Positions 1 through 55,825 of a DNA stretch of 55,825 nucleotides are shown here, piece after piece. Under the pieces are notes generated by a model, which saw only the letters and a program-made list of their open reading frames with translations, was not told the DNA's origin and made no database searches. How positions within the stretch are numbered: the stretch's first letter is position 1; every line of letters starts with the position of its first letter. The DNA lies in the NCBI GenBank assembly GCA_949514915.1, contig CATFLP010000127.1, positions 1 through 55,825 on the forward strand, read 5' to 3'. Source of the DNA: Methanobacteriota archaeon (GTDB taxonomy: Archaea > Thermoplasmatota > Poseidoniia > Poseidoniales > Poseidoniaceae). The position numbers and the translations under genes are program-made.

Positions 1-1
1 A

Positions 2-217
2 GGTCCTGGCGGCCCTCCAAGAAGAGGCGGTCCACCAGGAAGGAGTCCAGGCGGTCCACCAGGAAGGAGTCCAGGCGGTCCACCAGGAAGGAGTCCAGGC
101 GGTCCACCAGGAAGGAGTCCAGGTGGTCCATCAAGAAAAGGGCCAAGTGGTCCTCCAAGAGGTGGTCCAAAAGGTCCTTCAAGAGGTGGCCCTCCAAGCG
201 GACCTAGGCGTAGATAA
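2..217 (+). CDS. 3' end of a truncated gene encoding a Gly/Pro/Arg-rich low-complexity tail
   Basis: Frame 2 is open from the window edge to TAA at 215-217 and reads GPGGPPRRGGPPGRSP...GPPSGPRRR. It converges with sucD. Confidence 0.8.
   Translation, partial: GPGGPPRRGGPPGRSPGGPPGRSPGGPPGRSPGGPPGRSPGGPSRKGPSGPPRGGPKGPSRGGPPSGPRRR
26..130 (+). repeat. 24-bp coding tandem repeat GGCGGTCCACCAGGAAGGAGTCCA, 4 copies plus a partial (GGPPGRSP)
   Basis: Four exact copies at 26-121, no spacers, in frame. Confidence 0.95.
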
Positions 218-228
218 ATAGATATTTT

Positions 229-1152
229 TTATCTTAAACCTGCATCCTCTAATGCTTTTAGTAATACTTTTCCAATTTCAGAAGGATCATTTGCACATGA
301 GATGCCTGCTGATTCCATTGCTGAAACTTTTTCTTTTGCAGTACCTTTTCCCCCACTAATTATTGCGCCAGCATGCCCCATTCTTTTTCCAGGAGGAGCA
401 GTCATTCCAGCTACAAACCCAACAACTGGTTTTGTCATGTGTTCTGACACCCATTTTGCTGCTTCTTCTTCAGCAGTACCTCCAATTTCACCAATCATTA
501 CAACGGCTGCAGTTTCTTTATCATTTTCAAACGCACTTAGGCAATCTATGAAACCAGTGCCATTTACTGGATCTCCACCAATTCCTACACAAGTGGTTTG
601 TCCTTCACCAATACTCATAGTTTGAGCTACTGCTTCATATGTCAAAGTTCCAGATTTAGAGACAATTCCTATTCGGCCTTTAGCATGAATATGTCCAGGC
701 ATTATTCCAATTTTTGCACCACCATTTTCTCCTGGTGTAATAATCCCTGGGCAATTTGGTCCAATTAATCTAACACCTTTCTTTTCATTAACAAATGCAG
801 TTGCTTTAATCATGTCTAGTGTAGGGATTCCTTCTGTAATGCAAACTATAACTCCATTACCTTTTAGTGAATCAAAAGCATCTGCTGCTTCTATTATTGC
901 TCCTCCTGCAAATGGAGGGGGTACATAGATAACTGTAGCATCGGCATCAGTTGTTTGAATTGCTTCTTTCATGGTATTCCATACTGGAAAATCTTTACCT
1001 TGAAGATTCACAGTTTGTCCACCTTTTCCAGGTGTACAACCACCTACTATATTGGTTCCATATTCAACCATTTTGTCTGCGTGAAATTGTCCTTGTTTAC
1101 CTGTAATTCCTTGTACTAAAACCTTAGCATCTTCTTTAATCCATATAGCCAT
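229..1152 (-). CDS. sucD: Succinyl-CoA synthetase alpha subunit
   Basis: [22 protein letters not shown] and the phospho-His motif MGHAGA. Confidence 0.97.
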
Positions 1153-2360
1153 TATTCTTCCCCTCCAATTAATGAAACTATTTTTTGAGCACCTTCAGCT
1201 AATGTTTCAGCAGTATGTATATTCAAGTCACTTTCAGAAAGAATCTTTCTTCCTTCCTCAAAATTTGTTCCTACTAACCTAACTACTAATGGCACATCTA
1301 AATCTAATGCTTGTGTTGCTCCTATAACTCCTCTTGCAATAATATCACAACGCATGATGCCCCCAAAAATATTTACTAAAATTCCTTTAACCGCAGGGTC
1401 GTCAAGTATGATGCTAAATGCAGTTTTTACTTGTTCTTCGTTGGCACCTCCTCCTACATCTAAGAAATTTGCAGGCTCACCACCATATAATTTGATTACA
1501 TCCATTGTTGCCATTGCTAATCCAGCACCATTAACTAAGCAACCAATGTTACCTTCGAGTTTAACATAAGAAAGGCCCGTATCTTTTGCTTTAACTTCAG
1601 TAGCTTCTTCTTCAGAAAGATCTCTAAGTTCTAAAATATCTTGATGCCTAAATAATGCATTTTCATCAAACCCAACTTTTGCATCAAGTAATATCATCTC
1701 ATCATTAGTAGTTTTTACTAGTGGATTTATTTCAACCATAGAGCAGTCTTTTTCAACAAATAATGTAAAAAGTCCTTTAATCATTATTGCAAATGATTTA
1801 GCAGCCACATCATTTAATTCTAATGAATTACATAATGTGTTTATTTGAGAATCTAATAATCCTTTAGACAAATCTACATGAATTTTATGTATCGCTTCAG
1901 GTGTATTTTCTGCAACTTCTTCAATATCCATCCCTCCTTCTTTAGATGCCATTATTAATGGCATTCTCATTTCTCTATCTACTAAAATTGCCAAGTAATA
2001 TTCATGGGCAATAGAACACCCTGCTTCGATGTATAAGTTATTCACAATTTTCCCATTTTCGCCAGTTTGTTTTGTGACTAATTTATTTCCAAGAATTGAG
2101 CTTGCATATTTTTCAACTTCATCTTTATTAAAGGCAATTTTAACTCCTCCTTCCATTACCAATTCATTAGTTTCTGGATTGTAAAGAGAACCTTTACCTC
2201 TTCCTCCTGCATGAATTTGACTTTTAACAGCAACAATTTCAGAGCCTAAATAGTCGTAAGCATTCATAGCTTCTTGAATTGTTTTACAATGTATGCCATT
2301 TTGCACAGGTAATCCTTGCATTTTGAATAATTGTTTACCTTGATATTCGTGTATATTCAT
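1152..2360 (-). CDS. sucC: Succinyl-CoA synthetase beta subunit
   Basis: MNIHEYQGK start (ATG 2360), [33 protein letters not shown]. Overlaps the sucD start by 1 nt. Confidence 0.97.
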
Positions 2361-2445
2361 TTGCCCACACACTGCCCAATAAAAACACGTCTTTGAACTA
2401 ATCTATAGTCGCTTTGTTTATGACAACCTAGTCTTTCGCAGTGTT

Positions 2446-3441
2446 GTGCAAGTAATTGTATTGGCGGGAGGTTTTGGTTCAAGGCTTGCTCCTTGGACTT
2501 CACATGTACCGAAACCTCTACTTCCAATGTTGGATAAAACATTAGTTGAAAGAGTATTAGATTTATTACCAATAGACGAAGTAGATAGAGTAATTATCGC
2601 AGCAGGTTATCGTGTAAATGATATTAAAAATTATTTTGATAGTCTTAAATTACCATTTGAAATTATAGTACAACCAGAAAAAGAGCCTTTGGGTACTGGG
2701 GGAGCCATTGCAAATTGTAAGGATTTTATCACAGACACATTTTTAGTAATTAATGGAGATTTGATTACTAGTGTTGATATTAAATCCTTAGTCAATGAAC
2801 ATAAAAAAGCGGGAGTTTTAGCTACAATTTCACTTTTTGAAGTTGAAGATCCAACTCGTTTTGGAGTAGTTAAATTAACTAATGAAGATAAAATAATACA
2901 ATTTCAGGAAAAACCAACATTAGAAGAAGCATTTAGTAATTTAATAAATGCAGGAACCTATGTACTCGAACCTGAAATTTTTGACATAATGCCCTCAGGT
3001 GCTCATAGTATGGAAAGAGATGTATTTACGAAAATAGCACCATTGGGGGAAATGCTTGGTTTTGAATTTGATGGATATTTTGTTGATGCAGGAACACCAC
3101 CTTCATGGTTAGAATCTTGTCGTACTTGTTTTTTAGATAATCGTTGGGATTTAGGTGAAAAACAAGGAAATAATTGGATTGGAGTTGATTCTATTGTGAT
3201 TGGTGCAAATCTTATAGATTCCTTTATTTCAAATAATTGTATTTTAGAAAAGTCAACAATTGTTAATTCTTGTGTTCTTAAAAATGTAAGAATCAAAGGA
3301 GGATGTAGTCTTAGGAACACTTTAGTTGGTGAGAACGCAAAAATTGGTGAAAATTGTGATTTGGAAAATGTAATTGTTGATTACAATGCCATAGTTCCAG
3401 ATGGTTGGAAACAGTCTGGTGGAAGGTATCCTAATCAGTGA
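2446..3441 (+). CDS. NDP-sugar synthase (mannose-1-phosphate guanylyltransferase-like) with C-terminal left-handed beta-helix
   Basis: LAGGFGSRL..PKPLLP, EPLGTGG, EKP and hexapeptide-like C-terminal repeats. Confidence 0.9.
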   Translation: MQVIVLAGGFGSRLAPWTSHVPKPLLPMLDKTLVERVLDLLPIDEVDRVIIAAGYRVNDIKNYFDSLKLPFEIIVQPEKEPLGTGGAIANCKDFITDTFLVINGDLITSVDIKSLVNEHKKAGVLATISLFEVEDPTRFGVVKLTNEDKIIQFQEKPTLEEAFSNLINAGTYVLEPEIFDIMPSGAHSMERDVFTKIAPLGEMLGFEFDGYFVDAGTPPSWLESCRTCFLDNRWDLGEKQGNNWIGVDSIVIGANLIDSFISNNCILEKSTIVNSCVLKNVRIKGGCSLRNTLVGENAKIGENCDLENVIVDYNAIVPDGWKQSGGRYPNQ

Positions 3442-3473
3442 AAGTCAAAAAGTAGATGCTTCTGCTATGCTCA

Positions 3474-4145
3474 ATGACCAAACCAATAATTTGTGTAAAT
3501 TTTAAGATTCATCCACAAGCATACGGGGAAGAGGCTGAAAAATTGGCAAGGATTATGGCTAAAGTTTCTAAAGAATTTGGCGTTAAACTTGTTGCTGCTG
3601 TTTCAGCTTTCGATTTATCTCCAATTGTTTCAAAAGTTGATGGTTTAGAGGTTTGGAGTCAACATTTAGATGCAATAGATGTAGGAAGTTATACAGGATT
3701 ATTACAACCAAAAAATGCGTATTATCATGGTGCTAAAGGAACTTTACTAAATCATGCAGAAAACCAAATTCCATTAGAACAGATTGAAAAAACATTGAAT
3801 TTAATTCCTGATGGGATGGTGACTTGTGTTTGTGCGGCAGATGTTGAACAAGCGAGAGCTATTGCTGCTTTTGGTCCAGATATGATTGCAGTTGAACCTC
3901 CAGAATTAATAGGAGGAGATATATCTGTAACAACTGCAGACCCAGAGATCATTAAAAATACAGTGCTTGCAGTAAAATCAGTGAATCCAAAGGTGGATGT
4001 ATTAACTGGTGCTGGAGTAAAAAATGGAGATGATGTTAAAATGGCAATAAAATTAGGAACTATTGGAGTTTTACTTGCATCTGGTGTTACAAAGTCAGAA
4101 GATCCAGAATCGGTTCTAAGAGATTTATGTTCTTCATTAAAATAA
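3474..4145 (+). CDS. tpiA: Triosephosphate isomerase, archaeal type
   Basis: VNFK, LLNHAE, AVEPPELIG, GVLLASGV. Likely start is MTKP at 3474. Confidence 0.95.
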   Translation: MTKPIICVNFKIHPQAYGEEAEKLARIMAKVSKEFGVKLVAAVSAFDLSPIVSKVDGLEVWSQHLDAIDVGSYTGLLQPKNAYYHGAKGTLLNHAENQIPLEQIEKTLNLIPDGMVTCVCAADVEQARAIAAFGPDMIAVEPPELIGGDISVTTADPEIIKNTVLAVKSVNPKVDVLTGAGVKNGDDVKMAIKLGTIGVLLASGVTKSEDPESVLRDLCSSLK

Positions 4146-4152
4146 TATTTTC

Positions 4153-6546
4153 TTAAATATTAAGAAGATGAATAGATGAACTGATAGCCATTAAAATTCC
4201 TATTGGTATAATTAGAATTCCAACATATCTTGAAATATATGGTTCACTTAGATTTCCAAATAATGTACTTATTTTTCCAAAAGAGGCGCCAAATACTCTA
4301 CCAAATAGAACATTAATGCCCAAGAAAATTAAAGCAGTGATTAATGCAAATAACCCTCCAATTATGCCAAATAAATTAGTAATCATTGGGGTAGTGACCA
4401 TTTGCACAAAGAACATTGGATATATTGTCCAGGAGATCCAACCTACAAAAACACCTAATTCAATATCTCTTGTAGTTGTATTTTCACCTCTGTTTTGACG
4501 ATATAATTGTGGTAATAATGGATAAATCTTTTTCACTAAAAAGTTAACTTCTGGAATTTTTTGTAACCATATTAATGATATGCCGTGCCATAAAATCCAA
4601 ACAGAAAGAATTAATTCTACAATCCACCACATTCCTGGAGAAAATCCAATAATTGAAAAAATTATTTGAGGTAATGCGATGATTAAGGCACCTATCGCTC
4701 CTCCTATGATAGTTCCAAACCAAATAGAACCAGGGAATAGTGCATTTTCATTTTCTTCTTCATATTCAACATCTTCTTCTTTATTTGGAAGGCCATAAAA
4801 AATTCCAGGAATCCCCGCGATTAATATTAGCCCTAATAATGATGTGATTGAATTGTAAGATCCACCAGAACCAACTTTTTCTAATTCTTCAATAATCTCA
4901 TCTTTTCCTGCAAAACTAGGTTTTAGCCAAGAAATTGTACCAGATTTATCGATAATTAATATTGCATCACCTGAACCTGTAGGGAATTGAGATGCTATAT
5001 CTGCCTCACCAATATCCATTAATAGTGGCCAAGATCCATTTACAATTGTTGCATGGAAATCTAAATCAATTAATCGAACATTATTTCCTGTAGCTAGTTG
5101 TGCAATTGCAATATTCTGTTCACTTTCCATTAAAAGTTTAAACTCATTATATTGCTGTTGTGAATTTGGAGATCCTATCTGATATACTCCCAATACTAAA
5201 GCGTCTTTACCATCTAATAATTCATTCAGGCTTACAGAATCACCAGAGTGAGTTAAAAGATCAAAATTCGGAATTGGTCCATTTTCTCTGTAGAATGTTT
5301 TTCCTATATTTTCTATTTGTGATGCCCATGGAATTAATACTAATGTCATTAAAAGTAGAATTACCATTACTGGCCAAGGCATGATTCCAGAACCACGTAA
5401 TGAAAAACCAATAAAACAAATCAAACTTAAAAACCAAATAATGCAAAGTAACATTGTAGCGGAAACGCCATCAGTATCTGGATTTTCTACACCAAAACGG
5501 TAAGATGATTGAATAAATGAAACACTTACTCCAGACATTTTGTCTGCATCGGGACATTTTGAAACTGATGATGTATCCCAATCACTCATGTCTACAGATC
5601 GAATACAAGATTTCAATAAATGATGACCTGGCATTAATTGAATTTCCCCAACCCAGGTTAATGCAGTTCTATTTCCTTCTACAGTAGTATTTCCATCTGG
5701 TTTATCAAAATGCTCAATAAATTGATCCAAAGTATTTGTATCATAAACATCTTCATCTATTGGTCCCCAAACAAATAAATCAAAATGGCTTAAATCATAA
5801 TCATCCATTCCCCATGGAGAATATGGAATGAATTTCATATGAGGTATACGATTATCATCCACCTCAACAGTAAGATTTGGTTTTAATAAATCACCCTGAA
5901 TAACAATTCCAGTTGTTGTTTCTAAGCCACCCCACCAAAGAGTTGCTCTAGTAAATGCACAAGGGTGAGATACGGCCACAGCTAATTCAAAGGAATCACC
6001 TTCATTAATCAGTAAATTTGTATCAAAAATTTCAGTAGAATATTTTCTAATTTCAGTATGTCTTAATACGCCTTCGGAAGTTATAGTATCTTGTAGAATA
6101 CCATTTCCTCCTAATGATACATCAACATCAAATGATGTTACAGTACCTGTGCATAGTGATGCTTGAGCAGAACTCCCAACAGTTAAACTAACAAATAAAT
6201 CAACACTAATATTTGAGGAAATATTCATTGTTTCTGTAGCAGGTTTAGATGAAATTTCAAATAAAAGATTTGATTCAGGTCCAAATTCAATGTTTCCGAG
6301 TGGTTCTGCTGACGTTGGATAATTACGATCTAGTTTTGTTTCAAATTGTGCAGGGTCTTCTTCAGTAGGTAATTCTTGAACATAAATCATATGCTGTTCA
6401 GGTAATTTCCAACTTTCTGTCCCCAAAGGAATTGTTTCATCATCTTCATCCTCTTCAGCAGCTAGCGATTGGGTTGGGATAATCAAAATAGAAATAATCA
6501 GAAGCAGGAAAAAACTGATTTTCCTCCGCTTAACTGTTCCATCCAT
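4153..6546 (-). CDS. Membrane protein: signal peptide, extracellular domain, 2 TM, redoxin-like (AhpC/TSA/TlpA) domain, multi-TM C-terminus
   Basis: PIPNFDLLTHSGDSVSLNELL...WPLLMD...ILIIDKSGTISW matches the redoxin fold pattern. Hydrophobic segments flank it. Confidence 0.65.
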   Translation of the reverse strand: MDGTVKRRKISFFLLLIISILIIPTQSLAAEEDEDDETIPLGTESWKLPEQHMIYVQELPTEEDPAQFETKLDRNYPTSAEPLGNIEFGPESNLLFEISSKPATETMNISSNISVDLFVSLTVGSSAQASLCTGTVTSFDVDVSLGGNGILQDTITSEGVLRHTEIRKYSTEIFDTNLLINEGDSFELAVAVSHPCAFTRATLWWGGLETTTGIVIQGDLLKPNLTVEVDDNRIPHMKFIPYSPWGMDDYDLSHFDLFVWGPIDEDVYDTNTLDQFIEHFDKPDGNTTVEGNRTALTWVGEIQLMPGHHLLKSCIRSVDMSDWDTSSVSKCPDADKMSGVSVSFIQSSYRFGVENPDTDGVSATMLLCIIWFLSLICFIGFSLRGSGIMPWPVMVILLLMTLVLIPWASQIENIGKTFYRENGPIPNFDLLTHSGDSVSLNELLDGKDALVLGVYQIGSPNSQQQYNEFKLLMESEQNIAIAQLATGNNVRLIDLDFHATIVNGSWPLLMDIGEADIASQFPTGSGDAILIIDKSGTISWLKPSFAGKDEIIEELEKVGSGGSYNSITSLLGLILIAGIPGIFYGLPNKEEDVEYEEENENALFPGSIWFGTIIGGAIGALIIALPQIIFSIIGFSPGMWWIVELILSVWILWHGISLIWLQKIPEVNFLVKKIYPLLPQLYRQNRGENTTTRDIELGVFVGWISWTIYPMFFVQMVTTPMITNLFGIIGGLFALITALIFLGINVLFGRVFGASFGKISTLFGNLSEPYISRYVGILIIPIGILMAISSSIHLLNI

Positions 6547-6592
6547 GACACCTCGAGCAGTGATTAGTTGAATAATTAGCCCTTCAAATAAT

Positions 6593-7357
6593 TCAAAATA
6601 TTACAAAAATGATAGTAAATAATAATCCAAATCCTATTGCTGCATTATTTACTCCTCCTTTTGAAATCCATCCTCTATTTTCGAAAAGAGCACCAATTAA
6701 ACTATCAAATTGACATCCTAACCAACCAGCAATAATTGAGATTATAGACCAGTAAATTCCCGTAGTTAATTCAAACTCACTTGGAACCCAAGCAAAAATA
6801 AATCCAGATAACCCAATCATTAAACTTCCAATAAATGCTGCTTTTTGTCCTGTTGGTGAAAAACCACCATTTGTGCCTGGAGGCACCGTGTTATTTGATA
6901 AAATCAATTTCACTCTTGGATCAAGACATCCGAATTCTGATGCCCAAGTATCTGCTGATGCCACACAAACTGTTGAAATAAAGAGTGGTAATGTTAATGT
7001 CCAATCTTGAATTAAGAAAGCAAAAATTGCTACAGTGCCTGGAATCCCACCATTTGAAATAACATTTTTCCATCCGCGAGAACCATCATTGGACTCATTT
7101 ACTCCTAACTTTGTTTTTCTTTCCCAGCCCCATTTTGTTGCTAAATGGGCAGAAATAAGAAAAGTAAGTAGAATTACTAACCAAGACCAATGTCCTAAGC
7201 ATCCAATAATTGTTCCGAGACTTGCAGCTGCTAGAATCCCTTTTGCATCTAGAACTTTTGCAATGGTTGATAGTGAAATCAAAACTAAAATAATTCCGAA
7301 TGTAATCTGAATGTTTAAGGACGTAAATCCACCAGGAAGTTCACCACCAGTTATCAT
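6593..7357 (-). CDS. DUF92/TMEM19-family membrane protein
   Basis: RGWKNVISNG, ADTWASEFG, VPPGTNGGFS, DSLIGALFE. Confidence 0.9.
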   Translation of the reverse strand: MITGGELPGGFTSLNIQITFGIILVLISLSTIAKVLDAKGILAAASLGTIIGCLGHWSWLVILLTFLISAHLATKWGWERKTKLGVNESNDGSRGWKNVISNGGIPGTVAIFAFLIQDWTLTLPLFISTVCVASADTWASEFGCLDPRVKLILSNNTVPPGTNGGFSPTGQKAAFIGSLMIGLSGFIFAWVPSEFELTTGIYWSIISIIAGWLGCQFDSLIGALFENRGWISKGGVNNAAIGFGLLFTIIFVIF

Positions 7358-7384
7358 CGGAATAGTATAATCGATGAAGATTAT

Positions 7385-8881
7385 CTATACCATCTTATCG
7401 GGCAATGATTTGACATTATTGACAATTAACTTACCAATTAGGAGTAATCCACTTATTAGGATTAAAATCCATAAAAGGCTTCCAATAGTTGAAATAATTA
7501 TGTTTTCTGTGAATTTATTTAATAAATAATCAATTAAGAAACTACTTCCATTCCAAAAAGAGTGTCCTAAAATAGCTAATATCAATCCTAAACTCAGAGT
7601 TTGTGGTAAGTTATTTGATTTGTGTTCCGAAATATTCTCTTCTTTTTTGAAGAATATGATATTTTCAGTTACATTAAGTTCTATTGATTCTTCAATATTA
7701 TTCGTAGTTTCTATGATTTCATTAGTTTTCGAGTCTATTAATTGCCATTTATTTTCTAAGATATTATCCTTTTTATGACTCATATTATTTCTATCGGTAT
7801 CATTCTTTAAAATATACCAAGCAAATCCAATTCCTGTTAATCCAGTCCATAATGCGTGTCCTGGTATGGAACCTATTGCTCTTATGAGTGATGTTATTGT
7901 GAAACTTAATGGTCCGCCAGTCCAAGAAAGTGCAATGTATTGTAAATTTTCTAACATTGCAAAACCTAACCCTACTGTAATGCCGATTTCAAATCCCCTT
8001 CTTGGACTATCAATAAATTCTCTACACCACCATATGGCGGCTAATTTACAAATTTCCTCGCCAATTGGGGCAATTAATGAAAGTAGTAAAAGTTGAGATA
8101 GTGGTGAATCTAAACCAAATATCCCTGTGAAAAAGATATCTCCAGATGTATTAATCAATAGTGCAGGAATTGTGCAAATCATACCAGCAACAAGAGCAGA
8201 TTCTGCACGATATCCAGTAGTTGGCATATTCAAAGTTCTAGCAGAATAACTCCACCATGCAAATACAGGAATACTAAAGCCAGCAAGCCAAGTTGGAATA
8301 ACAAAAATAATAGTAGTTATTACAATAAAATCAGAGGGGTTATTCAATAATGCAATAAAGATCAATAATGAAATTAGCATTGTTGAAGCAAAAATCATCC
8401 AGAGTTTTTTTGATGGTGGCATATCTAATAGTCCTGAATCATGAACTAAATGATGAGAAAATTTTGTGGGTATAGGAGTAACTAAAGTTTCATTATTTGG
8501 TAAGATATGTGTTTTTTTCCCTTCCTCATTTGGAATTGCTAATTTAATATGGATTAATCTTGGTCTTCTAATCCAGAAGAAAATAAATAATAATGGTAAA
8601 GAACAAAATAAACCAATATAAGACATGAAAATACCTTCAAATTCTCCGAGATATAGTCCGAAAAAGATCATAAGGATTGATTGAGATAATAGATATGTAA
8701 TAATAACTAATCCTACAATTCTTTTTACAATTGCCCAAGGTTTACTCATCTGTGAAAGAATTAATTCATTTTGGGTGTGTGTCATTTTTTCTCTAAATAA
8801 TTCCCTTGGATTATTGGTAATTAAAACGGGTTGCGGAGTTAGCCCCCGGGTTGAATTTTGTACTTCTTCTCCGGGTTCCAC
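7385..8881 (-). CDS. PrsW-family (M82) intramembrane metalloprotease
   Basis: APIGEEICK, GLGFAMLEN, GHALWTG and GHSFWN motifs in a multi-TM protein. Confidence 0.88.
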   Translation of the reverse strand: MEPGEEVQNSTRGLTPQPVLITNNPRELFREKMTHTQNELILSQMSKPWAIVKRIVGLVIITYLLSQSILMIFFGLYLGEFEGIFMSYIGLFCSLPLLFIFFWIRRPRLIHIKLAIPNEEGKKTHILPNNETLVTPIPTKFSHHLVHDSGLLDMPPSKKLWMIFASTMLISLLIFIALLNNPSDFIVITTIIFVIPTWLAGFSIPVFAWWSYSARTLNMPTTGYRAESALVAGMICTIPALLINTSGDIFFTGIFGLDSPLSQLLLLSLIAPIGEEICKLAAIWWCREFIDSPRRGFEIGITVGLGFAMLENLQYIALSWTGGPLSFTITSLIRAIGSIPGHALWTGLTGIGFAWYILKNDTDRNNMSHKKDNILENKWQLIDSKTNEIIETTNNIEESIELNVTENIIFFKKEENISEHKSNNLPQTLSLGLILAILGHSFWNGSSFLIDYLLNKFTENIIISTIGSLLWILILISGLLLIGKLIVNNVKSLPDKMV

Positions 8882-8922
8882 AAACTGTGATATGTTTATT
8901 ATTAGTAAGTATATCTAAAAAA

Positions 8923-8991
8923 TTGCTACTCAGTTCGCCCATCAGTCGTCATTAAAACAGCAGTCGGATTAAGCGTTCATCACTGTAGCAA
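8923..8991 (-). ncRNA. Box C/D 2'-O-methylation guide sRNA
   Basis: Minus strand: 7-bp terminal stem TTGCTAC/GTAGCAA, box C GTGATGA, D' CCGA, C' ATGACGA, box D CTGA. An AT-rich TATA-like element lies about 20-25 nt upstream. Confidence 0.9.
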
Positions 8992-9095
8992 GTCAACCTA
9001 AAGGTCATAATAATTAGACTAATCTATTCTTATTTGTTATTTTGAAAGTTTTTATTATAGAGAAGGTTTGTAGTGTTAACAGTGTTTCGATACTA

Positions 9096-12000
9096 ATGAT
9101 GGCAGTAGCTAATATCCGTTCTGAATTTCTTCCAAGCGACTTAATTCCAGTAGTTTTTGGAATAGTACTTACATTTTTTATTTTTAGATTTTGGGTCCCT
9201 TTTGCATTACGTAGAGTGCAAATTGCATTTTATACGGATGATGGAATTTATGAAGTACACAGGATTACAGACACATTTAATGAATCAAGAAAGTTACTTG
9301 GAGAAGATGGTGCGATTTTCGGGGTAACGCTATATCGTATGGCAGTTACTGGATTAATGATATTAGCAGGAGAAATTGCATTTGATCCTGAAGAGTATTC
9401 TTTGTATGTATTGTTATTGATAATGTTCTTACTTTCTGTACCTGTTTTAATTTCTCCAGTTTCATCATTAATAGGACAATTTACAAAGACATTGTCTTCT
9501 CGTAAGGCCGACATAATTGATTACAAAAAAAATCGGAGAATATTGATAGTAGTACTTACTATCGTTTTAGTTGCACTTTCACTAGGTTTTTGGATATATT
9601 TAACACGAACATTAGGAATGAGCCCTGAAGAAGGAAGGGCTTGGACATTAGTTTTGTTTTTGTTCCCTTCAGTATTAGTTTATGGAAGAGTTATGGGTTC
9701 TTCTTGGAATGGTTTAGTCCAACAAAAATGGAAACGTGCTAAAGGCCAGGCTTCAGCATTAAACCCTCATCCCCCAGGATTTATTGCTAGATTACTTGCA
9801 TTATTCATATTGGTAAATATTATTTTAATGCCAATTACGGCATTGAATGGATTTTTATCATATTTTTATGAAATATATCTTTACCAATTTTTGGGTAACG
9901 AAGATTTATTCACTCATTCGGCTACAGCATTAGCTGTATATCCTGAGATGGCATCCATTCCATTATCTCAAAAAGGAGGTTTTCTTGGTTATCTTTCAAT
10001 TGAATTATTTTCACAAGTTCCAGATGTGTTTGTTGCAAAATTCCTTTCACAGTTAACAGTATTGTTTTTAATTCTTAATGTGACATTAATTGGTTTGGCA
10101 TTTGTTTATGAAATGGTTAGAATGCAATTTATTGGATTAGGGACTATTGGGGGAATTGGAGGAGTTGTTGTTGCAGATGGTAGGGCTTTACGCGCAGAAT
10201 CATCACATAGAGGACTTTTAGTTTCATTTTGTTTTTCAGCATTTACAGGATATACAGTTTTATTATTGGTGATGGCCATTTTTGGTAAGTTTCCAGGAGT
10301 ACTTCCGAATGCAGATGTATGTACAACACATTTAGACAATCTTGTTGGAAACGTTTCGCCTGAATTTAGAGGAACCTCTATCCAAGCAGAAGCATGTGGT
10401 GTTTTGAGTATGGCTGTTGTTGAAAAGTTAACATTTGCAATTAATGCTGCAGGTCAGGCATTATTCATTCCTTTTTGGTTAATTTCTTTACCTAAGTGGT
10501 TTAGGATGAGGAGGGCTAATTTTGATCTATCTGCAATTGAAGATCGTGGGGGTCCAATGATTATAGAGGACAAAAAAGAAATGGCTAAATTATTGTCTAG
10601 GACAAAACCAGGAGAAGACGCATTATCGTTATTAAAGGCAGATAGATTAGACGATTTAGTTGGAGTTTTAAGAAGATTAGATCGAAGTAATGCTTCTAGA
10701 GATCGAGAGTTACATGCAAGGACAGAGATGCTTTTTGCAGCAAGTAGAGGTGATTGGCAAAGAGCTGAAGATTATGCGGTAAATTTACTTGCTCAAAAAG
10801 AAGGTGATGATGTGATGTGCCGTAAATTATTAGCGGCAGCAGCTCTTGCAAATAGAGACTTATTGGAAGCAAAAATAAGATTAGAAGATCTTCCAGAGAA
10901 TGATGCAGAATCAGATCAATTAAGGTGGGTTGCATCATTATTTGCATTAAAAGGGAAATTAAGAAAATTCGAAGTTGATGAAATGTTACAATTGACACCA
11001 GGTGGTCGTAGGTTGGAAGATTTAGTTTCTAGATTTCCTATGTTGATGGCTTGGCCTTCCAAAAAACCAAGAATAGACAATGCTGTCGACCGTAGAGGTT
11101 TACTTGGAGATGTTGCTAGATTACGTTTAAGCGGAAGAAGTGATGATGCTTTAGCAAAAATCAAGGAAGTTCAATCAATGATGCCAGATATGCTAGGTGC
11201 TCGTTGGTTTGTTGCTGAAGCATTATGTCTTATTGATTTAGGAAGAATTAAAGAAGCTATGGAAATACATTTTGAATTAAGTAAATCTGAGTCAGAAGAT
11301 CCTTATGTTGCTGGTTTATGTGAGGTTTTGAGAACATTGGGTAATAGTGCACCACATTTAGTCGATAGAAGAATGGAAGGAATAATAGAAGTATTAATCG
11401 CGACAGAATCGAAAAAATTGAGCAGGTTAGAATGGTCTAGAATTGTAGATACTATGCCAACTAATGCAGTTGCAGCACTGAAATTAGGTCGAAAAGGAGA
11501 AGATGAAGCACTTGCATCTAATGCTTGGATTTCTATGGGACCAGCATTAAAGAAAAATATGTGGCCGGTTGTAAGAGGTGCTTTTGCAGTTTCAAACGCC
11601 TTCTTTATTTGTATGATTCTGGCAGGTGCTTTAGTTATGTATATGGAAGGCCCATTAGGTATTCCTTTGGTTATTGGTGCAATTGGATTATGGGCACGTG
11701 CAGGCAATATGAGGCAAGTTGTAAGACATCGAGATATGCCTTTGTGTAAGGATTATTCTTCACGTTTAAGATCAAGAAGAGCCATGGTTAAGTATAATGA
11801 TTTACCAGTTGGAACTCATTTGATGTTAAGTGGCATAGTAGTCCCAATTGCAGAAATACCAATCGATTTAGGTTATCCCTTGTGGGTAGATCCATTGGTA
11901 GGTAAGAGAGATAAATGGTTGCCAGGATTAAATTTAGGAAAAGGTTCATCGAAGAAACGCAAGAAAAGACTTGAAAAGCATTTAGATGGGGAATCAACGG

Positions 12001-12281
12001 GAATTGAAGGAAGAGGAAAAGCATCTAAAACAGCCTTACTTTCGATGATTGACAAGAAAAATCATCAGAAGAGAAAGAAATTTGATGGTATTCGAAACAT
12101 CTCATCAAGTATAATTCAGGCTAGAGATGATGGAATGGTTTTTGATACAGAAGAGCACGATGAAAGAAGACATGGAGGTCCAAAGCGACCATCTGCAAGA
12201 GGTTCATCAAGAAAAAGGACCCCCCCTCCAGGTTTCAAAGGAAAGAGGTCACCAGGTAATCGTGATTCTGTATTTTATTGA
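9096..12281 (+). CDS. Large hypothetical membrane protein (about 8 N-terminal TM, TPR-like helical region, 2 TM, basic disordered tail)
   Basis: Long ORF with hydrophobic helices and TPR-like patterns (AEALCLIDLGRIKEAMEI). Start uncertain (9096/9099). Confidence 0.75.
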   Translation: MMAVANIRSEFLPSDLIPVVFGIVLTFFIFRFWVPFALRRVQIAFYTDDGIYEVHRITDTFNESRKLLGEDGAIFGVTLYRMAVTGLMILAGEIAFDPEEYSLYVLLLIMFLLSVPVLISPVSSLIGQFTKTLSSRKADIIDYKKNRRILIVVLTIVLVALSLGFWIYLTRTLGMSPEEGRAWTLVLFLFPSVLVYGRVMGSSWNGLVQQKWKRAKGQASALNPHPPGFIARLLALFILVNIILMPITALNGFLSYFYEIYLYQFLGNEDLFTHSATALAVYPEMASIPLSQKGGFLGYLSIELFSQVPDVFVAKFLSQLTVLFLILNVTLIGLAFVYEMVRMQFIGLGTIGGIGGVVVADGRALRAESSHRGLLVSFCFSAFTGYTVLLLVMAIFGKFPGVLPNADVCTTHLDNLVGNVSPEFRGTSIQAEACGVLSMAVVEKLTFAINAAGQALFIPFWLISLPKWFRMRRANFDLSAIEDRGGPMIIEDKKEMAKLLSRTKPGEDALSLLKADRLDDLVGVLRRLDRSNASRDRELHARTEMLFAASRGDWQRAEDYAVNLLAQKEGDDVMCRKLLAAAALANRDLLEAKIRLEDLPENDAESDQLRWVASLFALKGKLRKFEVDEMLQLTPGGRRLEDLVSRFPMLMAWPSKKPRIDNAVDRRGLLGDVARLRLSGRSDDALAKIKEVQSMMPDMLGARWFVAEALCLIDLGRIKEAMEIHFELSKSESEDPYVAGLCEVLRTLGNSAPHLVDRRMEGIIEVLIATESKKLSRLEWSRIVDTMPTNAVAALKLGRKGEDEALASNAWISMGPALKKNMWPVVRGAFAVSNAFFICMILAGALVMYMEGPLGIPLVIGAIGLWARAGNMRQVVRHRDMPLCKDYSSRLRSRRAMVKYNDLPVGTHLMLSGIVVPIAEIPIDLGYPLWVDPLVGKRDKWLPGLNLGKGSSKKRKKRLEKHLDGESTGIEGRGKASKTALLSMIDKKNHQKRKKFDGIRNISSSIIQARDDGMVFDTEEHDERRHGGPKRPSARGSSRKRTPPPGFKGKRSPGNRDSVFY

Positions 12282-12282
12282 A

Positions 12283-13761
12283 TTATTCTTCTTCCAAGTT
12301 AAACCCTGCGATTTGACCCGAGAATATGTTATCTAACATGTCGGATTCATTTCTTGTAATGATGCCATCGTCTAATACTCCTAATACCTCTTCTTGAATC
12401 TCTTCAGGTAAGTTAAGTATTTTACAAGCCTTAGCGATCATTTTCATCTCTACATCGTTAGGATAAACCCTTTTATTTTTTGCAGCACTGTCAAATGCAG
12501 CTCTTGCAGCAATTAATACAGCCTCATCTTCATTAATACCTAAATCTGCACACATCAAAGCAATAGTTCCTGTTTCTGCTTTATCCATCTTGCCATCATT
12601 ATATGCATCAGCATATAATTCTCTTAAGCTTCGTACTTTTTCTTGCATTAAAATCGCGATTGGTCTAGTTGGCTCAATATTCTCAAGAATTATTTTTACA
12701 ATTACAGTGATTGGTGCAGAAAGGATCATTCCGATAGGGCCCCATACAAAACCTCCATATGCAAATGTTAGTAATAATAATACAGGACTTACATCTAATT
12801 GATTACCTGTCCATTTTGTTTCAATTACTGCACCCCAGAGTTGCTGATTAAAAATTATTACAACCAAAACTACTGTACCAGCCACCCATTGTCCACCTAA
12901 ATCCTCCCATGAAAGCAAACCAAAGAGAGGGTCTTGAATTGCAAGATAACCTAAAACTATGGCAGGCATTGATGCAATTATGGAACCAATATATGGAACA
13001 TAATTGAATAAAAATGCTAATATCCCCCATACAAACCAAAGTGGTACTCCTAGAATCAAACAAATTAGACTTGTACAAACTCCTGTTCCCAAACTTACAT
13101 TTGTTTTAGTCATCAAGTAAGCATTTACACTTGCTTCAATTTTTCTAGTGACTTTGGAAATACTTTTTGCTTTATTCCCTGGAAATGCTCTAGCAATTCT
13201 TCCTTCCAGATATGGCATTTCATAAATTATAAACACTAGGAATAGAATCATTGTAATTGAACTAAATGCATAACCGCTTAGAGTGCCAATGAAACCAGCG
13301 CCTTGTTCAGCACCTATTGAATTAAAAGGATCTTCAAGACCACTTACATTTAGCCCTGTATTATTTAGTGAGGTATATAGTTCTGAATAATTTTCTTCAA
13401 GAGTTTCTATACCTCCATTTTCCATATATACTTGAACATTGTAAGCAATTGCAATGAAAACACCAATTAAGATGTTTATGAACATTAAAAGGACAAAGAA
13501 ATACGACCAACCCTCACGCATTTTAAATTCTCTCATGAGATATAATGCACCAGGCCTTAAGATTAGATAAACTAGAACGGCCATTGCAAAAGGTTGTAGA
13601 ACTGGTGCTAATGATTGGAGTACAAAACCACCAATAAAAAGAACTAAACAAACATTAGCAACTATGGGTAATTTTTGCTTAAGTAATAATCTTAATTCCT
13701 CTGTTAGAATATAATTGATTTCTTTTTCATTTCTTCCTTTCGCGCTCATGCTATCGGACAC
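12283..13761 (-). CDS. AI-2E (PerM/TqsA) family transporter with C-terminal soluble extension
   Basis: FNYVPYIGS, WGPIGMILSAPITVIVKI and typical TM spacing. Confidence 0.88.
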   Translation of the reverse strand: MSDSMSAKGRNEKEINYILTEELRLLLKQKLPIVANVCLVLFIGGFVLQSLAPVLQPFAMAVLVYLILRPGALYLMREFKMREGWSYFFVLLMFINILIGVFIAIAYNVQVYMENGGIETLEENYSELYTSLNNTGLNVSGLEDPFNSIGAEQGAGFIGTLSGYAFSSITMILFLVFIIYEMPYLEGRIARAFPGNKAKSISKVTRKIEASVNAYLMTKTNVSLGTGVCTSLICLILGVPLWFVWGILAFLFNYVPYIGSIIASMPAIVLGYLAIQDPLFGLLSWEDLGGQWVAGTVVLVVIIFNQQLWGAVIETKWTGNQLDVSPVLLLLTFAYGGFVWGPIGMILSAPITVIVKIILENIEPTRPIAILMQEKVRSLRELYADAYNDGKMDKAETGTIALMCADLGINEDEAVLIAARAAFDSAAKNKRVYPNDVEMKMIAKACKILNLPEEIQEEVLGVLDDGIITRNESDMLDNIFSGQIAGFNLEEE

Positions 13762-13830
13762 CCCATAGTGTATGGGTTTGAAATGATAACGGAGGTAATG
13801 AGGTCTTTTCTTTTAAAAAATAAAAATAAG

Positions 13831-15309
13831 TTATTCATCTTTAATTACATTGCCATTAGAATCTAATTTGAACATTCTAACAGTATTTGTTGCACCAGAA
13901 ATTGCTTTTGGTGATCCACTTACAGACACTAGTACATCATTTGGTAAGATTTTTCCATTTTCATATAATATTCTTATTGCATTGAGGATAGTACTACGAC
14001 TTCTTTCTTCTTCTTCAACTAAAATAGAATCTACTCCCCACAATAGTGTGTTTTTTCGCATAGTTTCCATTTTATTTGTAAATACTGTAATAGGGCATTT
14101 GGGCCTATATGCAGAGACTAATCTTGCAGCATTTCCATTTTGACTAGCAACTAATAGCATTGCAACATTTTCTTCTTTACTTAGGGTCACACCAGCATGT
14201 GCTACTGCACGAGTTGCTCTATATTTCGAAAGCGCAGGAGATGAATGAATAGATTCTAATCCTTGTTCGACATGAGCGCAAACTTTGCTCATTGTTTGAA
14301 CTGCTTCAAGAGGATAATCTCCACTTGCAGTTTCTCCAGAGAGCATAAGGGCACTAGTTCCTTGCCTTATAGCGTTAGCAATATCTGTAACTTCAGCTCT
14401 TGTAGGAACTGGGCTATGAGTCATAGATTCTAGAACTTGGGTGGCTACAATTACTGGAAGCCCACGCTCTAATGTTTTTGCGATTAATTTTTCTTGAACA
14501 AGTGGTACTTCTTCATAAGGAATTTCCACACCCAAATCGCCTCTTGCAACCATTATTCCATTACACATTTCAAGTATTTCATCAAAATTTTCTATAGCTG
14601 CGGGATGTTCAATTTTTGCTATTAATGGTGTGAATTTCCCTGCTTCTTTTATTGCATGTATGGCAGGTTGTAAATCATTAGCATTTCTTACATAAGATAC
14701 TGCAATAAAATCAACATTATTTTCTAATGCATGTTTGATTGAAATAAGGTCCTTTTCACCAACAGAAGGTAAACTAACTAGTGTTCCAGGAACATTGACT
14801 CCTTTCCTACTTGAGACTAATCCAGGTTCAACAACTTCGCAATTAACGATGTCATTTTCTTTATTTGGGGATTTTAGTACATTTAGACGTACGGTTCCAT
14901 CTGCGATGAGTATTGCATCACCTTCTGCCAAATCTTTTGAAAGTCCACCATAACTTACAGGGATGTTGAAAATAGCCTCAGCAGTAGAATTTTCTATTAA
15001 TTTGATATCGTCATTTAATTTTTCCATTCCACAATATAATTTTACAAGACTATTTTTTGATAATAAAATTTCTTTTTCCATCGTACCTAATCTTAATTTT
15101 GGACCAGGTAAATCTGCCAGAATGCCAACAGGATTTCCGAATTTAGATTCAACCTTTCTTAATTTATTAATTAATTCTGTTTTTTGTTCTAAATTACCAT
15201 GACTATAATTTAGACGAGCAACATTTAATCCTGCATTAACTAATGCTTCTAAAGTTTCTTCATTATTACTCGCAGGCCCAATAGTTCCAATTATGCGCGT
15301 TCGTCTCAT
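13831..15309 (-). CDS. pyk: Pyruvate kinase
   Basis: TIGPAS, RLNYSHG, DLPGPKLR, AKIE, MVARGDLGVE, MLSGETA. Confidence 0.97.
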   Translation of the reverse strand: MRRTRIIGTIGPASNNEETLEALVNAGLNVARLNYSHGNLEQKTELINKLRKVESKFGNPVGILADLPGPKLRLGTMEKEILLSKNSLVKLYCGMEKLNDDIKLIENSTAEAIFNIPVSYGGLSKDLAEGDAILIADGTVRLNVLKSPNKENDIVNCEVVEPGLVSSRKGVNVPGTLVSLPSVGEKDLISIKHALENNVDFIAVSYVRNANDLQPAIHAIKEAGKFTPLIAKIEHPAAIENFDEILEMCNGIMVARGDLGVEIPYEEVPLVQEKLIAKTLERGLPVIVATQVLESMTHSPVPTRAEVTDIANAIRQGTSALMLSGETASGDYPLEAVQTMSKVCAHVEQGLESIHSSPALSKYRATRAVAHAGVTLSKEENVAMLLVASQNGNAARLVSAYRPKCPITVFTNKMETMRKNTLLWGVDSILVEEEERSRSTILNAIRILYENGKILPNDVLVSVSGSPKAISGATNTVRMFKLDSNGNVIKDE

Positions 15310-15383
15310 ATTTCTCGGGGATTAGTCATAAGTGATAATCTTAATATTCACATGTTACGTTTTTTAATATTCTATGAGTAAAG

Positions 15384-15457
15384 TGGACGCGGCGAGATTT
15401 GAACTCGCGGCCTCTACCATGCCAAGGTAGCGATCTTCCAGGCTGATCTACGCGCCC
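15384..15457 (-). tRNA. tRNA-Ala(GGC)
   Basis: Cloverleaf with acceptor GGGCGCG/CGCGTCC (G3:U70), anticodon arm CTACC-TTGGCAT-GGTAG and T-loop GTTCAAATC. Confidence 0.96.
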
Positions 15458-15544
15458 ATTAATACATACTGGCATTTTAAATTGATATAAAATTATTAGA
15501 CATAATCTCTGATGTGTTATAACCTAACGGCTAGTCGAGAACCC

Positions 15545-18500
15545 ATGTACGATAGATTGAGTTCTAAAAGAACTCAAGTGAATTCTGCAGTTTTATTAGT
15601 ATTATTGATGATTAGTTCTATTTTTGTAAACATTTTCACTAATTTAGATAGTTCGTTTCAAGAGCAAATGACACAAATAGATGAAAATTTATTTTTACAA
15701 GAAAATTTTGAAAACAATATTGTATATCTCCCTAATTTAGAATATTATACTGCGATGGGTGAAGAAATTGTAGAGTTAGTTGTCATTACAAATGATTTAT
15801 CTTCTTTAACAGAATGGCAAAAAGAAAATGGATTTTTAATCAAACAAGTTGATTTAAAAAATGGACAAAAATTTACTGAACATTCATTACCAGATTTTGG
15901 TTTACAACATCGGAAAATTAGCCTTTCAGGTTGGATGGTTGAGAAGCTAGAAACAATTTCTGGAATTTTGATGGTAATGCCAGATCCTGGGACACCTCAA
16001 CCAGTTGCTTTAGAAGAACCTGGAGAATATTCTGTAGTATCTGGAGAATTACATGGAGCTACAGATTCATGGGATAGGAATATTAGCGGTCAAGGGATTA
16101 AGGTTGCAGTTGCAGATTCTGGGATTGATTTTGCACATCCTGATTTAAATGGAACTCAAGCTAGAGTTGATGATGTAACAAGTCCTTGGAATGGGTGGCC
16201 AATTGTTTTTGACCCACGATCCATGGAACAATGGCAGAGGAATGGTAATACATATCCTAATGATTCATCTTCTTGGTATTCAGATACATCTACAATTGAA
16301 TATGATTTAGATATGAATGATTTTTTGGATGATTCTAATTTGTCAATTTTTGGAATTAATCCTTCAGTCTCGGGAGAATATCATTTAGGAAAGCATCCAG
16401 ATACAGTTTTACAATCATTAGCGGGTGGAGAAATAGATATTTTAGTTGTAGATGAATTAATTGCAGGAGTATATGATACCGTTTATGTTGATACAAATAG
16501 AGATGGCTATTTCAATGACGAAAAACCAATGAAAATGGGAAGTGAAACATCTGGAAGAGATACAGACGGTGACGGATTATGGGACCAATCTGCAGGAATG
16601 TTGTATTGGATATCTGATGGAGCGAATTCTTTACCTTACGGGCCTACATATACTTCAAGAGCAGGATTACAAGATAGGATTCCTGGTAATGGAAATCTTA
16701 CATTATTTATGTTGAATGTACATACAGGACCTGCAGGAAATCATGGGACTCTTTGTGCTTCTGCTGTAGCGGCTCAAGGAATTGTAGGTGATGGAGCAGT
16801 ATTAGGTATGGCACCAGATTCAGAATTAATTGCAATTGCTAATATTTATGCAGGCGGATCATTGCTTGATGTATTTCGTTTTGCTGCTGAAGGATATGAT
16901 GGAAATTTAACATCAGGAGATGAATCAAATATTGCTTCATTTTCATTTGGTTGGAGGCCTCCAGAAGGAGGTGCTGATGGTACTGCACTGTATTTAGATT
17001 GGATGACTAGAGTGCATGCGACAAAAACAACATATCTTGCAGCCGCAGGAAATGGAGGGCATGGGTATGGAACTGTAGCCACTCCTGGTGCAAGTTCAGG
17101 AATAATTACAGTAGGTGCGTTTAGTAGTAAAGGAGGAGATAACTGGGGGCAATCAGTAATGTGGACTGACAGGGGTCCAAATGCACTTGGAAGAATGGAT
17201 CCTGATATCGTAGCTGTAGGTTGGTCTGCAACAGGAGATACAACATTAAATCAAAAAAGTAATGCAAATAGTGCATATTCTTCTTGGGCAGGAACAAGTT
17301 TAGCTACTCCTGTTGCGGCTGGATTAACTGCTCTTGTAACACAAGCATGGTATGAAACAAATGGCGATTGGCCAAATAGTCTTCAAATTAGAGATTTGAT
17401 AATGTCTACAGCAGATGATAGAGGATATGATCCCTTTGTACAAGGAGCAGGATGGTTTAATGCAAAAAGAGGTGTTGAAACGATTTTAAATCAAAATGAT
17501 ACTACATTTTGGGTACAACCTGCATATTGGATGGCTGGAAAATTGCAAGGAGCCAATAGAGATGCAAATATGAATATATTATTGCCTGGAGAAAGTGACA
17601 GTGTTAATATTACATTAAACAATACTGGGACATCAACTATTGATTATTCATTTGAACCCGTAGTAATAGAACCAATTACCCATAATAGAATTATTTGGAA
17701 TGCAAGTAGTTCTAGTGGGTGGGATGGTTATCAAAGTTCAAGACCAGATTTGGTATTTCCCGTAAATTTACAAAATAATCAAAATTATACCTTAGATGAT
17801 GATACAATTTTAATTCGTGCCAGAGCATCATTGAATGGTTCGGCATTTGACTCAGATCAAAATAGAAATGAAGAGAATGTACCTTTGATAAAAATATTAA
17901 GGTGGAATGATGATGACGGAGATGGGAAATATTGGGAAGACCTAGATGGAGATGGAGAAGTAGACGATGGAGAATGGGAGGCAGGTTCAGAATATACAAT
18001 GGTAACACAAACAGGGCATGTTTCACCACAGACAGAAGCAAGGATGGGAATGCCATTAGATCATTCAGATTCAGGTATTTTGGTAGGTATTTGGTTAGAA
18101 CAAGTGAGATCTAGTAATGTAGATCCTGTTCAAATGGAAATAGATATCACTACGTTTGGATATTCTTCAAACCCATGGATACAAAATATTTCAAATATCG
18201 TTGTATTACCAGGGGATGAAGAAATAGTTACTGTTGATTTAGATGTTCCCTTGAATGCTTATCCTGGATTACATCAACAAGCCTTAATGATTACAGCAAA
18301 TAATGGTACTAATGACTCACATTCATGGCCTTTGCCAATAATTGTAAATGTTGCCATGGAAGGGCCGAATGAATTAATATCTTTACCTTTAGATGATGAA
18401 TTAACTAATCAATCATTGTATCGCTCAACTTGGATGCAAGGAGCTCAAGGATGGGGTTGGAGAGAAGAATCAGGAGATTGGAAATCAGTTAGTTTGAATT

Positions 18501-21500
18501 GGCCATCTAATTTGACTACAGGAAATATTCTAATTGATGTAGACTGGGATGATAATGTTTGGACTGATATTGATGCACATCTATTGAGTGAACAGTCCCA
18601 TCCTTATTTTAATGAAGATCCCCTGGCTTATGGGCCAGTTCATTTTAGTGTAGAGTCGGGTTCTGAAAATAATTATCAAGGTTCAGGAAAATGGGATTGG
18701 AATACATACACTGGAGAAAGTCGAGAATTATTACAAGCTAACCCCTCTAATGGAGTTAAACAATTATTGTTACATTCAACATTTCATGGTGTTGGAACAA
18801 ATGACAATCCTGTAAATGTCACGGTATCTTATGTTGATAGTTTAGGAGCACCATTACAAAGAGTAGTTGATGATTGGAGTAATGGAGGATTTAATCAGCC
18901 GATTCAAATAGGAAGCACTCATTCATTAAATGTAGAAGAGGTTAGAGCAATAGGATGGATTAAACCCTTAAGTTTGCAAAATGAATCAGCAACTCAAGAT
19001 ACACCAGGAGATTGGTCTTCTAGTGGATATGTAAGAGAAATAGATATTGAAGGAGCTCAAGAATTTAAAATCAATATAGATTCAAATATGTTTGGTGATG
19101 ATTTAGATTTAGCAGTATATAGAGACAGTAATGAAAACGGGGTAATAGATTGGGGCAATGAACAGGAAGCAACTTCAGGTTCAGGTTCAAGTAGAGAGAA
19201 TATTATGATAGAAAATCCCGCGGATGGAACTTGGTTTATAGTTGTCCAAGGATATGATGTTCCTAATGTAAATACCACTTTTTGGATGGAGGTAGAAGTT
19301 CTAAAAGGTGACAATTTAATAGTTGAAGATATTTTACAATTGAATGAATCAGAAATTAACCAATCATATCCTAATGGTAGTGCTCGTTTAGGAGGGATAA
19401 TTCCAGAGGATGTAATATCTCTTAATTTGACAGCATCAATTCCTCCAGAAGAAGGTTATTGGAAAGGAATATTAGAGTTAGTATTAGAAGGTGATTCAGG
19501 AATTGTTAAAATCCCTTATCATTATCAATTGAATGAATTTCCGACTGAAATTGAGTTTTTACAAATTAATAAAGGAGAATATAGGAATAAATCTGGCCCT
19601 ATAAGTTTACATTTATTGGATAGGGGAGGTGGTTTCTCATTAAATGATTTAGAATTCAATGGTTCATTTAGTTCAAATATGATTACCAATTGGACTGATT
19701 GGGAATTAAATCAATGGCATGATTTTACATTTGAAGGAATAGGAATGGATGGGGAATGGAAAGATTTAACGAATACATGGCTAGGCCTTCAGGTTGAAGA
19801 ATCTAACACGTCTGTATTGACAGAATATTCAGGTTTTGTTGTATTTGAAGCTGAAGATTTTTCAAATACAACTGTTGGTATAGGTACGGCTTTGAACACC
19901 TATTGGTCTGAAGAAACAATAGTTTCAGGATATAGCGGTAGAAGTTATTTAGAAGCAAAGCCAAATAATGGTGTCAATGTATTTGATTCTACAGATGGCC
20001 CTCGTTTAGATTATGAAATTGATTTTAATTCACCAGGAACATATTATGTGTATGTTAGGGTGCTAGGGCAAAGTGGTAGCGATGATTCTTTACATGTAGG
20101 TTTAGATGGTAATCCATTAACATATGGAGATGTGGGCATGACATCTGGTTCTTCATGGGAATGGAAGGATACAGCAGCAGGAAATGTAGTAACTTTCGAT
20201 GTTCAAAATCCTGGTAGACATACATTTAACATCTGGATGAGGGAAGATGGAGTTATTGTTGACAAAGTAGTTTTACAGCAATCGGGTTCAATTCCAACAG
20301 GATTAGGCCCGAGTGGATTAATGAGCACAAATGGATTTAATTCTGGGCTTATAGCAGAATTTTTTGATAATTCTGGATTGAGTGTAAATACAAGTGGAAT
20401 GCCAGATTTAAATGGTAGAACGCCTGATTTTACCAGAATAGATCCGATGATAAATTATTCTAATTCAAATAATCAACCTTGGCCAGGACTGAGTTCTTCA
20501 TTTGCAGATGAATTTTCTTCACGACATACAGGTTATGTAAGGGTAGATATTGCAGGAAATTATACATTTTATGTTAATTCTGACGATGGTTCAAAACTTT
20601 GGATTGATAATCAAATAGTAGTTGAAAATATAGGGACTCATGCAATAAGAGAAGAATCAGGAACAATTTATTTAAATGCAGGATATCATACTTTAAAATT
20701 AGAATTTTTTGAGAATTTTGGGTGGGCAGGTCTTGAATTAAAATGGGAGAGTGACACGATACCTAAGCAATATGTTCCCCCAGAATCACTTTTCCATGGT
20801 TCAGGATTACCAATTAGACAAAATGAATTAGTTTCTTGGTGGCCTCTTGATGAAGCAAATGGTACAATTGTTGGCGATTTGATTAGTGGTTATGACTTAA
20901 ATTTAAGTGGAACCAATGGTACTGATTGGGAAATGTGTAGAAGAGCATATTGCCATAATTTTGATGGCATTGATGATTTTGCTATTTATGATCTAAATGC
21001 AAATGAAGAATGGAGCGGAGATTTTACAGTATCTATGTGGGTCAAAGCAGAGACTTTAGGGCAATCTGATTTTTCAAGTATTTTTGCGGTAGATAATTCT
21101 GGAGGAAACAATCGTTCTTTCCAATTTATGGTGGATGGTAATAATCCTGGAACTTATCAATTTTACAGTGATTCAAGATATGACATTGGTCCAGTTGATG
21201 ATGATTCTTGGGTTCATTTAGCTGCAACATATTCAGATAGTAAAATAAGCAGCCCATCATCTACTACAGCTACTTTAAGACTTTATTATAATGGATTACT
21301 TGCCAACACTGCATCTATAGATCCATTAGATGCAAATAATTTCAATCTGTATAAATTAGGTGTTAATAGAGCAGGAAATTCCTATTTTGCAGGATTAATT
21401 GATGACGTAAGAGTTTATGATGCCTCTTTAGGAAGTAATGAAGTATTAGCAATTTACAATAATGATCAATTTCCAGATTCTGGAGGAATAATCAGAGAGG

Positions 21501-23827
21501 GATGGTTAAATTTCAGTCATGATCCAATTGAAGGGCAACATATATTTCAAGCAAGTATTGTTGATGTACATGGTTTGAAAAATCAAACTAATACTTGGTT
21601 GGTACATGATCATACAAACCCAGAAATCAATGTGATTAATTTACCTTATTCTAATTTAACAAATTTAACCCAGTTGGATTTAATTTTAGAAATTAACGAA
21701 TATTCACAATTAATGATAAATGGAATTCTAGAACAATGGCCTGGCATTCAATTTTGGACAACTCTTGATTTATTTGAAGGCGAAAATGAATTCATGATTA
21801 AAGCAATAGATAGGGCAGGCAATTGGGGAGAATTACCATTGATTATTACTAGAGATACGATTTCGCCAGCAATTTCTCTATTCCCCCTTCCTTCCACTCC
21901 ACAAAATGTTTCAGAAATTACAATTAGTGGTTGGGTTGAACATGGTTCTACAGCATGCTTAGGAGAACTTATTTTCAGTAACCCAATTGTTGGTGAAGTT
22001 TTAGCAGATTGTGATCTAAGATCTAATCAAACAGGTTCAGACTCTCAAGGATGGAGATTTAGTGTAACTTATGATCTTTCCGAAGTTAATGATGGTGAAT
22101 TTTTATTCGAGTTAAAGGCTAGAGATTGGGCTGGTAATTGGAATGAAGTTAACACCAGTTTTAATTTAGATACAACACCACCCTCCATTGAATGGATTTA
22201 TCCTAATATTTTTGATAATAATTTATCAAATCAATACCTTAATTTATCTTGGGAAACAGATGAGCAATCTAATCAATACGTGTATCATAATGGCAACTTA
22301 ATTTCGGAATTAAATGGATATGGAATTAATGAATTAAACCTAGAGTTAACAGAAACTGGAGTTCATGAATTTTGTATTTTTGCTATAGATACGGCACAAA
22401 ACTTTGCTGAATATTGTATAGAATCATATTTATCACCTGATATATATTTTACAGATGTATATGCGCCATGGGATGGAAAAACTGTTAATTCCAAAGTAGT
22501 TAGTGCAGAAATATTCTCTGGCCCTAATCAAACTTATAGCTGGGCTAAATTATATTCAAACATGTGGGTTGTTCAACAGCAAGAAGAAACATTTAATGAA
22601 TTTACAACAGTAAGTTTTGATTTAGATGAAGGAATAAATAATTTGAGAATATTTGTTTCAACTTTAGATGGTTATGTAATACATGAATTATCTGTTATTC
22701 TTGATACAGAATCACCAAAATTAAATACAGATATTTCTTTAAAAAATATTTCAGTATCTGATAACTCATTGGATATTACTGGAGATTGTGAGCCTGGTTT
22801 ATTTGTAAATGCAATATTGCAATCTGAATTTTTAGAAGTGGAATGTAATTCATTGGGTAGATATTTGATAAGTATGCCATTATCTGGCCCAGAAGGAGAA
22901 AAACAAGTTTCCCTTTGGTCAGAAGATTTAGCGGGTAATACAGCACAGATCACTTTAAATTTCACATTAGATACAATTTCACCCACGATAGCAATAATTC
23001 AAATTAATGGTAATTGTACAGATCTGCCAATACCTACAATTTTTGATAATAATGAATTACCTTCATGTTTATTAGATGCAAATGCTAAATTTACAGGTGA
23101 AGATATTGTAGAATGGCGCTTTGTAGCTTTTTATGAAGGGATTGAAGTAGAAAGAATTAGTGGATTTAATATAGAGAATGGTACTGAAATAAACCTTCAG
23201 GTTAATGACAATATCATGAGTGGTACCTGGGTATTTAATGCTTGGGCCATAGATGATGCTGGAAATAATTTTGAAACAAATCAAGTTTTTAATTTAACAA
23301 GTGAAGGTTTTTCAGGATTGCAACATGCAACAAAAATTGGTTCTAGTTTAAATTTGATAATAATTGTAATTACTATATTTATGTTATTTACTTTAATTTT
23401 AATCAAGAAAAGAGAATCTGTATCAGTTGAAATATTTGATGAATCACCATCAATAAACCCTGAAATGATTTTTGATGAAAATGATTTATCTTTAGATGAA
23501 TTAACACTTAAAGAAGAACCTAATTTTAAATCAGAAATTATTGAAAATAATGAAACACATGTAGAGATTCAAGAAATAGAATCTTTGTTGAATTCAGAAA
23601 TTACTAATCAGGAAACAGACTTTGATTCACTAAAAGAACTTCTAGATTCAGAAACAAATACATTAGATGAAGCAGAAGTATTTGCTAATGATACAGGAGT
23701 TATGTTGGCTGCCGAGGGTACAATACAAGGCCAAACAGGTTGGTATCACGATAGGGATGGAAATTTATTTTATTGGAATGTTGATGAAAATGGAGTTTGG
23801 ACAAAAATCGATACGGAGTTGAATTAA
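15545..23827 (+). CDS. Giant membrane-anchored S8 (subtilisin/pyrolysin-like) protease with PPC-like, CBM-like, PA14, LamG and Ig-like domains
   Basis: Triad motifs ADSGID, HGTLCA and GTSLATP, oxyanion AAGN, repeated D(R/W/L/D)AGN Ig-like motifs and a C-terminal TM. Probable start is ATG 15545. Confidence 0.92.
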   Translation: MYDRLSSKRTQVNSAVLLVLLMISSIFVNIFTNLDSSFQEQMTQIDENLFLQENFENNIVYLPNLEYYTAMGEEIVELVVITNDLSSLTEWQKENGFLIKQVDLKNGQKFTEHSLPDFGLQHRKISLSGWMVEKLETISGILMVMPDPGTPQPVALEEPGEYSVVSGELHGATDSWDRNISGQGIKVAVADSGIDFAHPDLNGTQARVDDVTSPWNGWPIVFDPRSMEQWQRNGNTYPNDSSSWYSDTSTIEYDLDMNDFLDDSNLSIFGINPSVSGEYHLGKHPDTVLQSLAGGEIDILVVDELIAGVYDTVYVDTNRDGYFNDEKPMKMGSETSGRDTDGDGLWDQSAGMLYWISDGANSLPYGPTYTSRAGLQDRIPGNGNLTLFMLNVHTGPAGNHGTLCASAVAAQGIVGDGAVLGMAPDSELIAIANIYAGGSLLDVFRFAAEGYDGNLTSGDESNIASFSFGWRPPEGGADGTALYLDWMTRVHATKTTYLAAAGNGGHGYGTVATPGASSGIITVGAFSSKGGDNWGQSVMWTDRGPNALGRMDPDIVAVGWSATGDTTLNQKSNANSAYSSWAGTSLATPVAAGLTALVTQAWYETNGDWPNSLQIRDLIMSTADDRGYDPFVQGAGWFNAKRGVETILNQNDTTFWVQPAYWMAGKLQGANRDANMNILLPGESDSVNITLNNTGTSTIDYSFEPVVIEPITHNRIIWNASSSSGWDGYQSSRPDLVFPVNLQNNQNYTLDDDTILIRARASLNGSAFDSDQNRNEENVPLIKILRWNDDDGDGKYWEDLDGDGEVDDGEWEAGSEYTMVTQTGHVSPQTEARMGMPLDHSDSGILVGIWLEQVRSSNVDPVQMEIDITTFGYSSNPWIQNISNIVVLPGDEEIVTVDLDVPLNAYPGLHQQALMITANNGTNDSHSWPLPIIVNVAMEGPNELISLPLDDELTNQSLYRSTWMQGAQGWGWREESGDWKSVSLNWPSNLTTGNILIDVDWDDNVWTDIDAHLLSEQSHPYFNEDPLAYGPVHFSVESGSENNYQGSGKWDWNTYTGESRELLQANPSNGVKQLLLHSTFHGVGTNDNPVNVTVSYVDSLGAPLQRVVDDWSNGGFNQPIQIGSTHSLNVEEVRAIGWIKPLSLQNESATQDTPGDWSSSGYVREIDIEGAQEFKINIDSNMFGDDLDLAVYRDSNENGVIDWGNEQEATSGSGSSRENIMIENPADGTWFIVVQGYDVPNVNTTFWMEVEVLKGDNLIVEDILQLNESEINQSYPNGSARLGGIIPEDVISLNLTASIPPEEGYWKGILELVLEGDSGIVKIPYHYQLNEFPTEIEFLQINKGEYRNKSGPISLHLLDRGGGFSLNDLEFNGSFSSNMITNWTDWELNQWHDFTFEGIGMDGEWKDLTNTWLGLQVEESNTSVLTEYSGFVVFEAEDFSNTTVGIGTALNTYWSEETIVSGYSGRSYLEAKPNNGVNVFDSTDGPRLDYEIDFNSPGTYYVYVRVLGQSGSDDSLHVGLDGNPLTYGDVGMTSGSSWEWKDTAAGNVVTFDVQNPGRHTFNIWMREDGVIVDKVVLQQSGSIPTGLGPSGLMSTNGFNSGLIAEFFDNSGLSVNTSGMPDLNGRTPDFTRIDPMINYSNSNNQPWPGLSSSFADEFSSRHTGYVRVDIAGNYTFYVNSDDGSKLWIDNQIVVENIGTHAIREESGTIYLNAGYHTLKLEFFENFGWAGLELKWESDTIPKQYVPPESLFHGSGLPIRQNELVSWWPLDEANGTIVGDLISGYDLNLSGTNGTDWEMCRRAYCHNFDGIDDFAIYDLNANEEWSGDFTVSMWVKAETLGQSDFSSIFAVDNSGGNNRSFQFMVDGNNPGTYQFYSDSRYDIGPVDDDSWVHLAATYSDSKISSPSSTTATLRLYYNGLLANTASIDPLDANNFNLYKLGVNRAGNSYFAGLIDDVRVYDASLGSNEVLAIYNNDQFPDSGGIIREGWLNFSHDPIEGQHIFQASIVDVHGLKNQTNTWLVHDHTNPEINVINLPYSNLTNLTQLDLILEINEYSQLMINGILEQWPGIQFWTTLDLFEGENEFMIKAIDRAGNWGELPLIITRDTISPAISLFPLPSTPQNVSEITISGWVEHGSTACLGELIFSNPIVGEVLADCDLRSNQTGSDSQGWRFSVTYDLSEVNDGEFLFELKARDWAGNWNEVNTSFNLDTTPPSIEWIYPNIFDNNLSNQYLNLSWETDEQSNQYVYHNGNLISELNGYGINELNLELTETGVHEFCIFAIDTAQNFAEYCIESYLSPDIYFTDVYAPWDGKTVNSKVVSAEIFSGPNQTYSWAKLYSNMWVVQQQEETFNEFTTVSFDLDEGINNLRIFVSTLDGYVIHELSVILDTESPKLNTDISLKNISVSDNSLDITGDCEPGLFVNAILQSEFLEVECNSLGRYLISMPLSGPEGEKQVSLWSEDLAGNTAQITLNFTLDTISPTIAIIQINGNCTDLPIPTIFDNNELPSCLLDANAKFTGEDIVEWRFVAFYEGIEVERISGFNIENGTEINLQVNDNIMSGTWVFNAWAIDDAGNNFETNQVFNLTSEGFSGLQHATKIGSSLNLIIIVITIFMLFTLILIKKRESVSVEIFDESPSINPEMIFDENDLSLDELTLKEEPNFKSEIIENNETHVEIQEIESLLNSEITNQETDFDSLKELLDSETNTLDEAEVFANDTGVMLAAEGTIQGQTGWYHDRDGNLFYWNVDENGVWTKIDTELN

Positions 23828-24400
23828 TTGGACAGTTCAAATAAAATTGATTTGGAAAAGTTTGCAAATTATATGAAAAATATTCCTATTCCTGAAGATC
23901 CTCCTATTATTTCTAATGAACTTAAGGAAAAAATAGTAAATTCGACAAAAGAAGAATTACCAAAAATATCTATTTTGATTGAAAAATTAGAATTATGTTG
24001 GTTGCCGTCAAATGATAATCGGTTAGGCGTGACAACGTTTAGTGGTGATTACAATGAATTATATCGTAAGAAACGTTTAAATTTACCCTTGGGGCCGATT
24101 AAAATTAAAATTCATCCAGTACTTATTGATGATGAAAAGTTATTTAATCATACATTGGTTCATGAAATTCTACATGCATCTGGAATGTTTGAACATTCTG
24201 AAACACATGATGAATTAACTAATAAAATTGCACCAGCACCCTCATTATCAGAATCACTAGTTTTAAGATATTTACAAGCAATAATGATTTCAACAACTAA
24301 TGTGCTCAGTTGGGAATGTGATAATTGTAATTATATTTGGACAAGAAATACATTTATCAAACCAAATGTTTGTCCAAAATGTTCATCATTATTGAAGTGA
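23828..24400 (+). CDS. SprT/Wss1-like zinc metalloprotease with C-terminal zinc ribbon
   Basis: TLVHEILHASGMFEH followed by CDNC...CPKC. Confidence 0.72.
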   Translation: MDSSNKIDLEKFANYMKNIPIPEDPPIISNELKEKIVNSTKEELPKISILIEKLELCWLPSNDNRLGVTTFSGDYNELYRKKRLNLPLGPIKIKIHPVLIDDEKLFNHTLVHEILHASGMFEHSETHDELTNKIAPAPSLSESLVLRYLQAIMISTTNVLSWECDNCNYIWTRNTFIKPNVCPKCSSLLK

Positions 24401-24402
24401 AA

Positions 24403-24576
24403 TGGTGGGGGCACTGGGATTTGAACCCAGACCAGCGGATATCTTCTACGTATCAGTCATCAAACAGGTCAGCGCTCCAGTTGGTCATCAGCAAAGCAGC
24501 TTTCCTCCTGTCTTCATTCCCGTTCGAATCCCGTGCAACTGGAGCCCGCGATACTACCAGGTTATACTATACCCCC
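24403..24576 (-). tRNA. tRNA-Trp(CCA) with a 98-nt intron at 37/38 (intron 24441-24538) and encoded 3' CCA
   Basis: Acceptor GGGGGTA/TGCCCCC, anticodon stem GCGGG/TCCGC, loop CT-CCA-G|A, T-loop GTTCAAATC, relaxed bulge-helix-bulge at the junctions. Confidence 0.93.
24441..24538 (-). ncRNA. Intron-encoded box C/D guide RNA, predicted to direct Cm34 of its own pre-tRNA-Trp
   Basis: TGATGA-CCAACTGGAGCG-CTGA. The guide pairs with GCTCCAGTTG across the anticodon/intron junction, and the nucleotide 5 upstream of CTGA pairs with C34. Confidence 0.85.
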
Positions 24577-24658
24577 ATTGGTGAACACCCGAGTAGTCCT
24601 CGGCTTATCAACACAACGTATGTGCATCATTATAGAATATAAAAAAAGAAAGAAGTAT

Positions 24659-24766
24659 TCAGACTTTTGCTTCTCTTCTAGCCCTTTTACGTCGGCGTAG
24701 TTTTTTCTTACGCCATTTCCATCTTTGATTCCCAGTTTTCTTCCAAGCACGAGAACCTCTCTTCAT
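24659..24766 (-). CDS. rpl41e: Ribosomal protein eL41 (L41e/eS32)-like, 35 aa
   Basis: MKRGSRAWKKTGNQRWKWRKKKLRRRKRARREAKV contains the RWKWRKKxxRRxKR signature. It has its own promoter and a downstream T-tract. Below the ORF-track cutoff. Confidence 0.88.
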   Translation of the reverse strand: MKRGSRAWKKTGNQRWKWRKKKLRRRKRARREAKV

Positions 24767-24774
24767 GGTAACGA

Positions 24775-24801
24775 GTGGCCGACTTACTCCCTGTATATGA
24801 G
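24775..24801 (-). promoter_or_regulatory. Promoter of rpl41e: CTCATATAC-N9-GTCGGCCAC
   Basis: TATA-like element about 30 nt upstream of the ATG. Both 9-mers and their spacing are identical to the motif at 40303-40329. Confidence 0.75.
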
Positions 24802-24848
24802 TTTGCTCACTCACAAAACATGTAAACAGACACCTATTTTTGACAATA

Positions 24849-24920
24849 CGGGCACACGGGGATTCGAACCCCGGTTGCCGGCTTAGAAGGCCAGCGTGAT
24901 ATCCACTACACTATGCGCCC
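24849..24920 (-). tRNA. tRNA-Arg(TCT)
   Basis: Acceptor GGGCGCA/TGTGCCC, anticodon arm CTGGC-CTTCTAA-GCCGG, T-loop GTTCGAATC. Confidence 0.96.
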
Positions 24921-25014
24921 AATCTCTGTCGGGTAATAACGGTCTTATAACGATGTATAACAAGCGTTAACATCTACCCGTCAATTTGAAGTCATGAAAC
25001 TCTACGAGTAGATT

Positions 25015-27168
25015 ATGGGCCGCGGCATTATTGCAATGAATATTTTATTACTGCTATTGCTTCCTTCAATTGCAGTAGCATTACCAGTAAGTAAGGAAAT
25101 TCCAGAATGGCAAATAATGCCTGAAGGCCATACATTAGAAATTCCGTTTCAAATATCTAATGAAAAATATGACGATAATCCTTGGTGGTTAACAACGACT
25201 TTAGATAATAACCGAAATAAAATTCATGATTCTTTAGAAACAGTTTCAGAACCTGTAAGTGTTGGAATTTCTTATGATCACACTCCAGTTAGTAAAGATA
25301 TTCAATTAATTGAGGAAATGGGTTATTCTGTTAATTTGGAAGTTCCAGAAGTAGATGCATTATTAATTGGAACTGTTAATTCAAGTGACATTCTCAAACT
25401 TTCCAACTTAGATGGTGTAGTAATGGTAGAACGATATGGAGAGGTTGTATTTTATGGAGATATCCAAACTCCTGCAGTTAAAGCTAGAAATTCTACATTA
25501 TATCCTGTTGGTGCATGGGATCTTGGAGTTAGTGGTAAGGGAGTAAATATCGCTTTGACAGATACTGGTGTGGATAATGAGCATCCTGGTTTGTCAGGAA
25601 AATTTGTTGCTGGTTATGATGCAGTTTGTTTTGTACACTCAGATCCACAGTGTATTTTAGCTGGTGGTCGTGAAACAGATGGTTCATTTGATCCTGATGA
25701 TGGTAATCAACATGGTACTGCATGTATGGGTATGGCTGCAGCAACAGGAATAGAGGCAGATGGTTCACAAAGTGATTTTTATGGCTCAGCACCAGATGCA
25801 TCACTTGTTGATGTCCGAATAGGAACTGATATTGGGGCTGGCCCTTTCGAAAATTATGTAATATCTCAGGATTTTTATGAATCTGCAATGAATGGTATTC
25901 AATGGATTATTGACAATAGAGATACTGCTTGGCCTGGTGTAGATGAATCACTACATGGGATTGATATAATTTCTTTATCTTGGGGAATTACTAGTCATGA
26001 AGATGGAGGAAGTGATGGAGAAGACATGTTTAGCCGTTTGCTTGATGAAGCAATGGAAGTTGGTGTCACAGTAAGTGTAGCAGCAGGGAATGACGGTCCA
26101 GATAATGATGGTTTGTCAGGAATGGGTTCCAGCAGCTTATCAATAACAGTTGGAGCAACTGATGATCAAAATACAATTGATAGAGAAGATGATACTATTG
26201 CAAGTTATTCGAGTAGGGGCCCTAGAAAGGATAATGGAAATAATAATCCCCTCGATGAATTTAAACCAGAAGTTACTGCACCAGGAACGAATATTATTCA
26301 AGCAGAAGGTTGTGTAACTAGTGGAGGCTGTTCTAATATTATTGATGATGCAGCTGATAATACATATACTGGAAGAGGAAGTGGAACTTCTTATGCTACG
26401 CCAGCAGTAACTGGAGTAATTGCACTAATGATGGAGGCGAATCCAGATTTAGATCCATTACAAATTAAAGAGATTTTAAAACAAACTGCAGAAAGAAGAG
26501 GAGAACCATTCGATACTAGTATTGATCCTTTTTGGAACAAGGACTTTGGTTGGGGGATGGTTGATGCACATGCTGCCGTAAAATTATCCTTTGATTTACT
26601 AAATTCGGGTATGGAAATGGAAAATTATTCACCTTATTTACAGTTGCATATAACTTCATTTTCAGAGGATTTAGAAAACTCATCTACAATGATTAGTGGT
26701 ATTGCTTGGGCCCAACAAGGAGAAGTATCTGCAATTGAGTACAATATTGATGACGGTGTTTGGTATCAAGCTACTTATGAAGAAGTTAATGAAACAAATC
26801 AAAATGTTCCCTTTAATTGGTCAATACAATTAGATCCTGGAGCATTATCTGATAAAAATCACACAATACAAATTAGAAGTGTTGGAGCAGGAGATACAAA
26901 TAATCAATATTCTCTTTTGAGTATTTTAACAATAAGGGGAACTGGTGTTTCTGATGATTCTAGTGGAGGAATAAATATGTTTGTTATTATTTCACTTTTC
27001 ATCATAATTGGCTTCTTACTTGTAATGTTTATGTCTCAGATTAGTCAACCTGAATTACTACCATCTTATCAAGAACAAATGCACCAAGGCAACAATTTAT
27101 CTGGGAAAGTATTAGATGCGGAATTGCTGGATGTAGTAGAAGATTTTGAGAAGAATCATCCAACCTAA
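25015..27168 (+). CDS. Secreted, membrane-anchored S8 serine peptidase
   Basis: Signal peptide, TDTGVD, HGTACMG, AAGN, SGTSYATP, C-terminal Ig-like domain and TM. Confidence 0.93.
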   Translation: MGRGIIAMNILLLLLLPSIAVALPVSKEIPEWQIMPEGHTLEIPFQISNEKYDDNPWWLTTTLDNNRNKIHDSLETVSEPVSVGISYDHTPVSKDIQLIEEMGYSVNLEVPEVDALLIGTVNSSDILKLSNLDGVVMVERYGEVVFYGDIQTPAVKARNSTLYPVGAWDLGVSGKGVNIALTDTGVDNEHPGLSGKFVAGYDAVCFVHSDPQCILAGGRETDGSFDPDDGNQHGTACMGMAAATGIEADGSQSDFYGSAPDASLVDVRIGTDIGAGPFENYVISQDFYESAMNGIQWIIDNRDTAWPGVDESLHGIDIISLSWGITSHEDGGSDGEDMFSRLLDEAMEVGVTVSVAAGNDGPDNDGLSGMGSSSLSITVGATDDQNTIDREDDTIASYSSRGPRKDNGNNNPLDEFKPEVTAPGTNIIQAEGCVTSGGCSNIIDDAADNTYTGRGSGTSYATPAVTGVIALMMEANPDLDPLQIKEILKQTAERRGEPFDTSIDPFWNKDFGWGMVDAHAAVKLSFDLLNSGMEMENYSPYLQLHITSFSEDLENSSTMISGIAWAQQGEVSAIEYNIDDGVWYQATYEEVNETNQNVPFNWSIQLDPGALSDKNHTIQIRSVGAGDTNNQYSLLSILTIRGTGVSDDSSGGINMFVIISLFIIIGFLLVMFMSQISQPELLPSYQEQMHQGNNLSGKVLDAELLDVVEDFEKNHPT

Positions 27169-27255
27169 TGAATATTTTTGAATTATTTCCGCGCGAGAGT
27201 TTCAAGTGTAGAAGCCACCTCCGATGGTACGGATGCGTTCCGGCGGTGAGTATTT

Positions 27256-28404
27256 TTGAGTCGGGATTTTACAAAAAGAGTTTTAGCAATTCAGCCAACG
27301 GGCGTTCGGAAAATGTTTGATATGGCAGGAGATGATGTCATTTCATTTGGATTAGGTGAACCTGATTTCCAGCCACCACCTCTTGCAATTGAAGAGTTTC
27401 ACAAAGCCATGTTGGATGGCCGTAATAAATACACTACAACTGCAGGGTTACCAGAATTAAGAAAGAAAATTGCAGAGTCCTGGTCTGATTATGACCCTAA
27501 TCTAAATGAACAAAATGTATGTATGACAATGTCTGGAACAAATGCACTTTTCAATTGTTTTATGGCTTTAGTAGAATCTGGAAATAATGTATTACTTCCA
27601 GAACCATATTTTCCATTATATGGTCCAGACGTGGTTTTAACAGGAGGGGAAGCTAGATATTATCCTTGTTTATTTGAAAATGAATTTATTCCTTCGATTG
27701 AAGATTTAGAAGAATTAGTAGATGAAAATACAAAAGCAATACTGTACAATTTCCCTTCAAATCCTACAGGTGCTATGCTTACAATTGAACAGAGAGACAC
27801 TCTTTTGAATTTTGCAAAAAAACATAACCTTTGGATTATCACTGATGAAGTGTATGATAGAATAATTTACGAAGGAGAACATATTTCTTTTATTGGAACA
27901 GATTATGAGAGAGTGTTACTAATAAATTCTTTTTCAAAAACATTTGCAATGACGGGATGGAGGATTGGATATATATTATCTCCAAACCTTGAAGCAATGG
28001 AGCAAGTAATAAAGTTGCAATATTATTTAGCTGCATGTTCAAATGATGGCATGCAATATGCGGTTTTAGCTGCATTTGAAAATGCAAGTGAGTATCCAAA
28101 AGAAATGGCGCTTGAATTTAAGAAAAGAAGAGATTTAATCTGTGAAAGACTCAATAATATGCCAGGTGTTTCATGTCATGTGCCTAAAGGTGCATTTTAT
28201 GTATTTCCAAAAGTATCTGTAAATGGTATGAGTTCTGAAGATTTGGCTATTGAATTATTGAAAGGAGGAGTACTTTGTTCTCCTGGATCTGCCTTTGGAG
28301 AATCTGGAGAAGGTCACCTTAGGTTTGCTTATACAATATCAAGAGAGGATATTTCAAAAGGAATGGATAAAGTAGAGGCAGTACTTCAAAAACTTACAAA
28401 ATAG
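27256..28404 (+). CDS. PLP-dependent aminotransferase class I/II (aspartate aminotransferase-like)
   Basis: GEPDF, PSNPTG, DEVY, SFSKTFAMTGWRIG. TTG start preceded by GGTGA. Confidence 0.93.
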   Translation: MSRDFTKRVLAIQPTGVRKMFDMAGDDVISFGLGEPDFQPPPLAIEEFHKAMLDGRNKYTTTAGLPELRKKIAESWSDYDPNLNEQNVCMTMSGTNALFNCFMALVESGNNVLLPEPYFPLYGPDVVLTGGEARYYPCLFENEFIPSIEDLEELVDENTKAILYNFPSNPTGAMLTIEQRDTLLNFAKKHNLWIITDEVYDRIIYEGEHISFIGTDYERVLLINSFSKTFAMTGWRIGYILSPNLEAMEQVIKLQYYLAACSNDGMQYAVLAAFENASEYPKEMALEFKKRRDLICERLNNMPGVSCHVPKGAFYVFPKVSVNGMSSEDLAIELLKGGVLCSPGSAFGESGEGHLRFAYTISREDISKGMDKVEAVLQKLTK

Positions 28405-28415
28405 GAGGGCTCAAT

Positions 28416-29051
28416 ATGAGCACATTAATCTCGGGAATTTTTTGGTTAATCTTAGGTGGACTTATAGGGCATATAATACCAAGAGTCCCTATCATGTTTT
28501 TTACAAGATCAAAATCTCAAAATTTAATGTTTCCTCCACATCCAGAACCAATGCCTATTACATCGGAATTATTGGTAAGGATACTTAATATGAGAAAACT
28601 ATATTGGATGTCCTTATTTTTCACATTACCTTCACTTGTTTTTGGATGGATTATGATTTCATGGGCTAATTCTCCAATGGGATTCGGGATGTTTTTAGCT
28701 AGTGGTTGGACAATAATATCTAGATTGTTACCAGATAGTGTGCACAAAAAATACAATTATCCTTATTCTTTAAGTTTGATTTTTGATTTAAATTTACTAA
28801 TAAATAGTGCTAGGTTGAAAGATGTATTAGTAGATGAAGGATTAGAAATTAATAATGCACTAATTTGTTGTGAAAATATAAACCCTCAATGGGAAGTAGC
28901 TTGTGTAAGGTGTTTAAATTGTGATAGATTGCTCTTGAATCATCCAAGGCCAGATTTGGGGAGAATAAGAACGGATGGATTTTTGAAAGGAGGACTTAGA
29001 GTTTTATTGTTAGATAGTCGCCCATTACTTTCGTTAAAGGACGAAGAATAA
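28416..29051 (+). CDS. Hypothetical membrane protein with C-terminal Cys cluster
   Basis: About 3 TM segments, then CC-x10-CxxCxxC. GGAGG SD upstream. Confidence 0.7.
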   Translation: MSTLISGIFWLILGGLIGHIIPRVPIMFFTRSKSQNLMFPPHPEPMPITSELLVRILNMRKLYWMSLFFTLPSLVFGWIMISWANSPMGFGMFLASGWTIISRLLPDSVHKKYNYPYSLSLIFDLNLLINSARLKDVLVDEGLEINNALICCENINPQWEVACVRCLNCDRLLLNHPRPDLGRIRTDGFLKGGLRVLLLDSRPLLSLKDEE

Positions 29052-29059
29052 TTTCATTA

Positions 29060-30055
29060 TTACCATTCATCTAATAAATCTCTAACTTCGGGTATAGGTT
29101 CTGGTTTGTCTGGTCTAATCCAATCATCATCAACTTTAAGCCACTGAGGTAGACCTTTGTTTGCACCACCTAATACAGCAAGTGTAGTGAATGCAGCAAG
29201 GGGAAGTACCGATAAAGCAGTCATTAGATCTAAAAATGAATTTTGTGGTACTGTTGCACCACCCATTAACCCTATGATAAAATCTTGTTCTGTTGTGATG
29301 TCTATACTATTTCCAAGCATTCCTACTACAAGTACCGTGGCCAATCTTCCTAACATCCACAATACAAGTATTGGGAAAAATATCGATAACTTTGTCATTG
29401 AAACCAACCATCTTCTAGCAAAAGTTGCAACACCTATGAATTTTGTAGCAATTGTTGGAAATACCCTCAATGAAATAATCAAAACAGCAAGATATGAAAC
29501 AATTACCATTTCTAAGACTTGGCCGCCTTCTGCCCAGGGTAGCACAATCATTAAGATAATCCATGGAATTACTACTACAATAAATTGAAATGGAATTGCG
29601 AGCATTTGAAGTCCTCCAAAAATCGCAATAATGCTTTTCCCATCTCCGTGTTGGTCGGAAATTAATTTAATCATTTGTCCATATGGTGAGTTTTTATGCC
29701 TTAGTTTTGCTCTAGATATTAAATCAGCATTACGAGGCTTGTTTGATAAATTTAACGAAGAAAGCCAACCTCCGCGTTTTACGACCATGTTTGGTGAGAA
29801 CCCCCCAACAATTAGAGCCAAAGCAAGAGCGGTTAATCCTGAATAAAATGAAGCACCTATAATCCAACGAAATAAATCATCTCTAATTTCTACAGAAAAC
29901 ACAAAAGGTTCAAATTGAAGGGTAAAATCAAACATGTAAGTAATTGTAAATGCTGCAATTGGAGTAAATACAATTTGACCTATTGCAACAAGGGTTAACC
30001 AAATTCGAGGTAGTAGGTTTTTTGTTCCCACAATAGCCTTCTGTGAGTTATACAT
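29060..30055 (-). CDS. Hypothetical multi-pass membrane protein
   Basis: 331-aa ORF with about 6 hydrophobic segments. Confidence 0.7.
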   Translation of the reverse strand: MYNSQKAIVGTKNLLPRIWLTLVAIGQIVFTPIAAFTITYMFDFTLQFEPFVFSVEIRDDLFRWIIGASFYSGLTALALALIVGGFSPNMVVKRGGWLSSLNLSNKPRNADLISRAKLRHKNSPYGQMIKLISDQHGDGKSIIAIFGGLQMLAIPFQFIVVVIPWIILMIVLPWAEGGQVLEMVIVSYLAVLIISLRVFPTIATKFIGVATFARRWLVSMTKLSIFFPILVLWMLGRLATVLVVGMLGNSIDITTEQDFIIGLMGGATVPQNSFLDLMTALSVLPLAAFTTLAVLGGANKGLPQWLKVDDDWIRPDKPEPIPEVRDLLDEW

Positions 30056-30174
30056 ATTTGCTTTTTACTTAAATAATTGAAATATATGTATTTTTGAGAA
30101 TGGTTATTTTTTGCGGAAGATTTTTTTTATTATATACTAATCAAACTTTTTACCTTCCTCCTATTGGCAGGTGC

Positions 30175-33100
30175 ATGGCAGTGTTAGATAGCCGTGTTCT
30201 TACTTTCATCGTTATTGGCTTGTTGATGGTTTCAAGCCCCCTAGTAATAATCTCCGAAGAGTTAGAAATGAATTATTCAGATTCCGAAGTAGAAGGGCGT
30301 GTTACTGTAGATTATCTTGTTGAATCAGTATCTTTTGGAAATACATCAAGTCCTGTGGAAAATTGGACTGAACCAGATAAATCAGTTGCGAATTTTTTAA
30401 TTAGAGGAGTTTTAGTGGATATTGATGTGACAATTTTTCAAAATGCAGGATCATTAGGACAATTTTCTACAGCATATGTTTTAGTTGAGGCATATCACCC
30501 AATAGGATATCTTGAATGGAGTGATTCTTATACAGAATACATGACTAGAGGAATGCGCAATACTACAACTGTTAAGTGGACACCAGAAGCTGCTCATAGT
30601 CATCTTGAGAATGGTTCATTATCTGGAGGTTATACAATAAGAGTTACAATATCTAATGATAATATAGATACAGATACAGATCCTTCTAATAATGTAATGG
30701 AAATTGAAATGCCTGTGGCTATTTGGAGAGATCAACTTGATGACACAAGTGAGACGGCATCTTATTTTGCAATGCGTGCATATAAGTATTCTAAAGATAC
30801 TGCAGATGGACCTGATGCTATCGGAAAAGGATCTTGGCAATTAGAAGAGAATACAGGTATTGTTGGTTCTGATAGTTATCGTCATTCAACACCTGGAAAT
30901 AATTACCCTGGAAATGCATATGATAGATTGGTATGGGGTTTCCCTACTGATGGGCAATCTGGTTGTGGAGAAGTATTGGGCGTTAGGAGTTCTAATGAGT
31001 TTGGATGGGATGGAGATGGTTCATATTTTTGGCCATGGTGTAGAGCTAAATTAGATGGTAGCCAATTTGTAACTTTGGATATTGCAACACAGGCGTGGGG
31101 TAATATAGGTACAGGAGATAAAGTGGGGCTTGAGTTATGGCAAGCAGGCGGAGGAAATATCCAAACTTTGGTAAAAGAGATTGAAGGCGTAAGCAGTACT
31201 AATTCTCAATGGTCTCAAGTATATTGGAAAGTTTCTGATGAAGAAATGAATAAATTAGAATGGCATGTTGGCTTTATTTTTGAAAGCGATAATTCTGTGG
31301 CAACTCCAGGATATCATGTAGATGATTTTGCTATTTTTGCAGTTGAAAATGTTTCTAGATTTACTCTCGATGTAGATTGTAAAGATATCACTACTGGACA
31401 ATATCCTGATTTAGGTTTTAGTGTTATTCCTGATGACCCTAACCCTCCAGCTATGGAATGTTTAATTCATAATAATGGATATCGGGATGCACATGTTAGT
31501 GTATTAAGCAATAATAACAATGATACTTGGTTTGATCCAAGAATTGATCATAGTCTTTCATCGACATATGGTTCTCAAGTATTTGTAATAATTCCTCCAG
31601 ATGAGACTGCAGCATTTTGGATTAATCAATCAATAATTCCAGCTGCAGAGGTCACTAATCCAAGTGACATTGCATTATTGAACATCTCAGTTATTGGTTC
31701 ATATACTCTTGAAGAACATTATTTCACTTCAATTCCTATTTCTGTAGGTTATCATGACAATGCACGTATTTGGTCTGAAGCACCCAATCCAGCATTTTCA
31801 TTTTATCCTGGAGAATCTGGAATTGTAGACGTCCAAGTCACAAATACAGGAAATAAAAATGGTAAATTTGCATTGACTGGTGCATTTCCTAATGAAAGAC
31901 CACAATGGCTTCCATGGTTGTCAATCTCGTATAAAGATCAGTTTGGTAACGATATTCCAAGAGATAATAATGGATTCCAATCAATAGAATTAACCAAGGG
32001 AGAATCTGTAGATTTATCTTTAGAATTAGTTGCACCAGTTGAAACATTTCCAGGAGTTTTCGACATAGAATTGCAGGTAAATGGAATTGAAGGAACATCT
32101 ACGCAAGCAACATTCCCACTAGCAATTGAAGTAAGAACTCAGTATGATTTACAAATGACAGCCGAATCTCAATCATTAAGCACTCCTGCAGATGGAGTAC
32201 AAGAGTTAATACCTGTAAATCTAGTAAATAATGGGAATACTTTAGAGGTATTTGATTTACAATTGTTAGGAGATGCTTGGTCTTTAGGTGCAGAATTATC
32301 ATCAACACAAACCCAACCACTTGCTGCTTACGGGTTAGAATCATCAGGAGTTAATATCATATTACCTATGACTGAAGGAATTAGTCCTGGAGATTATACA
32401 TTAATTTTATCTGCAACTTCAGTAAATGATCAAAATTACAATGGCCAGATATATTTCACAATAACAGTTGAAGACACAAGGAAAGTAGAAGTCGAAAGTA
32501 GAGATTTAAGAGAGCAAAGTTATCGTGGAGGACAACAAGTAGAATCTATAACTTTTCAAATCAATAATACTGGAAATATTGAAGATCAATATATTATCCA
32601 GTTAGATACACCACTTGGAATGGATGCTTATGTAGAATCAATTGGAATGGATGGAGGAAAAACACCTTTGATACAACCAGGGGCATCATTTAATGTGACA
32701 GTTTCATTTACATTTGATACATTAGCAGAAGGAGATTTTAATTTAGGAGTAATTGCAAAAAGTAGCAATAATGAAAATGTAATGTCTACGGGAAATGCTA
32801 AATTTATAGTAGGTAATTTAGGTTGGATAAAATTATTACTTTCTTCCGAAGATTTAGATATTGATCTTGAAACAGAAGAAGCAGGAAAAGTATATGTTTT
32901 GCATGTTGATGAAAATGGTGACTACTACTTAAATTTACAAGTATTCAATAAACATTACACTGAACAAGAAATTAGAATTGACTTTGATGATAAAATTTCA
33001 GCCAGTTATTTTGGTATTCAAGTAGATGAGTATACAAGTGCCTTTAATGTTAGAGATAATGATAATGAGGATATTGCGTTGAAAATAAGTGTTCCACGTT

Positions 33101-33612
33101 CAACACTTCTTTCATTACCTAGTGATACATATATGGTTAATTTGACAATTTGGGTTGAATCAGATCTTGATGTGTCTCCGTTGATATTAAGAGTGGATTT
33201 GATGCGAGAATCTCTAAATACAGAGGTAGAGGAAAGTTCTAGTGAATATAGCAGCATGATTTTTAATGGTCTTTCTATAGTGTTGCTTGTAGGAATTCTT
33301 GGAGGATTATTATTTGTTCTTTGGAGGGAATTTTCCAAGGAAGATGATGAAGAATCATATAATTATGATTCAGGAATAACAAGCCAATTTGGTGATGATG
33401 GGCGTTCAGTACCTTCAGCAAGTATGTTATTGGGTGGCGTAGATTCGATTGAAGTTGGAAAAACAGCTCCTGATTTACCTCAAGAAAATGATCTTGTTGC
33501 GAATATAGATGAAGAAACATCTCCTCCATTGCCAGTGTCTGGGTTACCAGAAGGATGGACAATGGAGCAATGGAAACATTATGGCCAACAATGGTTAGAT
33601 CAGCAAAAATAA
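30175..33612 (+). CDS. Large cell-surface protein with CARDB/NEW3-like Ig repeats, C-terminal TM and Trp-rich tail
   Basis: N-terminal hydrophobic leader (MAVLDS...), repeated V(T/V)NxGN strands, TM, then LPEGWTMEQWKHYGQQWL. Confidence 0.8.
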   Translation: MAVLDSRVLTFIVIGLLMVSSPLVIISEELEMNYSDSEVEGRVTVDYLVESVSFGNTSSPVENWTEPDKSVANFLIRGVLVDIDVTIFQNAGSLGQFSTAYVLVEAYHPIGYLEWSDSYTEYMTRGMRNTTTVKWTPEAAHSHLENGSLSGGYTIRVTISNDNIDTDTDPSNNVMEIEMPVAIWRDQLDDTSETASYFAMRAYKYSKDTADGPDAIGKGSWQLEENTGIVGSDSYRHSTPGNNYPGNAYDRLVWGFPTDGQSGCGEVLGVRSSNEFGWDGDGSYFWPWCRAKLDGSQFVTLDIATQAWGNIGTGDKVGLELWQAGGGNIQTLVKEIEGVSSTNSQWSQVYWKVSDEEMNKLEWHVGFIFESDNSVATPGYHVDDFAIFAVENVSRFTLDVDCKDITTGQYPDLGFSVIPDDPNPPAMECLIHNNGYRDAHVSVLSNNNNDTWFDPRIDHSLSSTYGSQVFVIIPPDETAAFWINQSIIPAAEVTNPSDIALLNISVIGSYTLEEHYFTSIPISVGYHDNARIWSEAPNPAFSFYPGESGIVDVQVTNTGNKNGKFALTGAFPNERPQWLPWLSISYKDQFGNDIPRDNNGFQSIELTKGESVDLSLELVAPVETFPGVFDIELQVNGIEGTSTQATFPLAIEVRTQYDLQMTAESQSLSTPADGVQELIPVNLVNNGNTLEVFDLQLLGDAWSLGAELSSTQTQPLAAYGLESSGVNIILPMTEGISPGDYTLILSATSVNDQNYNGQIYFTITVEDTRKVEVESRDLREQSYRGGQQVESITFQINNTGNIEDQYIIQLDTPLGMDAYVESIGMDGGKTPLIQPGASFNVTVSFTFDTLAEGDFNLGVIAKSSNNENVMSTGNAKFIVGNLGWIKLLLSSEDLDIDLETEEAGKVYVLHVDENGDYYLNLQVFNKHYTEQEIRIDFDDKISASYFGIQVDEYTSAFNVRDNDNEDIALKISVPRSTLLSLPSDTYMVNLTIWVESDLDVSPLILRVDLMRESLNTEVEESSSEYSSMIFNGLSIVLLVGILGGLLFVLWREFSKEDDEESYNYDSGITSQFGDDGRSVPSASMLLGGVDSIEVGKTAPDLPQENDLVANIDEETSPPLPVSGLPEGWTMEQWKHYGQQWLDQQK

Positions 33613-33693
33613 TTCATCCATCTAAACCGTTGCGTTAAAATCAATGGAGGTTTCGGCTACTCGCGGGAGAATCGCATAAACCAAGGTGATGAA

Positions 33694-35322
33694 ATGAATT
33701 CAGGAGCACAAGGACAAGGGCAAGCGCCAATTTTCATATTGAAAGAGGGAACATCTCAAACAAGAGGCAAAACTGCACAAAGTAACAATATTGCTGCGGC
33801 TAAAGCTGTAGCAAATTCTGTTAGAAGTACTCTTGGTCCTAAAGGAATGGATAAAATGCTTGTAGATTCCATGGGAGATGTAGTAATTACTAATGATGGT
33901 GCAACTATCTTGAAGGAAATGGATATAGAACATCCTGCTGCAAAAATGATAATTGAAGTTGCAAAAACACAAGAGCAGCATTGCTATGATGGCACAACAA
34001 CAGCAGTTGTTTTAGCAGGAGAATTATTGAAAAGAAGTGAAGATTTAATTGAACAAAATGTCCATCCTACTGTTATTTGCGAAGGATTTAGGTTGGCTGC
34101 TGAAAAAGCAATGGACATACTTTCTGAACATGGGATTGATGTAAATTCTGAACAATCAAAAATGCTTAATGAAGTTGCAAAAACTGCACTTACAGGAAAG
34201 AGTGCGGGGGCAGTTAGAGAATTCCTTTCAGATATTTGTGTTAGAGCGGTAATATGTGTTGGTGGTGAAGAAGATGGTGAACGTTATGTTGATCTTGATG
34301 ACATAAAGGTACAAAAGAAACAAGGAGGTTCAATCAGAGATTCTACATTAATAGATGGGATACTTTTAGACAAGGAAAGAGTACATTCAGGAATGCCAAG
34401 GAGTGTGACTTCAGCATCAATAGCATTAATTAATTCTGCTATTGAAGTTAAGAAAACAGAAGTAGATGCAAAGATTCAAATTACAAACCCAAACCAATTA
34501 GCATCATTTTTAGATGAAGAAGAAGGATATCTAAAAGGACTAGTTGAAAAAATCAAATCTAGTGGTGCAAATGTTGTTATATGTCAAAAAGGAATTGATG
34601 ATTTAGCACAACATTATATGGCCAAATCAGGTATTTTTGCAGTTAGAAGGGCAAAAAAGAGCGATATGGAAGCCTTATCAAAAGCAACAGGTGCATCCAT
34701 AATTACGAATATTGATGATTTAAATTCTGAGGAATTAGGTCATGCTTCAAAAGTAGAAGAAAAGAAAATAGGAGATTCAGATATGATATTTATTACTGGT
34801 TGTGAATCAGCAAAATCGGTTAGTGTACTTCTAAGAGGAGGGACTGAGCATGTTGTTGATGAAATCAGACGTGCTTTTGATGATGCAGTCGGTGTTGTAA
34901 GTGTTGCTTGGGAAGATGGAACCGTTTTAACAGGAGGAGGATCTGTACTTGCAGCATTATCTAGAGATTTACGTAATTTTGCAGAAGGAGTAGGTGGCCG
35001 AGAACAAATGGCAATTGAAGCATTTGCTGGAGCATTGGAAGTAATACCAAGAACTCTTGCAGAAAATGCAGGATTAGATCCTGTTAATACAATAATAGAT
35101 CTTCGAAAAGCTCATGCAGAAGGAAAAAGAAATTTTGGAGTTAATGTTTACGAAGGTGGAGTAAAAGATATGTTGGCCGCAAATGTCGTAGAGCCTCAAA
35201 GAGTGGTAGAACAAGCGATTCAATCAGCAACAGAAACGGCAACTATGATTCTTCGGATTGATGACGTAATCTCTGCTAAATCTGCTTCTGGCGGAGATAT
35301 GGACGCAATGATGGGTTACTAG
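33694..35322 (+). CDS. ths: Thermosome (group II chaperonin) subunit
   Basis: [42 protein letters not shown]. Confidence 0.97.
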
Positions 35323-35413
35323 TATTGCAGATTTATTTTCTGTAGTCTGCGTTATATTCAAGAATCGCATTCGTGTGGCATATAATGTCCAGTCAAATTT
35401 GGACGGTGATTTG

Positions 35414-37549
35414 ATGTCAAAACCAGTATTGATTCTTTTTGGAACCCAATCTGGTAATTCTGAAGATTTAGCATCACAATTAGCTAAATCTGCAACTGCT
35501 CATGGCTTGACTCCAACTGTGCTTGATATGGATGCAACAAATGTAGAGATGATGGCATCTTCAGAAAGGATTTTGATTATTTGTAGTACTTGGGGAGAAG
35601 GTGAAATGCCTGATTCTGCTGAAGCATTATGGGATTCAATTAATGCAGAAGGAGTGCCAAAAATGGAAAATACGCATTTTTCAGTTTGTGCTCTTGGAGA
35701 TACAAGTTACGAATTTTATTGCCAGTCTGGTAAAGATTGGGATCGAAGATTGGAAGAATTAGGGGCAAAACGAGTTTTTGCAAGGCAAGATTGTGATGTT
35801 GACTTTGACGAACCTTATGCTGCATGGGCCGCAGGTGCTTTACCAGCAATATCTTCTGTTGGTGGATCAGTTGCAGAAGTTGTCGAAGAACCCTCAGAAG
35901 AATTAAGTGAACCTAGTACTGAAGAATCTTCATCAGGGGAATTAGATGAAATAATGTCTGATGGAGATAGAAAATTAGTAGTTTTATTCGGAAGCCAATC
36001 TGGAAATTCAGAAGATTTAGCCTTTAGGGTAAAGTCAAAAGCAAGTGAATTTGGATTAAATGCAGAAGTTTTCGATATGGAAGGTTTTGATTTAAATTCA
36101 TTAGAGAACACATCAAGATTATTGATAATTTGTAGTACTTGGGGTGAGGGCGATATGCCTGATTCTGCTGAAGCATTATGGCAACTTGCGAAATCAGACA
36201 AAAGGCCAAAATTATCAAAAACTTATTTCTCAGTTTGTGCTCTTGGAGATACAAGTTATGAATTCTTTTGCCAGTCTGGTAAAGATTGGGATGAAGTTAT
36301 AGAAGAAATGGGTGGAAAAAGAATTCATGAAAGAGCAGATTGTGATGTTGATTTCGATCCAACATTCCAGAAATGGGTGATTCCAGCATTAGCTGGTCTT
36401 GCAGCAGTAGATGGTAATGGAGACTATCACGAAGAATTAGTGTCATTATTCATAGAATTAGTCGAAAATAAAGGAAAGAAAACTTCAACTGGAGATTTAG
36501 ATACTCCTGTTATTTTCCGTGAGTCAATTGAATTAACTTTCAAAATCTTCCGATATAATCCTTTATTGATCGAAAAAGGATGGGATACATATGAATGTAA
36601 AATACCAGGTCATTTTTCATTATTAGATGCATTAAAATCCATAAAATCAAATTTCGACCCTACACTTTCTTTTAGAGGAAGTGGACCTTTATCAGGAATT
36701 ATTGTTAATGGTGCAGTCGTAAGAGCAGATAGAACCCGATTGTTAGATATGGTTGAATTATGTGGTCATGAACTTAAGATAGAACCATTATCTGGATATG
36801 AAGTAGTAAAGGATTTGGTAATAAGCACTAAAAATTATGATGTCCATAGAATTAAATCTACTCCATGGATGATTCCTGCTACTAGATCCGGTGTTAATAC
36901 TGTTTCAGGAACTACTATCGGAGTGATGGATGCATCAAAAGCTACAGATTTACATGAATTAGGAGACATAGATAGCCCCCAATTATTGCATTCATTTTCA
37001 GATACCTTGCCTTATGATCCAGAGTACATTGGTCCAGCATTAGTAATGCATACTTGGAAAAGAGTAAATGATGAAAGGTATTCAGAAAAAGCAAGACAAT
37101 CAAGCATTAATTTACTTCAAAACGAAGGAGGAGCTTGGAATGAATCAGATTGTAGTTCATTTGGAAGGCATGGAGATTTCGGTAAAAAAATTGCCAATTC
37201 ATTTAATGAATGCCGTGCAGAATTAATTCGTAAAAAAGGCTTTTCTGGAAAGCATGGGCGTTTAGTAAAATGGTATGGACTTTCAGTAAAATGGTCTGGT
37301 AAAGTAAATGAAACAACATTGTATAGGCAAGTTTTAGGTCCCTTAGGATTAGTATCAAATTTATTTTCGGGAGTTTCTATGAGGATGATGCTTGGATTTA
37401 CTAGGACTGGTGCAAAACCATTTAGAAGCATTTTTCCATTAATAGCACCACCTGCAGGAATTGGAAAAATTCCTCCAATGATTAATTCTAAGGTTGAGTC
37501 ACATCATGAAGTGGCAAATTTATTTAATAAATTAGATAAGAGGTTTTGA
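35414..37549 (+). CDS. Fusion protein: two flavodoxin domains plus a degenerate SdhB/FrdB-like domain lacking Fe-S cysteine motifs
   Basis: Two copies of FG(T/S)QSGNSE...STWGEG.MP...LGDTSYEF(Y/F)C, then FKIFRYNP...LLDALKSIK...DPTLSFR...IEPLSGYEVVKDLVI...YIGPA. GGTGAT SD before ATG 35414. Confidence 0.85.
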   Translation: MSKPVLILFGTQSGNSEDLASQLAKSATAHGLTPTVLDMDATNVEMMASSERILIICSTWGEGEMPDSAEALWDSINAEGVPKMENTHFSVCALGDTSYEFYCQSGKDWDRRLEELGAKRVFARQDCDVDFDEPYAAWAAGALPAISSVGGSVAEVVEEPSEELSEPSTEESSSGELDEIMSDGDRKLVVLFGSQSGNSEDLAFRVKSKASEFGLNAEVFDMEGFDLNSLENTSRLLIICSTWGEGDMPDSAEALWQLAKSDKRPKLSKTYFSVCALGDTSYEFFCQSGKDWDEVIEEMGGKRIHERADCDVDFDPTFQKWVIPALAGLAAVDGNGDYHEELVSLFIELVENKGKKTSTGDLDTPVIFRESIELTFKIFRYNPLLIEKGWDTYECKIPGHFSLLDALKSIKSNFDPTLSFRGSGPLSGIIVNGAVVRADRTRLLDMVELCGHELKIEPLSGYEVVKDLVISTKNYDVHRIKSTPWMIPATRSGVNTVSGTTIGVMDASKATDLHELGDIDSPQLLHSFSDTLPYDPEYIGPALVMHTWKRVNDERYSEKARQSSINLLQNEGGAWNESDCSSFGRHGDFGKKIANSFNECRAELIRKKGFSGKHGRLVKWYGLSVKWSGKVNETTLYRQVLGPLGLVSNLFSGVSMRMMLGFTRTGAKPFRSIFPLIAPPAGIGKIPPMINSKVESHHEVANLFNKLDKRF

Positions 37550-37558
37550 GTGATTAAA

Positions 37559-38416
37559 ATGGTTAAGTTTGCATATTATCCAGGTAATGTTGCTAGAGCA
37601 GCTTCAATTGAAGTTGAAGATTGTATTCAGCCCTTATGTTCAACTTTAGGAATTGAATTAATTGAAATACCAAAAGCCACTTCAGATGGAGGGAATATAA
37701 TTTCTCAAGCATCAACGATATTACAACATACTTTGGTTGCAAGAAATATGGCATTAGCTGAAGAAAAAGGACTTGACATGATCACTACTTGTGCAACTTC
37801 TCATGGTATTCATTGTGATACAATTGATGCAATGAACAATGATATTTCACTAAAGTCAAAAATTAATAGCACCTTATCCCAAGTTTCAGGTGTTGAATTT
37901 CATGGAGAATCAAACTCAAAGCATTTACTCCATGTTTTAGTTGAGGAAATAGGATTAGATAAAATAAAATCATTAGTAAAAAACCCAATTGAATTAAAAG
38001 TTGCAGGTTATTATGGGCCAAATATGCAAAAAGAAGGGGCAAGTTCAGAAGATAATGTATTTAATCCACAATATCTAGAACAACTTATTTCTGCATTAGG
38101 AGGAACTCCAGTAGATTATGATTTAAAATGTCAAAGTGTTGGCGCACCCTCCTTATTGACGAATCAATCTAGTACTCTAAGGATGACTGCTGCTGTACTT
38201 GATGATGCAAAAGAAAATGGAGCACAATTAATGGTTAGTGCTTGTACATTATCCCATTCAAATTTAGATACTTACCAAGTTAAAGCAGGTAGAATCTCAG
38301 GAAAGGATACCTCTATGCCAGTGATTCATTTGGCAGAATTAGTTGCTTTTGCTTTAGGCCATCACAGAGATCGTTTTGCTCAGTTAAAAACAAGAGTAAT
38401 AGTAATTGGAAGTTAG
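37559..38416 (+). CDS. HdrB/SdhE-like CCG-domain protein with degenerate cysteine motifs
   Basis: AYYPG, LGIELIEI, ARNMALAE, VAGYYG, ALGGTPVDY, NLDTYQ and MPVIHLAELVAFALG are HdrB-family landmarks. Confidence 0.85.
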   Translation: MVKFAYYPGNVARAASIEVEDCIQPLCSTLGIELIEIPKATSDGGNIISQASTILQHTLVARNMALAEEKGLDMITTCATSHGIHCDTIDAMNNDISLKSKINSTLSQVSGVEFHGESNSKHLLHVLVEEIGLDKIKSLVKNPIELKVAGYYGPNMQKEGASSEDNVFNPQYLEQLISALGGTPVDYDLKCQSVGAPSLLTNQSSTLRMTAAVLDDAKENGAQLMVSACTLSHSNLDTYQVKAGRISGKDTSMPVIHLAELVAFALGHHRDRFAQLKTRVIVIGS

Positions 38417-38421
38417 TATGA

Positions 38422-40221
38422 TTATTCTTCTTCTGATTTCAGATTAAATTGCTCTAAACCTGTTTGTCCAAGTGGCCTTAGTTTTTGTGAAATTGATAAA
38501 TTATTACTTATATCCCTCATTTCATTTTTTAATTTTTGATTATTTTTTCCAGAATCACTGATAGTATCTTTTTTGGAAATTTCTTTTAATCTTTCTTCTT
38601 CTAATTCTATGAATGATTGAACATCGTATTCATTTTCATGAATTGAAACTGTGAAATTATTTAATTTATTTATTGGGTTTTTATAATTAAATGAAAGATT
38701 GCGTTGATTTTTAACTCTATTTAGAATTCTGTGCATTCTAATTTCTTTAGCTACAGCAGCATGTCTTATGCCTTCATCTCTAGTATTCTTCGATATTAAA
38801 ATATATACATATCCATCTTTGTGTCTTCCAGTTCTTCCTCTTCTTTGAATTGTTCTAATCTCACTAGCTACTGGTTCATAGAATACTACTCTGTCTGCTG
38901 AAGGTATGTCAAGCCCCTCTTCTCCCACAGAAGTGGCAACTAATACATTTAATTCACCTTCTCTGAATTTATTCAATGTTGAAATTTGTTGTTTTTGAGT
39001 CATTCCTTCATCACCATCTCTTGATGATTGGCCAACAAATGGAATCGCATTTATTCCGTTAATGCCATTTAATGAAATTGAAATAGATTTTACAGAATCT
39101 CTTAATGAAGCAAAAACGATAATCCTGCTGTTAGGGTCTATCTCTATTTGCTCTTTTACTAATTGCTTTACTTTATCCATTTTGTTATGGATCTCTTTCA
39201 TGTTATATATTTCATTTTTTAAATCAATAAATTCTTTTTTTTGCACGAACCTGGATAGCTTTTTTTCTCCTTTTTGAAATTGAGACTCAGTTCTCCTCAT
39301 GTAATTACGTGTACTGATGATGCCTTGAGTCGAAATCAAATTTATTAATTGAAGAACACGAATCGCATCAACAATTATTTTTATTGAATTCCAACCATGT
39401 TGACTTTTACGCTCAATTAGGTAATTTGCTCGTTTCATGGCATCATTTAATCCAGTACGCGTAATAATTCCTTTATGTAAATAAACTCCAGTTCTTTGTA
39501 ATGTTTCTACCATGCCATCTAACCATTTTTTTAATGGCTCTACCATTTCCTGAATTTTTATTGGCAAATCAAGGTTAATTACATTGGATTCTAATTCTAT
39601 TGCGTATGGTTTGATTAATGGATTACTTCTTTGCATCGAAAAGATATTTTTTGAATCCAGCCTTTTTGTTAAATTTATTATTGATTTTTCAGTTGAACCT
39701 GGAGATGCTGTTGCCCCTAATAGTAATCCAGAGCTTGCATGTTCTAAGTATTGATCAGCAACCTCACCCATTGCATGTTTACCTGATGCATGGTGTGCTT
39801 CATCAATTACTAGTAGGCAATAATTTGAAAGGGAAAGAGAACCTCTTTTTACATCATTTCTAATAACTTGAGGAGTTGAAAGTACTAATTTTGCATTTTT
39901 TACAATTTCTTCCCTTTTTTTCCAATGAATTCCGCCATTTATCATCACTATTTCTTCAGACGGAATGTTTAGAAATTTTTCTGCATCAGAAAAATGTTGA
40001 GCCAATAGTGGATTTGTTGGTGCAATTAATAATGCTTTTTTTTCTGGATTTTGTAGTAATTTATCTGCAATTACCATGAATTCAATTGGTGTTTTACCCA
40101 TTGCAGTAGGCAATACTAGTAATGTTGACGAATTGAGTATAGAATTTAATGCTTTTAATTGATATGCTCTTGCTTCAACATAATTCGAAGAGAGATATGG
40201 ATGGTTAATTCTTGCACTCAC
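38422..40221 (-). CDS. hef: Hef/FANCM-like DEAH helicase (helicase module only)
   Basis: ARAYQ, LPTAMGKT, DEAHHA, TASPG, ATSVGEEGLDIP, QRRGRTGR. Confidence 0.9.
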   Translation of the reverse strand: MSARINHPYLSSNYVEARAYQLKALNSILNSSTLLVLPTAMGKTPIEFMVIADKLLQNPEKKALLIAPTNPLLAQHFSDAEKFLNIPSEEIVMINGGIHWKKREEIVKNAKLVLSTPQVIRNDVKRGSLSLSNYCLLVIDEAHHASGKHAMGEVADQYLEHASSGLLLGATASPGSTEKSIINLTKRLDSKNIFSMQRSNPLIKPYAIELESNVINLDLPIKIQEMVEPLKKWLDGMVETLQRTGVYLHKGIITRTGLNDAMKRANYLIERKSQHGWNSIKIIVDAIRVLQLINLISTQGIISTRNYMRRTESQFQKGEKKLSRFVQKKEFIDLKNEIYNMKEIHNKMDKVKQLVKEQIEIDPNSRIIVFASLRDSVKSISISLNGINGINAIPFVGQSSRDGDEGMTQKQQISTLNKFREGELNVLVATSVGEEGLDIPSADRVVFYEPVASEIRTIQRRGRTGRHKDGYVYILISKNTRDEGIRHAAVAKEIRMHRILNRVKNQRNLSFNYKNPINKLNNFTVSIHENEYDVQSFIELEEERLKEISKKDTISDSGKNNQKLKNEMRDISNNLSISQKLRPLGQTGLEQFNLKSEEE

Positions 40222-40302
40222 TGATGACCCTATGAATTATGGCTCAAAAGCATTTATCACAGACGAGTCACCCATTTTTAATTAATTTTTATTACCGAAC
40301 CA

Positions 40303-40329
40303 CTCATATACGGGAGGTTTGTCGGCCAC
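40303..40329 (+). promoter_or_regulatory. Promoter of the ribosomal superoperon: CTCATATAC-N9-GTCGGCCAC
   Basis: Same bipartite motif as upstream of rpl41e. Confidence 0.75.
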
Positions 40330-40330
40330 C

Positions 40331-40477
40331 TGCTTAAACAGTTGAGTAACCAGACACTTAGGGCAATCAAAACGACCCCTTAATGACTTTGAGCACACTT
40401 GTGGCTCTGGTCTGGTGTCACGGTTTCTCCTGTACTGTGAGGGCCCGTACTGAGTACGGAATTAGGAGGAATCCAGA
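40331..40477 (+). promoter_or_regulatory. Structured 5' leader of the rpl3 operon (candidate r-leader)
   Basis: GC-enriched region with several complementary stems, ending just before SD AGGAGG (40464-40469). Confidence 0.55.
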
Positions 40478-41494
40478 ATGGCGAAGAGAAGTCACCCACG
40501 TAGAGGAAGTATGGCATTTAGTCCGCGTAAGCGTGCTAATCGTCAGTTTGGTAGGGTTAAATCATGGAATGATGATGATTCTGGAGATATTAGAGTACAA
40601 GGTTTCGTTGGTTGGAAAGCTGGAATGACTCATGTTTTATTAAGAGATACAAACCCAAATTCTACAAGTGCTGGTCAGGAAGTCCGTAAACCAGCAACAG
40701 TAGTAGAGATTCCAGCTTTAAGGGTATTAGGAGTTAGAGGATATGGAGATAGTCCATATGGTTTACAATCATTAGGTGAAGTATGGTGGGATTGTGAAGA
40801 AATTAAAGAAACATTCCCAGAATTATTTAGAAGAGTTCCAGCAAGAAAGGAACATGATATAGAATCTCATAAAGAACAACTCAAAGGCGCAGATCTTTCT
40901 GAAATACGCCTAATTATAGCAACTAATCCTAAATCAATTTCAGCAACATCTAGTAAAACCCCTGAAATAATGGAAATGGGCTTATCTGGTGGAGATGTCA
41001 ATAGTCAATTAGATTGGTCCTTTGATAAAATAGGTACAGAATTAGAAATGAATTCTATTTTTGAAGTAGGTAAACAAATAGATGTAATTGGGATTACCAA
41101 AGGATATGGATGGCAAGGTGTTATCAGAAGATTTGGTGGAAAATTACAATCACATAAAAATTCAAAGAAAATAAGACAACATGGAAACATGGGTGATTTT
41201 GGAACAGGATATGTTAGAAAAACAATACGTCAAGGAGGACAAACAGGATATCATCAAAGAACTGAATTCAACAAGAGGATTCTAAAGATCTCACATCCTG
41301 ATGAAGATGAAATAACTCCTAGTGGAGGTTTCTTACATTATGGGGAAGTACGTAATTCATATGTATTGATTGAAGGGAGTATCCCAGGCCCTGCTAAAAG
41401 ATTAGTAAGGTTTAGGGATGCAGTTCGTCCTAGGAAAAAAGAATATCCAGTTGAAATTACTTACGTTTCAACAGCTAGTAAACAGGGGGCATGA
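40478..41494 (+). CDS. rpl3: 50S ribosomal protein uL3
   Basis: PRRGSMAFSPRKRA, GWKAGMTH, GQTGYHQRTEFNKRI. Confidence 0.97.
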   Translation: MAKRSHPRRGSMAFSPRKRANRQFGRVKSWNDDDSGDIRVQGFVGWKAGMTHVLLRDTNPNSTSAGQEVRKPATVVEIPALRVLGVRGYGDSPYGLQSLGEVWWDCEEIKETFPELFRRVPARKEHDIESHKEQLKGADLSEIRLIIATNPKSISATSSKTPEIMEMGLSGGDVNSQLDWSFDKIGTELEMNSIFEVGKQIDVIGITKGYGWQGVIRRFGGKLQSHKNSKKIRQHGNMGDFGTGYVRKTIRQGGQTGYHQRTEFNKRILKISHPDEDEITPSGGFLHYGEVRNSYVLIEGSIPGPAKRLVRFRDAVRPRKKEYPVEITYVSTASKQGA

Positions 41495-42384
41495 TTTTGA
41501 AAACCACAGTAACCAATATTGTAACAATTGTTACTGAAGATGAGATGGATGCTGGAAAACTTCAAGAGCAATTTGAAGTAAGTACTGAGGAAGGTAAAAA
41601 ATTAAGTTTGCCAGATTCATTTGAAACATCATTTAGGCCAGGATTAATTCGCAGGGCAGTTCATTCATCAAGGGCAAATCGTCGTCAAGCATATGGAAGT
41701 CGGGCACATGTTGGAAAGAGATCACCAATGTCTGGAATGAAATTCTCAGTAGAATGGTGGGGAAAAGGTCGTGGTGTTTCTAGAATTATGCGTAAAACAG
41801 GTCAGAAAACAGGAGCACAAAACCCACATACAAGACAGGGAAGAAGAGCACATGGTCCTAAAGTAGAAAAAGATTGGACACAAAAATTAAATTCAAAAGA
41901 AAAGATACTTGCTAGAAATAGTGCACTTGCTGCAACAATATCATCCGATTTAGTTTCGTCAAGAGGTCATAAATTCGATAGTGATTTGAAATTACCTTTG
42001 GTTTTAGGTTCTTACACAGAAGTAAGAGACGACGGAAAAACAACAGTTGACATTGAAGACATGTCTTTGAAATGTGCTACAAGAAAAGTACATGCTATAT
42101 TTTCTGAATTAGGCTTAGGTGCAGATTTAGATAGAGCTAAACATGGGCGCAAAGTTCGTGCTGGTAAAGGTAAAATGCGTGGAAGAAGATATAGAACTCC
42201 GAAAAGTTTGCTTTTAGTTGTAAGCAATAAAGGTAATTTAGCAAAGGCAGTAAGAAATTTACCTGGTGTTGATGTTGTCTCTGCAAGTGATCTATCTGCA
42301 GAACATCTTGCACCTGGAGGGGATGCTGGAAGATTAACAATATTTACTCAAAAATCAATAGAATCAATGGGGGTGAGTAATTGA
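41491..42384 (+). CDS. rpl4: 50S ribosomal protein uL4
   Basis: WGKGRGVSRI, GRRAHGPK, RAGKGKMRGRRY, LAPGG. Confidence 0.96.
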   Translation: MILKTTVTNIVTIVTEDEMDAGKLQEQFEVSTEEGKKLSLPDSFETSFRPGLIRRAVHSSRANRRQAYGSRAHVGKRSPMSGMKFSVEWWGKGRGVSRIMRKTGQKTGAQNPHTRQGRRAHGPKVEKDWTQKLNSKEKILARNSALAATISSDLVSSRGHKFDSDLKLPLVLGSYTEVRDDGKTTVDIEDMSLKCATRKVHAIFSELGLGADLDRAKHGRKVRAGKGKMRGRRYRTPKSLLLVVSNKGNLAKAVRNLPGVDVVSASDLSAEHLAPGGDAGRLTIFTQKSIESMGVSN

Positions 42385-42653
42385 ACCCTTACGATATAAT
42401 TCTGAAACCATGGATTACAGAGAAAAGCATGGAGAATCGTTTAAACGAGCCAGGCAGGTCAATTAATAGATTAGAGTTTATTGTAGTTAGGACTGCTACA
42501 AAAGACGTTGTTAAAAAAGCAGTTGAACAATTATTCGATGTCAAAGTAGAGCGAGTAAATACAAGAATTACTAAGGCAGGTAAACATGCTAGTGTTAAAT
42601 TAGCTGAAGGGTATGATGCAGAAGAAACATCACTCAAATTAGGAGCATTCTGA
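42381..42653 (+). CDS. rpl23: 50S ribosomal protein uL23
   Basis: PWITEKS, KKAVEQLFDVKVERVNT and operon position. Confidence 0.95.
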   Translation: MNPYDIILKPWITEKSMENRLNEPGRSINRLEFIVVRTATKDVVKKAVEQLFDVKVERVNTRITKAGKHASVKLAEGYDAEETSLKLGAF

Positions 42654-42663
42654 GGTAGATATT

Positions 42664-43383
42664 ATGGGTAAGAGAACACGATCACAAAGAAAAGGGTCAA
42701 GTCCTAAATACAGAGTTAGTAGTCATAGGTTCCCTGGTGCAAATAGACTTCCTTCAGTAAAGGATGAAGTTGTTGAAGTAACAGAATTGATTCATAGTCC
42801 GATTCACACTGCGCCATTGGTTAAATTAAAATCCAAAGATGGCAAAGAAACATTAGTAGTTGCTACAGATGGAATTTCTATTGGCCAAAAAGTAGCTGTT
42901 GGAGATAATATCACCTTAAAGCCTGGAAATATAACCTCACTGAATAACATTCCAGAAGGTACATTAGTAAATAATGTTGAATTAAGACCAGGAGATGGAG
43001 GTAAAATAGCAAGAACTGCAGGTAATTCTGCACTTGTAGAAACACATCTTGAAGGAAAAGTAAGGATTAAACTTCCTAGTGGGAAATCAAAAGATTTACA
43101 TTCATCTTGCAGAGCAACAATTGGAGTATTAGGCGGTCATGGAAGAAGTGAGATGCCATTAAGAACTGCAGGAGCAGCACATTACCGTGCTAAGGCAAAA
43201 GGTAAAGCTTACCCAACAGTAAGTGGAGTAAAAATGAATCCTGTAGATCACCCCCATGGTGGTGGAAATCATCAGGCGGTTCATGGGCCAAATTCCGTTG
43301 CTAGAGGCGCACCCCCAGGTTCAAAAGTAGGTCATATAGCACCTAGTAGAACAGGTAGAGGAAGAGGTAAAAGGAAAAAATGA
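42664..43383 (+). CDS. rpl2: 50S ribosomal protein uL2
   Basis: PGDGGKIARTAG, MNPVDHPHGGG. Confidence 0.97.
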   Translation: MGKRTRSQRKGSSPKYRVSSHRFPGANRLPSVKDEVVEVTELIHSPIHTAPLVKLKSKDGKETLVVATDGISIGQKVAVGDNITLKPGNITSLNNIPEGTLVNNVELRPGDGGKIARTAGNSALVETHLEGKVRIKLPSGKSKDLHSSCRATIGVLGGHGRSEMPLRTAGAAHYRAKAKGKAYPTVSGVKMNPVDHPHGGGNHQAVHGPNSVARGAPPGSKVGHIAPSRTGRGRGKRKK

Positions 43384-43394
43384 GGTGATTCAAA

Positions 43395-43898
43395 ATGGCT
43401 AAGAGAAAGAAACGGTTCATGACCCCAAAAGCAGCGAGAAGAAGAACTCGTAAGTTAAAGAGTCAAATAGCGGAAAGAAGGAAGAAGGAATTCACTTATC
43501 GAGGATTAACCTTAGATGAATTACAAGCATTGCCTTTATTTCCTCCTGAATCAGACCCAGATGCAGATTGTATGCTAAAATATCTGCCATCTAGGGCTAG
43601 ACGTAGCCTTTCAAGAATGAATGACGATGATTATGCAGAAATGAATCAAAAATTCTTGAAAAGAGTAGAAAAAACAGAAGGTACAATAAGAACTCATAGA
43701 AGAGATATGGTAGTATTGCCTACATTTGTAGGTAAAACAATTGCTATTCACAATGGCAGTGGTTTCCTTCCTATAGAAATTAAACCAGAAATGATTGGAC
43801 ATTATTTTGGAGAATTTGCAATGACTAGAAAATCAGTAACACATAGTGGACCTGGTGTAGGTGCTACAAAATCGTCTAAACACGTTGCGTTAAAATGA
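43395..43898 (+). CDS. rps19: 30S ribosomal protein uS19
   Basis: [25 protein letters not shown]. Confidence 0.96.
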
Positions 43899-43908
43899 GG
43901 TGAGAATA

Positions 43909-44547
43909 ATGAGCAGAGATAGATCAAAACCGCAAAAAGGATACACCCAATCATTGGACAGGGGTACTAGACTTGCATCTGCTAGAGCAAAAAACGTGGA
44001 CGTACATTCAAAGCATTGTTTTGAAATTGCTAGAGAATTAAGACCAAAAGGCAAAGGAGAAAATATGAGATTTACTAGTGTTTCAGAAGCAATTAGTAAA
44101 TTGGAAAAAGTACTTTTGATTGAAGGATGGATTCCTCATCCTGAAACACCAGGTGGGTTTAAGAGAGTAAATAATCAAAGACTTAAGAAACAAGCAAAAG
44201 CAATTCCTTTCCGTAAAGGTAGCGGTAACAAACTAAGGAAAAGAAACGGACCTGGTAAAGTAGGGCATCGTAAAGGAGGAATTGGTCCAGGAAGATATCC
44301 AGTTAAAGCAGCAATGCAATTCATAAAATTAATCAATAGTGCAGCTGAAAATGCTAGGCATCGATATGATGATATTGATGCAAATGATATGTTCATTACG
44401 CATTGTGCGGCACATAGAGGGATGATAAAAAGAGGATGGATCCCAAGAGCTCAGGGGAGAGCAACTCCTAAAAATCACCACCAAGTAAATCTTGAAATAT
44501 TTATTGAAGACTTTAGTGGTGACGAAATGGATGAGGACGAATTTTGA
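43909..44547 (+). CDS. rpl22: 50S ribosomal protein uL22
   Basis: [26 protein letters not shown] supports ATG 43909. Confidence 0.95.
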
Positions 44548-44557
44548 GGTGTTTTGA

Positions 44558-45319
44558 ATGGCAGGTCAACAAAGTATGGTAAGAAAAATAATCAATAGAA
44601 ATATTGAGAGGCACTTAGTCAAAGAATATTTAATGAGTGAAACAAAGAAATCTGGTTTTGGAGGGCTTAATATTCAAAGAACACCACAAGGAACAATGGT
44701 TACTTTGAAAGCAGAAAGGCCAGGAATGGTAATTGGAAGAAGAGGGAAGTTAATTAATGAATTAACTAGACAATTAGATTCAAGATTTAATCTAGAAAAT
44801 CCTAAATTAGAAGTTGATGATGTGGAAGAACCTAGATTAAATGCACAAATAATGGCTGATAAACTTGCAGGAGCTCTTGAAAGAGGTTGGTATTTCAGAA
44901 GGGCTGGCCATAGTACAGTCATGAGTATTATGGAAGCAGGTGCTAAAGGAGTAATTGTAATACTAAATGGAAAGATTACTGGTGCAAGGCACAGAACACA
45001 AAAATTTATCGCAGGGCACGTAAAATATTGTGGAGAGCCTGCATTAACTCTTATGGAAAGAGGATATGGTGTAGCAATCAAGAAATTAGGTACAATAGGT
45101 TGTACAGTTGCTATTATGATGCCAAATACAAGACTTCCTCATGAAGTAACAATCCTTCCAAAGGGATCTGTTGAGGATAATGAAGAAGTAGTAATTATCG
45201 AAGAAGAAATAGTCGAAGAAGCAACTGAAGAAGTTGTTGAAGAAGCAACTGAAGAAGTTGTTGAAGAAGCAACTGAAGAAGTTGTTGAAGAAAAAAATGA
45301 TGAGGTGGTTGAAGAATGA
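44558..45319 (+). CDS. rps3: 30S ribosomal protein uS3 with acidic repeat tail
   Basis: ERPGMVIGRRG, LERGWYFRRAG. Confidence 0.97.
   Translation: MAGQQSMVRKIINRNIERHLVKEYLMSETKKSGFGGLNIQRTPQGTMVTLKAERPGMVIGRRGKLINELTRQLDSRFNLENPKLEVDDVEEPRLNAQIMADKLAGALERGWYFRRAGHSTVMSIMEAGAKGVIVILNGKITGARHRTQKFIAGHVKYCGEPALTLMERGYGVAIKKLGTIGCTVAIMMPNTRLPHEVTILPKGSVEDNEEVVIIEEEIVEEATEEVVEEATEEVVEEATEEVVEEKNDEVVEE
45215..45292 (+). repeat. 24-bp coding tandem repeat GAAGAAGCAACTGAAGAAGTTGTT x3 (EEATEEVV)
   Basis: Three exact copies in the uS3 tail. Confidence 0.93.
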
Positions 45320-45519
45320 CACATTTACATCAAAGAGATATAGATTCAATGAGTGACGAAGCGAGAGTTTCAAGATTGAAAGAATTGCAAGAAGAATTAT
45401 TGCAATTAAGAGCTGAATTATCACTTGGAGGAAGGCCATCTAACATGGGTGCTTTTCGAACTACAAGGCGTAGCATTGCACGTCTAAAGACAAAAATGCA
45501 AGAAAGTCAAAAGGAGTAG
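45316..45519 (+). CDS. rpl29: 50S ribosomal protein uL29
   Basis: LKELQEELLQLR...RRSIARLKT and operon position. Confidence 0.93.
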   Translation: MTHLHQRDIDSMSDEARVSRLKELQEELLQLRAELSLGGRPSNMGAFRTTRRSIARLKTKMQESQKE

Positions 45520-45525
45520 AATTTA

Positions 45526-45825
45526 ATGGTAGATATTGATCCAATTACAGGATTACCTAAGGATTTATTAGATTTTGAGGAAATAGCAAAAGAAAATCAA
45601 AAAGTTATAATTTCAACAGTTAGAAGGAGATATGGTAAAATGGTTACAATTGTTGATGGAATCGATGATAAATCGATTGATATTGAAAAATTAGCCAAGA
45701 CTCTGAAGGGTAAATGTGCTGCAGGTGGAACAATTAAGGGAAGGGCAATAGAACTTCAAGGAGAACATAAGAAAAAAGCAGCTCAGGTTTTAGAAGCCAA
45801 TGGGTATGTAGTGGAGGTAATCTGA
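45526..45825 (+). CDS. sui1: Translation initiation factor aIF1/Sui1
   Basis: RRYGKMVT, LKGKCAAGGT, IELQGEH. Confidence 0.95.
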   Translation: MVDIDPITGLPKDLLDFEEIAKENQKVIISTVRRRYGKMVTIVDGIDDKSIDIEKLAKTLKGKCAAGGTIKGRAIELQGEHKKKAAQVLEANGYVVEVI

Positions 45826-46082
45826 TGAGTTCAATATTGCATATGCCTTGGATAGGTCGTGATTTGGAAGTAATAAAATCTTTTGATCCAACTTATCATG
45901 GACGTAGAGGAATGATTGTTGAAGAAACTCAAAGAACATTGATTATTAGTGAAGAAGGAAGAAATATTTGTCTTCCTAAACAAGAAATAGATTTCAAGAT
46001 AATTGGTGAAGAAATTGTAATTAAAGGTAGTTTTGTATTGCAAAGATCAGAAGACAGAGTACATAGAAAATATAGGGGATAA
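45825..46082 (+). CDS. rnp1: RNase P protein subunit Rpp29
   Basis: IGRDLEVIKS..GRRGMIVEETQRTL and the conserved position between sui1 and rps17. Confidence 0.85.
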   Translation: MSSILHMPWIGRDLEVIKSFDPTYHGRRGMIVEETQRTLIISEEGRNICLPKQEIDFKIIGEEIVIKGSFVLQRSEDRVHRKYRG

Positions 46083-46086
46083 ATAA

Positions 46087-46419
46087 ATGCGAGATATTGG
46101 AATTGATGTAAAGATGCCCAGTGGAGAGTGGGATGGGGATGCAAATTGTCCTTTTAATGGGTCACTTAGACTTAGAGGTCAATTATTTGAAGGAGTAGTT
46201 TCAAGTGTTGGCATGTCTAAATCAATAGTAGTTGAATTACAAAAAGTGAGATACATGCCTAAATATGAACGGTATGAGAAAAGAACTAGCAAGATACCAG
46301 CTCATCTTCCAAGTTGTATTGGAGATTTAGAAGTTGGAGATAGAGTAAAAATCATGGAATGTAGGCCGATTTCAAAAACAGTATCATTTTGTGTCGTAGA
46401 AGGAGGGGATTCAAAATGA
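46087..46419 (+). CDS. rps17: 30S ribosomal protein uS17
   Basis: CPFNGSL, PKYERYEKR, ECRPISKT. Confidence 0.96.
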   Translation: MRDIGIDVKMPSGEWDGDANCPFNGSLRLRGQLFEGVVSSVGMSKSIVVELQKVRYMPKYERYEKRTSKIPAHLPSCIGDLEVGDRVKIMECRPISKTVSFCVVEGGDSK

Positions 46420-46814
46420 AAGGAATTTCTGGAAGTGTTACAAGAGGATTGCCTACCAAAGCGAAATTAACTTGTGCAGATAACACTGGTGCTAAGATTA
46501 TTGAATTAATTTCAGTTTTAAAAATAGGTAGCACCATGAGAAGATATCCTGCAGGAGGAGTTGGTGATTTAATCAAAGTTAGTGTCAAAAAAGGAACACC
46601 AGAAACACGTAGGCAAATCTATACAGCAGTAATCATTCGTCAAAAGAGACCATTTCTTAGAACAGATGGTACTTGGGTTCAATTTTCTGATAATGCGGCT
46701 GTTTTAACAAATGAACGTGGAGAAGTACAAGGTTCGGATATCAAAGGCCCTGTTTCTAGAGAAGCAGCAGAACGTTGGCCAAGAATTGCTGCTACGGCCA
46801 AGCAAATAGTATGA
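46416..46814 (+). CDS. rpl14: 50S ribosomal protein uL14
   Basis: CADNTGAK, FSDNAAV, KGPVSREAAERW. ATG 46416 overlaps the rps17 stop. Confidence 0.97.
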   Translation: MKGISGSVTRGLPTKAKLTCADNTGAKIIELISVLKIGSTMRRYPAGGVGDLIKVSVKKGTPETRRQIYTAVIIRQKRPFLRTDGTWVQFSDNAAVLTNERGEVQGSDIKGPVSREAAERWPRIAATAKQIV

Positions 46815-46826
46815 GGTGACATAAAA

Positions 46827-47231
46827 ATGGTAAGAAGTAGTAAACCTGGTAAACAAAGAAAGGCATTAGCTAATGCTTCTAAGCAAAGCAAACGTAGAAC
46901 TTTAAGGGCACGTTTGGCAACAAGTGATCCTAGATTTGCAGGAATACGTTCAGTTACTGTTAGAGTTGGAGATACTGTTGAAGTTCAACGAGGAGATTTT
47001 GGACATCCCTCAAAAGGTAAGAGGCTTGGAGATTCTAGAGGAAGAGCAGGCGTTAAAGCTAAAGTTGTAGGGATTGATTCATCTAATGGAAAAATAATGA
47101 TTGAAGGAATAACTAGTTCTAAATCAGATGATAAAGAAGAAGGTCTCCCAATACATGTTTCAAATGTAGTAGTTACTACACTTGAAGAAAGTGATCCTTT
47201 AAGAATGAAAAAAATAATGGAGAAGAGTTGA
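46827..47231 (+). CDS. rpl24: 50S ribosomal protein uL24
   Basis: SSKPGKQRK, VRVGDTVEVQRGDF, PIHVSNV. Confidence 0.95.
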   Translation: MVRSSKPGKQRKALANASKQSKRRTLRARLATSDPRFAGIRSVTVRVGDTVEVQRGDFGHPSKGKRLGDSRGRAGVKAKVVGIDSSNGKIMIEGITSSKSDDKEEGLPIHVSNVVVTTLEESDPLRMKKIMEKS

Positions 47232-47235
47232 TTTT

Positions 47236-47937
47236 ATGGGTTCAAGTCATCATTTAAAGCGTTTAGCAATGCCAAGAAGTTGGCCATTGCCAAGAAAGAC
47301 TACTGTGTGGATTGCAAGACCTCGTCCAGGTGCTCATTCACTTGAAAGATGTATTGCACTTTCAGTTGTAATGAGAGACATTTTAGAAGTTGCAGATACA
47401 AGTAGAGAAACAAGAAGAATCATACATAATGGACATGTAATGATTGATGGTAGAATTGTTAAGGATTCACGCCAAGGTGTAGGGTTAATGGATGTATTAA
47501 CACTGGGAGATCAAAATTTTAGATGCGTTCTTGATGGAAATGGAAAATTAAGATACAGGCCAATTAGTAAAAAGGATGCAACTTGGAAGATATGCAAAAT
47601 TGAGAATAAGACTACAATTAAGGGAGGAATGACTCAATTGAATTTACATGATGGTAGGAACCTTTTGGTTAAAGATGCTAACAAATACAATACTGGAGAT
47701 ACTTTGAAACTTAATTTACCTGATCAAAAGGTGTTAGAGCATATACCTTTCGTAGAAGGAGCGGCTGCTTATCTAATAGGAGGTAGCCATGTAGGGGAAC
47801 TATCACACATAAAACAACATGTTGTAAAACGTTCAACTATGTCAAATGAAGTTGTTTTTGAAAACTTCAGTACTATCGAAGGATATGTCTTTTTGGTTAA
47901 TAAAAAGACACAATTGCCAGGAATTGAGGTGAAATAA
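47236..47937 (+). CDS. rps4e: 30S ribosomal protein eS4
   Basis: HLKRLAMPRSW, QLNLHDGRN, IGGSHVG. Confidence 0.96.
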   Translation: MGSSHHLKRLAMPRSWPLPRKTTVWIARPRPGAHSLERCIALSVVMRDILEVADTSRETRRIIHNGHVMIDGRIVKDSRQGVGLMDVLTLGDQNFRCVLDGNGKLRYRPISKKDATWKICKIENKTTIKGGMTQLNLHDGRNLLVKDANKYNTGDTLKLNLPDQKVLEHIPFVEGAAAYLIGGSHVGELSHIKQHVVKRSTMSNEVVFENFSTIEGYVFLVNKKTQLPGIEVK

Positions 47938-47938
47938 A

Positions 47939-48466
47939 ATGAGTGAAGTTTCTAATATCATGCTTAATCCAAGGGTTTCAAAAATTACATTAAACATAGG
48001 TGTAGGTGAAGGGGGAAAGAGATTAGAATTAGCAGAGAAAGTAATTTCTTTAGTTACAGGATTAAGTTCTGTAAGGACCTTAGGTAAGATTCAAAATAGA
48101 GATTTAAAAGTACGTAAAGGAGCACCAATCGGTTGTAAAGTTACAATGCGTAATCCAGATCAAATGAAACAGTTCTTAAAAGATGCATTTTGGGTAAGAG
48201 AAAATAGAATACCTTCTTGGAATTTTGACGCTCAAGGTAATCTTTCATTCGGAATAAGGGATTACACAGATTTCCCAGGCCAAAAATATGATCCAGATAT
48301 TGGAATTTTTGGAATGGACATCAATGTAGTATTGGAAAGGCCAGGTCATCGAGTATCAAGAAGAAGACGTAATAAGGCAAAGGTTGGGAAATCGCATAGA
48401 TTAAGTAAATCAGAATCAATAGAATTCTTTACTTCTGAATTCGGATTAAATATTGTGGAGGAATAA
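47939..48466 (+). CDS. rpl5: 50S ribosomal protein uL5
   Basis: [28 protein letters not shown]. Confidence 0.97.
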
Positions 48467-48468
48467 AT

Positions 48469-48621
48469 ATGGCAAAAGATCATGGTATGAGAATAGGAAG
48501 AAGCAATGGTTGTAGAAGATGCGGCAGAAAACGTGGATTAATTAGACGTCATGGCTTGAATTTATGTAGACAATGTTTTAGAGAAATAGCTCCAGATATA
48601 GGATTTAAGAAATATAGTTAA
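48469..48621 (+). CDS. rps14: 30S ribosomal protein uS14 (zinc-binding), 50 aa
   Basis: [50 protein letters not shown]. Below the ORF-track cutoff. Confidence 0.96.
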
Positions 48622-48634
48622 GAGGTGAATATGA

Positions 48635-49024
48635 ATGCAATTTGATCCATTAAGTGATGCTTTAATTAAGTTATACAATGCTGAACAATCGGGTAAATAC
48701 AACGTTTCCGTTGCGCCCGCAAGTAAATTATTAGGCTCAGTCCTAGAAATTATGCAAAAATCAGGATATATAGGAGAATTTGATAAAAATGATGACGGAC
48801 GAGGAGGATCCTATGATATTAAATTAATAGGTGCAATTAATCGTTGTGGGATTGTTAAACCAAGATACTCTGTAAGAAGAACAGATTATGAGAAATGGGA
48901 ATCAAGATATTTACCAGCTCAAGATTTCGGATTATTAATATTAACAACAAATAAGGGAATAATGAATCATTATGATGCAAAAGATTCGAGAATTGGTGGC
49001 AAGTTACTTGCATATGTGTTTTGA
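48635..49024 (+). CDS. rps8: 30S ribosomal protein uS8
   Basis: DPLSDAL, DDGRGG, YLPAQDFG, IGGKLLAYV. Confidence 0.97.
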   Translation: MQFDPLSDALIKLYNAEQSGKYNVSVAPASKLLGSVLEIMQKSGYIGEFDKNDDGRGGSYDIKLIGAINRCGIVKPRYSVRRTDYEKWESRYLPAQDFGLLILTTNKGIMNHYDAKDSRIGGKLLAYVF

Positions 49025-49030
49025 GGTGAT

Positions 49031-49591
49031 ATGATGGCGGTAATTGATAGAATTATGCACAAGATATCCTTTAATGAAGGTGTAACTGCTGAATTATCTG
49101 ATGATGGAATGGTTACATTTTCAGGAGAAAACGGAAGTATTTCTAGAGAATTCACACATCAAAAAGTAATTATCACCAAAGAAAATAATGGATTATTAGT
49201 ATCTTGTGAAATTCCTAGAAAGAAAGAAAAGGCACTTTGTGGAACTTGGGCGGCTCATTTAAGGAATATGAATAAAGGAGTTTCAGATGGATTCACTTAC
49301 AAAATGAAGGCAGTATATTCTCACTTTCCTATGACTATGAAGGTAGATTATGCAAATAAAAAGTTTATCGTGAATAATTATTTTGGAGAAAAGGTTCCAA
49401 GAGAAGCGTCATTACCTTGGCCTGAAAATGAAGTTAAAGTTGAAGTTAAAAATAAAACAGAAGTTGTAATTTTTGGTGCCGATAAAGAAAAAGTAGGTCA
49501 AACTACAGCAAATATTGAAAGATGTTGTACTGTAAAGAAAAGAGATAGGAGAGTATTTCAGGATGGAATATATCTCGTAGAGAAAAATTAG
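49031..49591 (+). CDS. rpl6: 50S ribosomal protein uL6
   Basis: YSHFPM, NYFGEK, DRRVFQDGIY. Confidence 0.97.
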   Translation: MMAVIDRIMHKISFNEGVTAELSDDGMVTFSGENGSISREFTHQKVIITKENNGLLVSCEIPRKKEKALCGTWAAHLRNMNKGVSDGFTYKMKAVYSHFPMTMKVDYANKKFIVNNYFGEKVPREASLPWPENEVKVEVKNKTEVVIFGADKEKVGQTTANIERCCTVKKRDRRVFQDGIYLVEKN

Positions 49592-49602
49592 GTGGGATGT
49601 AA

Positions 49603-50280
49603 ATGACTGAAGAATATGAAAATATGACTGTTTCAGAACTTAAAGAGTTACTTAGAGAAAAAGGGTTGCCTGTTTCTGGAACTAAAAAGACATTAATTGA
49701 ACGATTATCGGAAGAAAGTAAAGTTGAAGATATTACTGATGATGTTGAAGATGTTGTTGAAGATGTTGTTGAAGATGTTGTTGAAGAAACTGCAGATGAT
49801 GATTTCGATGAAGAATATGAAGATTTTGATGATAGCGAGTGGGATGATGATGAGTCGGAATTTCACGTTGCAAAACAAAAGCCTGAATTAGATCAAGAAA
49901 TGCAAGAAGCATTACAACTAAGAAATTTACAATCAAAATCAACACCTACTTTCCGTAGAACAGAATGGTTCCGTTACAAGAGACTTTCTCGTAGTGGTTG
50001 GCGTAGGCCCAAAGGAATGGACAATAGTCAACGTAAGAATTTGAAATATAGAGGTTCAAGGGTAAGGATTGGACACGGAAAAATTTCTACTGCACGTGGA
50101 TTGCACCCTAGTGGATTTAGGGAAGTATTAGTATACAATACATTAGATTTAGAGAATTTAAACCCTGCATCAGAAGCTGCACGTATTGGGGCTACTGTTG
50201 GCGGCAGGAAAAGAGAGCAAATACATTTGAAAGCTGATGAATTAGGAATCAGAATTTTAAATAGAAGGAGGAATGTATAA
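49603..50280 (+). CDS. rpl32e: 50S ribosomal protein eL32 with N-terminal SAP domain and acidic linker
   Basis: MTVSELKELLREKGLPVSGTKKTLIERL (SAP), then WRRPKG and RGLHPSG. Confidence 0.95.
   Translation: MTEEYENMTVSELKELLREKGLPVSGTKKTLIERLSEESKVEDITDDVEDVVEDVVEDVVEETADDDFDEEYEDFDDSEWDDDESEFHVAKQKPELDQEMQEALQLRNLQSKSTPTFRRTEWFRYKRLSRSGWRRPKGMDNSQRKNLKYRGSRVRIGHGKISTARGLHPSGFREVLVYNTLDLENLNPASEAARIGATVGGRKREQIHLKADELGIRILNRRRNV
49747..49782 (+). repeat. 12-bp coding tandem repeat GAAGATGTTGTT x3 (EDVV)
   Basis: Three exact copies in the eL32 acidic linker. Confidence 0.88.
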
Positions 50281-50756
50281 TGCAAGTAACTAACCAAAAA
50301 AGAATGGCTGCAAGCATACTTTCAAAACAAGAAGGTAAGGAAGTCGGACTTAATCGTGTATGGATACATCCTGCTTATATTGATCAAGTTGCAACTGCTG
50401 TACAAAAAGAAGAGATACGTGAATTAATTGAAGAAGGAGTAATTCGTTCAAAACCAGTTAAAGGCACAAGTAGAGTTAGGGCAAGATTAGCAAATAAACA
50501 AAAATCAAAGGGAAGGAGAAAAGGCCATGGTTCTAGAGCAGGTTCTAAAAATGCAAGAACGCCTAGAAAACAACTATGGATGAGAAAAATAAGATCTCAA
50601 AGAAGAGTACTTAAAGATATGAGAGAGAGTGGTACAATTACAGCATCTAGATACAGATATTATTATCGTAAAGCAAAAGGTGGAACATATCGTAGTGTTG
50701 CTCATATGAAGACATACTTAGAAGCAGAGGGAATCAAAGATGGAGGTGAATCTTGA
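50280..50756 (+). CDS. rpl19e: 50S ribosomal protein eL19
   Basis: QKRMAA, RVWIHP, KGRRKGHGSR, YRKAKGG. Confidence 0.96.
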   Translation: MQVTNQKRMAASILSKQEGKEVGLNRVWIHPAYIDQVATAVQKEEIRELIEEGVIRSKPVKGTSRVRARLANKQKSKGRRKGHGSRAGSKNARTPRKQLWMRKIRSQRRVLKDMRESGTITASRYRYYYRKAKGGTYRSVAHMKTYLEAEGIKDGGES

Positions 50757-51268
50757 TGGCTCATGGTAAAAGGCAACGTAATAATTATCGAAGAAGATTA
50801 GAATCAAAAACTGATTATCATAGGCGTTTACGTTTATTGAAGAGTGGGCTTCCTAGGGCAGTAGTAAGAGTTTCAAATACACAAATTACTTGCCAATTAA
50901 CAAATTATAGTAAAGAGGGAGATAAGGTAGTAACTAGCATGACAGGTGCAGATTTACAAAAGCATGGTTATCCAAATGATGCTTCAAAGAAATCAGTTCC
51001 TGCAAGTTATTTAACTGGCTTTGCTTTAGGCAAAAAAGCAGTATCTAATGGAATAAATGAGGCAGTATTAGACATTGGGTTATCAACAGCAAGTAGTGGT
51101 TCTAGAGTTTTTGGTGCTCTTAAAGGAATGATTGATGCTGGATTAGAAATACCTCATGGAGAGGGAGTACTACCTTCCGATGAGAGAATAAATGGTGAGC
51201 ACATATCTGATTCATTATCAAAAGTATTAGACAAAACAAAAAAATCAATTGAAGGGGCGTTTAAATGA
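50753..51268 (+). CDS. rpl18: 50S ribosomal protein uL18
   Basis: RRRLESKTDY, PASYLTG, LDIGL, DAGLEIPH. Confidence 0.96.
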   Translation: MMAHGKRQRNNYRRRLESKTDYHRRLRLLKSGLPRAVVRVSNTQITCQLTNYSKEGDKVVTSMTGADLQKHGYPNDASKKSVPASYLTGFALGKKAVSNGINEAVLDIGLSTASSGSRVFGALKGMIDAGLEIPHGEGVLPSDERINGEHISDSLSKVLDKTKKSIEGAFK

Positions 51269-52050
51269 GTGATGAAGAACAAAATATGGAAGAACTTGCA
51301 GATGATGCACCGATGGCTCCTGGTCTTCTTGCTGCTGTAAATTTTGAACAACCAGATGATTCTCAACCTCGAAGAAGGGGAGAATCTGATGAAGCTGGTA
51401 GAAGATTAAGAGAATGGGATCCAAAAACAAGGTTAGGAAAAATGGTATTTTCTGGAGAAATAGTTTCAATGGAAAAAGCAATTTCCACAGGATTGCCTAT
51501 TAGGGAAGTAGAAATTGTAGATGCATTAATTCCTAATTTAGAGGATGATGTACTTTCAGTGAATATGGTACAACGTATGACTGATAGTGGTAGAAGAGTC
51601 AGGTTTAATGTCTTGGCAGCAGTTGGAAATAAGGATGGATATATTGGAATTGGAATGGCTAAAGGTAAAGAAGTACCTGCAACAATTCAAAAAGCAATAT
51701 CAGTTGCGAAATTAAATATTATTCCTGTATTAAGAGGTAACGGAAGTTGGGAATCTGGAATAGGACCTGGTACAAGCATTCCAATCGAAGTTACTGGAAG
51801 AAGTAGTTCAACAAGGTTGACATTAATTCCTGCACCATCTGGTAAGGGATTAGTTGTAGGTCCTGTAGGCAGAAGAGTTTTGACTTTGGCAGGAATTACT
51901 GATATTTGGTCCCGTTCGAAAGGGCAAACGCGCACTACAATTAATTATGCTAAAGCAACATTTAATGCATTAGTAGAATTAAATAAAGCTAGGATAAAAA
52001 GCGAACAAAAGGATAATTTATTCATATCTGAAGGAAGGGTGTTAAAATGA
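51265..52050 (+). CDS. rps5: 30S ribosomal protein uS5
   Basis: WDPKTRLG, VQRMTDSGRR, GQTRTTINYAKAT. Confidence 0.97.
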   Translation: MSDEEQNMEELADDAPMAPGLLAAVNFEQPDDSQPRRRGESDEAGRRLREWDPKTRLGKMVFSGEIVSMEKAISTGLPIREVEIVDALIPNLEDDVLSVNMVQRMTDSGRRVRFNVLAAVGNKDGYIGIGMAKGKEVPATIQKAISVAKLNIIPVLRGNGSWESGIGPGTSIPIEVTGRSSSTRLTLIPAPSGKGLVVGPVGRRVLTLAGITDIWSRSKGQTRTTINYAKATFNALVELNKARIKSEQKDNLFISEGRVLK

Positions 52051-52517
52051 GTTTTATAGTTGTAAGAGTTAGATCAGATATTAATGTTAGACACGACATA
52101 AAGAAAACAATGCACAGTTTGAATTTAACTAAAGTTAATCATGCAGTATTGGTCCCAAATAGGCCTGAAATATTAGGTATGCTTACCAAAGCTAAAGATT
52201 ATGTAACTTGGGGAGAACCATCTAAAGAAGTAGTAGAATCTTTAATTAGAGAAAGAGGAAAAATGGTTGGAGATGTACCAGTCACAGATGATATCATTAA
52301 AGAAGTTTCAGAATATAAGGGAATTAAAGCATTTGCAGATGCATTAGTTTCAGGAAAAGCGGAAATAAAATCCGTTTCAAATATGAAAAGAGTTTTCCGT
52401 CTTCATCCACCAAGAGGTTCTAAAGGATGGGGTGGAATAAAACGCCCATTTACAACAGGGGGCGCTCTTGGAAATAGAGGAGATGCGATAAATTCATTGA
52501 TTGAGAGGATGCTTTGA
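52047..52517 (+). CDS. rpl30: 50S ribosomal protein uL30 (archaeal long form)
   Basis: KDYVTWGE, FRLHPPRG, GGALGNRG. Confidence 0.96.
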   Translation: MSFIVVRVRSDINVRHDIKKTMHSLNLTKVNHAVLVPNRPEILGMLTKAKDYVTWGEPSKEVVESLIRERGKMVGDVPVTDDIIKEVSEYKGIKAFADALVSGKAEIKSVSNMKRVFRLHPPRGSKGWGGIKRPFTTGGALGNRGDAINSLIERML

Positions 52518-52526
52518 GGTGAGAAA

Positions 52527-52949
52527 ATGGTTTCAAGAACAAATAAATTTAGAGGTAGAAATCGTACACATGGCCGTGGTAAAAAAGCAGGTCGTGGTGC
52601 AGGAAAACGCGGCGGCAGAGGAAATGCTGGAATGAATAAGCATAAGGTAATGCACCGTTTGAAATATATGCCAGGTCATTGGGGAATGCACGGATTTAAT
52701 AGAGATCCTAGCCTAATAAACGTTCATGTGACTTGTAATTTACAAGAATTAATCAAATTTGCAGATGGAAAGAAAAAAGTAGATTTAAGTGAATTTGGTA
52801 TCGACAAATTACTTGGTTCTGGAAAGATTGGTATTGCATTAGAGGTCACAGTTGATACAGCATCTGCTAAGGCAGTTGAAAAGATTGAGGCCGCTGGCGG
52901 ATCTGTAATTCAATCTGATGAAGATTGGGATGAATGGGAAGAAGAATAA
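52527..52949 (+). CDS. rpl15: 50S ribosomal protein uL15
   Basis: RTHGRG, RGAGKRGGRGNAG, KLLGSG, KIEAAGG. Confidence 0.96.
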   Translation: MVSRTNKFRGRNRTHGRGKKAGRGAGKRGGRGNAGMNKHKVMHRLKYMPGHWGMHGFNRDPSLINVHVTCNLQELIKFADGKKKVDLSEFGIDKLLGSGKIGIALEVTVDTASAKAVEKIEAAGGSVIQSDEDWDEWEEE

Positions 52950-52970
52950 TTTTAATGATTAGGTGATGAG

Positions 52971-54899
52971 ATGAAAAAACCAATTCCTTGGGCTGTTGCA
53001 TTAGTTGCAATAATGTATTGGGGTGCATTGATTTGGTGGCAATACGATTCACTTTTTGGAAGTGTTGATCCACAAATGACTTCAAATGCCCAATGGGCAT
53101 TAGTATTCTCTGTAGTTTATGTTGCTATGTTACTTTTATTTTTTATGAGAGATACTCCCGAGAATATTTCATCAATTCCAGTAATTGGTAAATCAATAAA
53201 GTTCTATTGTTGGTTAATCTTTAGTTTTGCTCTTACTGCTTGGTGTATTTGGATTGATACTGAGGCAGTTGCTGTAATGTTTGTTGGAGTATTGTTAATG
53301 GGGTTAATCGCTGCAATGGCTTTATGTTGCTTGATGTATAGAGGTGAAAAAAGCAGTCGTTTGTATGCATTAAAGCGTTTTGTTGACGTATACCCTAGTA
53401 TTGCAAAACCAGAAGGACATGTCAGATTTAATCAGAAATTATGGACTACTGTATTAGTATTGATTATTTATTTTGGAATGACTAATGTATTAATTTGGGG
53501 TATGTCTGGTTCAGCACTTGATATCTTTTCAGGTTTCAGAGCAATTATGGCTGGTGCATCAGGTTCAATTATGCATTTGGGTATAGGCCCTATTGTTACA
53601 GGTTCAATTATTATGCAATTATTTGCAGGTGCTAAAATCATAAATTTAGATTTACAAGATTCTGATGATAAGCAAATGTATCAAGGAGTTCAAAAATTAG
53701 TAGTTTTAGTTATGATTCCAGTGGAATCAATTCCGCAGACTTACGGATTCCTTACCGCAGATCCAGATATTGTGGCAAGTATTGGTAGTGGCTGGGCTAA
53801 TTTTATCATAGTCGCACAATTATTCGCAGGTTCTTACTTAGTGTTTCTTTTAGATGAATTAGTAAGTAAATGGGGCATTGGTTCAGGGATTTCATTGTTT
53901 ATTGCGGCTGGTGTAGCTCAATCTACTTTCGTAGGGACATTATCTCCACTTCCCGCAGGAGGAGGAGGAATGGGAGATTATTCAGTACAGAATCCTCCTT
54001 CAGGTGCTTTACCAATGGTGTTCTATATGTTTAGGACCTTATCGAATTCTGAGATGGTTTCACAAAATGGATTTGAAGTAATGTTATTGACTCATGTTAA
54101 TCCATTAGCAGCTTTATTCTCATCTATTGTTGTGTTTTTAGTAGTTGCTTATGCTGAGTCAAGTCGACTTGAATTGCCATTAACTCATGGAAAAGTAAGA
54201 GGGCACAAGGGAAGTTACCCAATTCGTTTGGTATATGCAAGTAACATTCCTGTGATATTAATGGCTGCATTATTGGCGAACATAAATATGTTCACCCTTC
54301 TGTTTTGGAGCCATCCTACGTTGATGACTGTTCCAGTACTTGGTGCTGATGGTGCTTGGAGTATTGCACCTTATCTTGGAAGTTATGAGCCTGGATCAAG
54401 TACTGCATCAGATGGTTTTGCTTGGTATTCATCAATGGTTAATGGTGTAGGTGATTGGTTGATTCCATTATTAAATCAACAAGGAGATCTTTATGGACAT
54501 TCACTTTGGCAAATAATGTTACATATTTTGACATATGTTACTTTGATGACTTTAGGTTCAATGGTTTTCGCTAAGTTTTGGATTGAAACTACGGGTATGG
54601 GTACTAAAGATGTAGCAAAACAAATTGAAAGAACTGGAATGCAAATCCCAGGTTTCCGTAGATCTCCAAAGGCAGTTGAGAAAATTTTGGAGAGATATAT
54701 TCCGCCTGTGACTTTATTTTCTGGGGCATTTGTAGGTCTTTTAGCTGCGGGTGCAGATCTTTTAGGTACTGTAGGTAATGCAACAGGTACAGGTTTGCTT
54801 TTAGCAGTAGGAATTATTTTGAGAACTTATGAGCAAATACAGAAAGAACAGGCAATGGAAATGCATCCAATGTTAAGACAATTCTTCGGAGCAGAATAA
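52971..54899 (+). CDS. secY: Preprotein translocase SecY with about 125-aa N-terminal extra membrane region
   Basis: LGIGPIVTGSII, KWGIGSGISLFI, YASNIPVIL, MQIPGFRR, GTGLLLAV. Confidence 0.96.
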   Translation: MKKPIPWAVALVAIMYWGALIWWQYDSLFGSVDPQMTSNAQWALVFSVVYVAMLLLFFMRDTPENISSIPVIGKSIKFYCWLIFSFALTAWCIWIDTEAVAVMFVGVLLMGLIAAMALCCLMYRGEKSSRLYALKRFVDVYPSIAKPEGHVRFNQKLWTTVLVLIIYFGMTNVLIWGMSGSALDIFSGFRAIMAGASGSIMHLGIGPIVTGSIIMQLFAGAKIINLDLQDSDDKQMYQGVQKLVVLVMIPVESIPQTYGFLTADPDIVASIGSGWANFIIVAQLFAGSYLVFLLDELVSKWGIGSGISLFIAAGVAQSTFVGTLSPLPAGGGGMGDYSVQNPPSGALPMVFYMFRTLSNSEMVSQNGFEVMLLTHVNPLAALFSSIVVFLVVAYAESSRLELPLTHGKVRGHKGSYPIRLVYASNIPVILMAALLANINMFTLLFWSHPTLMTVPVLGADGAWSIAPYLGSYEPGSSTASDGFAWYSSMVNGVGDWLIPLLNQQGDLYGHSLWQIMLHILTYVTLMTLGSMVFAKFWIETTGMGTKDVAKQIERTGMQIPGFRRSPKAVEKILERYIPPVTLFSGAFVGLLAAGADLLGTVGNATGTGLLLAVGIILRTYEQIQKEQAMEMHPMLRQFFGAE

Positions 54900-55282
54900 G
54901 TATATTTTTTAATTATTAGATGAATAATTAATCTATCTATATGGGGCGCAGTACCTCATTTGTAAATATTCACATGCGTCATCTTGATAAGGTCAACTAA
55001 AGTGGCAGGCCCGCTTGCGCTATCAAAGGCGTTGACGACAGAGCATTTCGGTGCTATGAAAATCGTCATCTGAAGGTGTAAGCCGAAGTCGAAGCGATTG
55101 CGAGGAAACTTGTGGTCTGGTAGGTGATCAAACGACTAAATTGCTAGTCGTGTGCAATGGTGCAAAGAATAATACAGAGCACCTTGCCAATTTATTTTAT
55201 GTTATACAGTTAGTGACTAACAGCGTTATAAAAAACACACTTGAGAAATATACTCCTAAGGATCAGGAATTCCATTCCAGGA

Positions 55283-55825
55283 AATCCGGTTGATCCTGCC
55301 GGAGGCGACCGCTATTGGAATTCGATTAAGCCATGCGAGTCGAGAGCCATAATGGGCTCGGCATACTGCTCAGTAACACGTGGATAACCTGCCCTGTTCT
55401 AGGGGATAACCTCGAGAAATTGAGAATAATACCCTATAGTCCACTACGCCTGGAACGGTGAGTGGATCAAAGCTCCGGCGGAACAGGATGGGTCTGCGGC
55501 ATATCAGGTAGTAGTGGGTGTAATGGACCCACTAGCCTTCGACGTGTACGGGTTGTGGGAGCAATCGCCCGGAGATGGATTCTGAGACACGAATCCAGAC
55601 CCTACGGGGTGCAGCAGGCGCGAAAACTTCACACTGCAGGAAACTGTGATGAGGGAATTCCAAGTGGCTAGACAAAGTCTAGTCTTTTTGTAACTTTTAA
55701 TCGGTTACAGAATAAGGGGTGGGAAAGACCGGTGCCAGCCGCCGCGGTAATACCGGCACCTCAAGTGGTCGTCGCTTTTATTGGGCCTAAAACGTCCGTC
55801 GCCTGTTTGGTACATTCGTGGGTAA
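55283..55825 (+). rRNA. rrs: 16S rRNA gene, 5' part (truncated by window end)
   Basis: TCCGGTTGATCCTGCCGGA, CTCAGTAACACGTGG, CCCTACGGGGTGCAGCAGGCGCGAAA and GTGCCAGCCGCCGCGGTAATACC are archaeal 16S signatures. Confidence 0.98.

Follow-up and report, generated by a model that had tools for sequence, protein, structure and literature searches.

An SdhB-fold domain stripped of its iron-sulfur ligands, fused to exchangeable carrier domains and paired with an HdrB-like protein in the Poseidoniales

In the window (the whole stretch of DNA analysed, 55,825 nucleotides from a Poseidoniaceae archaeon), positions 36521-37546 encode a true SdhB/FrdB-fold domain, here called SdhB*, from which the ligands of all three Fe-S clusters have been lost; it is fused behind two flavodoxin domains and is followed directly by a gene for an HdrB/SdhE-like protein, HdrB*. 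The gene pair belongs to the single-copy core of the whole order Poseidoniales, which count among the most abundant surface-ocean archaea and of which we know no cultured member, and it exemplifies how two classic iron-sulfur folds can outlive the loss of every cluster under strong selection. We lean, though not heavily, towards a reading in which SdhB* is a metal-free clamp and the tethered carriers feed the HdrB* cleft directly. If carriers do feed an HdrB-like cleft, this would be a connection, not described before, from low-potential carriers to an acceptor in organisms relevant to ocean carbon turnover, and a case in which adaptation to scarce iron and to oxygen could be tested.

An SdhB/FrdB-fold domain without its cluster ligands

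Gene A is laid out as follows:

35375..37549, forward strand: gene A, a flavodoxin-flavodoxin-SdhB* fusion of 724 aa, P0001 (ORF list, translation, family alignment)
35432..35809, forward strand: flavodoxin domain 1, the outer carrier, a CysJ-type FMN domain (Pfam Flavodoxin_1, 107.8 bits)
35981..36352, forward strand: flavodoxin domain 2, the inner carrier (Pfam Flavodoxin_1, 107.1 bits)
36521..37234, forward strand: SdhB* core, aa 383-620, an N-terminal [2Fe-2S]-type and a C-terminal ferredoxin-type helical domain (profiles, PDB, model)
37235..37546, forward strand: C-terminal extension, aa 621-724, shared by homology with long type-E-like SdhBs (hhalign, alignment)
37388..37453, forward strand: family-specific insert of about 22 aa, aa ~672-693 (hhalign gap, low pLDDT)

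SdhB* is thus the C-terminal half of a 724-aa protein and not a stand-alone protein: position 36530, where a previous sequence-only reading of this DNA had placed its start, is residue 386 of the gene A protein, and the strings quoted in that reading are all present in the translation of 35375-37546. The called start of gene A is a GTG, and the ATG at 35414 (M14) agrees with the starts of the close homologues P0009 and P0016. Members of the pair carry the public database labels cysJ, sdhB, hdrB and even cytochrome b. RNA contigs from one marine library, 88-98% alike, match parts of gene A only, a weak observation for which DNA carry-over is possible; RNA run X20 has no contig over gene B or 36165-36677, an absence of cover that is uninformative.

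The similarity to SdhB claimed by the sequence-only reading proved to be far beyond chance. Pfam Fer2_3 scores 38.7 bits on the gene A protein (cut-off 27, E 1.1e-9), NCBIfam PRK12576 SdhB matches across aa 383-589 (E 1.4e-17), a PDB search finds E. coli FrdB (1kf6_B, E 5.6e-10 over 204 residues), and hhalign aligns the SdhB* family with 16 long SdhBs over P0001 383-722 (probability 99.95, E 1.3e-37, 313 columns). Predicting the structure, as that reading had suggested, gave an SdhB/FrdB fold: the AF2 model has a pLDDT of 82.9, and its best Foldseek match is FrdB 6awf_F (E 3.9e-14, TM 0.84, rmsd 2.6 Å). Scores on curated family models stay below their cut-offs, far below for PRK12576 (64.1 bits, cut-off 344) and likewise for TIGR00384 (48.6 bits, cut-off 88). 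The nearest canonical relatives themselves have their best NCBIfam match in PRK12576/PRK12577, which we take to be 'type E' SdhB models, and they match MFR_FeS_SdhB as well.

The three former cluster sites were located by alignment:

36668..36730, forward strand: vestigial [2Fe-2S] site, aa 432-452, ligand positions G437, a deletion, S440 and D452
36962..37006, forward strand: vestigial [4Fe-4S] motif, aa 530-544, ligand positions I532, P535, L538 and S542
37130..37174, forward strand: vestigial third cluster site, aa 586-600 (the last cluster string quoted earlier is aa 586-597), ligand positions E590, C593, F596 and G600

We compared SdhB* with 16 canonical long SdhBs at 12 ligand columns, each of which holds Cys in 88-100% of these proteins. 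SdhB* reads G, deletion, S, D in the first site, I, P, L, S in the second and E, C, F, G in the third, which leaves 11 of the 12 columns without Cys; the sole one, C593, is a Cys in 1/29 family members. This bears out the claim that all three motifs are erased. Among the SdhB* copies from one genome per genus, 24/24 have 0-1 Cys at the 11 alignable ligand positions, 29/29 family proteins likewise have 0-1 at the ligand positions, and SdhB* therefore contains no electron wire. The sequence-only reading had allowed for an alternative cluster site formed by the remaining residues; none is plausible, the only invariant Cys of the domain being C408, outside the predicted interface with HdrB*. The replacement residues S542 and E590 are invariant in 29/29 and 24/24 copies, and D452 is retained in 24/29 family members; D452 is replaced by Gly in the f3 family, so that this site is not conserved across Poseidoniales.

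SdhB* was found in 120/121 genomes of the order (56/56 of the high-quality ones), in all 120 as a single-copy, intact gene region without in-frame stops, and HdrB* in 121/121. HdrB* lies directly downstream of SdhB* on the same strand in 118/121 genomes, the 3 exceptions being at contig ends, and in genome G019 both modules are joined in one 987-aa ORF. We found no gene A/B pair outside the order. Of 349 SdhB* positions, 98 are invariant (14 members, 41-82% identical). The most conserved part is the extension (aa 621-724), with 49/104 positions invariant and 39 in the predicted interface. In the hhalign alignment P0001 621-722 is paired with the extension of the 16 long SdhBs apart from the 22-aa insert; the type-E-like extension proposed from the string SVKWSGKVNE (aa 637-646 of P0001) is therefore homologous along its length. 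Searched alone against the PDB, the extension gave chance-level matches only (best E 0.14).

Taken together, the near-universal presence in the order, the invariant positions, the confident fold and the fixed residues S542 and E590 support the earlier proposal of a metal-free scaffold under selection. The same data contradict the view of SdhB* as a functionless, degenerating remnant, to which we give practically no credence: all cofactor ligands are indeed lost, and SdhB* evolves faster than canonical SdhB, but the domain is stop-free across the order, keeps its 98 invariant positions and its fold, and has a strongly conserved partner that is always adjacent.

The HdrB-like partner and the predicted complex

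The features of gene B are the following:

37550..38416, forward strand: gene B, HdrB/SdhE-like protein HdrB*, 288 aa, P0003 (ORF list, profiles, PDB)
37790..37792, forward strand: Cys81 of HdrB*, fourth Cys position of the first CCG motif (invariant in 20/20, 8/8 and 24/24)
38243..38245, forward strand: Cys232 of HdrB*, fourth Cys position of the second CCG motif (invariant; kept in 24/24)

The probable start of gene B is the ATG at 37559. HdrB* matches 8rvv_B in a sequence search of the PDB (E 3.8e-32) and NCBIfam MFR_anch_SdhE (E 6.7e-39), and its model has the HdrB fold (Foldseek, 8rwn_B, TM 0.86). It lacks an intact pair of CX(n)CCGX(m)CXXC motifs, which would hold 10 Cys: Pfam CCG scores 19.3 bits (cut-off 20.6), and the motif positions are N, S, D, C, S in the first and P, S, V, C, S in the second, which leaves 2/10 Cys. 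S235 and H236, which follow Cys232, are invariant in two alignments, and S235 is found in 23/24 of the one-per-genus set. HdrB* has two symmetric Cys-x-x-Ser-His stretches, with C81 and C232 both outside the predicted interface. Across the same genomes HdrB* is 45-69% identical, compared to 35-51% for SdhB*.

The predicted SdhB*/HdrB* complex has an ipSAE of 0.90 (three runs, 0.89-0.91) vs. 0.01 for the best control, at least 89% of contacts are shared between runs, and the partner pLDDT is at least 89. The mark used to judge the model is passed by 116/157 solved complexes and 2/215 mismatched pairs, a calibration that is approximate because our own alignments were used, and the model may lean on memory of 3kwl, a single-chain structure with SdhB-like and HdrB-like parts. 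The heterodimer and its interface are supported by the model only. The predicted interface consists of the SdhB* C-terminal extension and the former cluster regions of both proteins, and 31 of the 98 invariant SdhB* residues fall within its 71 residues (odds ratio 2.4, p = 0.001, with relatives that are not independent). In the model, the strongest conservation of SdhB* is mostly in the surface holding HdrB*: W588, E590, D592, R598 and G600 of the third site are invariant and within the predicted interface, in which D543 and T544 of the former [4Fe-4S] motif are also found. Canonical long SdhBs lack the family-specific insert; aa 672-697 contain ten invariant residues, and pLDDT falls below 50 at P0002 302-322, in the insert region. 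Because of this low model confidence and its place outside the predicted interface, the insert may be where a carrier domain or a third partner docks.

The residues at the former sites could also be read as a rebuilt wire, in which conserved Asp, Glu, Ser and His at the former sites and interface (D452, S542, D543, E590 and D592, with N13, S45 and D46 of HdrB*) bind another metal or cofactor, and SdhB* stays in electron or substrate chemistry. The replacements are non-random, with S542 and E590 invariant and D452 in 24/29, and several of them meet former ligand positions of HdrB* in the model (P0002 residue 168 contacts HdrB* 196). Such ligand sets, however, hold no known Fe-S cluster, the residues are equally explained as salt bridges and hydrogen bonds that pack the cavities and hold the interface together, and D452 is Gly in the f3 family. 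We regard this reading as highly improbable.

Conservation in HdrB* is distributed differently: its invariant residues do not accumulate at the interface (16/81 there), and many invariant polar ones sit away from it, a pattern that suits a site of its own. This distribution bears on the possibility that the pair is purely an adaptor, a heterodimer without its own acceptor site that docks the carriers to the membrane or to a third redox enzyme, in the manner proposed for SdhE as membrane anchor of type-E succinate dehydrogenase. Type-E SdhE is described, in the passage cited, as a monotopic membrane anchor (PMC2754724), the insert with its ten invariant residues outside the interface would then be a site that becomes ordered on a partner, and the core in this lineage is without any cofactor ligands. 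HdrB*, however, keeps the invariant polar residues off the interface, including the two Cys-x-x-Ser-His stretches; 8/24 genomes retain a full CCG motif, for which an inert anchor would have no use; and neither a transmembrane segment nor a conserved third gene was found beside the pair. We consider a pure adaptor unlikely, if well short of negligible.

The invariant Cys at the same motif position of each pseudo-repeat also invites comparison with the two-cysteine Asp/Glu racemase superfamily, in which case HdrB* would be a non-redox two-thiol enzyme and the flavodoxins would be regulatory or unrelated. Weak Pfam Asp_Glu_race matches were obtained for 10/20 members (best E 5e-4, all below the cut-off; PF01177 scores 16.4 bits on HdrB* against a cut-off of 31), and racemases are among the Foldseek matches of HdrB* (5evc_A, E 6e-5, TM 0.33-0.38). 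This similarity is marginal and equally true of cluster-bearing HdrB, which is of the same fold class, and the permanent fusion to swapped ferredoxin and flavodoxin carriers points to redox work, such that we see very little room for a racemase-like enzyme.

Carriers, genome context and the order of losses

Both flavodoxin domains look functional, and FMN binding is predicted for them, because Pfam Flavodoxin_1 is far above its cut-off (207 bits for the two domains, cut-off 25; the cysJ model scores 288 bits) and the family profile matches the CysJ FMN domain 1ykg_A (E 9.7e-35). Domains 1 and 2 of P0001 are 55% identical. Almost every family member has flavodoxin domain 2, and in most relatives the place of flavodoxin domain 1 is taken by a single-cluster ferredoxin (Fer4_13). 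Among 130 family proteins, with classes assigned from short motifs rather than profiles, we counted 100 ferredoxin-flavodoxin, 18 flavodoxin-flavodoxin, 1 ferredoxin-ferredoxin and 1 ferredoxin-only protein, and 10 that were incomplete or unclear. On the SdhB* tree 9 changes of the carrier label are required, of which starred branches force at least 5, and cassettes differ even where SdhB* domains are separated by less than 0.01 substitutions per site. The outer carrier is exchangeable. We rejected the idea that flavodoxin 1 is a recent, lineage-wise copy of flavodoxin 2: flavodoxin 1 is nearest to other copies of flavodoxin 1 (61-96% identical) and only 49-65% identical to flavodoxin 2 of its own protein. 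As judged from these identities, the flavodoxin cassette is old and has been exchanged or lost rather than re-made each time.

The same succession of surface protein, thermosome, gene pair, helicase and ribosomal operon is found in 7/7 other genomes inspected, and this neighbourhood (the window and the 7 genomes) identified no functional partner, acceptor or substrate. The genome has an SdhA on another contig with its own SdhB, in a separate complete operon for a membrane protein of 303 aa, this SdhA and an SdhB with all its ligands, as well as a NadB without a partner. Canonical SdhB is present in 120/121 genomes of the order; since SdhB* is too, the phyletic profile cannot separate the readings.

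An iron-sparing complex II, in which SdhB* would sit on SdhA (or on its homologue NadB) with the flavodoxin FMNs replacing the three Fe-S clusters, would account for the kept SdhB fold, could draw on the SdhA and the partnerless NadB of this genome, and would fit the general replacement of ferredoxin by flavodoxin under iron scarcity. It is nevertheless quite improbable in our view. The SdhA already has a fully liganded SdhB in its own operon, and this canonical SdhB is far more conserved (62-85% identity) than SdhB*. SdhB* shares only 15% identity with the SdhB of its own genome and traces back to another SdhB type, a long one; neither the window nor the 7 other genomes have a flavoprotein gene next to the pair; SdhB* on SdhA would leave the FAD without a nearby cofactor; and in most lineages the same protein carries an Fe-S ferredoxin.

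We traced the losses in 24 genomes, one for each genus. All 24 have lost the SdhB-like wire, the first CCG motif of HdrB* is intact (5/5 Cys) in 8/24, reduced in 10/24 and gone in 6/24, and the outer carrier is a ferredoxin or a flavodoxin across the series, which makes it a rare ordered record, at genus level, of an electron wire being dismantled. In the 8/24 genomes with a complete first CCG motif SdhB* is already stripped, and because of this the HdrB* cluster there could be reached only by the tethered carriers. The present window is the end-member, with an Fe-S ligand set nowhere in the module, which here appears to move electrons without iron, carrying only flavin-binding domains. If the first CCG cluster was the acceptor, its having been lost twice with the gene kept would mean that the chemistry changed or that the cluster was never essential.

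In the clamp reading, SdhB* would no longer be an electron carrier but a metal-free structural clamp, whose extension and former cluster end hold HdrB* in the geometry of an SdhB-SdhE (or TfrB-type) ancestor. Its N-terminus would tether two low-potential one-electron carriers on flexible, acidic and Ala/Pro-rich linkers. Electrons would enter at the outer carrier, a ferredoxin in most lineages and a flavodoxin here, probably from a soluble enzyme linked to ferredoxin or flavodoxin, for instance the 2-oxoacid:ferredoxin oxidoreductase of this genome (an alpha-subunit match is present, together with one free flavodoxin). From the FMN of the inner flavodoxin they would pass directly, without involvement of SdhB*, to an acceptor in the HdrB* cleft, most likely a thiol/disulfide centre (C81, C232) or a bound quinone. 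With no Fe-S ligand set left in the module, the device in this genome would comprise two FMN and protein groups only.

A further step, which we put forward tentatively as rather unlikely, would make the pair a ferredoxin- or flavodoxin-driven reductase of Hdr/Tfr/SdhE descent in which flavin and thiol chemistry took over from Fe-S catalysis step by step: the second CCG cluster would have disappeared together with the SdhB wire, and the last non-cubane cluster later, twice independently, up to an iron-free form in which two FMN serve a Cys81/Cys232 centre in the old heterodisulfide-reductase cleft. Ferredoxin-dependent thioredoxin reductase occurs in Fe-S and flavin versions, and the pair would then be a parallel to it, as well as a natural experiment in which an oxygen-sensitive, iron-costly enzyme was rebuilt for the oxic, iron-poor surface ocean.

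Comparison with known systems

In a limited full-text literature search we found no paper describing the gene pair, and the gene A fusion is not mentioned in the cited parts of a paper on archaeal fusion proteins (PMC11237513). The pair resembles the type-E SdhB and SdhE of Sulfolobus and the 8-methylmenaquinol:fumarate reductase of Campylobacterota in its long SdhB with a C-terminal extension and in the adjacent HdrB-like partner of two CCG domains, the heterodimer being model-supported here. SdhE, formerly named SdhC, is stated in the cited passage to bind a [4Fe-4S] cluster (PMC2754724). The present pair differs from these systems in having no SdhA gene beside it and two carrier domains fused on, in that SdhB* lacks the three ligand sets and its partner here 8/10 CCG cysteines, and in that all NCBIfam scores of the pair are far below the cut-offs.

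TfrB of thiol:fumarate reductase, an SdhB-like part fused to CCG domains, has the same modules in the same order, as in the single ORF of G019, with a weak NCBIfam TfrB match (E 1.1e-5). TfrB has a full cluster ligand set and works with TfrA, whereas the pair here has neither clusters nor a TfrA-like gene. HdrB of HdrABC is the best sequence and fold match of the gene B product. It carries two non-cubane [4Fe-4S] clusters on 10 Cys; the gene B product keeps only the fourth Cys of each motif, and HdrA and HdrC are not beside it.

PDB 3kwl, an uncharacterised 514-aa protein of Helicobacter pylori that is presumably a DUF5644 protein, is the only solved chain matching both models in Foldseek (SdhB*: rank 32, E 3.3e-7, 236 columns; HdrB*: rank 7, E 2.1e-9, TMq 0.73, 282 columns). 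At the sequence level 3kwl gave no match (E 1.7), and PF18712 has none in this genome with an E of 1 or less; clusters of DUF5644 (PF18712), a family of Campylobacterota proteins, are among the Atlas look-alikes of SdhB* (0.91-0.92). In the passages cited, 3kwl is likewise without an assigned function (PMC3397514), and HP0468 is tabulated as a DUF5644 protein (PMC9570263). In contrast to the pair, 3kwl is bacterial, a single chain and without carrier domains.

CysJ and cytochrome P450 reductase share with gene A the CysJ-type FMN domains on flexible linkers, the FAD/NADPH domain of these enzymes being absent here. Flavodoxin is known to stand in for ferredoxin when iron is scarce, and the alternation of the two at one position of the gene A protein is similar to this; here, however, the swap concerns a domain within a fusion protein and not a free carrier gene.

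The gene pair and its surroundings

The SdhB-like sequence at 36530-37549 is part of the 3' half of a single open reading frame, whose translation contains all of the strings quoted in the sequence-only reading. The two genes considered here are the following:

35375..37549, + strand: gene A, open reading frame of 724 aa (P0001)
37550..38416, + strand: gene B, HdrB/SdhE homologue of 288 aa (P0003)

The called start of gene A is a GTG at 35375, and in the alignment the ATG at 35414 agrees with the start of the close homologues; gene B is called from a GTG at 37550, and its homologues begin at ATG 37559. With the ATG starts, the products are 711 and 285 aa long and the genes are separated by 9 bases (0 with the called GTG starts). 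The N-terminal half of P0001 consists of two Flavodoxin_1 domains (Pfam, 207 bits combined) that are 55% identical to each other and of CysJ type (288 bits for the NCBIfam cysJ model; E = 9.7e-35 for the match of the family profile to the CysJ FMN domain 1ykg_A), with acidic, Ser-rich linkers separating them in the translated protein. The closest homologues are labelled 'Candidatus Poseidoniales', 'Poseidonia sp.' or 'Thermoplasmatota archaeon' by their sources.

The window is low in GC (29-39%) and includes a thermosome and a ribosomal-protein operon. Contigs of the marine metatranscriptome X20 are 88-98% alike over 35511-36146, 36817-36979 and 37217-37456, a weak hint of expression that comes from one study, carries neither strand nor level, and could reflect DNA carry-over. 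In the DNA runs X1 and X3, the full stretch is covered. Elsewhere on the + strand, 15512-23827 encodes a 2771-aa protein with subtilase (Peptidase_S8), GH115_C, PA14, Laminin_G_3 and Ig-like domains, and 25015-27168 a second S8 peptidase of 717 aa; both are presumably secreted or surface protein-degrading enzymes. At E 1e-5, the 1172-aa product of 30094-33612 (+), which has a C-terminal hydrophobic stretch, matches no Pfam family; in 7/7 other genomes inspected, a similarly sized gene lies at this spot, upstream of the thermosome. Convergent to the gene pair, 38422-40221 (-) encodes a 599-aa DEAD/Helicase_C/ResIII helicase, and all 7 of these genomes have an opposite-strand gene of helicase size (580-894 aa) at that position.

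The SdhB-like domain and its ligand positions

The C-terminal domain of P0001 is a genuine SdhB homologue. Fer2_3 matches aa 388-487 (38.7 bits, cut-off 27), NCBIfam SdhB models cover aa 383-589 (PRK12576, E = 1.4e-17) with scores far below their cut-offs, and 204 residues align with E. coli FrdB (E = 5.6e-10). Profile-profile comparison of 14 family members with 16 long SdhBs aligned P0001 383-722 to residues 3-318 of a 323-aa SdhB (probability 99.95, E = 1.3e-37, 313 columns). The AF2 model of aa 376-724 (P0002; 45 sequences, pLDDT 82.9) has FrdB/SdhB chains as its top Foldseek matches, including 6awf_F (E = 3.9e-14, TM 0.84 on the target, rmsd 2.6 Å). The nearest canonical relatives have their best NCBIfam matches in PRK12576/PRK12577, which we take to be 'type E' SdhB models, and match the methylmenaquinol:fumarate reductase SdhB model as well. 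The last 104 residues (aa 621-724) align with the extension characteristic of long SdhBs, as the sequence-only reading had proposed for a type-E-like C-terminus; this extension is the best-conserved section of P0001 (49/104 positions invariant), and contains an insert of ~22 residues (aa ~672-693) specific to the family.

That reading had also claimed that all three Fe-S motifs are erased, and the ligand table agrees with it. Aligning 29 members of the family with 16 canonical long SdhBs, we identified 12 columns that are Cys in 88-100% of the canonical sequences. At these columns, P0001 has G437, a deletion, S440 and D452 in the first set, I532, P535, L538 and S542 in the second, and E590, C593, F596 and G600 in the third; the only Cys, C593, is Cys in just 1/29 family members. 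S542 and E590 are invariant, and D452 and G600 are retained in 24/29 and 26/29 members, respectively. Since C408 is the sole invariant Cys of the domain, there is no alternative Cys-based cluster site, and neither of the outcomes that the sequence-only reading named as refuting it is observed. A rebuilt metal site is very improbable. The earlier interpretation as a metal-free scaffold is supported and is extended below.

No flavoprotein gene flanks the pair in the window or in 7 relatives. The genome's succinate dehydrogenase operon is complete and lies separately, on a different contig of the assembly (1.79 Mb, 130 contigs, 85% complete); it encodes a membrane protein of 303 aa, SdhA (618 aa) and an SdhB (252 aa) with the full ligand set and a score over the PRK12386 cut-off. 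NadB accounts for the second SdhA-like gene. Of the 121 genomes of the order, 120 have canonical SdhB, with 62-85% identity, compared to 35-51% for the SdhB-like domain and 45-69% for the HdrB-like protein across the same genomes. The SdhB-like domain shares 15% identity with the SdhB of its own genome, and therefore represents an old separate lineage rather than a recent duplicate. Beside this operon, the gene pair has little chance of being an iron-sparing complex II. Fer2_3 has one further match in the genome, the third and a weak one (G000:C55:3369-3536, L003; 33.5 bits, 219-aa frame), distinct from both the canonical SdhB and the fusion.

The HdrB-like partner, its distribution and the loss of ligands

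PMC2754724 describes SdhE as a CCG-domain protein that binds [4Fe-4S] and is a putative monotopic anchor. The gene B product matches HdrB 8rvv_B (E = 3.8e-32) and, each below its cut-off, the NCBIfam models HdrB (2.7e-40) and MFR_anch_SdhE (6.7e-39); its AF2 model (pLDDT 85.8) matches HdrB 8rwn_B with TM 0.86. The five Cys positions of the first CCG motif are occupied by N13, S45, D46, C81 and S84, and those of the second by P157, S196, V197, C232 and S235. The retained fourth Cys of each motif, C81 and C232, is invariant in both sets of copies compared (20/20 and 24/24), and each opens a Cys-x-x-Ser-His stretch in the window's protein.

The SdhB-like domain was found in 120/121 sampled genomes of the order (56/56 of high quality, 22/22 genera), as one copy per genome save splits at contig ends, and the HdrB-like protein in 121/121. 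Comparison of the two genome tables places the latter directly downstream on the same strand in 118/121 genomes; in the three unpaired genomes (G008, G071 and G099), contig ends interrupt the locus. Sampling 201 genomes across the phylum, we found the domain, the window's genome apart, in 35/35 genomes of the two large families (21/21 and 14/14) and in 0/2 genomes of the sister order within the class; six other genomes give only weak matches at the canonical-SdhB level (best E = 9.1e-16). A search of 1.84 billion representatives returned just 16 clusters that reach E 1e-30. That the domain is a decaying relic can practically be discounted. In G019, both genes are merged in a single 987-aa open frame (L034:4871-7834, contig C27), which could be a natural TfrB-like fusion, a lost stop or an assembly error; they are in separate frames in G035, of the same genus.

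A complex model of the two proteins (alignments A3 and A4) reached an ipSAE of 0.90 (three runs, 0.89-0.91), compared to 0.01 for the best control, with at least 89% of contacts in common between runs and partner pLDDT of at least 89. The ipSAE mark is reached by 116/157 solved complexes and 2/215 mismatched pairs, a calibration that is only rough because the model was built on our own alignments; given that the PDB includes 3kwl, in which an SdhB-like and an HdrB-like part are fused, part of this pass may stem from that known structure. Besides the extension, the modelled interface comprises two stretches of the SdhB-like domain at its former [4Fe-4S] and third clusters (predicted at P0002 168-176 and 213-225, that is, P0001 543-551 and 588-600) and former-ligand stretches of the HdrB-like protein (predicted at 13-20, 41-58, 157-162 and 191-215). 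The model places the stripped end of the SdhB-like domain against the second CCG half (e.g., P0002 168 with residue 196), and the extension over the first (e.g., P0002 263 with residue 45). Invariant residues of the SdhB-like domain are enriched in its 71-residue interface (31/98; odds ratio 2.4, p = 0.001, with relatives not independent), and those of the HdrB-like protein are not (16/81).

Cys counts from one genome per genus (24 genomes, 22 genera) form a series of losses. Of the 11 ligand positions that can be aligned in the SdhB-like domain, 0-1 are Cys in 24/24 genomes, and in all 24 the second CCG motif retains C232 alone. The first motif is complete (5/5 Cys) in 8/24 genomes (g6 and g7, of the window's family, g9 twice, g10, g11, g16 and g19), has 2/5 Cys in 10/24, all of family f3, and 1/5 in 6/24, all of the window's family and including the window. 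In a tree of the HdrB-like protein from which the ligand columns were left out (quick search, unrooted), a starred branch separates each state from the rest, for two changes in total; because canonical relatives have ten Cys and the intact state occurs in both large families, two separate losses of the last cluster are likeliest. The window, with the most stripped HdrB-like protein, two flavodoxins and zero Fe-S ligand sets in the module, is the end-member of this genus-level series.

Tethered carriers, a proposed mechanism and known systems

By motif counts, which agree with the precomputed Pfam Fer4_13 labels, the fused carriers of 130 family proteins are ferredoxin-flavodoxin in 100, flavodoxin-flavodoxin in 18, ferredoxin-ferredoxin in 1, ferredoxin only in 1, and truncated or unclear in 10. 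On a FastTree of the SdhB-like domain (120 rows), the carrier label requires 9 changes, and starred branches force at least 5 of these; one small clade contains both P0041 (two flavodoxins) and P0054 (ferredoxin-flavodoxin), on end branches <0.01 substitutions per site. Outer flavodoxins are 61-96% alike across lineages, compared to 49-65% with their own inner flavodoxin, indicating an old cassette that was exchanged or lost, not re-invented. Two-flavodoxin forms occur in 5/16 genomes with a degenerate first motif and 0/8 with an intact one, an association that, in a small sample of related genomes, is suggestive only.

In our reading, the wire of the SdhB-like domain was lost before the order diversified, and so was the cluster of the CCG half that abuts it in the model. 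A third of genera retained the other CCG cluster, which there would be reachable by the tethered carriers only; this favours direct delivery of electrons by the carriers to the cleft of the HdrB-like protein, with the SdhB-like domain surviving as a clamp and tether. That the module is instead a pure adaptor is unlikely. Low-potential donors are plausible, given a 2-oxoacid:ferredoxin oxidoreductase alpha-subunit match and one free flavodoxin in the genome, and no NuoF match in the 85% complete assembly. The only stand-alone flavodoxin (G000:C109:5501-5902, 162-aa frame, 102.6 bits) may serve the tethered carriers as a mobile partner. For direct delivery to the cleft, the likeliest acceptor is thiol/disulfide chemistry on C81/C232, or a quinone; a racemase-like activity would be a distinctly remote reading of the protein.

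The uncharacterised 514-aa H. pylori structure 3kwl matches both models (Foldseek), and DUF5644 proteins of Campylobacterota, among which PMC9570263 lists HP0468, are feature look-alikes and the nearest non-archaeal ones of the SdhB-like domain (Atlas clusters); they may represent a second, bacterial SdhB+HdrB derivative. Full-text searches of a literature collection returned no description of the module. Among described systems, the type-E SdhB/SdhE pair, TfrB and HdrB come closest. TfrB and HdrB are fully liganded, and so is the type-E pair, in contrast to the cluster-less module of the window. Relative to these fully liganded systems, a cluster-less SdhB/SdhE (HdrB) form with fused carriers is new.
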